Below are positions 1 through 46,262 of a stretch of DNA of 46,262 bases, piece by piece. Source of the DNA: Craspedostauros australis (lineage: Eukaryota). The position numbers and the translations under genes were made by a program. Numbering within the stretch: the first letter of the stretch is position 1; the number at the start of each line of letters is the position of its first letter. Below the pieces are notes generated by a model. The model did no database searches and was not told where the DNA came from. It saw nothing but the letters and a program-made list of their open reading frames with translations. The stretch lies in assembly GCA_030167865.1 (NCBI GenBank), contig JALAGF010006020.1, forward strand, positions 1 through 46,262. Reading direction: 5' to 3'.

Positions 1-229
1 GGCGATGTCGGTTGGGGTAGAGAAAAGCTGGTGCTGCACCTGTTGTTGGTGTTGCATCTGTTGCTGTTGCCATGGTCGCAGTCGAGTTGCTATGTCCTCC
101 TCATGACGTCATGATGACGCGAACAACGGAATTTAATTTTCAGACATGCTTCCGAGTGCGGATCCGAGTGGTCAAATATCATTCCGATCTCCATGGGAGC
201 ACTAAACGCAAGCATACCTCCATACCATC

Positions 230-917
230 GCACTCAAACACAATATAGACCATATGGTTGTGACCGCCTCGGAGAGAGGATTCTTAAATGATATCTATTG
301 TACAGATTGAGCCAAAGACCGCTAAGTCCGGAGACTTCAAAGATGGAGAGTCGAATTTCTCGAAGAAAGAGGCATGATCCTACCGGACTCCTGTAGAATT
401 CTACGTGTAACCAACTGTAACCAATGAGATCCAAAAAAAATCCAGTCTGTCCGTCGTCCGATGGAAAAACCACACCAAGGGGGTCAACAAACAGATAAAG
501 ATCGACAAGATGGTAGTNNNNNNNNNNNNNNNNNNNNNNNNNNNNNNNNNNNNNNNNNNNNNNNNNNAGAGGCATGATCCTACCGGACTCCTGTAGAATT
601 CTACGTGTAACCAACTGTAACCAACGAGATCCAAAAAAATCCCGGTCTGTCCGTCGTCCGATGGAAAAACCACACCAATGGGGTCAACAAACAGATAAAG
701 ATCGACAAGATGGTAGTAACAACAAGATAATGTTATTACTTACCTGGATAGCCCTTTCTCTTAAGTTTAGGTAGATGCAAAGAGATGTTCGATTGAGTGT
801 CTATAACTTTAAGTCTGAGATCGGGAAAATTGGATCCAAAATCTGTAACCAATTGTAACCAATTGTAACCAATTTTTGGGGTCCGGCTCTTTGAGGCACT
901 AGTGTTATCGTGAGTGC
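230..917. mobile_element. AT-rich non-coding segment with repeated TGTAACCAA motifs; possible non-autonomous DNA transposon remnant
   Basis: Lower GC than the flanks. TGTAACCAA occurs twice at ~406-424, twice at ~606-624 and three times at 844-872. A 7-bp inverted repeat (gcactca 230-236 / tgagtgc 911-917) is flanked by ATC on both sides. No transposase ORF. Confidence 0.3.
368..717. repeat. ~150-bp direct duplication (368-517 and 568-717) flanking a 50-N assembly gap (518-567)
   Basis: Both copies start agaggcatgatcctaccggactcc and end gacaagatggtagt. They differ at only a few positions (e.g. ccaatgag/ccaacgag, ccaagg/ccaatg). Confidence 0.9.
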
Positions 918-1036
918 ATCAACTGCGACCTGGAGCTCGTACTCATCTTTCTTTCTCTCTCTTGTTCCATCGTCCTCTCTGCCAATTGGCGTGAGTGGAG
1001 AGAGAGACTCGCATTATCGCAGACGACACTGACATC

Positions 1037-2758
1037 ATGACGGAGACAGACGCGCAGCAGCAACCGAATCAGAAGAACAAGGAGAATCGGACGAAGAGGC
1101 CAACGAACAAGCAGAAGCAGGAGAAGAATGAAGTCCCAAAGCGCACCACGAGGCATGCCAGTACGAGTTGTGGCAGGATGAATATGCGGCAGCTGGCGCT
1201 GTGGATCGCGATCTTCGTGTTCGTGGCATGCAACATCGTGATGATGGCCTCGAGCAATGGGATGATCTCACAATGGGCCGAGGATTCCGTTGCTGCGATG
1301 ATGCCGTCCTTGTCGGGCGCTCCGTCGGAGTACCACAGAATAGAACCGGTCTTCGAAACGACGCATGACTTTCGGATGGACGGTCCTCGGCAGCAACGCG
1401 GCACCTTCGAAGCTCTTCCCATCACCAACGATGGTCTTTTCGAATTTATGGAGGATACCATGCAGGCGCTTGGCATGGCTGGTTCTCCGGATGCTGCTAG
1501 CAATCCAACGCGTTCAGGAATGCTGCGAGGAGGTACGCGTAGTTCGATGCCGGGCGCGACCTTTGCGACGAGCAGCAGCGTCGCGAACAGCAGCAACAGT
1601 AGCAACAGCACTCGCAGCGACAACAGCAGCAACGCTACGATCGTGGTGGACACCATCCACTCCTTTTCGGGTGTTTGCGCGGAGCAGAAGAGCAGCGGGC
1701 AGGCATATGCTGCCGCGTGGATGTGCAGTGTGAACACGTTGCTGCAAAATAGCAGACTGCAAGAGGAGAACCTTTACGATCCGACTCGCAAGTACAATCT
1801 GGAGGCGGGTGTGTTCGCCGTGATGTCTGGCGTTCAGAAGCTGTACAGCACCATCGACATGTTCGACTTCATGGTGCATCACTTGTCGAATTACGCCAAG
1901 ATCGAAGGATTCCATGGTGGCAGGGGTCCGGTCGTGATGGACGAGACGACGAGAAGGACGCAGGAGATGATCGTCGATTACACGGAGCTGGGATACAACA
2001 ACCCCAGCAACATCCGCGCGGACAACGTGCTGGTGATCCTGCCGTACTACGCATCCGAGACGGCGCGGGCCAAGACAAGCAAATCGCACCGGCAGCTGTT
2101 CCTGGAGCTGATTGTGAAGACGATGTCCAACATCTTTCCGAACATCGTGGTGTTCACGGCCACTCAATCGGATTTCGATTACGTGGTGGATGCGGATACC
2201 GGGCTGAACGAGTACCTGTACGACGTGCAGCTGATACCCGATCTGGTCCATCCCACCTGGTTGCCGATCGGCAGCAGCATCCGCACCAGGACGCTGTTCC
2301 TGAACGGCACGTACAGCCAGGACGACTTCCAGTACGTGTACTACACGGAGCCGGACCAGATCCTGCACGTCCGCAATGTGGAGCACATCCTGGGGGTTCT
2401 GGCGGATGAGCCGAGGAACGGGACGGTGATTGCGCCGCATCGTGGTCAGCCGTACCCGCGGTGGGAGGACTTCGACGTGGACAACGCCAACGTGACGACG
2501 GGACTGCCGAGGGGTCTGAAAAAGTTCCTGGGCGCGACAACGCCGCTGCCCATGTTGGACGTGCCCAACCTGCTGACGTCCAGCTGTTGCTTCTCCCGAC
2601 CGTGCCAGCAGAAGAAGGACCGGTCGATGCACAAGCCCTCGTCCACCTTTCCCTTGTTCCGACAGCACATGAGCCTTGCCCACATCACGGGCACCGGCAA
2701 TATCTTCAAGGAGGAGTACATCCAGTGCAACTTCAGCGATGTCCGGGTGGAGTGCTGA
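1037..2758 (+). CDS. Type II membrane protein, 573 aa, putative Golgi glycosyltransferase-like (GT-A-like)
   Basis: First ATG of the ORF is at 1037. Basic N-terminal tail, one TM (LALWIAIFVFVACNIVMMA), Ser/Asn-rich stem, then a globular domain with a beta-strand followed by an acidic motif (YVYYTEPDQIL, DxD-like). Strong C/G-ending codon bias. The function is an inference. Confidence 0.75.
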   Translation: MTETDAQQQPNQKNKENRTKRPTNKQKQEKNEVPKRTTRHASTSCGRMNMRQLALWIAIFVFVACNIVMMASSNGMISQWAEDSVAAMMPSLSGAPSEYHRIEPVFETTHDFRMDGPRQQRGTFEALPITNDGLFEFMEDTMQALGMAGSPDAASNPTRSGMLRGGTRSSMPGATFATSSSVANSSNSSNSTRSDNSSNATIVVDTIHSFSGVCAEQKSSGQAYAAAWMCSVNTLLQNSRLQEENLYDPTRKYNLEAGVFAVMSGVQKLYSTIDMFDFMVHHLSNYAKIEGFHGGRGPVVMDETTRRTQEMIVDYTELGYNNPSNIRADNVLVILPYYASETARAKTSKSHRQLFLELIVKTMSNIFPNIVVFTATQSDFDYVVDADTGLNEYLYDVQLIPDLVHPTWLPIGSSIRTRTLFLNGTYSQDDFQYVYYTEPDQILHVRNVEHILGVLADEPRNGTVIAPHRGQPYPRWEDFDVDNANVTTGLPRGLKKFLGATTPLPMLDVPNLLTSSCCFSRPCQQKKDRSMHKPSSTFPLFRQHMSLAHITGTGNIFKEEYIQCNFSDVRVEC

Positions 2759-2823
2759 TGGCTTATGGGTGATGGCTGATGGGCGTGCTGACGAAGAAGT
2801 GTGGACACATGCATCGCCTGCAA

Positions 2824-2866
2824 GTTGAGTTGAGTTGGGTTGGGTTGAGTTGGGTTGAGTTGAGTT
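2824..2866. repeat. Pentanucleotide microsatellite (GTTGA/GTTGG)n
   Basis: gttgagttgagttgggttgggttgagttgggttgagttgagttg, downstream of the first gene. Confidence 0.9.
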
Positions 2867-3729
2867 GCGTAAAGCAATGCTCTCTGGAGCGATGATGGCA
2901 TGGTACTTCATGACCCATCAATACTTCGCCGATACTCGTACCAGCACCATTGCTCGGCCTTGCTCTCTGGTCTCCAGAAACTGTGTCTTCCACATCTAGA
3001 CTGACTAGTTAGACTTTCTGTAAGAAGCGAAAAGAGTACTTATAAAGTTTCACATGTTGTTTCGACAAATTATGACGGCTGGCTCGGGTGGGACTCCAAC
3101 GTTGAGTCTTACAGTCACGTAGAACTGGTACAACGGATGGCAGGGAGATGGATTTGAATTGTCCGGAATGAGCGTGCCGTGTCTCTGAGACATTATATAC
3201 ATATTCAGGATTGTATGACATTCATACGATTTGGAGGGAGAGTTGCTGTGCCGATTGGCGTGCTCTTCTTGCGTGACGGTGGGCGCAGGACAAGAACAGT
3301 GCGGCACCCTGGGGAAAAATTCACCATGGTGCTCTGCGCGTTGTCGACTGCAACACGGGGCGAAGGACAAGGAAGCACAGTACCACGGTCAATGTTTACG
3401 AGAGGCTCCAGACAGAGAGCACCACATCACGGCAACGACCGACGCACTATACCACTTCAGGAAGCATCCTGTCTCAGGCAAAGGCAGCCATCACCATCAT
3501 CATTGTCATTGTCACTGCCATTGCCATTGCTACACAAAGCCCAACTGAGTACGAGCATTGATGAACGAGAGCCAAACAGGGAAATAGACAGAACCAAGGA
3601 GATACCGATACAAAGAGCATCAGTCGGGCGCAAGTTCGAAGACCAGAAACGCCGTTCAATCAACACTCACAATCACTCACAAACACTCACAAACACAGGC
3701 ACAGCTAGGGAGGGGACAAGAGAGCAACG

Positions 3730-5316
3730 ATGTACGGCACAGGAAGACCGACCAACAGCGCGAGAAACGGAGCGAACTCCAGCATGCGACGACGCACGGA
3801 GAACGACCAGGATGAGACCGATAGCCTGTTTGCATCGCCTGAATCGACCACCAGCATGGCGGACTTCACCTACCCACCGTACTCCGACGCTGCCTTCACC
3901 TCCATGCGCAGACGGAAGCGCATGCAGCGCAGCGGCAACGACCTGGTCAAGCTGGTCATGAAGGGCGTCTTCCTGTCGCCGTTGCTGGTGTTGGTCGTCT
4001 GGAGCGTCTTCGCAGTCATGTTCTCGCACAAGCACAAGAACGGCGCCCACACCAACTCCGCCCAGAAGCAATCTCGGAGGCAGGCGGTCCTCAATGCCAA
4101 TGTCAACGGCAACGCCATGACGCAGAAGATGCAGGCGTTCCCGCAGCAGCAGATGCCCTTCCTCGACGCCACCAACAACGGGAACAAAGGAAGCAACGGA
4201 AACAACGGCAGATTCCCCTTCCTCAGAGGATCCTTCGGAGGCAACCAAATGCCGCAGCAATTGGCCTTCGGCTACGCCTTCCCTGGCCAGAACATGCAGA
4301 GCAACCGCATGTCCCTGCCACAGCAACAAATGCAGCAGCAAATGCAGGCGCAGATGCACCAGTTCCAGCAACCTCAACAGCTGCCGCAGTACTCTGACCA
4401 GCAACTCATGCAGGCACAAGCACAAGCTCAGGCGCAGATGAACATGCAGATGCAACTGCCGATGAACGCGCAGATGCAGATGCCCGTTCCCAACAATGCC
4501 AATGCAGTCTATCAGATGCCACCTGCGCAGCAACAACAGATGCAGATGAACATGCAGCAACAGATGAACATGCAACAAATGGACCCCAACGCCATGTCCA
4601 ACACCGACCTTGCGGGTGTGCCACCGCAGCAGCATATCGTCTCCTTCGATCGCAACTCGCACACAGTCAGTCACGAACGCCGGCAGCAGATGGGGGAGCC
4701 TGACCAGAATGCCAACAATGCCAACGTCGACGGAAACGCGCTCAGCATGCCACTTATGGGAGCAGTCAACGACTACAAGCGAGTCTACTACTACGATCCA
4801 ACCGAAACGACCAACTCCAACGGAATGCAGATGCCAAGGACCGTGTATGATCCTCAAGGCAGACCAGTCTCCATGGACTCGCTGCAAGGCACCCAGGTTC
4901 ACATGAGGACTCCGCTCCAAATGCCACTTCAAGCACCCATGCACCAGGCCGTCCAACCGGGTCCACCGCAGCTCAACGCAACGCTCAACGACGCACAGCA
5001 GCCAGCCATGGAGATGGCAATCAACATCCCCTCCATGCCAGCAGCCGCGGATGTCTGGGGCACTTCGCCAGCGCAGCAGAACTACATCATCGTCTGCACC
5101 GTCGCCATCATGGCCCTGCTCGTTGGTGCCAGATCCGCCAAGCGACTTCGCAACGGAGGCGTCCTCTCCATGTGCATCGAGAACGAGGCCATCGAAAACG
5201 AGATCGCCTACGATGAGGCCTACACAACGCAGCATTCGACAGCCGATTCCTACAATACCTTCGGCAACGGCACACCGGCTGCATGGAACGGCGATCTGGA
5301 AAAGTTTGATGTCTGA
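3730..5316 (+). CDS. Two-TM membrane protein, 528 aa, with a long Gln/Met/Asn/Pro-rich loop; unknown function
   Basis: TM1 GVFLSPLLVLVVWSVFAVMF, QM-rich low-complexity region, YYYDP motif, TM2 YIIVCTVAIMALLVGA, acidic Tyr-containing tail ending WNGDLEKFDV. Coding-like codon bias. Confidence 0.85.
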   Translation: MYGTGRPTNSARNGANSSMRRRTENDQDETDSLFASPESTTSMADFTYPPYSDAAFTSMRRRKRMQRSGNDLVKLVMKGVFLSPLLVLVVWSVFAVMFSHKHKNGAHTNSAQKQSRRQAVLNANVNGNAMTQKMQAFPQQQMPFLDATNNGNKGSNGNNGRFPFLRGSFGGNQMPQQLAFGYAFPGQNMQSNRMSLPQQQMQQQMQAQMHQFQQPQQLPQYSDQQLMQAQAQAQAQMNMQMQLPMNAQMQMPVPNNANAVYQMPPAQQQQMQMNMQQQMNMQQMDPNAMSNTDLAGVPPQQHIVSFDRNSHTVSHERRQQMGEPDQNANNANVDGNALSMPLMGAVNDYKRVYYYDPTETTNSNGMQMPRTVYDPQGRPVSMDSLQGTQVHMRTPLQMPLQAPMHQAVQPGPPQLNATLNDAQQPAMEMAINIPSMPAAADVWGTSPAQQNYIIVCTVAIMALLVGARSAKRLRNGGVLSMCIENEAIENEIAYDEAYTTQHSTADSYNTFGNGTPAAWNGDLEKFDV

Positions 5317-6271
5317 TGGGTCGAAAGGCGAAGGCACGAAGGGGCGAAAGAGGGGCCGCCATCAACTGTCATCAACCACCGTCAAAGCTTCCACTCTGCT
5401 CTGTTCTGCTCCATTCACTGCATCAGGTCAAAGAAACTCGGCTTCCTTGGAGGAACGTCGAGGTATTCCGTCGTGACATCAGCAGATTTGTGTCGGCACA
5501 TACTTGTGCCATGGCTCGTATTCGATGATACATCCCGGCCTCATGAGCAACAAGCAGCGGTAGCTCACTGACATGCGCAGGGACCAACCCCCGCATCGTC
5601 GCACCGCTGGATCAAGTAGCACATAGTCATACGAGTGAAAAAGATGCAAGCACAGGGAAAGTCAAGGGTGTGATGCGGAACAACCGGGAGAGGGGTGGAT
5701 AATCGAAGTGCGATGTGCAAGGTAGAGTGAAGTATTATAATAGGAGAATATAATAATAGTATGATAGGTGAAACTCGGCAGAACATCAACGGCATGGAGT
5801 GGAGTGGAGTGGAGCAGATAGGCTCACCTCGTCTTTCTCGCTAACGTCGACCCTCGAAAGCGATGCTCGTTGTCTGCACTCGTCAGCTCAGATCAAGTCC
5901 CAAATGACCGTGAATCGATCACCTCGACCAAACCATTCCGGATTGTCTGATCATATCTTTTTCGAGTCAGTCATTTGTGGGCAAGATGACCATGATTTGA
6001 TCTTGTTTTGCGCCGACCCAGCCACCGACGCTTTTCTTCCATGTTCAGCTTTCCGTCGTTGATGTGGGTGGAAAGTCTTCCTGATGCAACTGGGTGGAAC
6101 GGAACCAGGAGATGTTGGTGCGCAGGAATAGGCATCGGACAAGAACAATTGTCATAAAACACAAGCAAGGAGGGAGGAAGACACCATCGGTTCATCTCCA
6201 CTCAACTCAACCTACACCAACCCAATCTACACCAATACCAATACACGCGCAAGCGCAAGAAGAACGCAAAG

Positions 6272-6811
6272 ATGGCTGAATTGATGTTCGGACTTGGGCA
6301 GACCAAGAAGAAAAAGGAGACGAACGCCAAGGTCGCACAGACCAAGAAGAACCTGAAGGATGTGACCATCACGGAGACTGTAGAAGGTAATGTTCGAAAT
6401 CAGCAATTCAGCCGCGAGCAGACTGCGAAATCCGTGCAAAAGAATACACTGAAGGCTAACGCTGATGTCACTGTCTCTGAAACCGTTGAAGGCCAAGTAC
6501 GGAACCAACAGTTCAACCGCGAACAGACCGCCAAGGCCACGGCCAAGAAGACCCTCAAGGACAACGCCGACGTCGTCATCACCGAGACCGTCGAAGGACA
6601 GGTGCGCAACGAGCAGTTCAACAGAGACCAGGACTTCAAGAAGATGCAGAAGGAGACCATCACCAACCTCCGCGACATCAACATCACCGACACCGTCGAG
6701 GGAGACGTCCGCAAGGAGCAGCACACGCGCGAGAAGGACTGGAAGGCCGCCGGCGCCAACCAGAAGAAGGAGAACACCAGCTTCGACATGGCCAAGGCTC
6801 TCTTCAGCTAG
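6272..6811 (+). CDS. 179-aa hydrophilic protein composed of four 35-aa tandem repeats
   Basis: Repeats start at 6359, 6464, 6569 and 6674 (105-nt period), consensus DVxITETVEGxVRNxQFxRE. Repeat divergence is concentrated at synonymous positions, which supports coding. Confidence 0.9.
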   Translation: MAELMFGLGQTKKKKETNAKVAQTKKNLKDVTITETVEGNVRNQQFSREQTAKSVQKNTLKANADVTVSETVEGQVRNQQFNREQTAKATAKKTLKDNADVVITETVEGQVRNEQFNRDQDFKKMQKETITNLRDINITDTVEGDVRKEQHTREKDWKAAGANQKKENTSFDMAKALFS

Positions 6812-7598
6812 GCACCACGTGCGAGGACATACCACATGCATACTCGTACAAGCTTTGCCTTCCTCTCCTTCTTTCGGGCCCCATGCGATGCGCGGCTTCC
6901 GTTGCGCTGCCCTCCGGCGTCGTTCTCCTAAGTCTCTGCATCCCATGTACCCACAAGTCCGTCCCATCATCTCCTGTTGATGCCCTGTCGTCGGGGTCGC
7001 AGATTCATCGCCTGGTCGATCAATTGTGGATCATCTCCAGCGATAGCCACAACAACAACAACAACAACAATCGCGAGACATGAACTCCTGGTTATGTTGG
7101 GTCTTCGATTCATCACACACCGTACTTGAACTTGACGCACATGCACACCATGCATGCAACGGATCTCTCTTTTTCTTCTTCTTCACTGCAATTAAAAACA
7201 AACCATCCCCGAGCCGCACTCTTTGTGCACCGTTCATACAACAACAACAACAGCAACTCCACAAACATACAACCACTATATACGTAAAACGCACTTTATG
7301 ATCATAAACAACGCTTCAATTACCACAAGGATGTATCGCAATTGCTCTCTGTTGGTGGCGTCCCAAGTATTTTCGGGATGCCAATGACGTAATTTGTGTT
7401 GCAAATAGTGATGGCTCGTATTCGTGCGCACCAGTAATCGTGGTTGAAACTGACAGAGGCGTATCCGAGTGGCGTGCTCGTCCTATTTCATGTTATGAGC
7501 GTCAAAGTTCCAAGAACGCAAACCCAAGGTGTGTTCGCTAATATTATATAACAGCATGCACTCCATCGTCTCTGCCTGAGGAGACACACCCTCGCTGA

Positions 7599-9884
7599 CT
7601 AATCTTGATTGCGAACGGGCTGCGGGACGGTCACCACGTAATCCCCCTCGTTGGGGGTTGCCAGCTTAGACATGGAGAACTCGCCGATCTCCTCCTTGTT
7701 CTTACCTGTCACAGCATCTTCCATGTGCACCTTTCCATGGCAGTAGATCACATCCTCGCCGCTCTTGGCGCTCTTGGCGCGTTCCTCCACGATGGGGATG
7801 CCGAAGGCGTTCATTGTCATGCCGCTTCTCACCCGCGTCACGGTGCCCTCCATCACCAGGATGCGTTGCTTCTGGGGCGGCACCACCAACCGGATGCGGA
7901 GATGCGCGGGACCGCCCTGCGGATTGCTCTCATCCACCAGCAGCTTCCACGTCCCACCCGACGAGCGCTGCTTCGTCTCCCTGTCAAGGATGGGACCACC
8001 GGCAGTCCTGCCATCGACACGCAAGATGATATTCTCGCAGTCCATCGACGACGTGAATCCTGTCGGGCTGGACAGGAATTCCCAGAAACCCACAAAGTGC
8101 TCGCGGCTCGGGTACGGTGGCAGATTGCTGCTGGCTGACGACGATGACGATGCTGTGCTGCTGGTCGGTTCCGCCATGGCTGACAATTTGCCTTCCTTGT
8201 ATTTCTGGAAGACGGGGTTCTCCTCGATCGGTGGCATGTCCTTAACCTCGTCGACCTGCTTGCGTGTGGCTTCTCGGGCCTCCATGATGAGCCGGATACG
8301 TTGCTTCGTCCAATCCTCAATGAAATCGTCGCCGGATGCCGTCTGTGGTCTGCGGGTTGGAAGAAGTATCTCTTCGTCCTCTTCGTCCTCGTCGTCCTCG
8401 TCGTCCTCGTCATCAACGTTGCTATCGCTAGTGTGTTCTCCTGTGATTTGCTCGTTGACAACCGCTGCATCTTGAACGGTTTCAGTGTTCGGATCATCTC
8501 CCACTCCCACAAGGCCCTCCGATGCCGATTCCTGATACAGCTTCTCCAATCGCTGCCTTGTCTTCTTCATGAGCACATCCGGCGTTTCGTTGGGGTTTGA
8601 CGAGGAAATAGGATTGTTGGACGGTGCCGAATTGGAGGTCTCCTTCAGCAGCTCCGCCTCCTGCTTCTGACGTTCCTCCTCCAGACGTTGCATCTGGTAC
8701 TCCTCGAACTTTGTCTCCTGCGCCTTCAGGGTCGCATTCTCTGTATGTGGCAGGGCTACCATCTCGTGCGGGAAGAGGAACATGTCATGGTCCTGCAGGA
8801 TGCGATCCTCGGCAGTGCGCGGGTAGATGGCGATCTCACACATGCGCACGCTGCGTCCGAAGGTGTCGTCCCACCAGTTTGCCCAAAAGAGGGGTGAGAT
8901 GCCGTTGCCACCCTGGTCGGAGGTGAGAAATTGGAACTCCTCATCCGTGATTTCTTCCTTTTCGTGCTTGAAGCGGTTGATGTTGTCGTTAAACTCTTTC
9001 GGCAACTGCATGAATGGGATACGCGGGCGGTAGGTTGTGTCGGCCACACCGTCCATCTGGGCCACCGCCTCGATTGCTTGCGGATGCGGATCGTTTGGCA
9101 GGAAAACCTTGAATCCGTTCTGCTCGAACGCCACCTGAAGCGCGCTAACCAGAGAACACAGACGCCGCGTTCCCTCGTTTTCTGGATCGCCAACTGTGTT
9201 GAGAATCTCGTGGTTCTCGCCATCGATCTCCAACGTCGCGAACGTCATGAGCAAAGGGCGTGTGCCATCGGCGTTGGTGAAATCCATGTTGCTGCTTTTG
9301 TCGTTTTCGTTGCTGTTATCGTTCTCATCATCATCACTCCCACTCTTCATTTCTTTGGTCTTGGAAGCTTCGTCAAGATGATCGAAGAACTGCTGCTGCA
9401 CAACGCCGCGGACGATCTTTTTGATCTCGGATGTGACGCGGTGGGGCGCCTTCGACGATGCACCCCGCACGTACAGCAAGGGCAGTCGCGTCACGGCGGG
9501 CACGATGCAGGCATCGGCCAGGATGGGGCAGTGGTACAGAATGGCACGCTGCACCGATTCCAGCTCGATCATCAGTTCGTGACAGTCGCCAACCGGGATG
9601 GCGATCATGTGCGTGGCGTCGCTCACATCTAACTTGGAACCATCAGCTTCCTGCGGCTGCGCAGCGTCCTCCGATGCGATGCTGTCCAAGAAGTCCGCGA
9701 CGAACTCGTTCATGCGGCTGCTTTCGGGGCCGACATCGTCAACTCCGAAGGAACCGATCTGCGTTGCCCTGCTGACGCGTATTGGCGTCGATTGCATCAT
9801 GAAGGAATGCACCATGGGAGATCCCAGCAAGGCATGCTGGGCAACGGCCAGCACAGACGCAACGGCACCTGCGGTCGACCTCAT
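7599..9884 (-). CDS. 761-aa protein with an N-terminal targeting peptide, a degenerate AKAP7-like 2H-phosphoesterase domain, an acidic linker and a C-terminal beta-rich domain
   Basis: Hydrophobic N-terminus followed by VHS-FMM (ASAF-like site). THMIAIP...TRLPLLYV...YRPRIPFMQL aligns by eye with AKAP7/ASCC1 motifs. The C-terminal FVGFWE...IILRVDG...GGTWK region suggests a beta-barrel. Confidence 0.85.
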   Translation of the reverse strand: MRSTAGAVASVLAVAQHALLGSPMVHSFMMQSTPIRVSRATQIGSFGVDDVGPESSRMNEFVADFLDSIASEDAAQPQEADGSKLDVSDATHMIAIPVGDCHELMIELESVQRAILYHCPILADACIVPAVTRLPLLYVRGASSKAPHRVTSEIKKIVRGVVQQQFFDHLDEASKTKEMKSGSDDDENDNSNENDKSSNMDFTNADGTRPLLMTFATLEIDGENHEILNTVGDPENEGTRRLCSLVSALQVAFEQNGFKVFLPNDPHPQAIEAVAQMDGVADTTYRPRIPFMQLPKEFNDNINRFKHEKEEITDEEFQFLTSDQGGNGISPLFWANWWDDTFGRSVRMCEIAIYPRTAEDRILQDHDMFLFPHEMVALPHTENATLKAQETKFEEYQMQRLEEERQKQEAELLKETSNSAPSNNPISSSNPNETPDVLMKKTRQRLEKLYQESASEGLVGVGDDPNTETVQDAAVVNEQITGEHTSDSNVDDEDDEDDEDEEDEEILLPTRRPQTASGDDFIEDWTKQRIRLIMEAREATRKQVDEVKDMPPIEENPVFQKYKEGKLSAMAEPTSSTASSSSSASSNLPPYPSREHFVGFWEFLSSPTGFTSSMDCENIILRVDGRTAGGPILDRETKQRSSGGTWKLLVDESNPQGGPAHLRIRLVVPPQKQRILVMEGTVTRVRSGMTMNAFGIPIVEERAKSAKSGEDVIYCHGKVHMEDAVTGKNKEEIGEFSMSKLATPNEGDYVVTVPQPVRNQD

Positions 9885-11234
9885 CTTGCGTGGTGCGTCT
9901 TGTTTGTCAGAACGTTGGTATGATTCTCGTTTGTTGTCTCGCTGGCTCGTTCTGTGTTGCGTCGCTTCTGTATTATGTGTTTGGATATTGTATGCTATTA
10001 TATCCTATTGTATTCTGTGGTATGATATTTCTCAATTGCCAGTGCACTTGCGCCTGATCACTCCGCACGCTGTAGAAATGGAGAATCGTCCAGCGAGTGT
10101 TCTCGCATGTTGCGCTTGTTCGGATGATGTCCTCTGCGAAGAAACGATGATTCATCGAGAGGATGGATTGGGTGATTGTGACGAGAACAGGTTCCACTTG
10201 TTTTTGTGGCGCCAAAAGCGCCAACACATCATTGGCGCGTGATGTGCAAACCAACTGATATACGGACAGACCGTTATCATGTCATGCATTTGATTGGATT
10301 TTTTTTGGAAATCTTTATTAAAGTCTGTCATTTCTACGTTTGGTGTAGACGCACGAGTCGAAATATTCTAGATTAAACATGACTGTGGATACTATTTTCA
10401 ACCAATCACAACTCGTCACGCCAACAACAAACACAAAAACAACAACAACGACAACGAAAAGGCACCCACAAAAGACCACACATCCGACGTGAAGACCATC
10501 GAGCACAGAGCACATGATGGAGGCACATCATCACTTCCACAACGCCGGTTGCACTCCTGCCTCATGTCCGTACTCATGTCATGAGGTGATGCCACACCAC
10601 CATTTGAAGTTGATGGCTGTTTCCCTCCTAGAGGGGGTCAGAGAACAGTATCATATGCAGTGTTCCGTGGACGAGTTCGCGGCCAGAAGACAGTCTCCAT
10701 GTGCAGGAACACAGAGAGGCTGATTTACTGTGTGGCGTACCTCTCTTCATGAGTAAGTGCACGGAAAGAAACATGTCATAGTCGTCAACTGTGAAGCAAA
10801 ATGTGGATCAGGCCTGGTCGGAGTTGTGTTTGGGCGTGGTGTTTGATGTCGATGTTGGGTGTGTGCGTTGAAGTGAGGAGTTGCACATGCCAGCGCAAGC
10901 TGAAATCTAACCAGGCCCGATCCGGTGACACGTGCAGGTTTCTTTCCCAAGCGCTCTCTCGATTTTGCATGAGAGCTTGTCCATGACACAGGGTCTCTCT
11001 GCAGGGTGCGAGGACGACATGGCTGTGAAAGGGTTGGAGCACAGGCGCAAAAGGAGGACGGCCTTCGTTCGTTCGTCTTTCGATGCCACATTGCTCCATT
11101 CCATTCTACGAGTCCTATGGTGTTGTCTGGTACGTACGTACATTGATACTATGTGCTGCATTATTGTGCTACAATATTGTGCTATGTGCATTTGTGGACA
11201 GCCAGCGGAAAGCTGGCGAAGATCGACCAATCGA

Positions 11235-14200
11235 TCAACATCCGTCCCCGAAGTAGAGAGATCCGCCGGATCCGAACTCGCGGCCTTCGTACTCGACGTA
11301 AGAGTCGTACGTGATCCGGACGCCTCGGCCCTCTCCGAGAATGCCGTCCCCGTAGGCATCTCGCAACCGCAGTCTCCAGCATTTGGACGAGTCGACCTTG
11401 GCGGAGTCTGTCCTGTCGGCGAAGTTGGGCAATGTGTTTTGGACCGAGAACAGTGGTTTGCCAACTTTCTTCTTGGTCTCGGGGTCCCATTGGACCAAGG
11501 AATACGATGTGTCGGACCCGTATTGATCGGTGAGGACTCGGATCTCGACCACCTTGTACAGGATGGGGCAGTACCCAATCTGGAGCGTCACTCCTTCTGG
11601 GTTGCTCTCGTCATCTTCCACTACCTTAGGAGTTGACTGCATCTCCTGTCCGTCTAACGACAGCTTGACCTTCTCGGTGATGACGTCAAGGTCGGTCTCA
11701 TCGAGAAATTGAAGATGGTAGCAGCGGGTCTTGGAGATGCAGTAGGCTGGATCAGAGATATCAACTCGGTCGTTGCCAGCCACCACACCTCCGGTCTTGC
11801 GGTCGATGAGCTTCCATTGAATGTCCACAGTCGAAGATGTTGGGACACTCGTTGGCAGCAATGATGGTGTGCCTGTTGGCAAGGCTGTTGGAGTCGATGT
11901 TGGAGACTTCGTTGGCAAGGCTGTTGGGGAGTTTGTGGGAAAGCCTGTTGGAGAGGCGGTCGGAAGATCCGTTGGGGAGTCCGTGGGCGAGTCCGTTGGA
12001 GAGGGGGTCGGAAGATCCGTTGGATACGGTGTGGGTGAGTCCGTGGGAAAGCCGGTTGGAGAGCTTGTCGGGGATCCCGTTGGAGGGCTGTTGGTTGGAG
12101 CCGCCGTTGGAGAGTTTGTTGGGGATCCTGTTGGAGGGCTGTTGGTTGGAGCCGACGTGGGAGAGTTCGTCGGGGATCCTGTTGGAGGGCTGTTGGTTGG
12201 AGTCGACGTGGGAGAATTTGTTGGGGATGCCGTTGGATCATCTGTCGAGTAGATTGTCGGGGATGCCGTTGGAGAGTTCGACGAGAGTGATGTTGGGACA
12301 GCCGAAGAGTAGCTTGTCGGAGCGACAGTTGGAGATGCCGATGGCAAGTTGGTTGGAGAATGTGTCGGAACTATTGTCGGAGCGACAGTTGGAGATGCTG
12401 ATGGCAAGCTGGTTGGAGCATGCGTGGGAGATCCCGTTGGAGATCCCGTTGGTGAGTTTGTGGGAGAGAGTGTTGGAGATTCTGTTGGTGAATTTGTGGG
12501 AGAGTTCGTAGGTTGCTCTGACGACATGAACGATGGAGGGTCCGATGACAGTCTCGATGGTGACGACGTTGGCGAGACCGAAGGTTGGTGTTCGTCATCA
12601 CTTTTTGATGGCTCTACAGAATTGACGGCAACGATGGTGTAAGGGCTGTCGACGAGCACCCTCCGGGCGCCCGCGCCTTGAGCGGACAGGGCTGGAAGGA
12701 GCGCCAGATGCTGACCTCCGGCCGTGAGGCAGTCTGCTTGGAGAACGACGTTCATGGCATCGGTGGCCTGAATGAGGCCGTGACCGAAGGAATCATCTCG
12801 GGTGAGATCATCTGCTCGGTATGCTGTTTCCTGGATGGTGTCCAACAGGAAGTCCCTGGATGCGTATGGGGCGAATGAGAGGAGTAGAGCCAGGATGCCC
12901 GAAACGAAGGGCGCGGACATGCTCGTGCCGGACCATGTTGCGTAAGCGTCCACAGTTTCGCCTGTGCCCTCGTCTATGATATGAGGGATCGTGCTGAGGA
13001 TGTCAACGCCTGTTTGACACATGGAGAAGGAGGAGCAGTGAGTGGGTGAGAGAGAGAGAGGATGCAATGTTTAGCATGAAAGTGGATGTAGAATAGGTGC
13101 AAGTCGATGTGGATGCGAATACTAATCTGGACGTACCTGGTGCAACAACGTTGACCTGATTGTTTCTGGTGGAGAAGACGGCCAAATCACCGTTGGAGTC
13201 GACGGCCCCGACTGAAATGACGGAGTCGTAGTTGGCAGGATAGTTGGGTACGTTGCCGTCCTCGGGCCTGCCGGTGTTGCCAGCCGAAGCTACGATGAGC
13301 ACGCCTTCCTTTTGCAGCTCATCGAAGTAGACATTTTCCTCTATGTCGAACTTGGTGCCTCCGAGGCTGAGGTGGATGATGTCGGCCTTGGCTTCGGATC
13401 GGCACAATCGAGCTGCGGCGACGAGGTCGCTTCCGAACAACGTCCTGTCCTGATCGAAGACCCGAACGATGTGGTAGTTGGCGTCGGGCGCGATGCCTTG
13501 CAGGATCTCCGACTTGGCCGACATCATTCCGGCGACGAAGGTTCCGTGGCCCACGAAATCGTAGTTCCACGGCGAGACGACCTGCGGATTGGAGGAGCCC
13601 GTCATCTTGGCTTCCTTGATGTCCGCGTGCTGATACGCTCCTGAATCGATGATGCAAACCGTGACACCGGAGCCCGTGGCGCCGTACATGTCGCGGATCG
13701 TTGGAAGCTGGACCTGGTCGGCTCCGGTGACCAAGTCGGATTCGGAGACGAGTCTGCGGTCAGCGGCGTCGTTGCCGTCCTTGACATCGTTGGAGCGTGA
13801 TGGGGGCTCGACCATCTTTAGGGAACCCGGAAGATGCTGCATCTCTCGCAGTGGGTCGTCCTGGATGGAGAGGCCGTTGACGCTGACGATCTTGTCTATG
13901 TCCTGGACGTGCACCAGTGCCGAGAATGCGTATAGATCGGCAACCGCCAGGGCGTGCAGGATGTGGATGGGTGCGACAGGGTGCATGGTGGTGATTTCAT
14001 CAAGTGCATCGTAGCACTCATCTGGCATCTGTGAGGTTCCATCGTCGCGGAGGACAGGCTCCGAGTCCTGCTGCGATTGCTGCTGTCCCTCCTGCTGTTG
14101 CTGAAGCCAATGTGGGTCGCAAATGATGACGAGGCGCATGAGAGCGTTGGCAGAGCCTCCGGTGGCAGCCTCACGCAAGCTGGCTTGGAGGATCTCATCG

Positions 14201-14694
14201 TCGGAAGGGTCCATGATGGTGTCCGAGTACGTTCCATCGTCATTCTGCTTGTGTCTCAGTGCGACAGATGGGATCGATGGCTTGGGAAGGAGAGTGTCAG
14301 TATCAGCATCAGTGTCAGCATCCAGTTCTCTGGCTGCTTGCAAACGCCCAGCTCCCGTCCTAAGCTCAGGTTCATCCCGAGTTTGTGTTTGAGCTGGCGT
14401 GGGCGATGACGCATTGCTCGCCCGTGGTGGCTGTCCCCGTCGGTGCCTCAGCCTGCGCCGAGAAGCCGATGGCAAGGATGATGAGGCATCATGAGGCTCA
14501 GTCGATGACGAAAGGTGGGATTCTGCTTGGAAGATGGAGGCGGCAGACGCATTGGCAACGCAGCACAGCAACATAGCGAGGGTGATCATGATGGTTGCTC
14601 TCGTTCGAAATGTCGGAAGACCAAGGGATGATGCTCTCCAATGCTCGTGCGCCGTACTTGTGGACGACGTCCTTCGCTTTGTCGTTGATGCCAT
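11235..14694 (-). CDS. Secreted subtilisin-like serine protease (S8), 2 exons (14694-13137, 13009-11235), ~1110 aa, with Pro/Thr/Ser stalk and C-terminal beta domain
   Basis: Catalytic motifs [18 protein letters not shown] and [11 protein letters not shown]. Removing the GT-AG intron 13136-13010 restores VVAPG|VDILST. Signal-like [16 protein letters not shown]. The start is uncertain: in-frame ATGs at 15195, 14694 and 14589. Confidence 0.92.
11840..12580 (-). repeat. Coding tandem repeats (PTxS/SPT) forming a mucin-like stalk
   Basis: Translation [11 protein letters not shown]...[10 protein letters not shown], including longer near-identical blocks such as [15 protein letters not shown]. Confidence 0.9.
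13010..13136 (-). other. Spliceosomal intron (127 nt, phase 1) of the subtilase gene
   Basis: Minus-strand donor G|gtacgt, acceptor aaacag|GC with an upstream pyrimidine-rich (CT)n tract. It joins two ORF-track fragments in frame. Confidence 0.92.
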
Positions 14695-17053
14695 TGCTGG
14701 ATTTGTGATGGTATTGCTGGATGTGCTCTGCAATGCGCTTTGCGATGTGCTCTGCAATACGCCTGATCTGTGTATTGTGGTCTCGCTGCGGACTGCCTCT
14801 GGTGCTCCGGGTTGCCGTTGTGGCGACTTTGGCGACTGCGATAGTTGTGAGGAGTGCTCGAGCAACGAGTGAAGCGGTTGTGATGGTTGTGATGATTGGG
14901 ATGATTGATTCAATGGAGATGATCGCGATGTCATGATGGTGGCTTTGCTGGACCTTCGATCGACCCACTTGTTCTTGTGCTGGCAAGTGATGGTTGGGGT
15001 GCACTGGGATTGATGCAGCTGGTGGCCAGAGTCGTCGTCACTGTCGTCGCTCGTACCTGCACGAGCACTCGTGTTCTTGCGCTTACTCGGATTTGGACCC
15101 CTGATTGTAGTATGTGGTTGCATTGGGGCTTGCGCGTCCGGCTTTAACGGCGCCTGTGGCTTCACAACCACGAGTATCGGTGTCTGTGTGGACATGATGC
15201 TCGATTGGCAAGGGCGACCTCGGGAGATGGCGTTGACACTGATCGTGAGGCCCAGAGGGAGAGAGAGACGCAAGGGAGGTGGTGATGATCTCCTTCGTCT
15301 CGGCGAGACTCGGAAAGAGCTGACCAGCCAGCGGTTCGTCTTCAATCGGTTCAAATTAGAGGTGGGAGCCTCTCAGCCACACGCAGGAGGCGGTTCCAGA
15401 GGTAGTGCTGCTGCTGCTGGTAGTGCTGGTTGTGCTGGTTGTGCTTGTCTTGGCGCGGTATTCAAAGCTTCTCGCAGCCAACGGCGCGAAGTCCGTGCTC
15501 GGGTGGAACACGAACAAGCAGCGCCCCGCGAGCAAAAGTACCTGTGCTCTTCCTTCTTGGTCCTGCTGGTTTTGCTCGTGTCGTGGTGGTTTCTTGTCAC
15601 GGGAGCCGTTGCTGCTCCCTTCGGTGCGGCGTTTGTACCAATCGTTCGTCGTTGGTCGCTGACGAAATTGTCCCTGGGACGTAACGGCAAAATGTGTATC
15701 GCGGTCATTTCTCGTTGTCTTCCGTGTGTGTTGCTCTGTTTGAATTTACGAGGCGGTGCACAATGAGCACGACATCTTCCATGTGCCATGCGTCACGAAT
15801 GAACAGTGTGTCACGTCGGACAAGAAAAACACATAAATTTAGTCATGTCTACGCGCCAGCCAGACCAATGATAGTCAACACACCAACTCCACCGCTCCGA
15901 AGAAACATCTTCGGGCTACTTTGTTGTGCAGTCCACACGAACTCACGAACTCAGAAAGCCGCAAGGGCAAGCACGCACCACACCACTTCCTCCTTCAACA
16001 CCTCTGCCCCATCCACAACCATCACGATGATGAATGGCCCTGCCGAAGTTCCACGAGCACCGCGCACCGCTTCGTATTCGAGCACCACTCAACAAGGGAC
16101 CACCGTGTGTTCATCTATCGTCGGTATTGCCTCGGAGAGTGTCATGGATCGTAGTATATAATAGAATACCATACTCTACTGATATATCCTTGTAGAATAC
16201 ATCCCATCATGTTCCAAGAGCCGTAACATGTTGCATTCGCCAAGCCTATCATGGGAACATGTTTCTGAATCAGAGTACGACTCAAGAACGATGCCCTGCA
16301 AGTCTCCAGCACCTCCAACTTCATGTGTTGGGCTGGGCCATCTCTTGCACACCAAACCACCAGCTATGAGAGCTGCTATATTCCAAACGAGAATAGAGCG
16401 GACACCACGTCATTTGCTGCCGCCGGCGGGTGGTCGTCGGTTCTGGGTTCGGCCCATGGCCGATGTAAGAACCAAATCAAGCGAAACAGGAACAAAGGCG
16501 ATGTGGGATTGTCAATTCCACATGACCTCGGGAAGCTTCCGTGTCACACAGGAGCATGATGGAGTCGCGGAGTATAAATGATGGGTCTGCCGATCAATTG
16601 CTTCAGTTCCTTGGCTCCAGCGTTCCAATGCTGCTGCGTACTGGCAAGGCTGTCCATCATGCCTCGTGCTTGTTTACACACAACTACCCCAACCATGCTA
16701 CTCAGAGACCGTCCTCTTGCTTCACAAATGGGTACTCAGTGGTGTAGCGTCACCTACTTGTCCATCGACGCGTAGTCGACTCGTGTTTGTGCGATTGTCA
16801 GAATCGGCACACAGGGCTGACACTTGTTGTTGAAATTACAGGACACAATATAGAGTGTCCGTTTTGTACTATCAATGTTGTTGTGTTGATTCACGACCGT
16901 TTCATGTTGACGTTATAGTTGATCGAGACGTTAACTCAATTTGAGTTTGCAATAAATATATCTCATGTTACGTCCGTACGGCCATCATGTGAAACCCATA
17001 CAATCCGATGAGTCGTCCGTGGCCTCGACAGAGAACCGTGATGAGACAAGAGG

Positions 17054-17758
17054 ATGACAAATCACGACTGGAAACCGACGTCACCGCGTTCCCCAAATCG
17101 GACAACAACAACAGGATGGCTCTTGTCGCTTGTGGACACACCCGATCAAGCCACGATGGAAGCAAAAGACAAAGGTAGAAATTGGCGCGAAGCTGCCACA
17201 GAGCGCAAAATAGACGTGCCTGCTGTACTCTGCTCTATTTATTGTCCGCTGGGGTATAGTCCATGCTCGTCGCATCCCACTGTGCCTCCCCTGTTTCCTG
17301 GTCCATCTTGCGTCGGCAATAAATCCGATCCTTGTGCGTGGTATGACCATGATGTGCTTCCTCTCCATCCGCACCTTGAGTCGTACTATACTGTGGCACC
17401 TACAATACCTACGAGCTACGTGTACGATAGACTCCTCCTGCGTGCGGATAGATCAGTGGCAAAGCTGGATACCATGCAACTCTCACGAGCACTTTCAGAA
17501 ACCTTCCTTGATCCAGCAGCAGCATCTCAGCCGAGGACTTCTGTCCCAGTCCCAGGACAGCAATGGAGGATCCATAAGAACGAGGAGGCTAAACGAAGAT
17601 TCATCCGTTGGAACTTATTGGGAAGGATGAACATCGCGTTGCTAGCGGGCCGGATCTTGTTTCCCGCGGCTTCAAGGAGGGAACAGATCGTGGTTGAGGG
17701 TGGTGAGATGGACATGACGAAATGTGTATGCGGACGCATGGTATGTACCACTGGCTGA
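17054..17758 (+). CDS. Hypothetical 234-aa ORF, possibly spurious or a decayed gene
   Basis: Open frame with an ATG, but weak codon bias compared with neighbouring genes and no recognisable motif. Confidence 0.2.
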   Translation: MTNHDWKPTSPRSPNRTTTTGWLLSLVDTPDQATMEAKDKGRNWREAATERKIDVPAVLCSIYCPLGYSPCSSHPTVPPLFPGPSCVGNKSDPCAWYDHDVLPLHPHLESYYTVAPTIPTSYVYDRLLLRADRSVAKLDTMQLSRALSETFLDPAAASQPRTSVPVPGQQWRIHKNEEAKRRFIRWNLLGRMNIALLAGRILFPAASRREQIVVEGGEMDMTKCVCGRMVCTTG

Positions 17759-18673
17759 GAATCCATCTGTCCATGCTCTTGCTCTCTCATGCTCTTCCTT
17801 TTGAGTCGGTGTTACGTTTCGTACCTTGCATGCAGGATGTGTCAACTCCTTGTCCCGGCCAACAGAGAGGATGACACCCACGGTCATGGGACACTGTAAT
17901 TCCCGCCGGTTTTTGTGAAGTTTGTTTCTGAGAGTTTCGCTTCGTTCGCTCTTGTGCTGGGACTTGAGGCGCGGAATGGTCTGGAAATTATGGGACTGCG
18001 ACATCAAAAAGTGAGGAGAGATTTATTGGGCGAAGGTGAACAACGGCGAATGTCGAAACGTCCTCTGCGGATCTTCTGCGGAATCCGCCCTTCACCTCAT
18101 GGTACAATTTATGGTCAACGGGCGGAATCAGTTCCTGTCAAGGTTGAAGGCAGCACATCCACCAGGATCGCGACACACACACAGACACGTGAGGAAAGAT
18201 GAGAACCAGGATCGGGAACTCTGGGCAAAGACCGCACGCAGCATTCGTTCGTCGACATCACCAACCTCCCCCAGGCACTCCCGTCATTGCAGAGAGGGCC
18301 TGTTTCCTGCATTTGTACTCGTATCCAGAGCAACAGCTGCCGTTGTCGCCGCCAGTGTCACTGTTCGGAGAGGGTTGTCATCTTCGTCGCTCGTCGCAGG
18401 TGCGCAATTGCAGATCCTGCTTTCGCTGCCATCACACATGCGAACCACACCAAAAGGCGAAGAATCCAAGGAACACGAAGCGAAAGAACGTGGTGGATCT
18501 GTGAGAAAGCGCGCAAAACGGAAGATGGATACACGTACCCACTCTGGCGGAATGAGGAACTATGTTCTGGTCATAAAGCGACAGTTTGCAAAAGGAAAAG
18601 CAAAAGCCAAATCAATCGCAGACACCCAAGCAACACCAGCAACACCAGCTTCCACAAACAACCCGACGTCACC

Positions 18674-21600
18674 ATGAAGTTCGCCTCAGCCGCGGCTACT
18701 GCCCTCTCCCTGGCATGCATGGGCACAACGTCCGCCTTCACCTTGCCGTCCCCATCCGCGGCCGTCGCCCAGAGCCGTCCTGCAGGACCGCTCTTCGCCA
18801 TCCAGAACCCTCCGGAGACGGAAGAGGCCACCGCCGACATGGCCAAGACCAACGGCCCCAGCAACAACATCTCCAACCCGGTCAACCCCTACGCGACCAC
18901 CCCCATGATCTCCTTGACGATCCAGGCCATCTTCAAGATGATCTTCTCCGGACAGATCGGAGTTCCGCTGCTCCTTCTCATCGTCCTCTCCCCCATCGTG
19001 AGCATCGTCCTCCCTCTCCTCAACCTCCTTGGGAACAACACCATCTCGCTCGTTTACAACATCATTCGGACCAGCTTGCAGGAGGTCGTTGGCGCACCGA
19101 TGCAGTATGCCACCTACCCAAAACACCTCGAGGTAAGCAATTCGTGTGTTGCAGTTGCGCATTCCAGCTCAGAGCTGAAAACTTGCATAATGTCTTCGTG
19201 CGAGAATGTTCGTACCGCCCTGCCTCGAGAACAATGCAGCAGGACCCGCACCAGCAGCACCAACTCGCGATCTCCCTTCGACTTGCCGCGTCCATCACTT
19301 TTTGGACGCTGATTGTTTATGCAAAACGCATATGACGTAAATGCCATGTATGGCAGCGTCTTCAATGCTCTGCGCAATGCCACACACGATTCTCACATGG
19401 TTGCCCAACAACTGCGCGCCGTGCTATGCACACCATGCCGCACCACCGCGCTTTGCTCTACCGACAGTATCCGAATGTCCCTCTCGATGACATCATGAGA
19501 AAGATCGACGGCGTGCCACCGCTGAACTACTGGTTCAAGTTCTCCAAGATCCTTGGTGTTGTCGGAGCCGTCACTGACACAGCTGCTGGTCTCGAAGCAT
19601 CCGGAGTCAAGGATACCGATCCCAGCACCTACGACAACTACAACAAGCTCTTCACGGACAACGGCACCGCACCAAACTCAAAGTACCCCACTCCACCGTA
19701 CGTTCCTGATCATTGGGAGGAGGATGCCGAATTCGCTCGCCAGTTCCTCAACGGAGTCAACCCCGTCATGGTCGAGGTCGTCAGCGACGTCTCTGGCCAG
19801 CTCAGCAACGAGATCGTCAGCTTCTTCAAGACCACCAAGGTTGCCGGTGAGTCGGTCGACCTTGGTGCACTTGCCAAGGCCAACCGCCTCCTCTACGTCG
19901 ACTACGAGGGCCTTGACGCCCTCAACAAGCACCCGCACCAGGCGTACCCCCAGGCATACAACAACAAAAATTTCACTGACGACGAGACAGTTCTCAGCCG
20001 TGTCGGAAAGGAGCCACGTTACTTCGAGTCTCCGATCATCGTGCTCCAGCTCGACGAAAAGCGCGAGAAGCTTCAGGTCCTCGGTGTCCAGCTCGAGCGT
20101 ACGCCAGGCGCCCAGATCTACACCAGCGAGAACACCGAGGCAAACAAGTGGTTGTTCATCAAGACTGCAGTCGCGGCAGCTGATTCCCAATACCACGAGG
20201 TACGTACGCACATATACGAATGCACACATTCATGCACACACAAACGCACACATGTGTATCGTATAATACCTGCCGCAATCCGTGGTTGCGGTTTTCATCC
20301 TCGTACCGTATGCATTCGCTTTGCTACATTCGACGCACACTGTGCACATTGTATAAACTGCGTGTCTTTGCGCAATGATATGATTCTCCTGCGTCGATCT
20401 CACCAGGCGATTCTCTCGTTCTCTGATTCCACCTTTCACATCATTTCGCTTCCTTGCGCCCGCACCTGCACCTGCACCCACTCATGATTGCAATCCGCAG
20501 TGGGTCACGCATCTTGGCAAGACCCATTACACCATGGAGCCACACATCGTCGCCATCCACAACACCCTCCGAAAGACCAACCACAAGATTTACCCATTCC
20601 TCGCACCGATGTGCCGTGACACCCTCCTCCTCAACTGGGCCGCCCGTCTCACACTGGCCGAATTTGGGCCAGACAGTTTCGGTGACAAGATGACTTCCGT
20701 CGGAGTCGGCCAATACATGCAGCTTATCAAGAAGTACTGGGAGGACTACGACTTCTTCAAGTCCGGTGCCGCTGACGAGGAATTGGAGGGGCGCGGCTTC
20801 TCTCCTGATGTGGAATTCCCAGGTTACCGTTACCGCACCGATTCGCTGAAGCTGTGGGACATCTACGGCACCTTCGCCACCGACTACGTGAACGAGGTGT
20901 ACGCGAGCGATGCCGAGGTCGCTGCCGACGCCGACCTTCAGAGCTGGGCCACCGAGACCTCCGATCCAACCCGCGGGGCCGTGAAGGGATTCCCAACAAA
21001 ATTCACCGACAAGAAGATCCTCGTCAAGACCCTCCAGACCTTGTTCTGGATTTGCAGCGGTTTCCACGCTGCCGTGAACTTCTCCCAGTACGACGTAAGT
21101 ATTGCACGGTGTTCCGTTCTTTGCCAGTGCTCTGCTTCGTCGGCGACGGCGATGTCAACAACAGAGATGGCAGAAATGACGCATGATAGAGGCAGCAGCA
21201 GTAGCAGCAGCAACAAGTGCAAGGAAGCGACAAGCATGTTGCAGCTCGATCATCAATCTCACCTTCTTTTCTCCTTTCTCTCCCTTTTGTAATACCATTT
21301 GCATCCTCTTACTTTGTGTCTGGCTATTGGCCGATTCACGCTGCGTTGCCTTTGCTCACACTCACGCTCACACCCACTCCCGTATCGAACAAAAAAAAAC
21401 AGTTCTACGCTTACCAGGCCAACAAGCCACTCGGTTTCCGCGCACCAGTCAGCGACTGGCCGGACGCCACCGGCGACAAGGACTGGATCTTCGAGAATGG
21501 CATGCCGCACATGGCGGAGGCCAAGCAAGGCATCGCTACTGCCCGCGTCCTCACTTACCAATCCCACCAGACCATCGACCGCCTGGATGAGTTCTTCGGC

Positions 21601-21753
21601 GAGACCGGATCGCAGGCATACAACACCTTCAAGGAGAACCTCCAGGTCATGTCCGACGAGATCGACGCTCGCAGCGCCAATGACCTCGCCGCGAACGGCC
21701 CAGTCTACGAGTACCTGAAGCCATGCAACGTCCCGTCTTCCATCGACATCTAA
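18674..21753 (+). CDS. LOX: Plastid-targeted lipoxygenase, 4 exons (18674-19132, 19468-20199, 20501-21094, 21403-21753), 711 aa
   Basis: Spliced product has WEEDAEFARQFLNGVNP, HE|WVTHLGKTH (iron His cluster), HAAVNFSQYD and C-terminal SSIDI-COOH. Bipartite presequence MKFASAAATALSLACMGTTSA-FTLP. All three introns are GT-AG, phase 0. Confidence 0.96.
19133..19467 (+). other. LOX intron 1 (335 nt)
   Basis: GAG|gtaagc ... ccgacag|TAT; frame preserved. Confidence 0.88.
20200..20500 (+). other. LOX intron 2 (301 nt)
   Basis: GAG|gtacgt ... ccgcag|TGG; splicing reconstitutes the HEWVTHLGKTH motif. Confidence 0.95.
21095..21402 (+). other. LOX intron 3 (308 nt)
   Basis: GAC|gtaagt ... aaaacag|TTC; gives SQYD|FYAYQANKP. 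Confidence 0.92.
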
Positions 21754-22968
21754 GCGTGGCCGTAATCCACAACCCCCCACGGTGCGTGGCATGCCGCTGC
21801 ACTGTGTTGCATAGCGATACAAGTATTACATAATATTATACATGGCATGCAACGGGATGACGACAGCAGGCAAGTATTATACATCACATTACATTCTATT
21901 ATATAGAATAGTATAAGAAGAGAGGTCGTATCCCACACTCCACTGTCATACTGTGACCGTCCCGTAGCTGTGATTTGCGTCTGTGGCACGCATGTGACGA
22001 ACTGTAGCAAGCCGTGCCTAGCATCAGATACGCGTCTCATGGCATACCAACCAGCACCAAAGCATTCGGCAACATCAGATAACGACCGCTCGATTCGTAT
22101 CTTTCCGATCTCGTCGCGATGTGGGTGCACATCTGACAAGCGAGAATGCGGTGTGCACAAGTTTTGGCGCCAACCCGATTCTGTTCTTCTCATGACAGGC
22201 AAGGTTGTGGTGATGTGTCAGGTCGGCTGATTCGAAGGTGGTATCTTTGCGAGAATGACCCTGTTGTGCCTCGATGGGACATGGTGCGTGGGTTCGGGTA
22301 TCTTTGGTGGACCGACATGTGACATGACTGCGACGATGACAAGGGAGGAAAAGGTCTCAAACCAAGACCGGAATGTGTTCTGTTTCGTCCTTTGTGGTAC
22401 ACAATGGCTGGTTTGCGTTGGTGGCGACTGTCGATGAGACACATCGGTATTGTGTTTAGTATGGTGACTCGTGACACAGAAGCAAGATCAATGGAGTTGG
22501 AGAGAGGTGACAAAAGAAGCCCATCGCAGGGGGTATTGATGGCCTGGACGAGCGCTCTGTGGTAACAGGTGGCTGCGAGATGCGGGAGACGTGCGATGAT
22601 GGCAGAGAGCAGTCGTACGCACCAGTAGTAGTACCAGCCATGAGTACGAGTACAAACCACACTTCGCTGGTATGTCTGATGTGTGGGCATGCAAACATGC
22701 GAACATGAGAGGAAGGAGCCTCTTCTCTGTGTCTCAGAACTTGGCAACAACCACTCACCAATGATGTTGATTGCGCACAAATCTTGGAAATCAGAACAGC
22801 CGCACCAAACTATCCATCCAACTCGCATCGATTGCACCTAGTGTGGGTAGGTTGTCCGAATACGAATACGGATACGAATAGGAAGAGGTAACGAAGTGGA
22901 GACAGACAGTCCAGACAAGAGAGCGAGGAAGACGAGAGAGAGAGAGAGAGAGCTAGTGATTGACGAAG

Positions 22969-25900
22969 ATGAGCACCCCAGTCACCCCGAAGAGCAGCAA
23001 GCAGAGCATCGGCAGAGGCTCGTTCAAGTCACCGAGGACGCCGAAGACACCGAAGACACCAAAGACACCACGCAACGCAGGTGGCTTCCGGGCTCCCAAG
23101 ACGCCCAAGACTCCGAAGACCCCAAAGACGCCAGGGGGTTCCCATTTCAAGGTCCCCGATCACTGGGAAAAGCAGTCGGCCTTGGTCTTCCACAAGCGCG
23201 ATGACAACGTGAACAATCCAGACATCTCGGGCACCAAGGACTGCAAGCGCAAAGGCGTGTGGACCGGCGAGTACAACGTCAAGTCCCCGTCGGAGCTCTG
23301 GGTATTCCCGTACGGTCAGGAACCCATCGAGATCCACCACTCCAAGTACGAGGCCTTCGGCGTATGGGGCTACAAGCCTGGCGTCACGGAACAGGACTGC
23401 ACGACTCCCAAGCACTTCTGGTTCTACCCGCCCAAGGCCAGGGTGCCGTCCTTCTTCCAGGCCCTGGGAATATGGACCTTCCCCTACGTCAAGCCGGAGA
23501 CGGCGCACATCGCACCGGACTCGGCGGGCTTCGTGGACGTCGGTCTCGAGTCGGTTAAGAGGAAGAAGCTCGACGTGGGCGGCCAATGGAAGCTGCTCTA
23601 CCAGAAGGACGGCCTTCCGGTCGTCACGAAGAAGAAGCTAAACCTCAAGATCCGGACGTGGAAGAATGAGATCATCCCGCTCGACGACTGCCGCACGACC
23701 GACAGCATCGACGCCATCAAGAAGCGCGTTCAGGATTTGCGTCCGGATCTGCCCAAGACCACCCAGAACATGTTCCACGACGGCGAGTTCCTTGAGAGCG
23801 CCGCCACCGTGCATGACTACGGCATCCCCAACAACGGCATCATCGACCTGGAGGGTATGCAGGTTTACGTGCAGCTGCCTGACAATGGCAAGCGCCTGCT
23901 GCTGGCCGTCGACGGGCCTGCGACCACCATCCAGCGCGTCAAGGAGATGGTCGAGAAGCAGGAGAAGATCCCACCATCGCAGCAGAAGCTCTCCTTCGGC
24001 GGTCAGTCTCTCGAGCAGTCACCCAAAACCAGGACGCTCAAGGATTACAAGATCAAGCATCTGTCGACGTTGGATCTGGACCTCGACGACCCAAAAATGA
24101 CGCTCTACGCCCAGGAGTATGGCACCGAGCACCAGCTGCCAATCGCTGGCGTCAAGCCCGCGCAGACGGTCGATGAGACCAAGGCGCAGATCGAGCAGCA
24201 GCACGGCATCCCCAAGCGCGACCAGCGTCTCGTGTACAAGGGCAAACCTCTCAAGGACAAGGACAAGACGCTCAAAGACTACAAAATCCCCAACGGCGCG
24301 GTGCTCGATCTGCTGCCGATGAAGGTCACCGTCGTCACGCCCGATGGCAAGAAGAAGATCGACCTGGTCGGCGTCAAGCCAAACTCCACCATCCAGCAAA
24401 TCAAGCAGATGGTCAATGACAAGGTCGCCTCCATCCCAGTCGATGAGCAGCGTCTCGAGTACCAGGGCAAGCCCCTCGACAAGGACAGGAAGACGTTGGA
24501 CGACTACGACATTCCCAACGGTGCCACCCTCGACTTGTCTCCGATGCAGCTCTTCGTCAAGAACGAACAAACGGGCAAGACCTTCCCCGTGCACGATCCG
24601 TCGCTCTCCCCCCGCACGACGGTGCAGGAGCTGAAGAACATCATCCAGGATCAGGAGAACATCCCGCCGAAGGAACAAAAGCTGATCGCGCCGAACGGAA
24701 AGGAGATGAAGGACGACAAGAAACCGCTGTCAAAGTACGGGGTTGCCAACGGCGACACCCTCAACTTGTCCAACGCAGGCATGGAAATCACCGTCGTCGA
24801 CTGGATGAGGAACAGATACGAACTCAAAGATCTGCAACCGACAACGACCATCGACGAAGTTAAAGAGATGGTGGAAACCATGAAGCCCACGTCGAAGGGC
24901 ACCAAGCCTCACAAGCCGGTCCCCAAGCAGCACCAGCGATTGTTGTACCAAGGCAAGGAGCTGTCCGATAACAGCAAGTCGCTTGAGGCATACAAAATTC
25001 CAAACAAGGCGCAGCTGAATTTGGAGGGCATGGAAGTCGTGGTCCGTGATGCCGACAGCAACACGAAGACGCCCATCTCCAACCTCCACCCAAGCGATAC
25101 CGTGGACGACATCAAGTCGCAGGTCGAGAAGAAGCTGGGCACGCCGAAGGACCAGCAGCGCCTCATCCACAGGGGCAAGGAGCTCAAGGACAATTCATCG
25201 ACGTTGCAAGACAACCGGATCAAGCACGGTGATAAGTTGGATCTGGAGGGAATGAAGATCCACGTGCGGACGCCAACAGGAAAGAAGCTGACATTGAATG
25301 TCAAGCCAACCGATACTGTCGATGACGTCAAGGGGCAAATCGAAGGCCAGACCAAGACGCCGAAGAAAGAGCAGCGCCTGCTGTTCAAGAAGAAGGAGCT
25401 GGACGATGGCCGGCCGACGTTGGATGAATGCAACATCAAGCACGGAGACACGTTGAACTTGGAGGGCACGCAGATCCATGTCAAGACTCCAAGCGGCGAG
25501 ACCTTGACGCTTGACGTCAGACCGAGCGATACGATCGACAGTGTGAAGGAGCAAATCAAGGATCAAACCAAGACCCCGAAGAAGGAGCAGAGGCTGCTAT
25601 TCAAGGGCAAGGAATTGAGCAACGGTCGACCAACCTTGAACGACAGCAACATCAAGCACGGGGATACGCTGGACTTGGAGGGCATGCAGATCCACGTCAA
25701 GACTCCAAGCGGTAAGAACTTGACGTTGGATGTTAAGCCAACTGATACGATCGATAGCGTGAAGGATCAGGTGGAGGGCAGAACCAAGACTCCGAAGGAT
25801 GAGCAGCGTCTCATCTACAAAAAGAAGGAACTCAACGACGACGCAGCAACGCTGGAGGACAACAAGATTCCCCATGGTGCCACGCTCAATTTGGAGGGCA

Positions 25901-27060
25901 TGCAGATCCACGTCACTCCGGCCAGCGGCAAGGGCAAGCCCATGACGCTGGACGTCAAGCCCTCCAACACTGTCGACGATGTCAAGAACAAGCTCGAGAA
26001 AGAGCACGGCATCCCGAAGGACGACCAGCGTCTCAACTTCAAGGGCAAGTCCTTGGACGATGATAGTCCCACAACAAAGACGTTGGATGACCACGGCATC
26101 GAGCATGGTTCGACGTTGGACCTGCAGGGAATGCAGATCGTCGTGAAGGACTGGAAGAGCAACAAGCTGACGCTGGATGTCTCCCCGACCGACACCATCG
26201 CTGACATCAAGCAACAGGTGTCAAAGAAGAAGAAAATCCCGACCGACGTCCAGTTCCTCTCGTACGATCGCAAGAGCCTCAGCGACGACGACAAGACGTT
26301 GTCCGACTACAAGATCAAGCACATGTCGGTGCTTGATTTGGAACGCATGAAGATCTACGTCAAGACGTGGAACGGGAAGACATTCCCGCTGGATGTGGAA
26401 CCGAAGAACGCGATCTCCGAGATCAAGGGCAAGATCGAGGCCAAGGAGAAGATCTCGCCAGACAATCAGTACCTCATCCATGGAGGCAAGCTGCTGGAGG
26501 ACGAGCCGACCTTGAAGGATTACAACATCCGGCACAAGGCGACGGTGAACCTGGAGCGAATGAAGGTCTACGTCAGAACCTGGAACGGCAAGACGTTCAC
26601 CCTCGAGGTGAATCCGGACGACACGATATCCGACATCAAGGGCATGGTGGCCACGAAGGAGAGCATTCACCCCAAGGAGCAGCTGCTGCGGTTCAACGAC
26701 GAGGTGCTGAAGGACGAACCGACGTTGCGGGACTACGGTATCAAGTACAAATCCACTATCAACCTCGATCAGATGCCGAAGGAGGAGCCGGCGAAATCGC
26801 CAAAGGCCAGCAAGGCGCCAGTCGAAGCCGTCGAGGCCGAGGAGGAAGACTTTGAGGAAGTGCCGACCTTCCGCGTCCGCATGGACGATTGGCAGGATCC
26901 ATTCGCCTTCAGCCCGAAGACCAAGGCCAAGAAGGATGGAGTGCGCGCGAGGAAGCATTACAGCGGTTTGTACGACTTCTACGGAACCGCAACGAACACG
27001 CAGACCGCTCCATTCAAGCCGGTCCTGCAGGACGATGATTCTGGCGGCGATGCGAAGTAG
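22969..27060 (+). CDS. 1363-aa protein with 14 tandem divergent ubiquitin-like domains, N-terminal (TPK)n and Trp-rich repeats
   Basis: First ATG at 22969. Fourteen units of the form MQIxVKTxxGKxxTLxVxPxDTIxxxK...IPxxxQRLxxxGKxL...TLxDYxI...TLxL between ~23638 and 26772. None ends in LRGG. Confidence 0.95.
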   Translation: MSTPVTPKSSKQSIGRGSFKSPRTPKTPKTPKTPRNAGGFRAPKTPKTPKTPKTPGGSHFKVPDHWEKQSALVFHKRDDNVNNPDISGTKDCKRKGVWTGEYNVKSPSELWVFPYGQEPIEIHHSKYEAFGVWGYKPGVTEQDCTTPKHFWFYPPKARVPSFFQALGIWTFPYVKPETAHIAPDSAGFVDVGLESVKRKKLDVGGQWKLLYQKDGLPVVTKKKLNLKIRTWKNEIIPLDDCRTTDSIDAIKKRVQDLRPDLPKTTQNMFHDGEFLESAATVHDYGIPNNGIIDLEGMQVYVQLPDNGKRLLLAVDGPATTIQRVKEMVEKQEKIPPSQQKLSFGGQSLEQSPKTRTLKDYKIKHLSTLDLDLDDPKMTLYAQEYGTEHQLPIAGVKPAQTVDETKAQIEQQHGIPKRDQRLVYKGKPLKDKDKTLKDYKIPNGAVLDLLPMKVTVVTPDGKKKIDLVGVKPNSTIQQIKQMVNDKVASIPVDEQRLEYQGKPLDKDRKTLDDYDIPNGATLDLSPMQLFVKNEQTGKTFPVHDPSLSPRTTVQELKNIIQDQENIPPKEQKLIAPNGKEMKDDKKPLSKYGVANGDTLNLSNAGMEITVVDWMRNRYELKDLQPTTTIDEVKEMVETMKPTSKGTKPHKPVPKQHQRLLYQGKELSDNSKSLEAYKIPNKAQLNLEGMEVVVRDADSNTKTPISNLHPSDTVDDIKSQVEKKLGTPKDQQRLIHRGKELKDNSSTLQDNRIKHGDKLDLEGMKIHVRTPTGKKLTLNVKPTDTVDDVKGQIEGQTKTPKKEQRLLFKKKELDDGRPTLDECNIKHGDTLNLEGTQIHVKTPSGETLTLDVRPSDTIDSVKEQIKDQTKTPKKEQRLLFKGKELSNGRPTLNDSNIKHGDTLDLEGMQIHVKTPSGKNLTLDVKPTDTIDSVKDQVEGRTKTPKDEQRLIYKKKELNDDAATLEDNKIPHGATLNLEGMQIHVTPASGKGKPMTLDVKPSNTVDDVKNKLEKEHGIPKDDQRLNFKGKSLDDDSPTTKTLDDHGIEHGSTLDLQGMQIVVKDWKSNKLTLDVSPTDTIADIKQQVSKKKKIPTDVQFLSYDRKSLSDDDKTLSDYKIKHMSVLDLERMKIYVKTWNGKTFPLDVEPKNAISEIKGKIEAKEKISPDNQYLIHGGKLLEDEPTLKDYNIRHKATVNLERMKVYVRTWNGKTFTLEVNPDDTISDIKGMVATKESIHPKEQLLRFNDEVLKDEPTLRDYGIKYKSTINLDQMPKEEPAKSPKASKAPVEAVEAEEEDFEEVPTFRVRMDDWQDPFAFSPKTKAKKDGVRARKHYSGLYDFYGTATNTQTAPFKPVLQDDDSGGDAK

Positions 27061-27459
27061 GGCAGGAGCCGTGCAATTCCAGGACGAGGGCTTCCGTCGT
27101 GCTTCGATTTTGTCGATTGCGATCAAATGGAAGCACTGTGTGTGGTACTACGGACGAGTATGGTACATTGCGACAAATTGGAATAGAGTAAACTAATCTC
27201 TATTATCAGACTCCCCGTACTACGGACATGGAGTAGAGCAATGCAAAAATGGGGGCATGCATACGGAGTATGTATTCTTGTGATGTGTGGCACGATCCAC
27301 TCGGGCGCGGGTGCAGCAGCGCAAATGTTGCGCTGCCCGCATTCCAATCCGTTCAAAAAGAGATCATTGTTTGTGCAATTGCACAGCCCGACCGCCGTTG
27401 TCGCCAAGATCACCGGCGACAAAGGAAAGCGAAGGAGAGCAAAACCACTTGCCGTTCGC

Positions 27460-29046
27460 TCACAGCAGCATGGCGCTGTCAACCTTGATTTGATCCGGCA
27501 GCTTCAGGCTATTTCTCCCAAAGATCCGGCGCAGCAACCTCCCCGTCGGACTCGTGGTGAGGGCATCCTCCGTCAGCCTCTGGTGATGCTCCTCCACATC
27601 CGGCACCGACTTGCGGATGCGCCGCTCAATCTCGTGAAAGTTGGGACGCAGGTCGGGATCTTCCTGCCAGCAGTCCTCCAGGAGTGTGCGGATGCAGAAG
27701 GGAAGATCGGGATGGCACCTGGGACGCACACGCAGCTTGGCGACGGCCTCGACCAATGTGGACTGGGTCTTGTGCTTGCCGTACGGCTTCTCACCGTGGC
27801 AGATCTCCCACAGCACGAGAGCGAAGGTGTAGACGTCGGACGCGTACGACACGCCTTCCGTGCCCGTCAAGACCTCTGGCGCCATGTACCGCATCGTGCC
27901 GCATACGTTGGGGGCGGTCTGATCAATGTCCTGCTGCGACGCCGCGTTGTCCTCATCGTCTTCCACGCCGCTCGATCGGTTGGGGATGACGATGTTACGC
28001 TTCTCTCGCACGCGGCGCACCATGCCAAAATCAAAGAGCTTGACGGTGTTCGTGTGCTTCTCGTAGCCGATGTTGGAAGGCTTGAGATCGCCAAAGATGA
28101 ACTGCTTGGAGTGCAGGTAGTCCATGGCCCGGGCGATGCCGAGCGCATCCTGCAGGTAGATCTCCAAGTTGAGCGGATTCCTGGGATTGTAGCTGCGATG
28201 GACGGCGCGGCTTCCCGGCGATGCCCTGTGCTTGAGGGCCGCCAACCGTGATGAAAGATCCAGCTTCTTCTTGTGAAGCTTCGGCGAGACGGGCAGGTCC
28301 TCATGATTCTGCTGCTTGAGCTTGGCCTCCAGAGTTTGCTTCTGCAGAATCTCCATGACGAGGAACAGCGTGCCGTGTCCGTAATACTTGACGATATTGG
28401 GATGCCTGAGCTTGGAGAGGATGGCGCCCTCCATGGCAAGATCGACGACCGCGACGGTGGCGTGAGTGGGGCACTTGGCTGTTTTCTGGCTGTTGACGCA
28501 CTTGACTGCGTACTCCTGATCGCGTTGCTGTTGTTGTTGCTGTTGTTGTTGCTGTTGTTGTTGCTGGGTGGAAGAGCTGCAGGACTTGGTGCGATCGTGG
28601 GCCGAGACTGCGCTGATGGTGCTGGCACAGATGCTGCCTGGCGAGGAGAGGCTCGCGCAGGTGGTGGAGCTGGCTGTGGTCACCGTATCGCCATCGCAGG
28701 GGCAGGCGTTCATCTCGTGGGTCAGGAAACCGCTGCTGCTGCTGCTACTGCTGGTGTGGTTGCTGCTGGCGTCTAAGCCATCACCAAAGACGTCCGGATT
28801 GGAGATCCTGGCTCTGTAAACATGCCCGTAAGCACCGCTTCCTAGCAGCTCGAGGATGTCGAGATCATTGAGGTCGATGCGCAGCTTTGGCGACAGCCTG
28901 CGCATGGAAGGCTGGCGGCTGCCCACATCCTCCGTCAGACTGACGAAGGATCCGTAGTAGCGCTTGTGGAAGGAACCGACCTCCTCGCGTGCTTTCTCCT
29001 GAGCTGATGCACAGAATCGGTTGTTGCTGGGGTCCTCGAGCTTCAT
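27460..29046 (-). CDS. Protein kinase, TKL-like, non-RD, 528 aa (paralog A)
   Basis: LGSGAYGHVY, YAVK, alphaC Glu (DLAMEG), FGDLKPSN, DFG, GTMRYMAPE, SDVYTF, CW..DPDLRPNF. First ATG is 29046 (the ORF-track start at 29091 is TTG). Confidence 0.93.
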   Translation of the reverse strand: MKLEDPSNNRFCASAQEKAREEVGSFHKRYYGSFVSLTEDVGSRQPSMRRLSPKLRIDLNDLDILELLGSGAYGHVYRARISNPDVFGDGLDASSNHTSSSSSSSGFLTHEMNACPCDGDTVTTASSTTCASLSSPGSICASTISAVSAHDRTKSCSSSTQQQQQQQQQQQQQQRDQEYAVKCVNSQKTAKCPTHATVAVVDLAMEGAILSKLRHPNIVKYYGHGTLFLVMEILQKQTLEAKLKQQNHEDLPVSPKLHKKKLDLSSRLAALKHRASPGSRAVHRSYNPRNPLNLEIYLQDALGIARAMDYLHSKQFIFGDLKPSNIGYEKHTNTVKLFDFGMVRRVREKRNIVIPNRSSGVEDDEDNAASQQDIDQTAPNVCGTMRYMAPEVLTGTEGVSYASDVYTFALVLWEICHGEKPYGKHKTQSTLVEAVAKLRVRPRCHPDLPFCIRTLLEDCWQEDPDLRPNFHEIERRIRKSVPDVEEHHQRLTEDALTTSPTGRLLRRIFGRNSLKLPDQIKVDSAMLL

Positions 29047-30729
29047 CGTTGGTTGGTTGTTCCAATTGGTTGTTCCAATTGATTGTTGCAATTGATTGGT
29101 GCGTGTTCTGTGATTATGAGCACAAAGTGACCCAAGTCAGCTCTCTTCGATTGCGCTTCGATTGCGCTTGAATTCCACTGTAACTGCGTCTGAGATGGAG
29201 ACGCTCGTGCTGATAGCGTTCGTTGATGGTTTGATGGTGTTGGAAGAGGGGAACGGTGGTGCCATGTGGAAGAAGATAAGCCTCCAACACAACCCGTTTT
29301 ATCGCTCTATCACTCTATCACTCTATCACTGTGTCGCTCTGTCGCTCTGTCGATACAGATGCACATCCAGATGCTCCTGCGATTGTTGCAGATAGTTGTA
29401 TGCATGCCCTCAATCGCGTGATGCTGTTCTTGCACAGTTGGCGATCCTTCCTGTTGATGGGGATGAGTCGAGCAGGTGCGAGCACCAACAGAGTGGTTGT
29501 GGACGTGTGCTGTTCGACCTGGATCATCAACAGTGGATGGTCGCATTGGGTTCCAATTTGGTCGTCTGCTTGTTGTGTTGGTTGTGTTTGTTGTTGGCTG
29601 GGAATTGGTGATCTGTTTTCGCACTTTGTTCCGGCGTTTTTGGTTCGTGATGCGCGCAAAGAACGTGAGACGAAGCGAATGGAAAAGGGTTCGAAAATAT
29701 TGAACCTTCTGTCACAAGCTCGTAATCTTTGTCGATTGTGACATGCGCCTTATGTGTCAAATATATCATTTATCTGAAACGTCTTCAGAGAATCGACTTT
29801 ACGAGCAATCGTCGCGTCGCCAATGCCACAAGTTGGTCGTGCCTTGGGGCATTATTTGACCTATCGCCTCATTTTGTCCCCGTGAATTTGTATTCGTGCC
29901 TGTCTTCGTGTTCGCGCCACAAGTTCTGGAGTCACGTTGTCGAGGACCAACTCGACAAAGCTGGGAGCAAATGGACCGTGCAATGTGTCATCGCGTTCTG
30001 TGGTGGCACTACTCCGTCCAGACACGTAACATTCAGAGGCACAACAACGCAAGAGATGGCTTCAAAAATGTCCAAACACGTTTCTTGTTGTTGCACGTGA
30101 CTCATTCGTGAATCAGACAACTCCATATCATTCAACAGTATTCAGTCCTGAATACAATAAAAGATCATCAGAACCGAATGCGGGACTTCCAGAAGACATC
30201 AAAATCGGTCCATCAGACGTGTATGCTGCACACGCCACAACATCACGCAGTTCGGAGAAACAACCCGTTGTCAAAGTTTTGTCCGTTTCGGAGGTTCTCT
30301 GCTTCGCTCGAATGCTGGACAAGTTCGTCTATTGTATTTATTGGTTGACATGGATATCGTTCGTCATGTGTGCGTCGGTTGGTCGATTCAGTCGTTTTGG
30401 AACAGGCTACGCTGTACTCGTAGAGGGTCTATCGATACATATCTGTAGAGAGGATACGAATGCAACAAGGTGTGGGGTCACTCCGGACTGGCGCATCGAA
30501 CTATGATACTCTTTTGGCGTCAAGACTCGTGCGAGTATGATACAAGTGATAGCCATGGGTGTTGCGCCCTTCGCACGCACGTAGCAATGCATCATAATCC
30601 GCATTAGTGTGTTATTATATGTCTCAACAACAAAGAGATTCAGATATTCTTATTAGAACCGTTTTGTTCTAATGTATGTATGGTACTCGTAAAACTCTTA
30701 CGAGGAAGAAATGGCTGCTGCGGGCCACC

Positions 30730-32175
30730 TCACGACAGCATGACGCTGTCCACCTTGATCTGATCCGACGAGTCGCGGCCAAAGATGCGGCGCAGCAGCT
30801 TCCCCGGCGACGGCTTCGGACTCGATTTTTCCCAGTCATGACATTCCTCCACCGACTTGCGAATGCGGCGTTCGATCTCGACGAAGTTGGGACGCAGATC
30901 CGGATCGTGCTGCCAGCAATCCTGAAGCAGCGTGCGGATGCAGAACGGCAGATCGGAGTGGCACTTGGGGCGCACCTGGTCCTTCTCGACGGCCTGGCGC
31001 AACATCGCCGGCGTCCGGTACTGCCCGAAAGGCTTCTCGCCGTGGCAGATCTCCCACAGAACGAGCGCGAAAGTGTAGACATCGGAGGCGTACGACACGC
31101 CCTGGCTTCCTGTCATCACCTCGGGCGCCATGTACCGCATCGTGCCGCAGATGTTGAGAGATTCGGTCTTCTCGAGGTGCTGCGGCGTGGATTGCGTGTT
31201 GGTCTGCTTCGCTGGAGCGACCTTATCGGGCACAACGACGTTGCGCTTTTGTTGGACCCTGCGCGCCATGCCGAAATCAAAGAGCTTGACGGCACCCGTG
31301 TGCTGGTCGTATCCGATATTGGAGGGCTTGAGATCGCCAAAGACGAATTGCTTGGAATGCAGATAGTCCATGGCCTGGGCGATGCCGAGCGCATCCTGTT
31401 TGTAGAGTTGGAGATTGAGGGGCTTCCTGTGATTCTGATTTCTACCAAGGAGGCCGCCGCCGCCGATGCCGATCGTCTTTGATTTGTTCTTGGTTTTGCT
31501 CTTGTTGTTGGCCTTTGGTTTGATGGAGGATATCAACGACGCACCGGGACGGTCGTCTCTGTTTGCATTCCCGCTGTGTGAGTATGGGAGCTGCGATTGG
31601 TCCTGCTGCTTGATCCTATCCTCCAGGGTTTGCTTTTGCAGGATTTCCATGATGAGGAACAGCGTGCCATGCCCGTAGTACTTGACGATGTTGGGGTGCC
31701 TGAGCTTGGAGAGGATGGCGCCTTCCATGGCGAGATCGACAGTGGCGACGGTTGCATGGTCCGGTGATTTTGCCGTCTGCTGCGAGTTGATGCACTTGAC
31801 GGCGTACTCTTTGTGTGAGTCTTTGCTGTTATTAGCGTTTGTATTGTCGCCGTTGCCATCAACGATTCGAGCACTGAGGACGTCCGGGTTCGATATCCTG
31901 GCCCTGTAGACACTGCCGTACGCACCGCTGCCCAAACGCTCGATGGCATCAAGGTCGTTGAGATCGATGCGCATCTTGGAGGAGAGACGGCAGACCGACG
32001 GCTGACGGCTGCCTAGATCTCTGGTCGTTGTGACGAAGGAACCGTAGTAGCGCCTATTGAATGTGCCCACCTCCTTGCGCGCCTGCGTCTGAGCCGATGC
32101 ACAGAAGCGGTTGTATGCTGTGGGATCCTCCAGCTTGGCCCCTCTCGATCTGGTTTGCGCATATTGGTTGGTCAT
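30730..32175 (-). CDS. Protein kinase, TKL-like, non-RD, 481 aa (paralog B)
   Basis: Same motifs as paralog A (LGSGAYGSVY, YAVK, FGDLKPSN, DFG, APE) and shared N- and C-terminal extensions. Confidence 0.94.
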   Translation of the reverse strand: MTNQYAQTRSRGAKLEDPTAYNRFCASAQTQARKEVGTFNRRYYGSFVTTTRDLGSRQPSVCRLSSKMRIDLNDLDAIERLGSGAYGSVYRARISNPDVLSARIVDGNGDNTNANNSKDSHKEYAVKCINSQQTAKSPDHATVATVDLAMEGAILSKLRHPNIVKYYGHGTLFLIMEILQKQTLEDRIKQQDQSQLPYSHSGNANRDDRPGASLISSIKPKANNKSKTKNKSKTIGIGGGGLLGRNQNHRKPLNLQLYKQDALGIAQAMDYLHSKQFVFGDLKPSNIGYDQHTGAVKLFDFGMARRVQQKRNVVVPDKVAPAKQTNTQSTPQHLEKTESLNICGTMRYMAPEVMTGSQGVSYASDVYTFALVLWEICHGEKPFGQYRTPAMLRQAVEKDQVRPKCHSDLPFCIRTLLQDCWQHDPDLRPNFVEIERRIRKSVEECHDWEKSSPKPSPGKLLRRIFGRDSSDQIKVDSVMLS

Positions 32176-33867
32176 GGTCTGTTTGTTTTGCTTTGTTCTG
32201 CTTGTACTGTTTGTTCTGTTTGGTTTCTGATGAAAGGATGCTGATGGGAGGGGAAGACGGTGATGGGAGGACGCAGTTTATGACCCTCTCATTTCATGCA
32301 CGTTGTGATGGGCAACGAGAATGAAAGAGAGAGAGAGATGGGTGGCAATGGGTGGACGGATGATTTGATGTGATTTGATGTGATGTGATGTGAACAAGGG
32401 GATCATCCACGGAACTTTGTGATCATCTGCACCACCCCGTGCTGTTCATGATTGTGATGTTGCTCCTTCTGGAAGTTTGTTCTCATGTTGCTCTTGTTGA
32501 TGGTGTCCAATGTTTCCGCGAAGATCGTGCCGTTCTGCGTGCGTGAACCGTACTGGTATTAGTGCACACGACGCGAGCATGGCATGGCGAAGACACACTG
32601 GTAAAAATGTGGGAGGGAATGTCGTGTGGGCACTTGTTGTCTCACATTTCTTGTCGTATAGGACATGTTTGTGACAGCAGCTGATAAGTATGGACATGGC
32701 TTAAGTCTTGTGCGAGAGAGCTTTTGGTTTGATTCGTGCGACAGTTTGGTCTTGGCACCATGAACTTCGCCGCTTTTTGTATTTCGCCAAACGGGTCGTG
32801 GACATCCGGGACAGAGGTACTGCTACAACGTTATGTGGGAGTGCTTGGATTCTCTTTGGTTCACGGATCATTATCTGGGAACCGTGACGTGACGCAAGTC
32901 GTTCGTGCCTGATCGGGACAGAAAAGATGCCTGAAAAGACCGAACGAACAGAGATGTGGACAAAGGGAGACACATCAAGCGACAGACCATGACATGTTTG
33001 TCTTGTGTCCCTTGTGTCTTTGTGTTGCGCCGCGGTCGTGTTGGTGTTCGGTGATGGGGAGAAGGAGGGTGGCGGCATTTGCGAAGACGCCTCACACACC
33101 CACCCACCCACACTCTCTGCATCGCAGCTCACCTCTCATTCGCACTCGCACTTGCATTCGAACAAAGTTGGGCAGCTCGTGACTCGTGGCGTGTAGGAGT
33201 ATCACCTGGCGAAGAAAGGAGAGCATCATCTGCATCCTCCATCCAGACCAGTACTCGCATCGGAGTGTCCACGAAGGCATCCAAGGGGATCCAACGAACC
33301 AGCGGAAGAAGCAAGTGCACTGGAGCGAGGACAGAAGGTGGAGCTGATAGTGGAGCTGGAGCTGATAGTGAAGTCAAGGGAGAGACGCCTCGCAACACAA
33401 CAAGGAGAAAACGAACGACGAACAACAGACGAACTGAGCAAGGAGTATCGAAGCAGGAGAAAGAGAAAGCGCTTTCCATCCTTCTACTATCTGCGCTCCT
33501 TCCGCAGATCGTACTCGTGCGAGTTGGATCGGCCTTGTGACGCCAACGAACCACAGAACCACAGAACCAACCGAAGCATAGATCGTTCTATTGGGACTAG
33601 TCGTACGACTACGCTTACCACAAAGCATCAAAGCGTCAAAGCACCAGCAGATTCCTCTCAGATTGAGAGAGAGAGAGAGAGACTGTGAGACATCACCATA
33701 CGAGCTATTATACGAGGAGAGTAACTGTACGTGCGCACCCATACCTTTGACAGGCAAACGTAGTCAGACGCAACCATCTCCATACGTATTATACCATACA
33801 AGCGTGCCACACAAGCGTGCCACACAAACTAATACGCACCCGGCCTTCATCAAAACAACGTCACAAG

Positions 33868-36800
33868 ATGGCAACGGGCGGAGACGAGGATGCTGCCGTG
33901 GCAAAGTACAAGGCCATGCGCCGATCATCGGACGCGTACGACAACATGAACAGCGCATCCATGGGCTTCCTGGGTGCTTCCAACACCAGGCAGCAGAAGG
34001 AGAAGCAAAACAAGAAGGCTGCCAACAAGTGGAGGCCCAGCAAGGGCAGGGAGGAACGTCCCAGTGATTGGCTGGGATCTCCTTCCGCGAAGAAGAGGCC
34101 TAGCTACAGGATCAAGGCGGTCATCGCTGCTCCAACTCTCGATGATAGCAACAGTGACAGCGACAGTAACAACGACAATGGCAACGGCAACGACAATGGC
34201 GATGACAATGGCGATGACAATGGCAATGATGCTGACAGTAATAGCAGTGATGGCAACCCAACCAAAGATAGGAAGGCCAACAGCAACAGCGGCAGCAATA
34301 TCGGCAGCAACAATAACAGGAACAACGGCAGCAACGGCAGCTCAACTTCGCGATATGGCTCCGCTCGTCAATCAAAACCCAAGTCCACTGCCAAGCCCAA
34401 TTCGTTGTCGGCATCGCCCAGGCCCACACGATGGCTGGGAGGTAGTGGCGGTGGAGAGACCATGACGCCAGGTCGCAAGTCATATCGCATCAAGAACGCC
34501 TCGAAGAACAGGCCCACAATCCCCAACTTGGATGACACGTCTGCGCCAGCAACGACAACAGCAACAACCAACCTGCCGTCTGCATCGTCATCATCCAACA
34601 ACAGCAGAAGAAGGGCATCATGGCAACCGCAACCGCAACAACCACCAGCAACAACCACCACATTGGATGCCCTGCTCTCTCCCGCCATGATGCCACACTC
34701 ACAGCGAAAGCTAACACCCTCCAACCATTCCAGGGCGAGTTTATCGACAGCTGGCAGCGTCTCCAACAGGGCCAGACGCACACCGCCATTGCCACCACCG
34801 CCACCGGTTCATGCGCCCGCCCGAACATCCATCACCACACCTGTGGCACCGCCCAAACGAGTCATCGGTCAGAGGAGGCAGAGCGAGAGCAACATCAGCA
34901 ACTCCAGCAATCACAGCGCGCTCGGTTCCTCATGGTCGTCCTCGATCATGGCATCGCCCATTCACAACCATGCGAAGCGGGCATCCATCGCAACCTCCTC
35001 ACCCACCACCTCGCAATCTCCAAGGCGGACCCACAGTCTGCAAATTGAAGCCAAGCGCAAGGAGGCCATCCGCTCCAAGCTTCTGCAGCAGCCAGACGCC
35101 AAGGTCACCCTCTCGTCGACCGTCAAGAAAAAGGAAAAGATGAACAGAACCAAATTCGTCGCTGCGTACGCTGCCTTCGAAGACAAGCCGAATCCCTTGT
35201 CCTCCAGCAGCCACCATCGCCATCATTCCGTGCCAATCCAGAGCTCGCTGCCATCGGCATTCGCCCACCTTGCTCCCATCACCAACCTCAAATCCTCCAT
35301 GCCGACAGGCAGCGCGCATTCGGACAGGACGCCGCCTCCACCTCAAATCCCATCGCCGCGCATGCCACCACGTCAACGACCGTCGCCCTCCGACCACGAC
35401 GCGCCCGTGACGCCTGTTCCCAGACCAAAGAACACGGTGGGCAGGAACGCGAAACAGCAGTCCTACCTCAAGGGCGCCCCATCCCCGCACCGCATCATCT
35501 CCCCACGACCGGGTGCGCCGAGATCCTTCTACATACCGGCCAACTTCCAGGAGCTCCGCAAGAGGCTGCGGCAGCGTAAATCAAACGAAGCAGAGCTGTC
35601 GCAACTCACAGACATCATCGACAACCTCCGCAAGGTCCCCGACCTCGCGGCCATGATGTCCCTGTCGCATCATTCCCTGTCCTCCATCACCGAACCATCC
35701 AAATCGCGCGAGCAGGCATCCGAGATCCTAGAGATCATCCGCAAGCTGCGGCACGTCGAGCTCAACCCACCCAAGAAACGTCGCTCTTCTTCTGTCAAGC
35801 GCGTCACCAGGACCATCAGCGACTCCACCTTGGACACTGACGACGATGACGATGATGACATCTCCATGACGGTCCTCAAATCGCTCGAGTCTGGTACCGT
35901 CGACAGATCGTCTCGCAGTTCCAACAGAAACAACGACAACAACAACAACACCTCCGACGACAGCGCCGACAACGATGGTGGCGAGGCCCTGCTTTCCGAC
36001 GGAACATCCGGAAATCTCCAAACGCACGTCAAGGAACTGGCTGGTATCGTCGGCAATCTGCGCAAGGTCGGGGCGCTCGAATCCATGACGGACACAGAGC
36101 TGGGGCAGATGCAGAATATCGTCGATCAGCTCGATTCCGTTCAACAGCGGCTGGACGACCGTCTCTACGAGGCCAAGCAGCTCTCCAAGGTCTCCACCAA
36201 GCTACACAGCATCAAAACCTCCAAGTCACCCGCCATCGATGAGATCATCGCCGAGGCGCTGCGCAAGCTCAAGCGCATTCGCCCCAAGCTCTGCGATCAG
36301 GATGAGGACGACACCATGAAGTGCATCAAGATGCTGCGGAAGCTCCAGGCGGCCATGAACAAGCGCGAAGAGGAAGAATTGGCAATGCTCATTGGACAGC
36401 TTCCAGCCTACACGGCAGGTGGAGGTGACGACGATGATGACGACGATGACAATGACAATGAGGTTGATGAATTCCATGGCGACAGCCATGACGACAATGG
36501 GCCTTCCTCAAATGATGCAGCCGGCACGGGAGGTTCCAAGCTGCGCAGATCGGATGTTCGTGAATTGGCACATGTCCTGGCCGAACTCAAGATGATGGGA
36601 CAGGCACCACCCAACACTTTCTATCACGGTCGCGTGGACAGCAACCTCAGCAACGACAACAGCGCTGCTGGTGGAAACGAGGGTGGCCGTGTGGGCGGAA
36701 GCACGTTGAACACGAAGCATTCTGACTTTTTGACCAACGCCATCCGCCGTCTCAAGCGCATTCAGATGACCAAGCGGCAGGCGAAGGAGACTGCCAACGT

Positions 36801-39507
36801 CGTGCGCAAGATGGGCATCGCGGACGATGACGATGACAACAGCAGCACGGCAACCGATGAGGACATACACCAGCTGCGCGATGTCATCCTCAACCCGCGC
36901 GATGCCAAGGAGGTCATGCACATCCTGCGCGGGTTGCGTCGCAGCATCCAAATGAACCAGAAGGAGGCCAATGATCTCGCCGACATCATCGACACGCTGG
37001 TCGGCAAGGCGACCCAGAACTACCAGGATGACATCGCCGACGCCATCGGTCGGTTGAAAAAGGCAAAGCTGTTGCCACGCGAGGCCAGTGAGGTTGCGAA
37101 GATCTTTGTGGACCTGCGCAACCTGAGGAAGCCAGGCAGCAGCAAGCGCGTCACTTTCAAGGACACTCCAGAATACCGCTACTTGACGGAGTACGTCGAA
37201 GATGATGACAAGATGGAAGAAATCTCGGACACATTGGAGACCCTTGCCAACGTGGATGGACTTCCCGACAATGTCCTCGGTCAGTACGGCGACATGGTGG
37301 CAGACTTGGGGCACGACCCGGATGAAGACGATGATGGCGCAGAAAGCGCTGCATCTGGGCGACATGGCAGAGGGCAACGTCCCCAAACCATCGCCGATGC
37401 CATCGCGTCGCTTCGCAAAGCCAGCATCAACGCCAAGCAGACCAAGGAGGTTGCCAAGATCATGGTCAACCTACGCAAAACGAAGAAGCCGCCACAGGGC
37501 AACCGGCGCTTCCAAGACACTCCGGAATATCACCATCTGCTGGACGTCGTCAAGGATGATGACACTGCCGATGATATCGCGGAGATTCTGGAGGCCTTGG
37601 ATGACGACGACACGGCGGATATGGAGGAGTGCGCGGCAGAACTGTTGAAGGTCCAAACGGTGCCGGAGGCCATCGATCGCATCCAGTCCAACGATCTGAC
37701 ACCAAAGCAGATTAAGGGAGTCGCTGGGCTCGTTTCCAGCTTGCGCGCCACTGATGACGACGCTGGCGGCGATGACGACGATGACGACGATGACGATGGC
37801 AACAACATCGTCAATGGCAATGGCAACGGCAATATCAATGGTAGAACGCCATCAGGCAAGCGCGTGCGATTCCGCGACACTCCCGACTACCACTACATGT
37901 ACGAAGCGCTGGCAGACGGCGACGACGAGGTTGCGGATGATCTCAATCAAGTGATGGAATCGTTGCAAGATGAGGACCGTTTCGACGATGACGATCTGCA
38001 GCAGTGCGCCCGCGGATTGCTGGATGGCATTCCTGCCATCATTACCATCCCGAGCGCAGTCGGACGCATGTTGCAGAACGACATGAACCCAAGGCAGAAA
38101 CGCGACGTGGCTGGCATCATCGCCAACCTACCCCCCATCAAGAAAGGCAAGAAAAAGAAAAAGAAACGCGTGCGATTCAGCGACACCATCGAATGCCGCT
38201 ACATCCAGGAGGAGCTATTTGCAGACGATCCGGCCGCCGCTGATGACTTGGGTGACATCATCGGCGAGATTCAGAGCCGCTTCGGCAGAGACGATCTGCG
38301 CGAGTGCGCCAATTCCTTGTTGGGCATTCCTGAGATCATCACCATCCCTCAGGCGGTGAGCAGCATCCAAAGGGCGGATCTGACTCCAGAAGAAACACGC
38401 AAGGTCGCAAACATCATTGTCGGACTTCGTGACGACGACGACGAGAATGACGGTGGCAAATCCAGTGGTACGAGCACCGATATGCATGATGACGACAGCA
38501 AGTCCAAATCCAAGAAGAAGAAGAAGTCAAAGTCAAAGAAGCGAGTGCGATTCCGTGACACGCCCGAATACCGATATCTGTACGAAGCCTTCGACGATGG
38601 CAACAACAAGACTAGCAATGGGAATGGAAAGAAACCATCGCACACGGAAGAACAGCAGGAAGAACGCATTGAAGGTATTGCGGATATTCTGGAGGGCCTC
38701 AAGAGCAACGACAAGTTCAAGGGCGACGACATGAAGGAATGCGCCGACATCCTGACGGGGTTGCTGGGCGCAAAGTCGTTTGAAGATGACAGCGACGAGA
38801 GCGACGCGCCGCTGGTGGAGGTTGAATACGAGAAGGGCAAGCCGAGGATGGTGCTGAATGTGCCAAAAGGAGCGAAGGCAAAGTCCATCGACACCCTGTC
38901 GGTCGACGACAGCGTGGAAATATCCGACGTCGAGGATTACGAAGTCGCCAGCAGCGACGATGACGACGATGACTACGTCGCGGAGTTGGTGGACACCCCG
39001 AAGGATCGTACTTTCGATGGTGGTGACAGCATCGACACGAGCGTGGAGTCGCCGCTTCCGGAGTCACCGAAGAAGAAGTCGCATCGCAAGTACCACTACC
39101 GCCGATTCGGCAGCCACGACGACACCAACAACGACGGCTCATCATCCAACGATGACGATGGCGAGGATGAGGACTCCGATGAGGAGGAGACAGAGGAGCG
39201 CCGCATCGTGTTCGTCCAACGTCACCATTGGAAGCACAAGAAGCACAACAAGACGGTGCTGGGAGACCGGCGGTATTGGAAGGCGAACGCGTTCGGCGCG
39301 GACGAGGTGATCTACAGCCCCCTGACGATGGAGCAGGTGGGACGCCGCAAGAAGGTGAACCAGGCCTTGCTGAGGTCCATGGCGAGCCTGGACGATGACG
39401 ATGAGGATCAGCGGATTGACGAGATGGAAGAGAAGGCGTCGGAGAAGATGGATATATTGGATCGCAGCAACCACAGCTCGTCGAAGGTCCGGTATCGACG
39501 CGCATGA
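33868..39507 (+). CDS. 1879-aa scaffold-like protein: disordered Pro/Ser-rich N-half, WH2-like helices, five helical repeats with RVxF-type motifs, acidic tail
   Basis: Intronless 5.6-kb ORF, first ATG at 33868 (MATGG). Internal repeat with core KRVRFxDTPEYRYL; helix+LRKV/LRHV/LRKT motifs. Confidence 0.92.
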   Translation: MATGGDEDAAVAKYKAMRRSSDAYDNMNSASMGFLGASNTRQQKEKQNKKAANKWRPSKGREERPSDWLGSPSAKKRPSYRIKAVIAAPTLDDSNSDSDSNNDNGNGNDNGDDNGDDNGNDADSNSSDGNPTKDRKANSNSGSNIGSNNNRNNGSNGSSTSRYGSARQSKPKSTAKPNSLSASPRPTRWLGGSGGGETMTPGRKSYRIKNASKNRPTIPNLDDTSAPATTTATTNLPSASSSSNNSRRRASWQPQPQQPPATTTTLDALLSPAMMPHSQRKLTPSNHSRASLSTAGSVSNRARRTPPLPPPPPVHAPARTSITTPVAPPKRVIGQRRQSESNISNSSNHSALGSSWSSSIMASPIHNHAKRASIATSSPTTSQSPRRTHSLQIEAKRKEAIRSKLLQQPDAKVTLSSTVKKKEKMNRTKFVAAYAAFEDKPNPLSSSSHHRHHSVPIQSSLPSAFAHLAPITNLKSSMPTGSAHSDRTPPPPQIPSPRMPPRQRPSPSDHDAPVTPVPRPKNTVGRNAKQQSYLKGAPSPHRIISPRPGAPRSFYIPANFQELRKRLRQRKSNEAELSQLTDIIDNLRKVPDLAAMMSLSHHSLSSITEPSKSREQASEILEIIRKLRHVELNPPKKRRSSSVKRVTRTISDSTLDTDDDDDDDISMTVLKSLESGTVDRSSRSSNRNNDNNNNTSDDSADNDGGEALLSDGTSGNLQTHVKELAGIVGNLRKVGALESMTDTELGQMQNIVDQLDSVQQRLDDRLYEAKQLSKVSTKLHSIKTSKSPAIDEIIAEALRKLKRIRPKLCDQDEDDTMKCIKMLRKLQAAMNKREEEELAMLIGQLPAYTAGGGDDDDDDDDNDNEVDEFHGDSHDDNGPSSNDAAGTGGSKLRRSDVRELAHVLAELKMMGQAPPNTFYHGRVDSNLSNDNSAAGGNEGGRVGGSTLNTKHSDFLTNAIRRLKRIQMTKRQAKETANVVRKMGIADDDDDNSSTATDEDIHQLRDVILNPRDAKEVMHILRGLRRSIQMNQKEANDLADIIDTLVGKATQNYQDDIADAIGRLKKAKLLPREASEVAKIFVDLRNLRKPGSSKRVTFKDTPEYRYLTEYVEDDDKMEEISDTLETLANVDGLPDNVLGQYGDMVADLGHDPDEDDDGAESAASGRHGRGQRPQTIADAIASLRKASINAKQTKEVAKIMVNLRKTKKPPQGNRRFQDTPEYHHLLDVVKDDDTADDIAEILEALDDDDTADMEECAAELLKVQTVPEAIDRIQSNDLTPKQIKGVAGLVSSLRATDDDAGGDDDDDDDDDGNNIVNGNGNGNINGRTPSGKRVRFRDTPDYHYMYEALADGDDEVADDLNQVMESLQDEDRFDDDDLQQCARGLLDGIPAIITIPSAVGRMLQNDMNPRQKRDVAGIIANLPPIKKGKKKKKKRVRFSDTIECRYIQEELFADDPAAADDLGDIIGEIQSRFGRDDLRECANSLLGIPEIITIPQAVSSIQRADLTPEETRKVANIIVGLRDDDDENDGGKSSGTSTDMHDDDSKSKSKKKKKSKSKKRVRFRDTPEYRYLYEAFDDGNNKTSNGNGKKPSHTEEQQEERIEGIADILEGLKSNDKFKGDDMKECADILTGLLGAKSFEDDSDESDAPLVEVEYEKGKPRMVLNVPKGAKAKSIDTLSVDDSVEISDVEDYEVASSDDDDDDYVAELVDTPKDRTFDGGDSIDTSVESPLPESPKKKSHRKYHYRRFGSHDDTNNDGSSSNDDDGEDEDSDEEETEERRIVFVQRHHWKHKKHNKTVLGDRRYWKANAFGADEVIYSPLTMEQVGRRKKVNQALLRSMASLDDDDEDQRIDEMEEKASEKMDILDRSNHSSSKVRYRRA

Positions 39508-40040
39508 GGACCAACGGCTGCACGGGAACGCCGTTACTCTACTCTCCATTGCACTCTATGTGATTTAATGTTATGGCATGGCGTGGATGTAACGTGGATG
39601 TAACGTGGATATAAAGTTGAACAGATGAACACGTGAACAGACGAATAGAGAGTTGTGACTGGTGTGTTCTGTTGGGAGAGTATCTGTATTCTTACCCAAG
39701 AAAGGCGATGAGCTGTTCGATCCTGGACTTCAGGTGCACGGTAGTGCATGGTATTGTTCGCTCTGCTAGCTGTAGAATACGGTGATTTTCCTATTGAATG
39801 CACTTGTTCTAAGCGTGCTTGCATGCAGTTCTCTATGGCATGTTGTATGGCGTGCGTGTTCACCATGATACTGCGTAGGAGAATAGAATGTATGAGTGGT
39901 CTAGTACTCCTCATGTAATTTGTCGAGCCTGTTACCATAACATTTGTTCATCTTTGTTGTAAAGTCTGGGATGCCAAGTCTGGGATGACAGAGTAATGAT
40001 CGCTTTGCCCCCGGTGATGCATCGCACGGAGGGATGCAGC

Positions 40041-41282
40041 TCATCCGGATGTGCGCTTGCGTTCTGGCTTGGACAATGGCCTTGGGCGCGCGATGGGGTG
40101 CCTTGGATTCCATCGATTCGCGTCGGAGTTGGTCTCTTCCGTCCCAGTGTCGCTGTCCGTGGCATCACGATGCTGCCGCGGCTGGTGGTTGGAGGGGAGG
40201 TTGATGGTGAGATCGTTGATACTCTCCTGTCGGATCTCCAGCGCTCTCAAGCGCCTGTGCAACGCCGAGGATCGCTGCTGTTGCTGCTGTTGCTGGTATT
40301 GTTGATGGTGATGATCGCTGTCATCGAAGGAAGTGTCCTGCTCGTCCATGAGCGTCAACTCGACGGGCAGGGTGAGCTCGGAGACTGCCGATTGTATGCT
40401 CCATGTCGAGTCGTACTGCGGAAGCGTGACGTTGGAACCGCGTCGTTTGGGTTGCTGCGGGGTTGTGCTGTTGACGCGGTAGGATGGAGGGCGGGTGGCG
40501 AGCGTGGGCCTGTTGGGAGGCGTCACGAGCGATCTGGCGTTTGCGCTTGCATTTGCGCTGTGTCTGGCATCTCGTGTGCCGCGCATGGTGGCGTGTGGCG
40601 TTCGTTCCCTGCTGTCGTCGTTGGTGAGGGTGTCACAGTCATCCTTATCGTCAGTATCGTCGTCGCAATCATAGTCTTCCTCATCGATTGCCTCCTCGAG
40701 CTGATCGAGGACCTGCTCGTAAGATGAGCTGGTGATGCTGTAACGGATGGACGCCTGCCTTCTGCTTGGTCTGGGCACTTCGTCGCGCTTGACGTGTTTG
40801 TTATTGTTGCTGCTGCCTTGGAGGTTGAACGAGTTGTGATTGGCGTTGATGTTGTTGCCATCGTTGTTGCTGATGTTGTTGACGATTGCTGTGTCTCCCG
40901 AGTTCTCTCCCGAGCTGGCTGATCTTGCAACGTGAGAAGACGTGAGAGGGCGAAGGGAATTGCTGCTGCTGTTGTTGTTGTTGTTGTTGTTGGATGAGGC
41001 GGAGGCGGATGTGGAGGATCCAAAGCTCCATCTATCAGCGACGATGGGAGCATCTAGCGCCTCGTCGGCATCATGGACATCATGTACATCCGGGTATTTG
41101 CCTTGGGCCTTGTGATGGCGCAAGGCCGTTGAGGGAGTGGAGGAAAGAGTGGAGGTGGAAGAGCTGATTGTTGTTGTGGTCGCCGTAGCCGTTGCCGCAC
41201 TCATGGTGGTCGTCGCACTGGAACGATCGCGGGGTTGGATGGTTGCCGCTGCTTCTGTGATTGTCATAGTTGTTGCCGTCAT
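40041..41282 (-). CDS. Hypothetical low-complexity/disordered protein, 413 aa
   Basis: Long ORF with an ATG; poly-N, poly-Q and poly-T runs; basic phosphosite-like motifs (RRQAS, RRGS); short SAVSELTLP segment. Convergent with the 1879-aa gene. Confidence 0.55.
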   Translation of the reverse strand: MTATTMTITEAAATIQPRDRSSATTTMSAATATATTTTISSSTSTLSSTPSTALRHHKAQGKYPDVHDVHDADEALDAPIVADRWSFGSSTSASASSNNNNNNNSSSNSLRPLTSSHVARSASSGENSGDTAIVNNISNNDGNNINANHNSFNLQGSSNNNKHVKRDEVPRPSRRQASIRYSITSSSYEQVLDQLEEAIDEEDYDCDDDTDDKDDCDTLTNDDSRERTPHATMRGTRDARHSANASANARSLVTPPNRPTLATRPPSYRVNSTTPQQPKRRGSNVTLPQYDSTWSIQSAVSELTLPVELTLMDEQDTSFDDSDHHHQQYQQQQQQQRSSALHRRLRALEIRQESINDLTINLPSNHQPRQHRDATDSDTGTEETNSDANRWNPRHPIARPRPLSKPERKRTSG

Positions 41283-43048
41283 GTCTTTCTGGGAGTTGCT
41301 AGCTCCGTAAACGTTGCTGACTGTGCGATTGATGATGATGTTGGGCTGTTGTTTTCAACTTTGATGATGTGAGATGCACTTGTTGCGATGCTCTGGTGTT
41401 CTGTTCAACTTTGTGGTGAGAAAGTGTTGTGATGTGGTGTACTGTGATGTATTGTGATGTATTGAGCCCCGATAAATGTTGAAGAGCGATGGGGAATGAT
41501 GTGTACGAAGTGATGAAACTTGACGGGCTCGTTGAAGCAGTTGATGAAGCTTATGACGAAGCTTATGACGAAGCTGATGCAATGGAGATGGTCTCCCTTG
41601 AAGAACGATTCCCAATGCAAGTGTATGGTGGTATCTGCAAGGTGGAGGGATACGTGGTTGATCTGTTGTTGATCTGCTGATGATGTGATGTTGATGTGCC
41701 CCTGCACAATTGCTCCACCTTCCCCTCTTTCCTTGCTTCTTCTTTGGGTGTGTTGTGACTGTTGTGACTGTGGTGACTGTTGTGACTGTGTTGTGGCTGT
41801 GTTGTGGCTGCGGATCTGGAGTGCTTTGACTTCCTGCTTGATCTGTGCTCCTGGTGCTGGTCTGCGATGTTATTATTGATCTGCAGGTGTGATTGATGTG
41901 GAGTAAAAGCTACTCTATCCTCTATCGGTTGTCGCTGCTGGAACTATCGCTGTGATGATGTGTGATGTTGTTCTGTTTGGCGCTTCTGTCGACAGTTGCA
42001 CTGCTCTGCTGCGCTGCTCTGTTGTGGTGGGTTCCGATCTTTTGCCCTGTTGTGACGGTGCTTGTGTTGCTACTATCGCAGAGTGGAGGTGCTGTGCAGT
42101 GTTCCTGCGAAGATGGGCTGATGTGATGAATCGATGGATGAATCGATGGACGAATCGATGGATGCGTGAGGTTCTGCCCAAAACAAATCTTTAGTTTGGT
42201 GTGGGTTGTTCTGTTTCGTCTCTTTTCTTTTCTGCAACTCCTCACGTGTGGTAACGGCGACGTCTCACTCGCTGCTTTGGTAGTCGTCGTGCGTCGTTCA
42301 ACTATTCTCGTTTGTCGTCGATTTATGCGAACTGTCGCATCGCGCGAGGAAGGCCCAAAACAATCAGACACGTCGTGGGTAGTACCTCACACCGATACGG
42401 CATTCGTCCTTCCATGCCACCTTTGCTCCATGCAATCTTGCATCGCCACCACATCGTACTACCTTGTATTCCGTGTTGTTGCGGCATCCATTTTTGTCGT
42501 TGCGCTGAGTGAACGCAACCAATCGTGTCCAAGACACAGCGTGGGATCACCTCATGCCACGACCAACACGCCGCTTTCCACGAATTTGGATGGGGGCTTA
42601 TCTTCCAGTTCGTGAATGCCCGTTGGGACTTCTCCCACATCGATACTTTGTTGGAATATCACCATCGTCGACCACCTCGAATGCTTGGAGATGTCGTATT
42701 TCGTGTCTGTCGCCAAAAAGATACCTCCAAGCGGTCGTCTGGGTCGAGCCTATCTTGGTCTTGTCAAGAACAGTTTCGATCTTTGCGAGGCGAACATGTT
42801 CAACCCTTTTCCCTCTTCTCCACCACCACCTGGCACAACACATCACAGGATCGTGGACGCTGTCGAAGAACGGCTGCGGCAATGGCGATCATGCCACTCT
42901 GGGATACTGAGTACTCTCCCTCTTGCTCTGCTTTGGAGCTTTGGCAAGACGGACATGCAAGACGTCTGATCCGACACACCTAAAGCCACACTCAATCCAA
43001 CTGCTGCCTCCAAGCTTTCCAGCCAACACACCGGCGTCAGCGATCACA

Positions 43049-44287
43049 ATGAGGGCATCAAGCCACCAGCAGAAGCAGCAGAAGCAGCAGCGCCAGCAGC
43101 AGAATGGACTGCGAGTAGTATCTCGAGGCCGTTCGATTGCGCTTCCCGTGACAGTGGCCGTCGCTTGCCTCTGCTGCGCCTCATCTGCCGTTCTTGCGGA
43201 GGCATTCGCACCATCGGCGCTCAATTCCGTGGCCTTTGGTTGTGCCTCCTTCAACGCAGGAAGTTCCACGCGTCAATGGATGGCCTTTGGTCTGCCAGAT
43301 GAGTTGCCGCCAACGTCCGCATCAACGTCTGCATCAGTGACTGAAACATCAACGACTGACACATCAACGACTGAGGCAGATGCAACATCATCAATTGCGG
43401 ATGAAACGCTGGAGTCGCTGACGAAGAAGCTGGATCGATCTGCCACAACAGGCAAAACATCCCCCAAGCCACCCAAGGACAACAAGGCCATGCAGTTCCT
43501 CAAGAAGATCGGCAAGGTGGGCGGCGCTGCCAACAAGAGCTTCGTCAACGCGGTGGGATCTGACGAGGGCTCCACCGGAAGGCAGCCGGCTGCAGCTCGC
43601 GGCAAGAACCAACCGGAATCCGAGATTGGCGCCGGCATCCAGAAATCAAAGCTGGCCTACATCGAATGCACCAAATCCGGCATCATCGACGACCTCACGC
43701 AGCCCTTCCCCGTCACGACATGCGGCAGGGAGTGGAGGGGCATCTCCGATCGCGTCATGGGAGGGGTCTCCAATGGCGTCATCCGTCGCGAGCCCGATCT
43801 CCATGGCCGTCCTGCCAACATCCTCACGGGGCAGGTGTCGCTGGAGAACAACGGCGGCTTCCTGCAGATGGTCACCGATCTGGCCCTCGATCCTTCCACC
43901 AACTCCGTCGATGCATCCGACTACGATGGCATTGAGATCGATGTCCTCTACCGTCCACCTGTTGACAGCGACAGCGACATTGAAAATGGCGGTGAGAGTG
44001 ACAACAGCAGCGCGAAGAAACTGCAGAATTCCTTCAACGTCCACCTCCGCACCCCGGGCACACTGCAGCAGGCATCCTATCGCCACACGTTCCAAATTGA
44101 CGAGCCGGATGCCTGGGAGACCATCCGCATTCCGTTCTCCTCCTTTCAGGGATACAGCGGCAGATCGGGCATGCCCTTGCCACCCCTGGATATCTCGCAG
44201 TTGCGCCGCATCGGCATCGTGGCCATCGGCCAGCAGATGGAGTTATTTCTGGCTGTGGGTGGTGCCAGGTTCTATTCTGTCATCTGA
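43049..44287 (+). CDS. Plastid-targeted CIA30 (NDUFAF1-like) domain protein, 412 aa
   Basis: WRGISDRVMGGVSNG, GQVSLENNGGFLQ, WETIRIPFSSF and LD...LRRIGI are CIA30 family motifs. Hydrophobic segment ending AEA-FAP matches the ASAFAP plastid motif. First ATG at 43049. Confidence 0.9.
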   Translation: MRASSHQQKQQKQQRQQQNGLRVVSRGRSIALPVTVAVACLCCASSAVLAEAFAPSALNSVAFGCASFNAGSSTRQWMAFGLPDELPPTSASTSASVTETSTTDTSTTEADATSSIADETLESLTKKLDRSATTGKTSPKPPKDNKAMQFLKKIGKVGGAANKSFVNAVGSDEGSTGRQPAAARGKNQPESEIGAGIQKSKLAYIECTKSGIIDDLTQPFPVTTCGREWRGISDRVMGGVSNGVIRREPDLHGRPANILTGQVSLENNGGFLQMVTDLALDPSTNSVDASDYDGIEIDVLYRPPVDSDSDIENGGESDNSSAKKLQNSFNVHLRTPGTLQQASYRHTFQIDEPDAWETIRIPFSSFQGYSGRSGMPLPPLDISQLRRIGIVAIGQQMELFLAVGGARFYSVI

Positions 44288-45037
44288 TCATATCTCCGAG
44301 ACGACTATTGTACGCATACCCGAAACGAGCAACTTCGACTGATCTCGATCAGATTTCATGCAATTGGATTTGGAGGAACTTTGCGACATCGTCGTCATCA
44401 GCATCATTTTATCACGGAATGTATTATGTATCAGTCAAGTGGATTATGGTATGGTATGGTACGTACCAGAGCATTGCACTCATTACACTCTAATGTTGGC
44501 AAGTACGGTACTCTACCTTCATACTCTCTCTCTCTCTCTCTCTGTGAAGAGAACGATTACCATTGCTGCGCTCTTCACTTTCCATTCAGTCTAGTCGCCG
44601 CGGTTCTTTGTACTCAATGCGCAAGGTTGATGAGAAGACGTATTTCAGTCACGAGTGTTTTTCGTGACACCTTTTCATTGGGTCATTTGTTGACAACCAC
44701 CCAACAACAAAAGGTATCCAGTCAACATCAACCACAACGTCGCTGTTGGTACCTACGAGCTATGACCTGTGTGTTGTGCACTGTGTGGTGATCGTTTGGT
44801 CTGTGCTCTCTCTACCATGTCTTCTACTGTGACCATGGATTGGATCGTTGGGTGACGACCTCCTTCACCTCCTCTGGTTCTCCCCTCCTCCTGAACCTGT
44901 TTCGTCATAGTCTTGATTGCGATCAAGGGCCTTTGGTACCCTTTCTACCTTGCATCGTTCTTGTGGAGCTTCACGTCCACATCATCATCTATCCATTGGT
45001 CAATCCATTGATCAACACATACGTTGAGTAGCTTGAG

Positions 45038-46262
45038 ATGTGGCGCGTTGCATCCATTTTGCGAGAAAGGTCCACAGTTGCTTCTGCAACTGCAACTGCA
45101 ACTGCAGCAAAGGCAAGGGCAAGGGCAGCCTCGACTGCCACTGCTGGTGGTGTCAGCAATCCAGCCTCCTTCCTTCGCTCTCCCTTGAAATCCTCCCCAC
45201 GAGCTTGCGCCCATCTGCCATTCTCAACCGCAGCCGCAACCACGGGCCCAACCGACTCCATCACTGTGCAGCTGGACTACTACCTCTCACCACAATTCGC
45301 AGGAGTCGCATCTGCGGTTGTCAACGATCTGTACGCAAAGCACGGCATCCACCACCTCAACCTCCTCCCAACATGCCTTCCAGGTGAAGAGCAAGGCAGA
45401 GTGCGACAGCATCTCAACGACAATCCATCCCATGTGGCGGTTGGAACCGTGGAACAGAACATCTTCACGCCAACCCTCGCGGCCAATCCCCACCTCCGCA
45501 CCACCGCTGTGGCAGCCATGTTCCATCATTCGCCGTTGTGCGTGGCCTTTCTCAAGGATGCACCATCTCCACGTGTGATCGGAGCTCATGAGGACACCGT
45601 GGAGCTTCTGCAGAGGCTGTTCCCCAACGACAAGGTCATCGCCAGTCCACGAGCCAGCAAACTGACCGATCTTCTCATCAACGGTTCTGTGACGGGCATC
45701 CAGGCCTACACCACCACCGAGGTGCCGACCATCGAGCGCATGCTGCGCGATGATCCTGCTTTGGCAGGCAAGAAGCTGGAGGTGACAGTGTTGGAAGGTA
45801 TGGCAAGTGGCAGTGCAGGTGGCGGCGTTGCTGGTGGAGCCACAAAGCTTGGATACGGTCAGATGGTGTTCACTGGCGACGAGTGCCTGAGCGGTGATGA
45901 TGATCGACGCGATGTGGTGAAGGCGTTCTTGCAGGCCACGTTCGAAGGCTGGGAGCATGCCATCCGTCATCCTGAGCTTGCCGCCGAGCAGGTCCTCGAG
46001 GCTCAGAAGCGTTTGCTGGATGTGAACAGCACGGCCGACGGCGAGCTCGGTGATGTGGATCACTGGTATCGTGGATCGTCGAACGAGACACAGCGCGAGT
46101 ACGATGTGGAGATGACGCGTCTGTGCAACGATCAGGTGAAGGGCACGTTTCAGGCAGATCGATACGGAGTGATTGATGTTGATCGTTGGGACGAGGCGAA
46201 TCGTTGGTTGCTCGGAGATGGGTACAAGGGCGATAACTATGCCATCGATCCGGCCGTCTGGA
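45038..46262 (+). CDS. NMT1/THI5-like (periplasmic-binding-protein fold) protein with a mitochondrial-type presequence; 3'-truncated by the window end
   Basis: Not in the ORF track. My translation from ATG 45038 is open for 408 codons: MWRVASILRERSTVASATATATAAKARARAAS...FSTAAA...TVQLDYYLSPQFAGVASAVVNDLYAKHG...AVAAMFHHSPL...IQAYTTTEVP...LGYGQMVF...VKAFLQATFEGWEHAIRHPELAA...YGVIDVDRW... Confidence 0.88.
   Translation, partial: MWRVASILRERSTVASATATATAAKARARAASTATAGGVSNPASFLRSPLKSSPRACAHLPFSTAAATTGPTDSITVQLDYYLSPQFAGVASAVVNDLYAKHGIHHLNLLPTCLPGEEQGRVRQHLNDNPSHVAVGTVEQNIFTPTLAANPHLRTTAVAAMFHHSPLCVAFLKDAPSPRVIGAHEDTVELLQRLFPNDKVIASPRASKLTDLLINGSVTGIQAYTTTEVPTIERMLRDDPALAGKKLEVTVLEGMASGSAGGGVAGGATKLGYGQMVFTGDECLSGDDDRRDVVKAFLQATFEGWEHAIRHPELAAEQVLEAQKRLLDVNSTADGELGDVDHWYRGSSNETQREYDVEMTRLCNDQVKGTFQADRYGVIDVDRWDEANRWLLGDGYKGDNYAIDPAVW

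Follow-up and report, generated by a model that had tools for sequence, protein, structure and literature searches.

The familiar role of ubiquitin is that of a signal, released from precursors by cleavage and joined to other proteins. In the polyubiquitin precursors (UBI4, UBB and UBC), near-identical 76-aa units stand head to tail, each with LRLRGG directly before the next unit's Met; the last unit is followed by no more than one or a few residues, and there are no other domains. Deubiquitinases (DUBs) and E1 both need the LRLRGG tail. Here we analyzed an array of ubiquitin-like (Ubl) units found in a 46,262-nucleotide stretch of Craspedostauros australis DNA (assembly GCA_030167865.1, contig JALAGF010006020.1, positions 1 to 46,262 of the forward strand; below, the window). 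The array resembles the polyubiquitin precursors and Met1-linked chains in its head-to-tail units, in having these as its best sequence and fold matches, and in the Met that starts nearly all units. It differs from the precursors in that its units are 16–71% identical to each other (mean 39%), are 71–73 aa long (full spread 70–83 aa over the 14 units), lack LRLRGG, and stand between a 223-residue head and a 95-residue tail.

The gene and its flanking domains

The coding sequence (22969..27060, + strand) is a single exon of 4.1 kb, open from the ATG at 22969, which has an in-frame stop codon immediately 5' of it, to the stop codon at 27058–27060. It comprises 1363 codons plus the stop, with a GC3 of 0.82. 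dN/dS between paralogous units was 0.08–0.18 for units 8, 9 and 10 and 0.33 for units 13 and 14, figures that are rough since the dS values of the same pairs (1.1–2.4) are above 1 and near saturation. The gene is real, intact and under purifying selection, and its product is a single uncleaved 154-kDa polypeptide of 1363 aa (153.8 kDa, pI 8.9) in four parts. A 607-base contig of run X1, presumed to be an RNA run, matched 26615–27213 with 0 differences and then went over to 8 A, where the genome reads CCCCGTAC. This is a weak hint of the polyadenylated end of the transcript, and 27061..27213 (+ strand) is likely the 3' untranslated region up to that poly(A)-like end. A Kyte-Doolittle scan of the 1363-aa protein found no hydrophobic segment (highest 19-residue mean, 0.99), so that the protein is presumably neither secreted nor membrane-spanning, and its location is probably cytoplasmic or nuclear.

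The regions on either side of the array are conserved and family-specific. Residues 1–59 (22969..23145, + strand) form a basic, low-complexity N-terminus of TPK/SPR repeats with a pI of 12 and zero acidic residues; TRF reported 9- and 18-bp periods at 23026–23129, and the N-termini of relatives are likewise S/TPxK-rich. Residues 60–223 (23146..23637, + strand) form a Trp-rich N-domain (the W-domain) that ends in the motif DVGGxWKLLY and matches the profile of alignment A1 over residues 60–220. It had no match in Pfam even at E 10, and its all-beta AlphaFold2 model, of moderate confidence (pLDDT 67, pTM 0.61), found no fold match (Foldseek E>1; VIA best Z 2.8). The Trp-rich domain is thus an undescribed module, and it occurs in tandem arrays in other proteins too. 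The C-terminal tail (residues 1269–1363, 26773..27057, + strand; alignment A4) is acidic, then basic, and carries at about 26860–26982 the conserved peptide P-x-[YF]-x-V-x4-[WY]-Q-x-[PA]-F-x-[YF]-x-P-K-x-K-x-K-[KR]-x-G-V-R-A-[RK]-K-x-Y. This peptide is of type I (WQxPF ... GVRARK), and all seven matches in a profile search (7/7) were poly-Ubl proteins. A preliminary description of the window had overlooked both the Trp-rich N-domain and this tail, and had not recognized that a family exists.

Units, junctions and predicted structure of the array

The array occupies 23638..26772 (+ strand, residues 224–1268). Pfam PF00240 (ubiquitin family) matched in 14 stretches with a whole-protein E of 9.5e-200 (647 bits; cut-off, 25.4), and the unit boundaries gave the same coordinates that the preliminary description had assigned to 14 divergent units. 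Only ubiquitin-fold families scored above their own Pfam cut-offs in the 1363-aa protein, and UBA, UIM and further domains of the ubiquitin system were not among them. In the unit alignment, unit 1 (23644..23856, residues 226–296) is the most divergent and ends in DLEG, and unit 2 (23857..24096, residues 297–376) leads into the four-residue linker DDPK. Units 3 (24097..24318, residues 377–450) and 4 (24319..24543, residues 451–525) are followed by unit 5 (24544..24780, residues 526–604), which has a two-residue linker, unit 6 (24781..25029, residues 605–687), in which 10 residues are inserted following the helix, and unit 7 (25030..25251, residues 688–761). Units 8 (25252..25467, residues 762–833), 9 (25468..25683, residues 834–905; first residue Thr, not Met) and 10 (25684..25899, residues 906–977) are the only ones in which a repeat was seen at the DNA level (25219–25915, 216-bp period, 3.2 copies, 72% matches). 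Unit 11 (25900..26130, residues 978–1054), unit 12 (26131..26346, residues 1055–1126; ends DLER), unit 13 (26347..26559, residues 1127–1197; 71 aa, our reference for ubiquitin numbering) and unit 14 (26560..26772, residues 1198–1268) complete the array, all on the + strand.

The absence of the LRGG tail and the minimal linkers, both noted earlier, were borne out. Against solved polyubiquitin chains, HMMER placed a 5-residue gap exactly at ubiquitin's tail ('tlnl.....egmqihv' here, 'tlhlvlrlrggmqifv' in polyubiquitin). Neither RGG nor GGM occurs anywhere in the 1363-aa protein, and the array holds no di-glycine. The junctions read LEG, LER, LLP or LSP before M, with zero extra residues in 11 of the 13, four in one and two in another. 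Unit 14 ends in INLDQ and is followed by 95 more residues, so that the last Ubl has no Gly-Gly exposed at its C-terminus. Because LRLRGG is absent, DUBs should be unable to release the units and E1 unable to activate them, as the preliminary description had supposed in calling the protein neither processed nor conjugated. Its count of a Lys at the K48-equivalent position in 11 of 14 units was also correct (units 3 to 13), and the column equivalent to I44 is indeed variable, reading F, S, V, E, I, L, I, L, L, I, N, S, I and R in units 1 to 14; the F and R had been omitted.

AlphaFold2 modelled units 8–11, from a shallow input alignment of 14 rows, with a pLDDT of 88.9 and a moderate pTM of 0.66 over the four domains. 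Each unit was predicted as beta-beta-alpha-beta-beta-beta, i.e., a beta-grasp. The junction blocks had pLDDT 90–94, and strands 67–71 and 73–78 lie one residue apart, almost continuous across the junction, so that a fixed junction geometry is predicted. The near-continuous strands of this model, with the range of unit numbers given below, lend some support to the idea of a rigid rod, one of several raised before. The best Foldseek matches of the four-unit model were linear tetra-ubiquitin, at 45–46% identity; the probability to ubiquitin chains was 1.00, and the units are 45–48% identical to ubiquitin. The modelled arrangement does not match that of solved linear tetra-ubiquitin, with TM scores of 0.28–0.40 and an rmsd of 10–16 Å; the mismatch points to a different arrangement and says nothing for rigidity.

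A family of W-domain and poly-Ubl proteins

A profile search with the N-domain matched 142 proteins. Among these, at least 49 protein clusters combine the W-domain with Ubl units, 4–24 units each. In these 49 the W-domain was N-terminal in 46 and C-terminal in 3, and the named sources were three diatoms only, Cylindrotheca, Pseudo-nitzschia and Nitzschia. The family is defined in this analysis, and the present protein has all three of its marks: the DVGGxWKLLY N-domain, a tail-less, zero-junction array and the type I C-terminal peptide. The junctions of the relatives have zero extra residues nearly everywhere. Ubl units are not collinear between relatives, and the closest match of a unit is often a paralogue in the same protein, a turnover that fits interchangeable building blocks. 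In one protein, P0017, 12 Ubl units stand between a small N-domain and W-modules that match proteins without Ubl units (45% identity, E 6e-21, for the small N-domain; 36%, E 3e-41, for the W-modules). In 6 of 8 scored W-only proteins an E/R/K-rich segment (E+R+K 0.37–0.54) takes the place of the Ubl array; as a counterpart of the array it is an analogy of architectural position. We found no published description of this family, which is undescribed and seems to use ubiquitin as a rod building block rather than as a signal. Database labels for its members ("ubiquitin", "ubiquitin C", "ubiquitin-like domain-containing") would distort automated tallies of diatom ubiquitin genes.

Conservation was studied in 197 units and 179 junctions from 18 family proteins. 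Residues of the core and fold caps are kept (Met1 165/166, Lys27 174/197, Gln41 188/197), as are Ile3, Val5, Val17, Pro19, Ile23, Leu43, Leu50, Leu56, Ile61, Leu67 and Leu69. The conserved junction residues are Met1, His63-Gly64-Asp65 and Glu70-Pro/Gly71. Of the 179 junctions, 113 have Pro and 35 have Gly as the unit's final residue, 152 continue with Met, and just 2 read GG before M.

Possible functions and comparison with known systems

The reading that we favour, with about even confidence, is that the array serves as a spacer or tether, semi-rigid and with its length set by unit number, and not as a ubiquitin signal. With ubiquitin's flexible five-residue tail deleted, the last strand of each unit would run almost straight into the first strand of the next. 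The array may then fix the distance between the binding module at the N-terminus and the peptide at the C-terminus, a distance that would follow the number of units, 4–24 in relatives. A fuller version, in which diatoms may have made ubiquitin structural by locking tail-less units into a stiff rod of tunable length, has a rather small chance of being right. A metal or partner at the conserved cluster of His63, Asp65 and acidic 68–70 could stiffen the junction further, in the way that cadherin junctions gain stiffness from calcium. As a ruler or tether of the cytoskeleton the rod would set spacing, e.g., from cytoskeleton to an organelle or a silica-forming compartment, and the Trp-rich head and C-terminal peptide would be its two anchors.

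A lattice-binding ruler or multivalent scaffold is unlikely, though with an appreciable chance of being right. Every unit would present the same surface (His63-Gly64-Asp65, acidic 68/70 and Pro/Trp8), and the array would either recruit many copies of one partner or bind side-on to a partner with a periodic structure, for instance a filament of the cytoskeleton, as nebulin lies along actin. The family-specific surface positions are conserved over the 197 units (His63 143/196, Gly64 116, Asp65 123), and a binding site repeated from unit to unit could explain the conservation of His63, Asp65 and acidic 68/70 equally well. However, ubiquitin residues 63–65 adjoin Met1 in the structure and Met1 here adjoins the junction, so His63-Gly64-Asp65 should lie near the junction, where its conservation could be purely structural. 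The variable unit number, the basic N-terminus (pI 12) and the precedent of DCX domains, beta-grasp microtubule binders that figure in the reference list of PMC1949818, fit such a ruler. Against it, Pfam found no cytoskeletal domain in the 1363-aa protein, and the remaining surface varies strongly between units, as their mean identity of 39% reflects.

The proposal in the preliminary description of an encoded polyubiquitin mimic, a decoy or a multivalent adaptor for the proteasome or ubiquitin-binding domains fared poorly, and we give it a small chance. The units' identity to ubiquitin, the Lys48 of most units here and a head-to-tail topology like that of Met1-linked chains agree with it, but Lys48 is present in just 89 of 197 family units, so that its retention here does not appear to be a family feature. 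The Leu8/Ile44/His68/Val70 patch has given way to Pro (106/195) or Trp (42/195) at position 8, a position 44 with some of the weakest conservation of all columns (0.78 bits), Asp (84/192) or Asn (26/192) at 68, and Glu (88/166) or Asp (34/166) at 70, where Glu, Asp and Gln together make up 139 of 166. As judged from these alignments, the recognition patch is lost across the family and is not ubiquitin-like. The mimic is further opposed by a spacing five residues shorter, which would alter the geometry that linear-chain readers recognize, by the poor superposition on linear tetra-ubiquitin, and by the lack of Pfam matches to UBA, UIM or other ubiquitin-system domains.

It is also improbable that the array is a titin-like elastic element, held between two anchors, in which the beta-grasp units respond to tension by unfolding and refolding. 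The architectural facts are the same as for a spacer, and ubiquitin is mechanically very stable when pulled at its N- and C-termini, as known from single-molecule work; but anchoring to force-bearing structures is without support, and such an element would differ from a spacer solely in what unfolding does, a point on which sequence is silent. Cleavage of a precursor into single Ubl domains by a non-DUB protease is very unlikely: the conserved junction [ED]-[PG] before M could in principle be a cleavage site, but Pro is the last residue at 113 of 179 junctions, units this different would give heterogeneous products, and conservation of the domains at both ends speaks for a chain that functions intact. 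A decaying polyubiquitin pseudogene or chance open frame, which divergent units and a missing tail might suggest and which a dN/dS near 1 was to reveal, has next to no chance and is already contradicted by the open 4.1-kb frame, the dN/dS of 0.08–0.33, the structural residues conserved over 197 units, the head and tail common to relatives, and the poly(A)-like transcript end.

The family, then, keeps the ubiquitin fold and core, drops the tail for cleavage and conjugation, alters the patch, and repeats the unit 4–24 times between two dedicated terminal modules. Should the array indeed be a spacer or ruler, ubiquitin, among the most conserved of eukaryotic proteins, would have a new structural role here, and the arrays would be a natural "polyprotein" of a fold that already serves biophysicists as a mechanical model. 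Linear ubiquitin chains differ from the array in their inter-unit arrangement, given the predicted one (TM 0.28–0.40). ISG15, FAT10, the OASL C-terminus (2 units) and the USP7 HUBL (5 units), all among the Foldseek matches of the four-unit model, likewise hold several ubiquitin folds in an uncleaved chain; they have 2–5 units, accompanied by linkers or a catalytic partner domain, and a GG available for conjugation stands at the end of ISG15 and FAT10. The present array of 14 units (4–24 across the family) has zero linker and lacks both a GG and an enzyme domain. The UBL-UBA shuttle factors (Rad23, Dsk2/ubiquilin and Ddi1) also carry a non-conjugated Ubl within a larger protein, but theirs is a single UBL with an intact Ile44-type proteasome-docking patch, accompanied by UBA domains; here, by sequence, the patch is not conserved and UBA is absent. 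The closest functional analogues may be the tandem-domain rods and spacers: titin and filamin Ig arrays, bacterial SasG-type rods and ER/K single alpha-helices. Like these, the array has many copies of a small stable fold, minimal linkers, variable copy number and distinct end modules; it differs in that its fold is the beta-grasp and in that its rod character is predicted, from sequence and model. By position, the E/R/K-rich segment of related W-module proteins would hold the place equivalent to that of the array, in analogy to the ER/K helices.

The poly-Ubl gene, its units and its surroundings

The poly-Ubl gene was read as a single open frame of 1363 codons on the plus strand, with the ATG at 22969 and the stop codon at 27058-27060. 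The ATG is closely preceded by an in-frame stop and by a GA-rich stretch, a GA dinucleotide run at window 22935-22955 directly 5' of the start codon that is perhaps 5' UTR or promoter. The 153.8 kDa product begins with a very basic region containing TPK repeats (residues 1-59; pI 12, zero acidic residues), followed by the Trp-rich N-domain (residues 60-223) with its terminal motif DVGGxWKLLY, the array of 14 Ubl units (residues 224-1268, window 23638-26772, plus strand) and, 3' of the array, a C-tail of 95 residues with a conserved peptide. The array coordinates of the preliminary description match the unit boundaries, while the gene extends beyond them, adding three flanking regions. As regards a signal peptide or membrane span, the whole protein was searched for a hydrophobic segment and none was found. 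SELMA/plastid ubiquitin (PMC5487736) was set aside as a candidate because the poly-Ubl product shows neither a signal peptide nor any hydrophobic segment.

Pfam found 14 stretches of PF00240 in the protein (E 9.5e-200, 647 bits) and, above cut-offs, nothing besides ubiquitin-fold families. The 14 units are 70-83 residues long, with a mean pairwise identity of 39% (range 16-71%), and at the DNA level a repeat was detectable in units 8-10 only (period 216, 3.2 copies, 72% matches). Against solved polyubiquitin chains, HMMER opened a five-residue gap at the unit boundary, precisely at ubiquitin's tail; extra residues number zero at 11 of the 13 junctions, four at one and two at one. Neither RGG nor GGM is present anywhere in the protein. 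These observations bear out the earlier claim that the units lack the di-glycine tail. The unit alignment likewise reproduced a K48-equivalent Lys in 11 of 14 units and a variable I44-equivalent column (F,S,V,E,I,L,I,L,L,I,N,S,I,R). Given these sequences and what deubiquitinases and E1 enzymes are known to require, the units can be neither released nor conjugated.

The GC3 of 22969-27057 was 0.82, the highest among ten ORFs compared in the window (the others gave 0.59-0.78), which may reflect strong codon bias. A 607-base contig from one public run, the RNA type of which was guessed, matched 26615-27213 with zero differences and then read eight A, from which the genomic sequence after 27213 differs. 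This single contig gives a weak hint of a polyadenylated 3' end 153 bases past the stop; none of the public runs listed is recorded as RNA.

Elsewhere in the window, two protein kinase genes lie nearby at 27460-29046 (-) and 30730-32175 (-) (Pfam PF07714/PF00069, E about 1e-39), the former encoding an extended poly-Gln stretch and tracts rich in Ser. A subtilase (Peptidase_S8) covers two overlapping ORFs, 11235-13022 (-) and 13003-15195 (-), and has a PT repeat in its downstream portion; the split is probably an intron or frame change. A lipoxygenase is divided between ORFs 19426-20487 (+) and 20534-21292 (+), probably by an intron. For the 1879-aa open frame at 33868-39507 (+), Pfam gave nothing at E 1e-4; the frame equals the W-module protein P0050 in length, but the two sequences are unrelated. 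An assembly gap (50 N, 518-567) is distant from the poly-Ubl gene.

Relatives and W-module proteins

A whole-protein search with the poly-Ubl protein gave 29 matches. Among the 30 proteins made up of query and matches, 20 string together 6-15 tail-less units with practically no linkers, flanked by a head of ~100-320 residues and a tail of ~30-300 residues. The Cylindrotheca fusiformis relative showed 39% identity over 92% coverage; Pseudo-nitzschia multistriata is the other named source, and a later search added Nitzschia inconspicua. The other nine matches had ~5-residue linkers, other end domains (some of them kinase) or weak two-unit similarity. The related proteins P0012, P0018 and P0020-P0027 carry arrays of 8-19 or more ubiquitin units with 2- or ~5-residue linkers and different ends, and two of these have protein kinase domains. 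Non-canonical poly-Ubl proteins seem more widespread than the W-domain plus poly-Ubl family alone. Two C-tail types occur in the family, and the C. australis protein has type I; all 7 matches of the type I tail profile were poly-Ubl proteins.

The N-domain profile A1 was searched against 1.84 billion representatives at E<=0.001 and found 142 proteins, which were assigned to classes by local HMMs. The N-domain was joined to 4-24 Ubl units in 49 proteins (N-terminal in 46, C-terminal in 3) and to 1-3 units in 7; 39 proteins had at least 2 W-modules and no Ubl, 37 had one W-module and were chiefly short fragments, and 10 had no local HMM match. Pfam, run on 25 of the 142, identified PF00240 arrays in 17 proteins, the longest of 2934 aa; 7 had no match, and 1 carried domains of bacterial type.

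A second family (P0031, P0033, P0041, P0045, P0050, P0054, P0056, P0060 and P0162) has a small N-domain that is conserved (VGxxYxGS...GMxLVED), in many cases followed by an E/R/K-rich segment, and then 3-9 tandem W-modules, the same Trp-rich module as at the head of the poly-Ubl proteins. Neither a Pfam match nor a hydrophobic segment was found in these proteins, and the family is previously undescribed. In 6 of 8 scored W-only proteins, a segment of 37-54% Glu+Arg+Lys, probably helical, lies between the small N-domain and the W-modules. The related protein P0017 has a small domain like that of the W-only proteins (45% identity, E 6e-21) and W-modules like those of P0054 (36% identity, E 3e-41), with 12 Ubl units between them. 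From this comparison, the Ubl array occupies the place of the charged spacer in related proteins.

Conservation, predicted structure and proposed role of the array

Conservation was scored over 197 units from 18 family proteins, numbered by unit 13 (71 residues long), with which the ubiquitin rows of the HMMER alignment agree in register; the functional meaning of the ubiquitin positions is textbook knowledge. Fold-defining residues were strongly kept: Met1 (165/166), Lys27 (174/197) and Gln41 (188/197), together with Ile3, Val5, Leu15, Val17, Pro19, Thr22, Ile23, Ile30, Ile36, Pro37, Leu43, Phe45, Leu50, Thr55, Leu56, Ile61, Leu67 and Leu69. The recognition patch was not ubiquitin-like across the set. 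Position 8 was Pro in 106 units, Trp in 42 and Leu in 20; position 44 ranked with the most weakly conserved columns (0.78 bits; T40 L29 S22 I19 R14 F12); position 68 was Asp in 84 and Asn in 26; and position 70 was Glu in 88, Asp in 34 and Gln in 17. Lys48 was present in 89/197 units. His63 (143/196), Gly64 (116) and Asp65 (123) are family-specific, and the 63-65 loop, which adjoins Met1 in ubiquitin, would here be beside the unit junction. Of 179 junctions in the 18 proteins, 113 have Pro and 35 have Gly as the last residue, and at 152 the next unit started with Met; GG|M occurred at 2, both without spacer. When the units were compared one by one with those of 13 relatives, collinear counterparts were not found, and the nearest relatives of units were often neighbours within the same protein. 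Positional identity of individual units is therefore not claimed; the pattern fits units that would be interchangeable blocks gained and lost through time.

Units 8-11 were folded from A3, a shallow in-register alignment of 14 four-unit segments. Four beta-grasp domains were predicted (mean pLDDT 88.9, pTM 0.66), with junction blocks at pLDDT 90-94 and a single non-strand residue between the last strand of one unit and the first of the next. The top Foldseek matches were linear tetra-ubiquitin chains at 45-46% identity. Whole-chain TM-scores against these chains were only 0.28-0.40, at an rmsd of 10-16 A; the arrangement in the model thus departs from that seen in solved linear chains. The N-domain model, likewise from a shallow alignment, was all-beta with moderate confidence (pLDDT 67, pTM 0.61). 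Foldseek gave zero PDB matches for its fold at E<=0.001, a VIA wide search reached a best Z of 2.8, i.e., nothing convincing, the ESM Atlas held no usable match, and Pfam had none even at E 10. In a PDB sequence-profile search, A1 positions 114-147 weakly matched the Crk C-terminal SH3 (E 0.04-0.9). The matching part is the most conserved N-domain stretch, FLxxG...DVGGxWKLLY (window 23500-23637, residues ~178-223), which may be an SH3-like barrel; this is a lead only, with AlphaFold2 pLDDT of 44-50 there.

We favour, at about an even chance, a role for the Ubl array as a semi-rigid spacer or tether, because the core and the junction residues are kept, the patch is lost, unit number varies, dedicated modules stand at the ends, and the architectures compare as they do. 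Appreciably less probable is side-on binding to a lattice, or multivalent scaffolding, through a family-specific surface. The preliminary description had proposed a polyubiquitin mimic or a proteasome/UBD adaptor; this is now unlikely, weakened by a recognition patch that is not ubiquitin-like over 197 family units, and a titin-like elastic element is about equally doubtful. That the protein is a precursor cleaved by a protease other than a DUB is very improbable. Least credible of all is a decaying pseudogene with dN/dS near 1, contradicted by the open frame, by residues conserved over 197 units and by dN/dS between the youngest paralogous units, which was clearly below 1 (0.08, 0.14 and 0.18 for U8/9/10 and 0.33 for U13/14, figures that are rough because dS was 1.1-2.4).

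Comparison with known ubiquitin systems

In full-text literature outside subscription journals, passages of the beta-grasp survey PMC1949818 included, nothing was found that describes the W-domain plus poly-Ubl family or long ubiquitin arrays without tails. The relatives' database names are generic ('ubiquitin', 'ubiquitin C', 'ubiquitin-like domain-containing'). Of the defining features of a polyubiquitin precursor, the C. australis protein shares only the fold. Modifiers of the ISG15/FAT10 type carry GG, whereas this protein does not, and it lacks both the UBA and the patch found in shuttle factors. As structural precedents, ISG15, FAT10, OASL and USP7 come closest, with 2-5 Ubl domains. In sum, we rate the poly-Ubl protein as a known fold in what appears to be a new structural use, joined to an undescribed Trp-rich partner domain.

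Follow-up and report, generated by a model that had tools for sequence, protein, structure and literature searches.

In a 46,262-nucleotide stretch of Craspedostauros australis DNA (hereafter "the window"), we found a gene whose predicted product repeats one helical unit five times in tandem, with a string that fits the RVxF-type PP1 docking motif in four of the repeats, and we propose this protein as a candidate lineage-specific, multivalent PP1-docking scaffold, a reading that we hold tentatively, as a little short of an even bet. The specificity of PP1 comes almost entirely from its interacting proteins, and the Val of the RVxF motif is essential for docking.

The whole gene (33868-39507, on the + strand like every feature described below) is one unbroken, intron-free ORF of 1879 amino acids plus a stop codon, in a frame that runs from stop to stop over 33751-39507 and has its first ATG at 33868. 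Its start and its end look right, since N-terminal and C-terminal motifs align with those of the homologues P0001-P0009. These nine hypothetical proteins, two of which carry the name Nitzschia inconspicua at NCBI while another comes from MMETSP, were the sole relatives in the collections searched and, judging from these alignments, the encoded protein is a member of a diatom-type family without annotation. The protein is itself absent from the protein collections searched and contains long low-complexity stretches, as could be expected if the ORF were non-coding or a decaying gene and the repeat only compositional noise. This is very improbable, considering that the frame is open over 5.6 kb, that homologues align from the N-terminal motifs through the C-terminal domain and that amino acids are kept across synonymous change. 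No orthologue with the five-unit architecture was found in the protein or metagenome collections searched. A word-indexed protein search with residues 1040-1640 gave 0 scored candidates out of 7998, a selection that low-complexity words may have swamped, and when repeated with residues 1770-1850, from the C-terminal domain, it gave 16 candidates, none at E <= 0.01. Two metagenome scans returned 80 and 598 pattern matches, none of which was confirmed by tblastn, and the ESM Atlas gave no usable match.

Outside the array, three regions can be recognized. The N-terminal ~540 amino acids (33868-35487) are rich in S/P/T/N and presumably disordered, the equivalent part of P0001 being modelled with a pLDDT of ~30; they hold a few family motifs (YKxM, FLG and WLG). 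The central region (35590-37020) is helical; "helix-L[RK][RK]V" junctions are numerous in it, its A/B-type hairpins lack RVxF, and it gives weak unit-HMM matches at residues 606-675 and 956-1041. The first of these matches (i-E 0.002) corresponds to a weak sixth unit containing KRVTRTISD (35797-35823), a candidate motif relic with Arg in place of Phe. Finally, a family-conserved C-terminal domain (39193-39417; RRIVF-VQRHHWKHKKH ... DEVIYSPL ... RRKKV), where the invariant columns of the family alignment cluster, opens with the fifth RVxF-pattern match of the protein, RRIVF (39199-39213), and the string [RK][RK]I[VR]F is present in seven of the ten family proteins.

An earlier note, made from the sequence alone, had described five related units, and we located these in tandem at 37021-38775: unit 1 (residues 1052-1172; 37021-37383), unit 2 (residues 1173-1262; 37384-37653), unit 3 (residues 1263-1391; 37654-38040), unit 4 (residues 1392-1490; 38041-38337) and unit 5 (residues 1491-1636; 38338-38775). 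All ten unit pairs matched each other by BLASTP in a five-sequence database (E 5.4e-20 to 1.2e-4), and against an HMM derived from these units, unit 1 scores 126.6 bits; unit 1 also aligns along the entire HMM of the homologue units (47.1 bits, E 6.8e-16). When the six-frame ORFs of at least 60 amino acids of the window were compared with the five-unit HMM, the repeat ORF alone was matched (E 8e-194), all others being at E >= 0.3. The repeat is invisible at the DNA level, where the periods reported by Tandem Repeats Finder are all <=24, and the units are, from what their sequences tell, old and diverged. The linkers upstream of the motif blocks vary from 8 to 37 residues, of which 86-100% are polar, charged, Gly or Pro, and they show no conservation: that of unit 3 has 37 residues and is D/G/N-rich, that of unit 4 is a poly-Lys linker and that of unit 5 has 36 residues and is D/S/K-rich.

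The motif positions given in the earlier note proved exact and all lie in one frame, with KRVTF at 37144, RRFQD at 37504 and KRVRF at 37858, 38164 and 38539. From the sequence and the unit alignment, the complete blocks are KRVTFKDTPEYRYL (37144-37185), RRFQDTPEYHHL (37504-37539; degenerate, with no RVxF match), KRVRFRDTPDYHYM (37858-37899), KRVRFSDTIECRYI (38164-38205) and KRVRFRDTPEYRYL (38539-38580). Four of the five units (1, 3, 4 and 5) thus contain KRVxF-x-DTPEYxYΦ. Unit 2, correctly described as degenerate, has lost its Val codon while keeping F-x-DTPEY-x-x-L. The part of the block downstream of RVxF is under no less constraint than RVxF itself. The block is the best-conserved 14-column window among the 97 scored columns of the unit alignment, with a mean pairwise identity of 0.67 versus 0.31 in the rest of the unit; the residues shared by all five blocks are R, F, D and T, and V is not among them. 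Phe and Trp make up 1.7% of the protein, and the array, of 585 amino acids, has 11 F/W residues, 5 of which are the motif Phe. Since units differ from each other by synonymous codons (AAG/AAA, CGC/CGA, GTC/GTG, ACT/ACC/ACG and CCA/CCG/CCC), we rejected recent gene conversion as the source of the motif identity; the codon comparison indicates that motif conservation reflects selection, not recent copying.

The selected feature could also be a short linear motif for another partner, or a targeting signal, which we consider improbable. Poly-Lys runs had been noted before two of the cores, and basic runs indeed precede the motif blocks of units 4 and 5 (KKGKKKKKKR and SKSKSKKKKKSKSKKR), so that Lys/Arg runs plus KR could be read as an NLS, but they occur in 2 of the 5 units alone. 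Similarly, E/D-Y-x-x-[LM] is found in 4/5 units and could be an Atg8-type or YxxΦ-type motif, and Thr-Pro, three residues after Phe in 4/5 units, could be a site where a proline-directed kinase docks or phosphorylates. YxxΦ signals function in membrane-protein tails, however, and no membrane span is evident in this protein, while the R or H after Tyr is disfavored in Atg8-interaction motifs. All of these readings leave the invariant R..F unexplained.

Considering PP1 docking instead, KRVTF, the three copies of KRVRF and RRIVF all fit [K/R]-x(0-1)-[V/I]-x-[F/W], in which x excludes Pro, while RRFQD of unit 2 fails. One published account gives [K/R]x(0-1)[V/I]x[F/W] as the PP1 docking consensus and states that ~70% of PP1 interactors use RVxF (PMC6406801). 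In the array, the four motifs have basic residues upstream, an invariant Asp two residues after Phe and adjoining low-complexity linkers. A strict RVxF pattern, reportedly that of Hendrickx 2009, has 5 matches in the protein, whereas 2000 composition shuffles averaged 0.25 and never reached 5. For a stricter pattern, reportedly that of Meiselbach 2006, there are 4 matches, the shuffle mean is 0.05 and again 0/2000 shuffles reached 4. The motif copies counted in this test arose by duplication and are not independent events. Across the ten family proteins, 23 RVxF-pattern matches were counted versus 3.7 expected, a roughly six-fold enrichment over an expectation derived from the number of [KRL][KR..][VI] prefixes and the F/W frequency, which allows for the abundance of basic-Val prefixes. 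SILK and MyPhoNE patterns were absent from all ten proteins; such auxiliary motifs are optional for the RVxF class.

The homologues offer another explanation, namely that the block serves the repeat structurally and that its RVxF match is a by-product that recruits no phosphatase, which is a substantial possibility, well below an even chance. F-x-D-T-P-E would then provide helix C with an N-cap box and a hydrophobic anchor, K-R-V would be what remains of the "L[RK][RK]V" found at the end of most family helices, and the protein would be a lineage-specific helical scaffold for another partner. In all 11 homologue units (from 6 proteins), RVxF is absent from the helix B-helix C linker, and the equivalent place shows a linker followed by an "xLRKV-x-TPE" helix, so that "LRKV-x-TPE" stands where the repeat protein has KRVRF-x-D-TPE. 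Conservation of the Val and Phe in homologues, by which the earlier note had proposed to judge its reading, was thus not seen at the equivalent position in the nine homologues, which are distant relatives only; this tells in part against the PP1 reading. The homologues' own RVx[FW] strings are found at a different helix-helix junction, between helix C and helix D: KKVQW (743-747) and KRVRW (846-850) of P0001 form the last helix turn and the loop before the next helix, modelled there with a pLDDT of 65-76. Since these strings belong to a family-wide pattern of helix-end junctions, [RK][RK][VIA]x[MLFW] (e.g. KVKM, RAKL, RIDM, KVQW and RVRW), which are abundant in the family, the family may generate RVxF-like strings for structural reasons. 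In the repeat protein, the helix C/D junction reads NVDGL, EDRF, QSRF or NDKF, keeping the aromatic without the basic-Val part. The behavior of unit 2, which dispenses with Val and keeps the rest of the block, the exclusion of V from the invariant residues and the amphipathic helix predicted after TPE would likewise favor a structural element.

Other features argue against a purely structural role. The homologue helix that precedes the junction (K713-V726 in P0001) is replaced in the array by the polar, unconserved linkers of 8-37 residues, so that K-R-V has no helix to terminate, and K-R-V is still kept in 4/5 units despite synonymous divergence. Family junctions accept M, L or I as their last residue, whereas the RVxF-type copies use F or W alone, and the enrichment of 23 over 3.7 already takes basic-Val prefixes into account. 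The subfamilies also differ in where their RVxF-pattern matches lie, with three or four positions overall, as is usual for short linear motifs, which tend to turn over.

The repeat had been described as one that could not be assigned to any family, and our searches agree, with no Pfam, PDB-sequence or Foldseek match above cutoffs. Pfam gave none for the repeat protein and the nine other family members, and a Foldseek search with the P0001 model gave no match at E <= 1e-3 (best 1.7e-2, TM-score <= 0.13). This model, predicted with moderate confidence, consists of all-helical hairpins over residues ~380-870, and any likeness to ARM/HEAT alpha-solenoids or four-helix bundles is weak: the weak top Foldseek rows for P0001 are CTNNBL1, AP-2 and karyopherins, and a PDB profile search brought up designed armadillo proteins (E 0.009-0.4), but the family has no ARM or HEAT Pfam match. 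VIA-align with P0001 residues 397-525 found generic helical bundles alone (Z <= 12.7), in the chance range for helical models. A PDB sequence search with the 26-amino-acid motif gave no match, and a PDB search with the five-row motif profile gave L-fuconate dehydratase and phenol hydroxylase alone (E > 1), with no PP1 regulator among them. Units 4 and 5 were modelled with AF2 at a mean pLDDT of 43, which is too weak to judge the burial of Val and Phe or for a fold search; in this low-confidence model, K-R-V-R is coil in both units (pLDDT < 50). A helix starts there 3-4 residues after Phe, and PEYRYLYEAF shows the i, i+3, i+7 hydrophobic pattern. The hydrophobic residues that could form a ΦΦ extension downstream of RVxF are predicted to be helical and probably belong to the fold.

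Two other families were considered for the repeat and discarded. WH2 domains consist of an amphipathic helix, a linker of ~5 residues and then LKK[VT], and the "helix-LRKV" arrangement could be read as WH2-like. This was rejected for lack of a Pfam WH2 match (none at E <= 1 in the repeat protein, none at E <= 0.1 in the nine family members) and for its wrong spacing, as ~2-3 residues separate the helix hydrophobics from L[RK][RK]V, less than in WH2. A calmodulin-binding reading was also set aside: CaMBD matches 3 of the 9 members with a best E of 0.006, and P0001 scores 14.7 bits where the cutoff is 25 bits.

Returning to the multivalent PP1 scaffold, we suggest the following scenario. A diatom-lineage protein would have been assembled from short amphipathic helices, and a unit of four to five helices would have been duplicated into five tandem copies in the source lineage. 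The helix B-helix C segment would then have decayed in each copy, leaving a polar, low-complexity linker that varies in length, with the K-R-V-x-F-x-D-T-P-E-Y-x-Y-Φ block surviving at its C-terminal edge. We infer that the motif is disordered and accessible there and that it binds PP1 as an RVxF-type docking site. Val and Phe would enter the hydrophobic groove on the catalytic subunit, the usual electrostatic flanks would come from Lys/Arg upstream and Asp downstream, and a ΦΦ-like extension could be formed by Tyr/Leu at +6 to +9. Binding would then be multivalent, with up to four PP1 per molecule in the array, or five with the C-terminal RRIVF, and the helical modules between the sites would serve as spacers or as substrate-binding surfaces. 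The Thr-Pro after Phe could be a phospho-switch. A bolder version, which we regard as rather unlikely, is a diatom-specific PP1-scaffold family whose docking site would have shifted in evolution among three places, where helix C meets helix D, where helix B ends and where the C-terminal domain begins. In this lineage the site would have been captured in a linker and amplified along with the repeat unit, so that one molecule could load four to five PP1 catalytic subunits, each site having its own Thr-Pro phospho-switch.

If the PP1 reading is true, the array would be a natural case of multivalent phosphatase recruitment with four docking sites copied together with a repeat unit, its docking motif would have arisen where a structural helix decayed at its end, and a diatom-restricted "hypothetical protein" family would gain its first functional handle. 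With a wandering site, it would moreover be a tandem-array, switchable phosphatase concentrator without described counterpart. If the motif is structural, the array is a warning that [RK][RK]V-rich helix ends can mimic RVxF. Among open-access papers and bioRxiv preprints, we found no diatom PP1 regulator with RVxF and no occurrence of the phrase "multiple RVxF motifs". A possible resemblance to a KNL1 string was set aside, as no paper with that string was found.

Compared with RVxF PP1 interactors, the four array copies match in their consensus, in the basic residues before it, in the Asp after it and in their adjoining low-complexity linkers. According to one paper, PP1 targeting proteins share no mutual similarity beyond the motif (PMC3937515), and the array protein likewise resembles other interactors in nothing else. 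What sets it apart from them is that its motif is a block of a repeated unit that directly abuts a predicted helix. Rif1 is likewise a helical-repeat scaffold (HEAT) with more than one PP1 motif: the same paper reports two described and two further potential PP1 motifs for the budding-yeast protein, and that RVxF-adjacent phosphorylation disrupts PP1 binding (PMC3937515). The phosphorylatable residues beside the Rif1 motif, which lower PP1 binding, compare with the Thr-Pro placed three residues after Phe in the array. However, Pfam, PDB sequences and Foldseek revealed no sequence or fold relationship to Rif1, SILK is absent from all ten family proteins, and, unlike those of the array, the motifs of Rif1 do not repeat as parts of a single duplicated unit. 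Repo-Man and Ki-67 (RVxF-ΦΦ-KiR) have hydrophobic residues a few positions after RVxF, as in the array, and an [ST]-P-E just before their ΦΦ residues that may resemble the T-P-E-Y of the array, whose downstream residues are, unlike theirs, predicted to be helical rather than extended.

The whole array lies in one stop-to-stop frame (33751-39507, +), whose first ATG, at 33868, opens the intron-free ORF of the predicted 1879-aa protein. The window is eukaryotic nuclear DNA, where neighbour genes include those for a polyubiquitin, two protein kinases, subtilases and a CIA30 protein, and its sole N run (518-567) is distant from the gene; that this ORF is not a gene is a reading we consider very improbable. 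On the strand opposite this ORF are long frames, open for 270-320 codons (including 36508-37470 and 38717-39538, both -), which its biased codon usage most likely explains. The polyubiquitin frame (22960-27060, +) has 1366 codons and 13 ubiquitin-domain stretches (Pfam ubiquitin E 9.5e-200), those listed spanning about aa 470-1270. The kinase ORFs form an adjacent pair on one strand (27460-29136 and 30730-32277, both -; Pkinase E 1e-35 and 3e-38), as do subtilase fragments (11235-15372, -), one with a PT repeat.

The earlier note had proposed five related units, and unit-against-unit BLASTP bore this out, as all ten pairs were significant (E 5.4e-20 to 1.2e-4, five-sequence database). These tandem helical units, U1 to U5, were delimited at aa 1052-1172, 1173-1262, 1263-1391, 1392-1490 and 1491-1636 (together nt 37021-38775, +). 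When a five-unit HMM was searched against all six-frame window ORFs of at least 60 aa, the subject ORF was the sole match (the rest at E of at least 0.3), with two weak partial matches upstream of the array at aa 606-675 and aa 956-1041. The former (nt 35683-35892, i-E 0.002) looks like a weak sixth unit containing KRVTRTISD (35797-35823), which resembles the KRVTFKDT block with Arg at the Phe position and which, from its sequence, may be a decayed motif copy. Tandem Repeats Finder returned 28 rows, every period being at most 24, and no long-period DNA repeat, so the unit duplications are old.

According to the unit alignment and AF2 secondary structure, each unit opens with helix A (T-I-x-x-A-I-x-x-Φ), and helix B comes next (x-x-x-x-V-A-x-I-Φ-x-x-L-R). 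A linker follows whose 8-37 residues, with poly-D, poly-K or G/N-rich runs, are 86-100% polar, charged, Gly or Pro. The motif block K-R-V-x-F-x-D-T-P-E-Y-x-Y-Φ then leads into two or three further helices, the last part of which is D-D-Φ-x-E-C-A-x-x-L-L. In the predicted helix after the motif, three of the five units carry strings (IAEILE, LNQVME, IADILE) that fit [LMFI]xx[ILV]xE, a docking pattern for PP2A-B56; lying in a predicted helix, these matches are probably coincidental.

The motif block is the most conserved 14-column window among the 97 scored columns of the unit alignment, with a mean pairwise identity of 0.67 versus 0.31 for the remaining columns and with R, F, D and T invariant across units. 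Since the units use different codons at its conserved positions (AAG/AAA, CGC/CGA, GTC/GTG, ACT/ACC/ACG, CCA/CCG/CCC), this identity reflects selection on the peptide, recent copying being ruled out as its source. All motif strings previously reported are in place and in one frame: KRVTF at 37144, RRFQD at 37504 and KRVRF at 37858, 38164 and 38539. U2 was rightly called degenerate, as its RRFQD lacks exactly the Val codon and therefore gives no match to RVxF, a docking motif type for protein phosphatase 1 (PP1). Motif Phe makes up five of the 11 F/W residues of the 585-aa array. Using two patterns and composition shuffles (n=2000), we counted five matches in the subject protein to a strict RVxF pattern reportedly from Hendrickx et al. 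2009 (shuffle mean 0.25; 0/2000 shuffles reached five), the fifth being RRIVF at 39199, and four to a stricter one said to be from Meiselbach et al. 2006 (shuffle mean 0.05; 0/2000 reached four). Because the copies share ancestry, this excess shows retention, not independent origin.

Passages of PMC6406801 give the PP1 docking consensus as [K/R]x(0-1)[V/I]x[F/W], describe RVxF as contacting PP1 via its Val and Phe side chains and put the share of PP1 interactors that carry it at nearly 70%. The four motifs counted as intact by the earlier note, KRVTF and three copies of KRVRF, do fit this consensus, with flanks that are basic upstream and acidic downstream. Because of this fit and these flanks, the position at a low-complexity linker edge and the retention under synonymous divergence, we favour, with slightly less than even confidence, a putative lineage-specific multivalent PP1-docking array. 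The Val and Phe of each array motif would then engage PP1 as in known RVxF interactors, the docking site having been amplified as part of the repeat unit. That the same block is some other short linear motif or a targeting signal seems improbable to us. In open-access PubMed Central and bioRxiv, none of the publications listed linked RVxF to diatoms, and none was found that used the phrase 'multiple RVxF motifs'.

Exhaustive phmmer searching of 1.84 billion representative proteins with aa 1050-1640 gave two proteins at E <= 0.001 (P0001, 6.7e-9; P0002, 2.4e-5) and did not recover the subject protein itself. With P0001 as query, seven proteins were found at E <= 0.01, P0001 included; the matches were two Nitzschia inconspicua proteins entered at NCBI as 'hypothetical protein', one MMETSP transcript and others unnamed or hypothetical. 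Pfam gave nothing above cutoff for the subject protein (best E 0.071) or for the nine homologous family members, in agreement with the claim that the repeat is not assignable to a known family, and a family profile gave only marginal coiled-coil and designed-armadillo rows among PDB sequences (E of at least 0.003). Common to the family are N-terminal motifs, many helices with L[RK][RK]V ends, an A/B hairpin (LADAIxRLKKxKMTPxEAxxVAxIΦxNLRKT) and a C-terminal domain (RKIVF-TRKHHWKHKQH ... DEVIYSPLS ... RRKAV). This best-conserved domain reads RRIVF-VQRHHWKHKKH ... DEVIYSPL ... RRKKV in the subject protein (39193-39417, +) and had neither a Pfam nor a PDB match; [RK][RK]I[VR]F opens it in 7/10 family proteins, the flanks of its RVxF-pattern string are reversed (acidic before, basic after), and the P0001 AF2 model gives it short strands and one helix at low pLDDT. 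Basic amphipathic A/B hairpins (P0001 aa 766-808; subject protein aa 950-978) scored below threshold against the SK-channel calmodulin-binding domain, a model matched under cutoff by 3/9 family members (best E 0.006).

The homologue sequences complicate the PP1 reading. When U1-U5 were aligned to an HMM of 11 homologue units, U1 spanned all of it (47.1 bits, E 6.8e-16), its KRVTF falling in the linker from helix B to the homologues' 'xLRKV-x-TPE' element, and no homologue among these 11 units had RVxF at the equivalent linker. This favours a motif that is a structural element of the repeat with an incidental likeness to RVxF, an explanation we find quite possible, if somewhat doubtful. The homologues' own RVx[FW] strings (KKVQW and KRVRW in P0001, KKVHW and KSVRW in P0004, KRVRF in P0005, KVVRF in P0006 and P0007) map elsewhere, to the helix C / helix D junction, which reads NVDGL, DDDDT, EDRF, QSRF and NDKF in the window's units; a third subfamily (P0002, P0003, P0008) has RKVVF or RTVVF right at the helix B end. 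Many further junctions, abundant across the family, read [RK][RK][VIA]x[ML] (e.g. KVKM, RAKL, RIDM), so the family has a structural reason for RVxF-like strings. The structural explanation also draws on the P0001 AF2 model (9-row alignment; mean pLDDT 52.6, 60-90 across about residues 380-870), where both P0001 RVx[FW] strings sit at helix-end/loop junctions: K743-K744 close helix 729-744, with V745-W747 in the loop that precedes helix 751-764, and K846-R849 close helix 832-849 with W850 starting the next loop. Against it, the 10 related family proteins hold 23 RVxF-pattern matches versus 3.7 expected, a figure that allows for basic-Val prefix count and F/W frequency and that, as the proteins are related, does not amount to a probability, and RVxF-type copies have F or W alone at the last position. 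Moreover, the array kept four motif copies though the helix at the preceding place in homologues has decayed in the window's units.

An AF2 model of U4 and U5 (7-row alignment; mean pLDDT 43) had no usable tertiary structure; its secondary structure places K-R-V-R in coil, F-x-D in a single turn and a helix from I/P-E, the post-motif helices spanning positions 50-59 and 175-186 in the 249 modelled residues. As PEYRYLYEAF has hydrophobics at i, i+3/4 and i+7 in 5/5 units, the 'ΦΦ-like' Tyr/Leu probably lies within an amphipathic helix. Foldseek gave the P0001 model no match at E <= 1e-3, its top rows being ARM/HEAT solenoids (E ~0.02, TM-score <= 0.13), and in VIA-align against 48,161 chains residues 397-525 alone matched generic four-helix bundles, at Z <= 12.7, within the chance range for helical models per the tool's note.

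If PP1 docking is the wrong reading, the gene encodes an ordinary lineage-specific helical-repeat protein; if it is right, its product would be an RVxF-type PP1 interactor with the docking site multiplied inside the repeat unit. As described in passages of PMC3937515, phosphorylation adjoining RVxF lowers PP1 binding, PP1 targeting proteins have no common similarity beyond such motifs, and Rif1 of budding yeast is a HEAT-repeat protein with several PP1 motifs.
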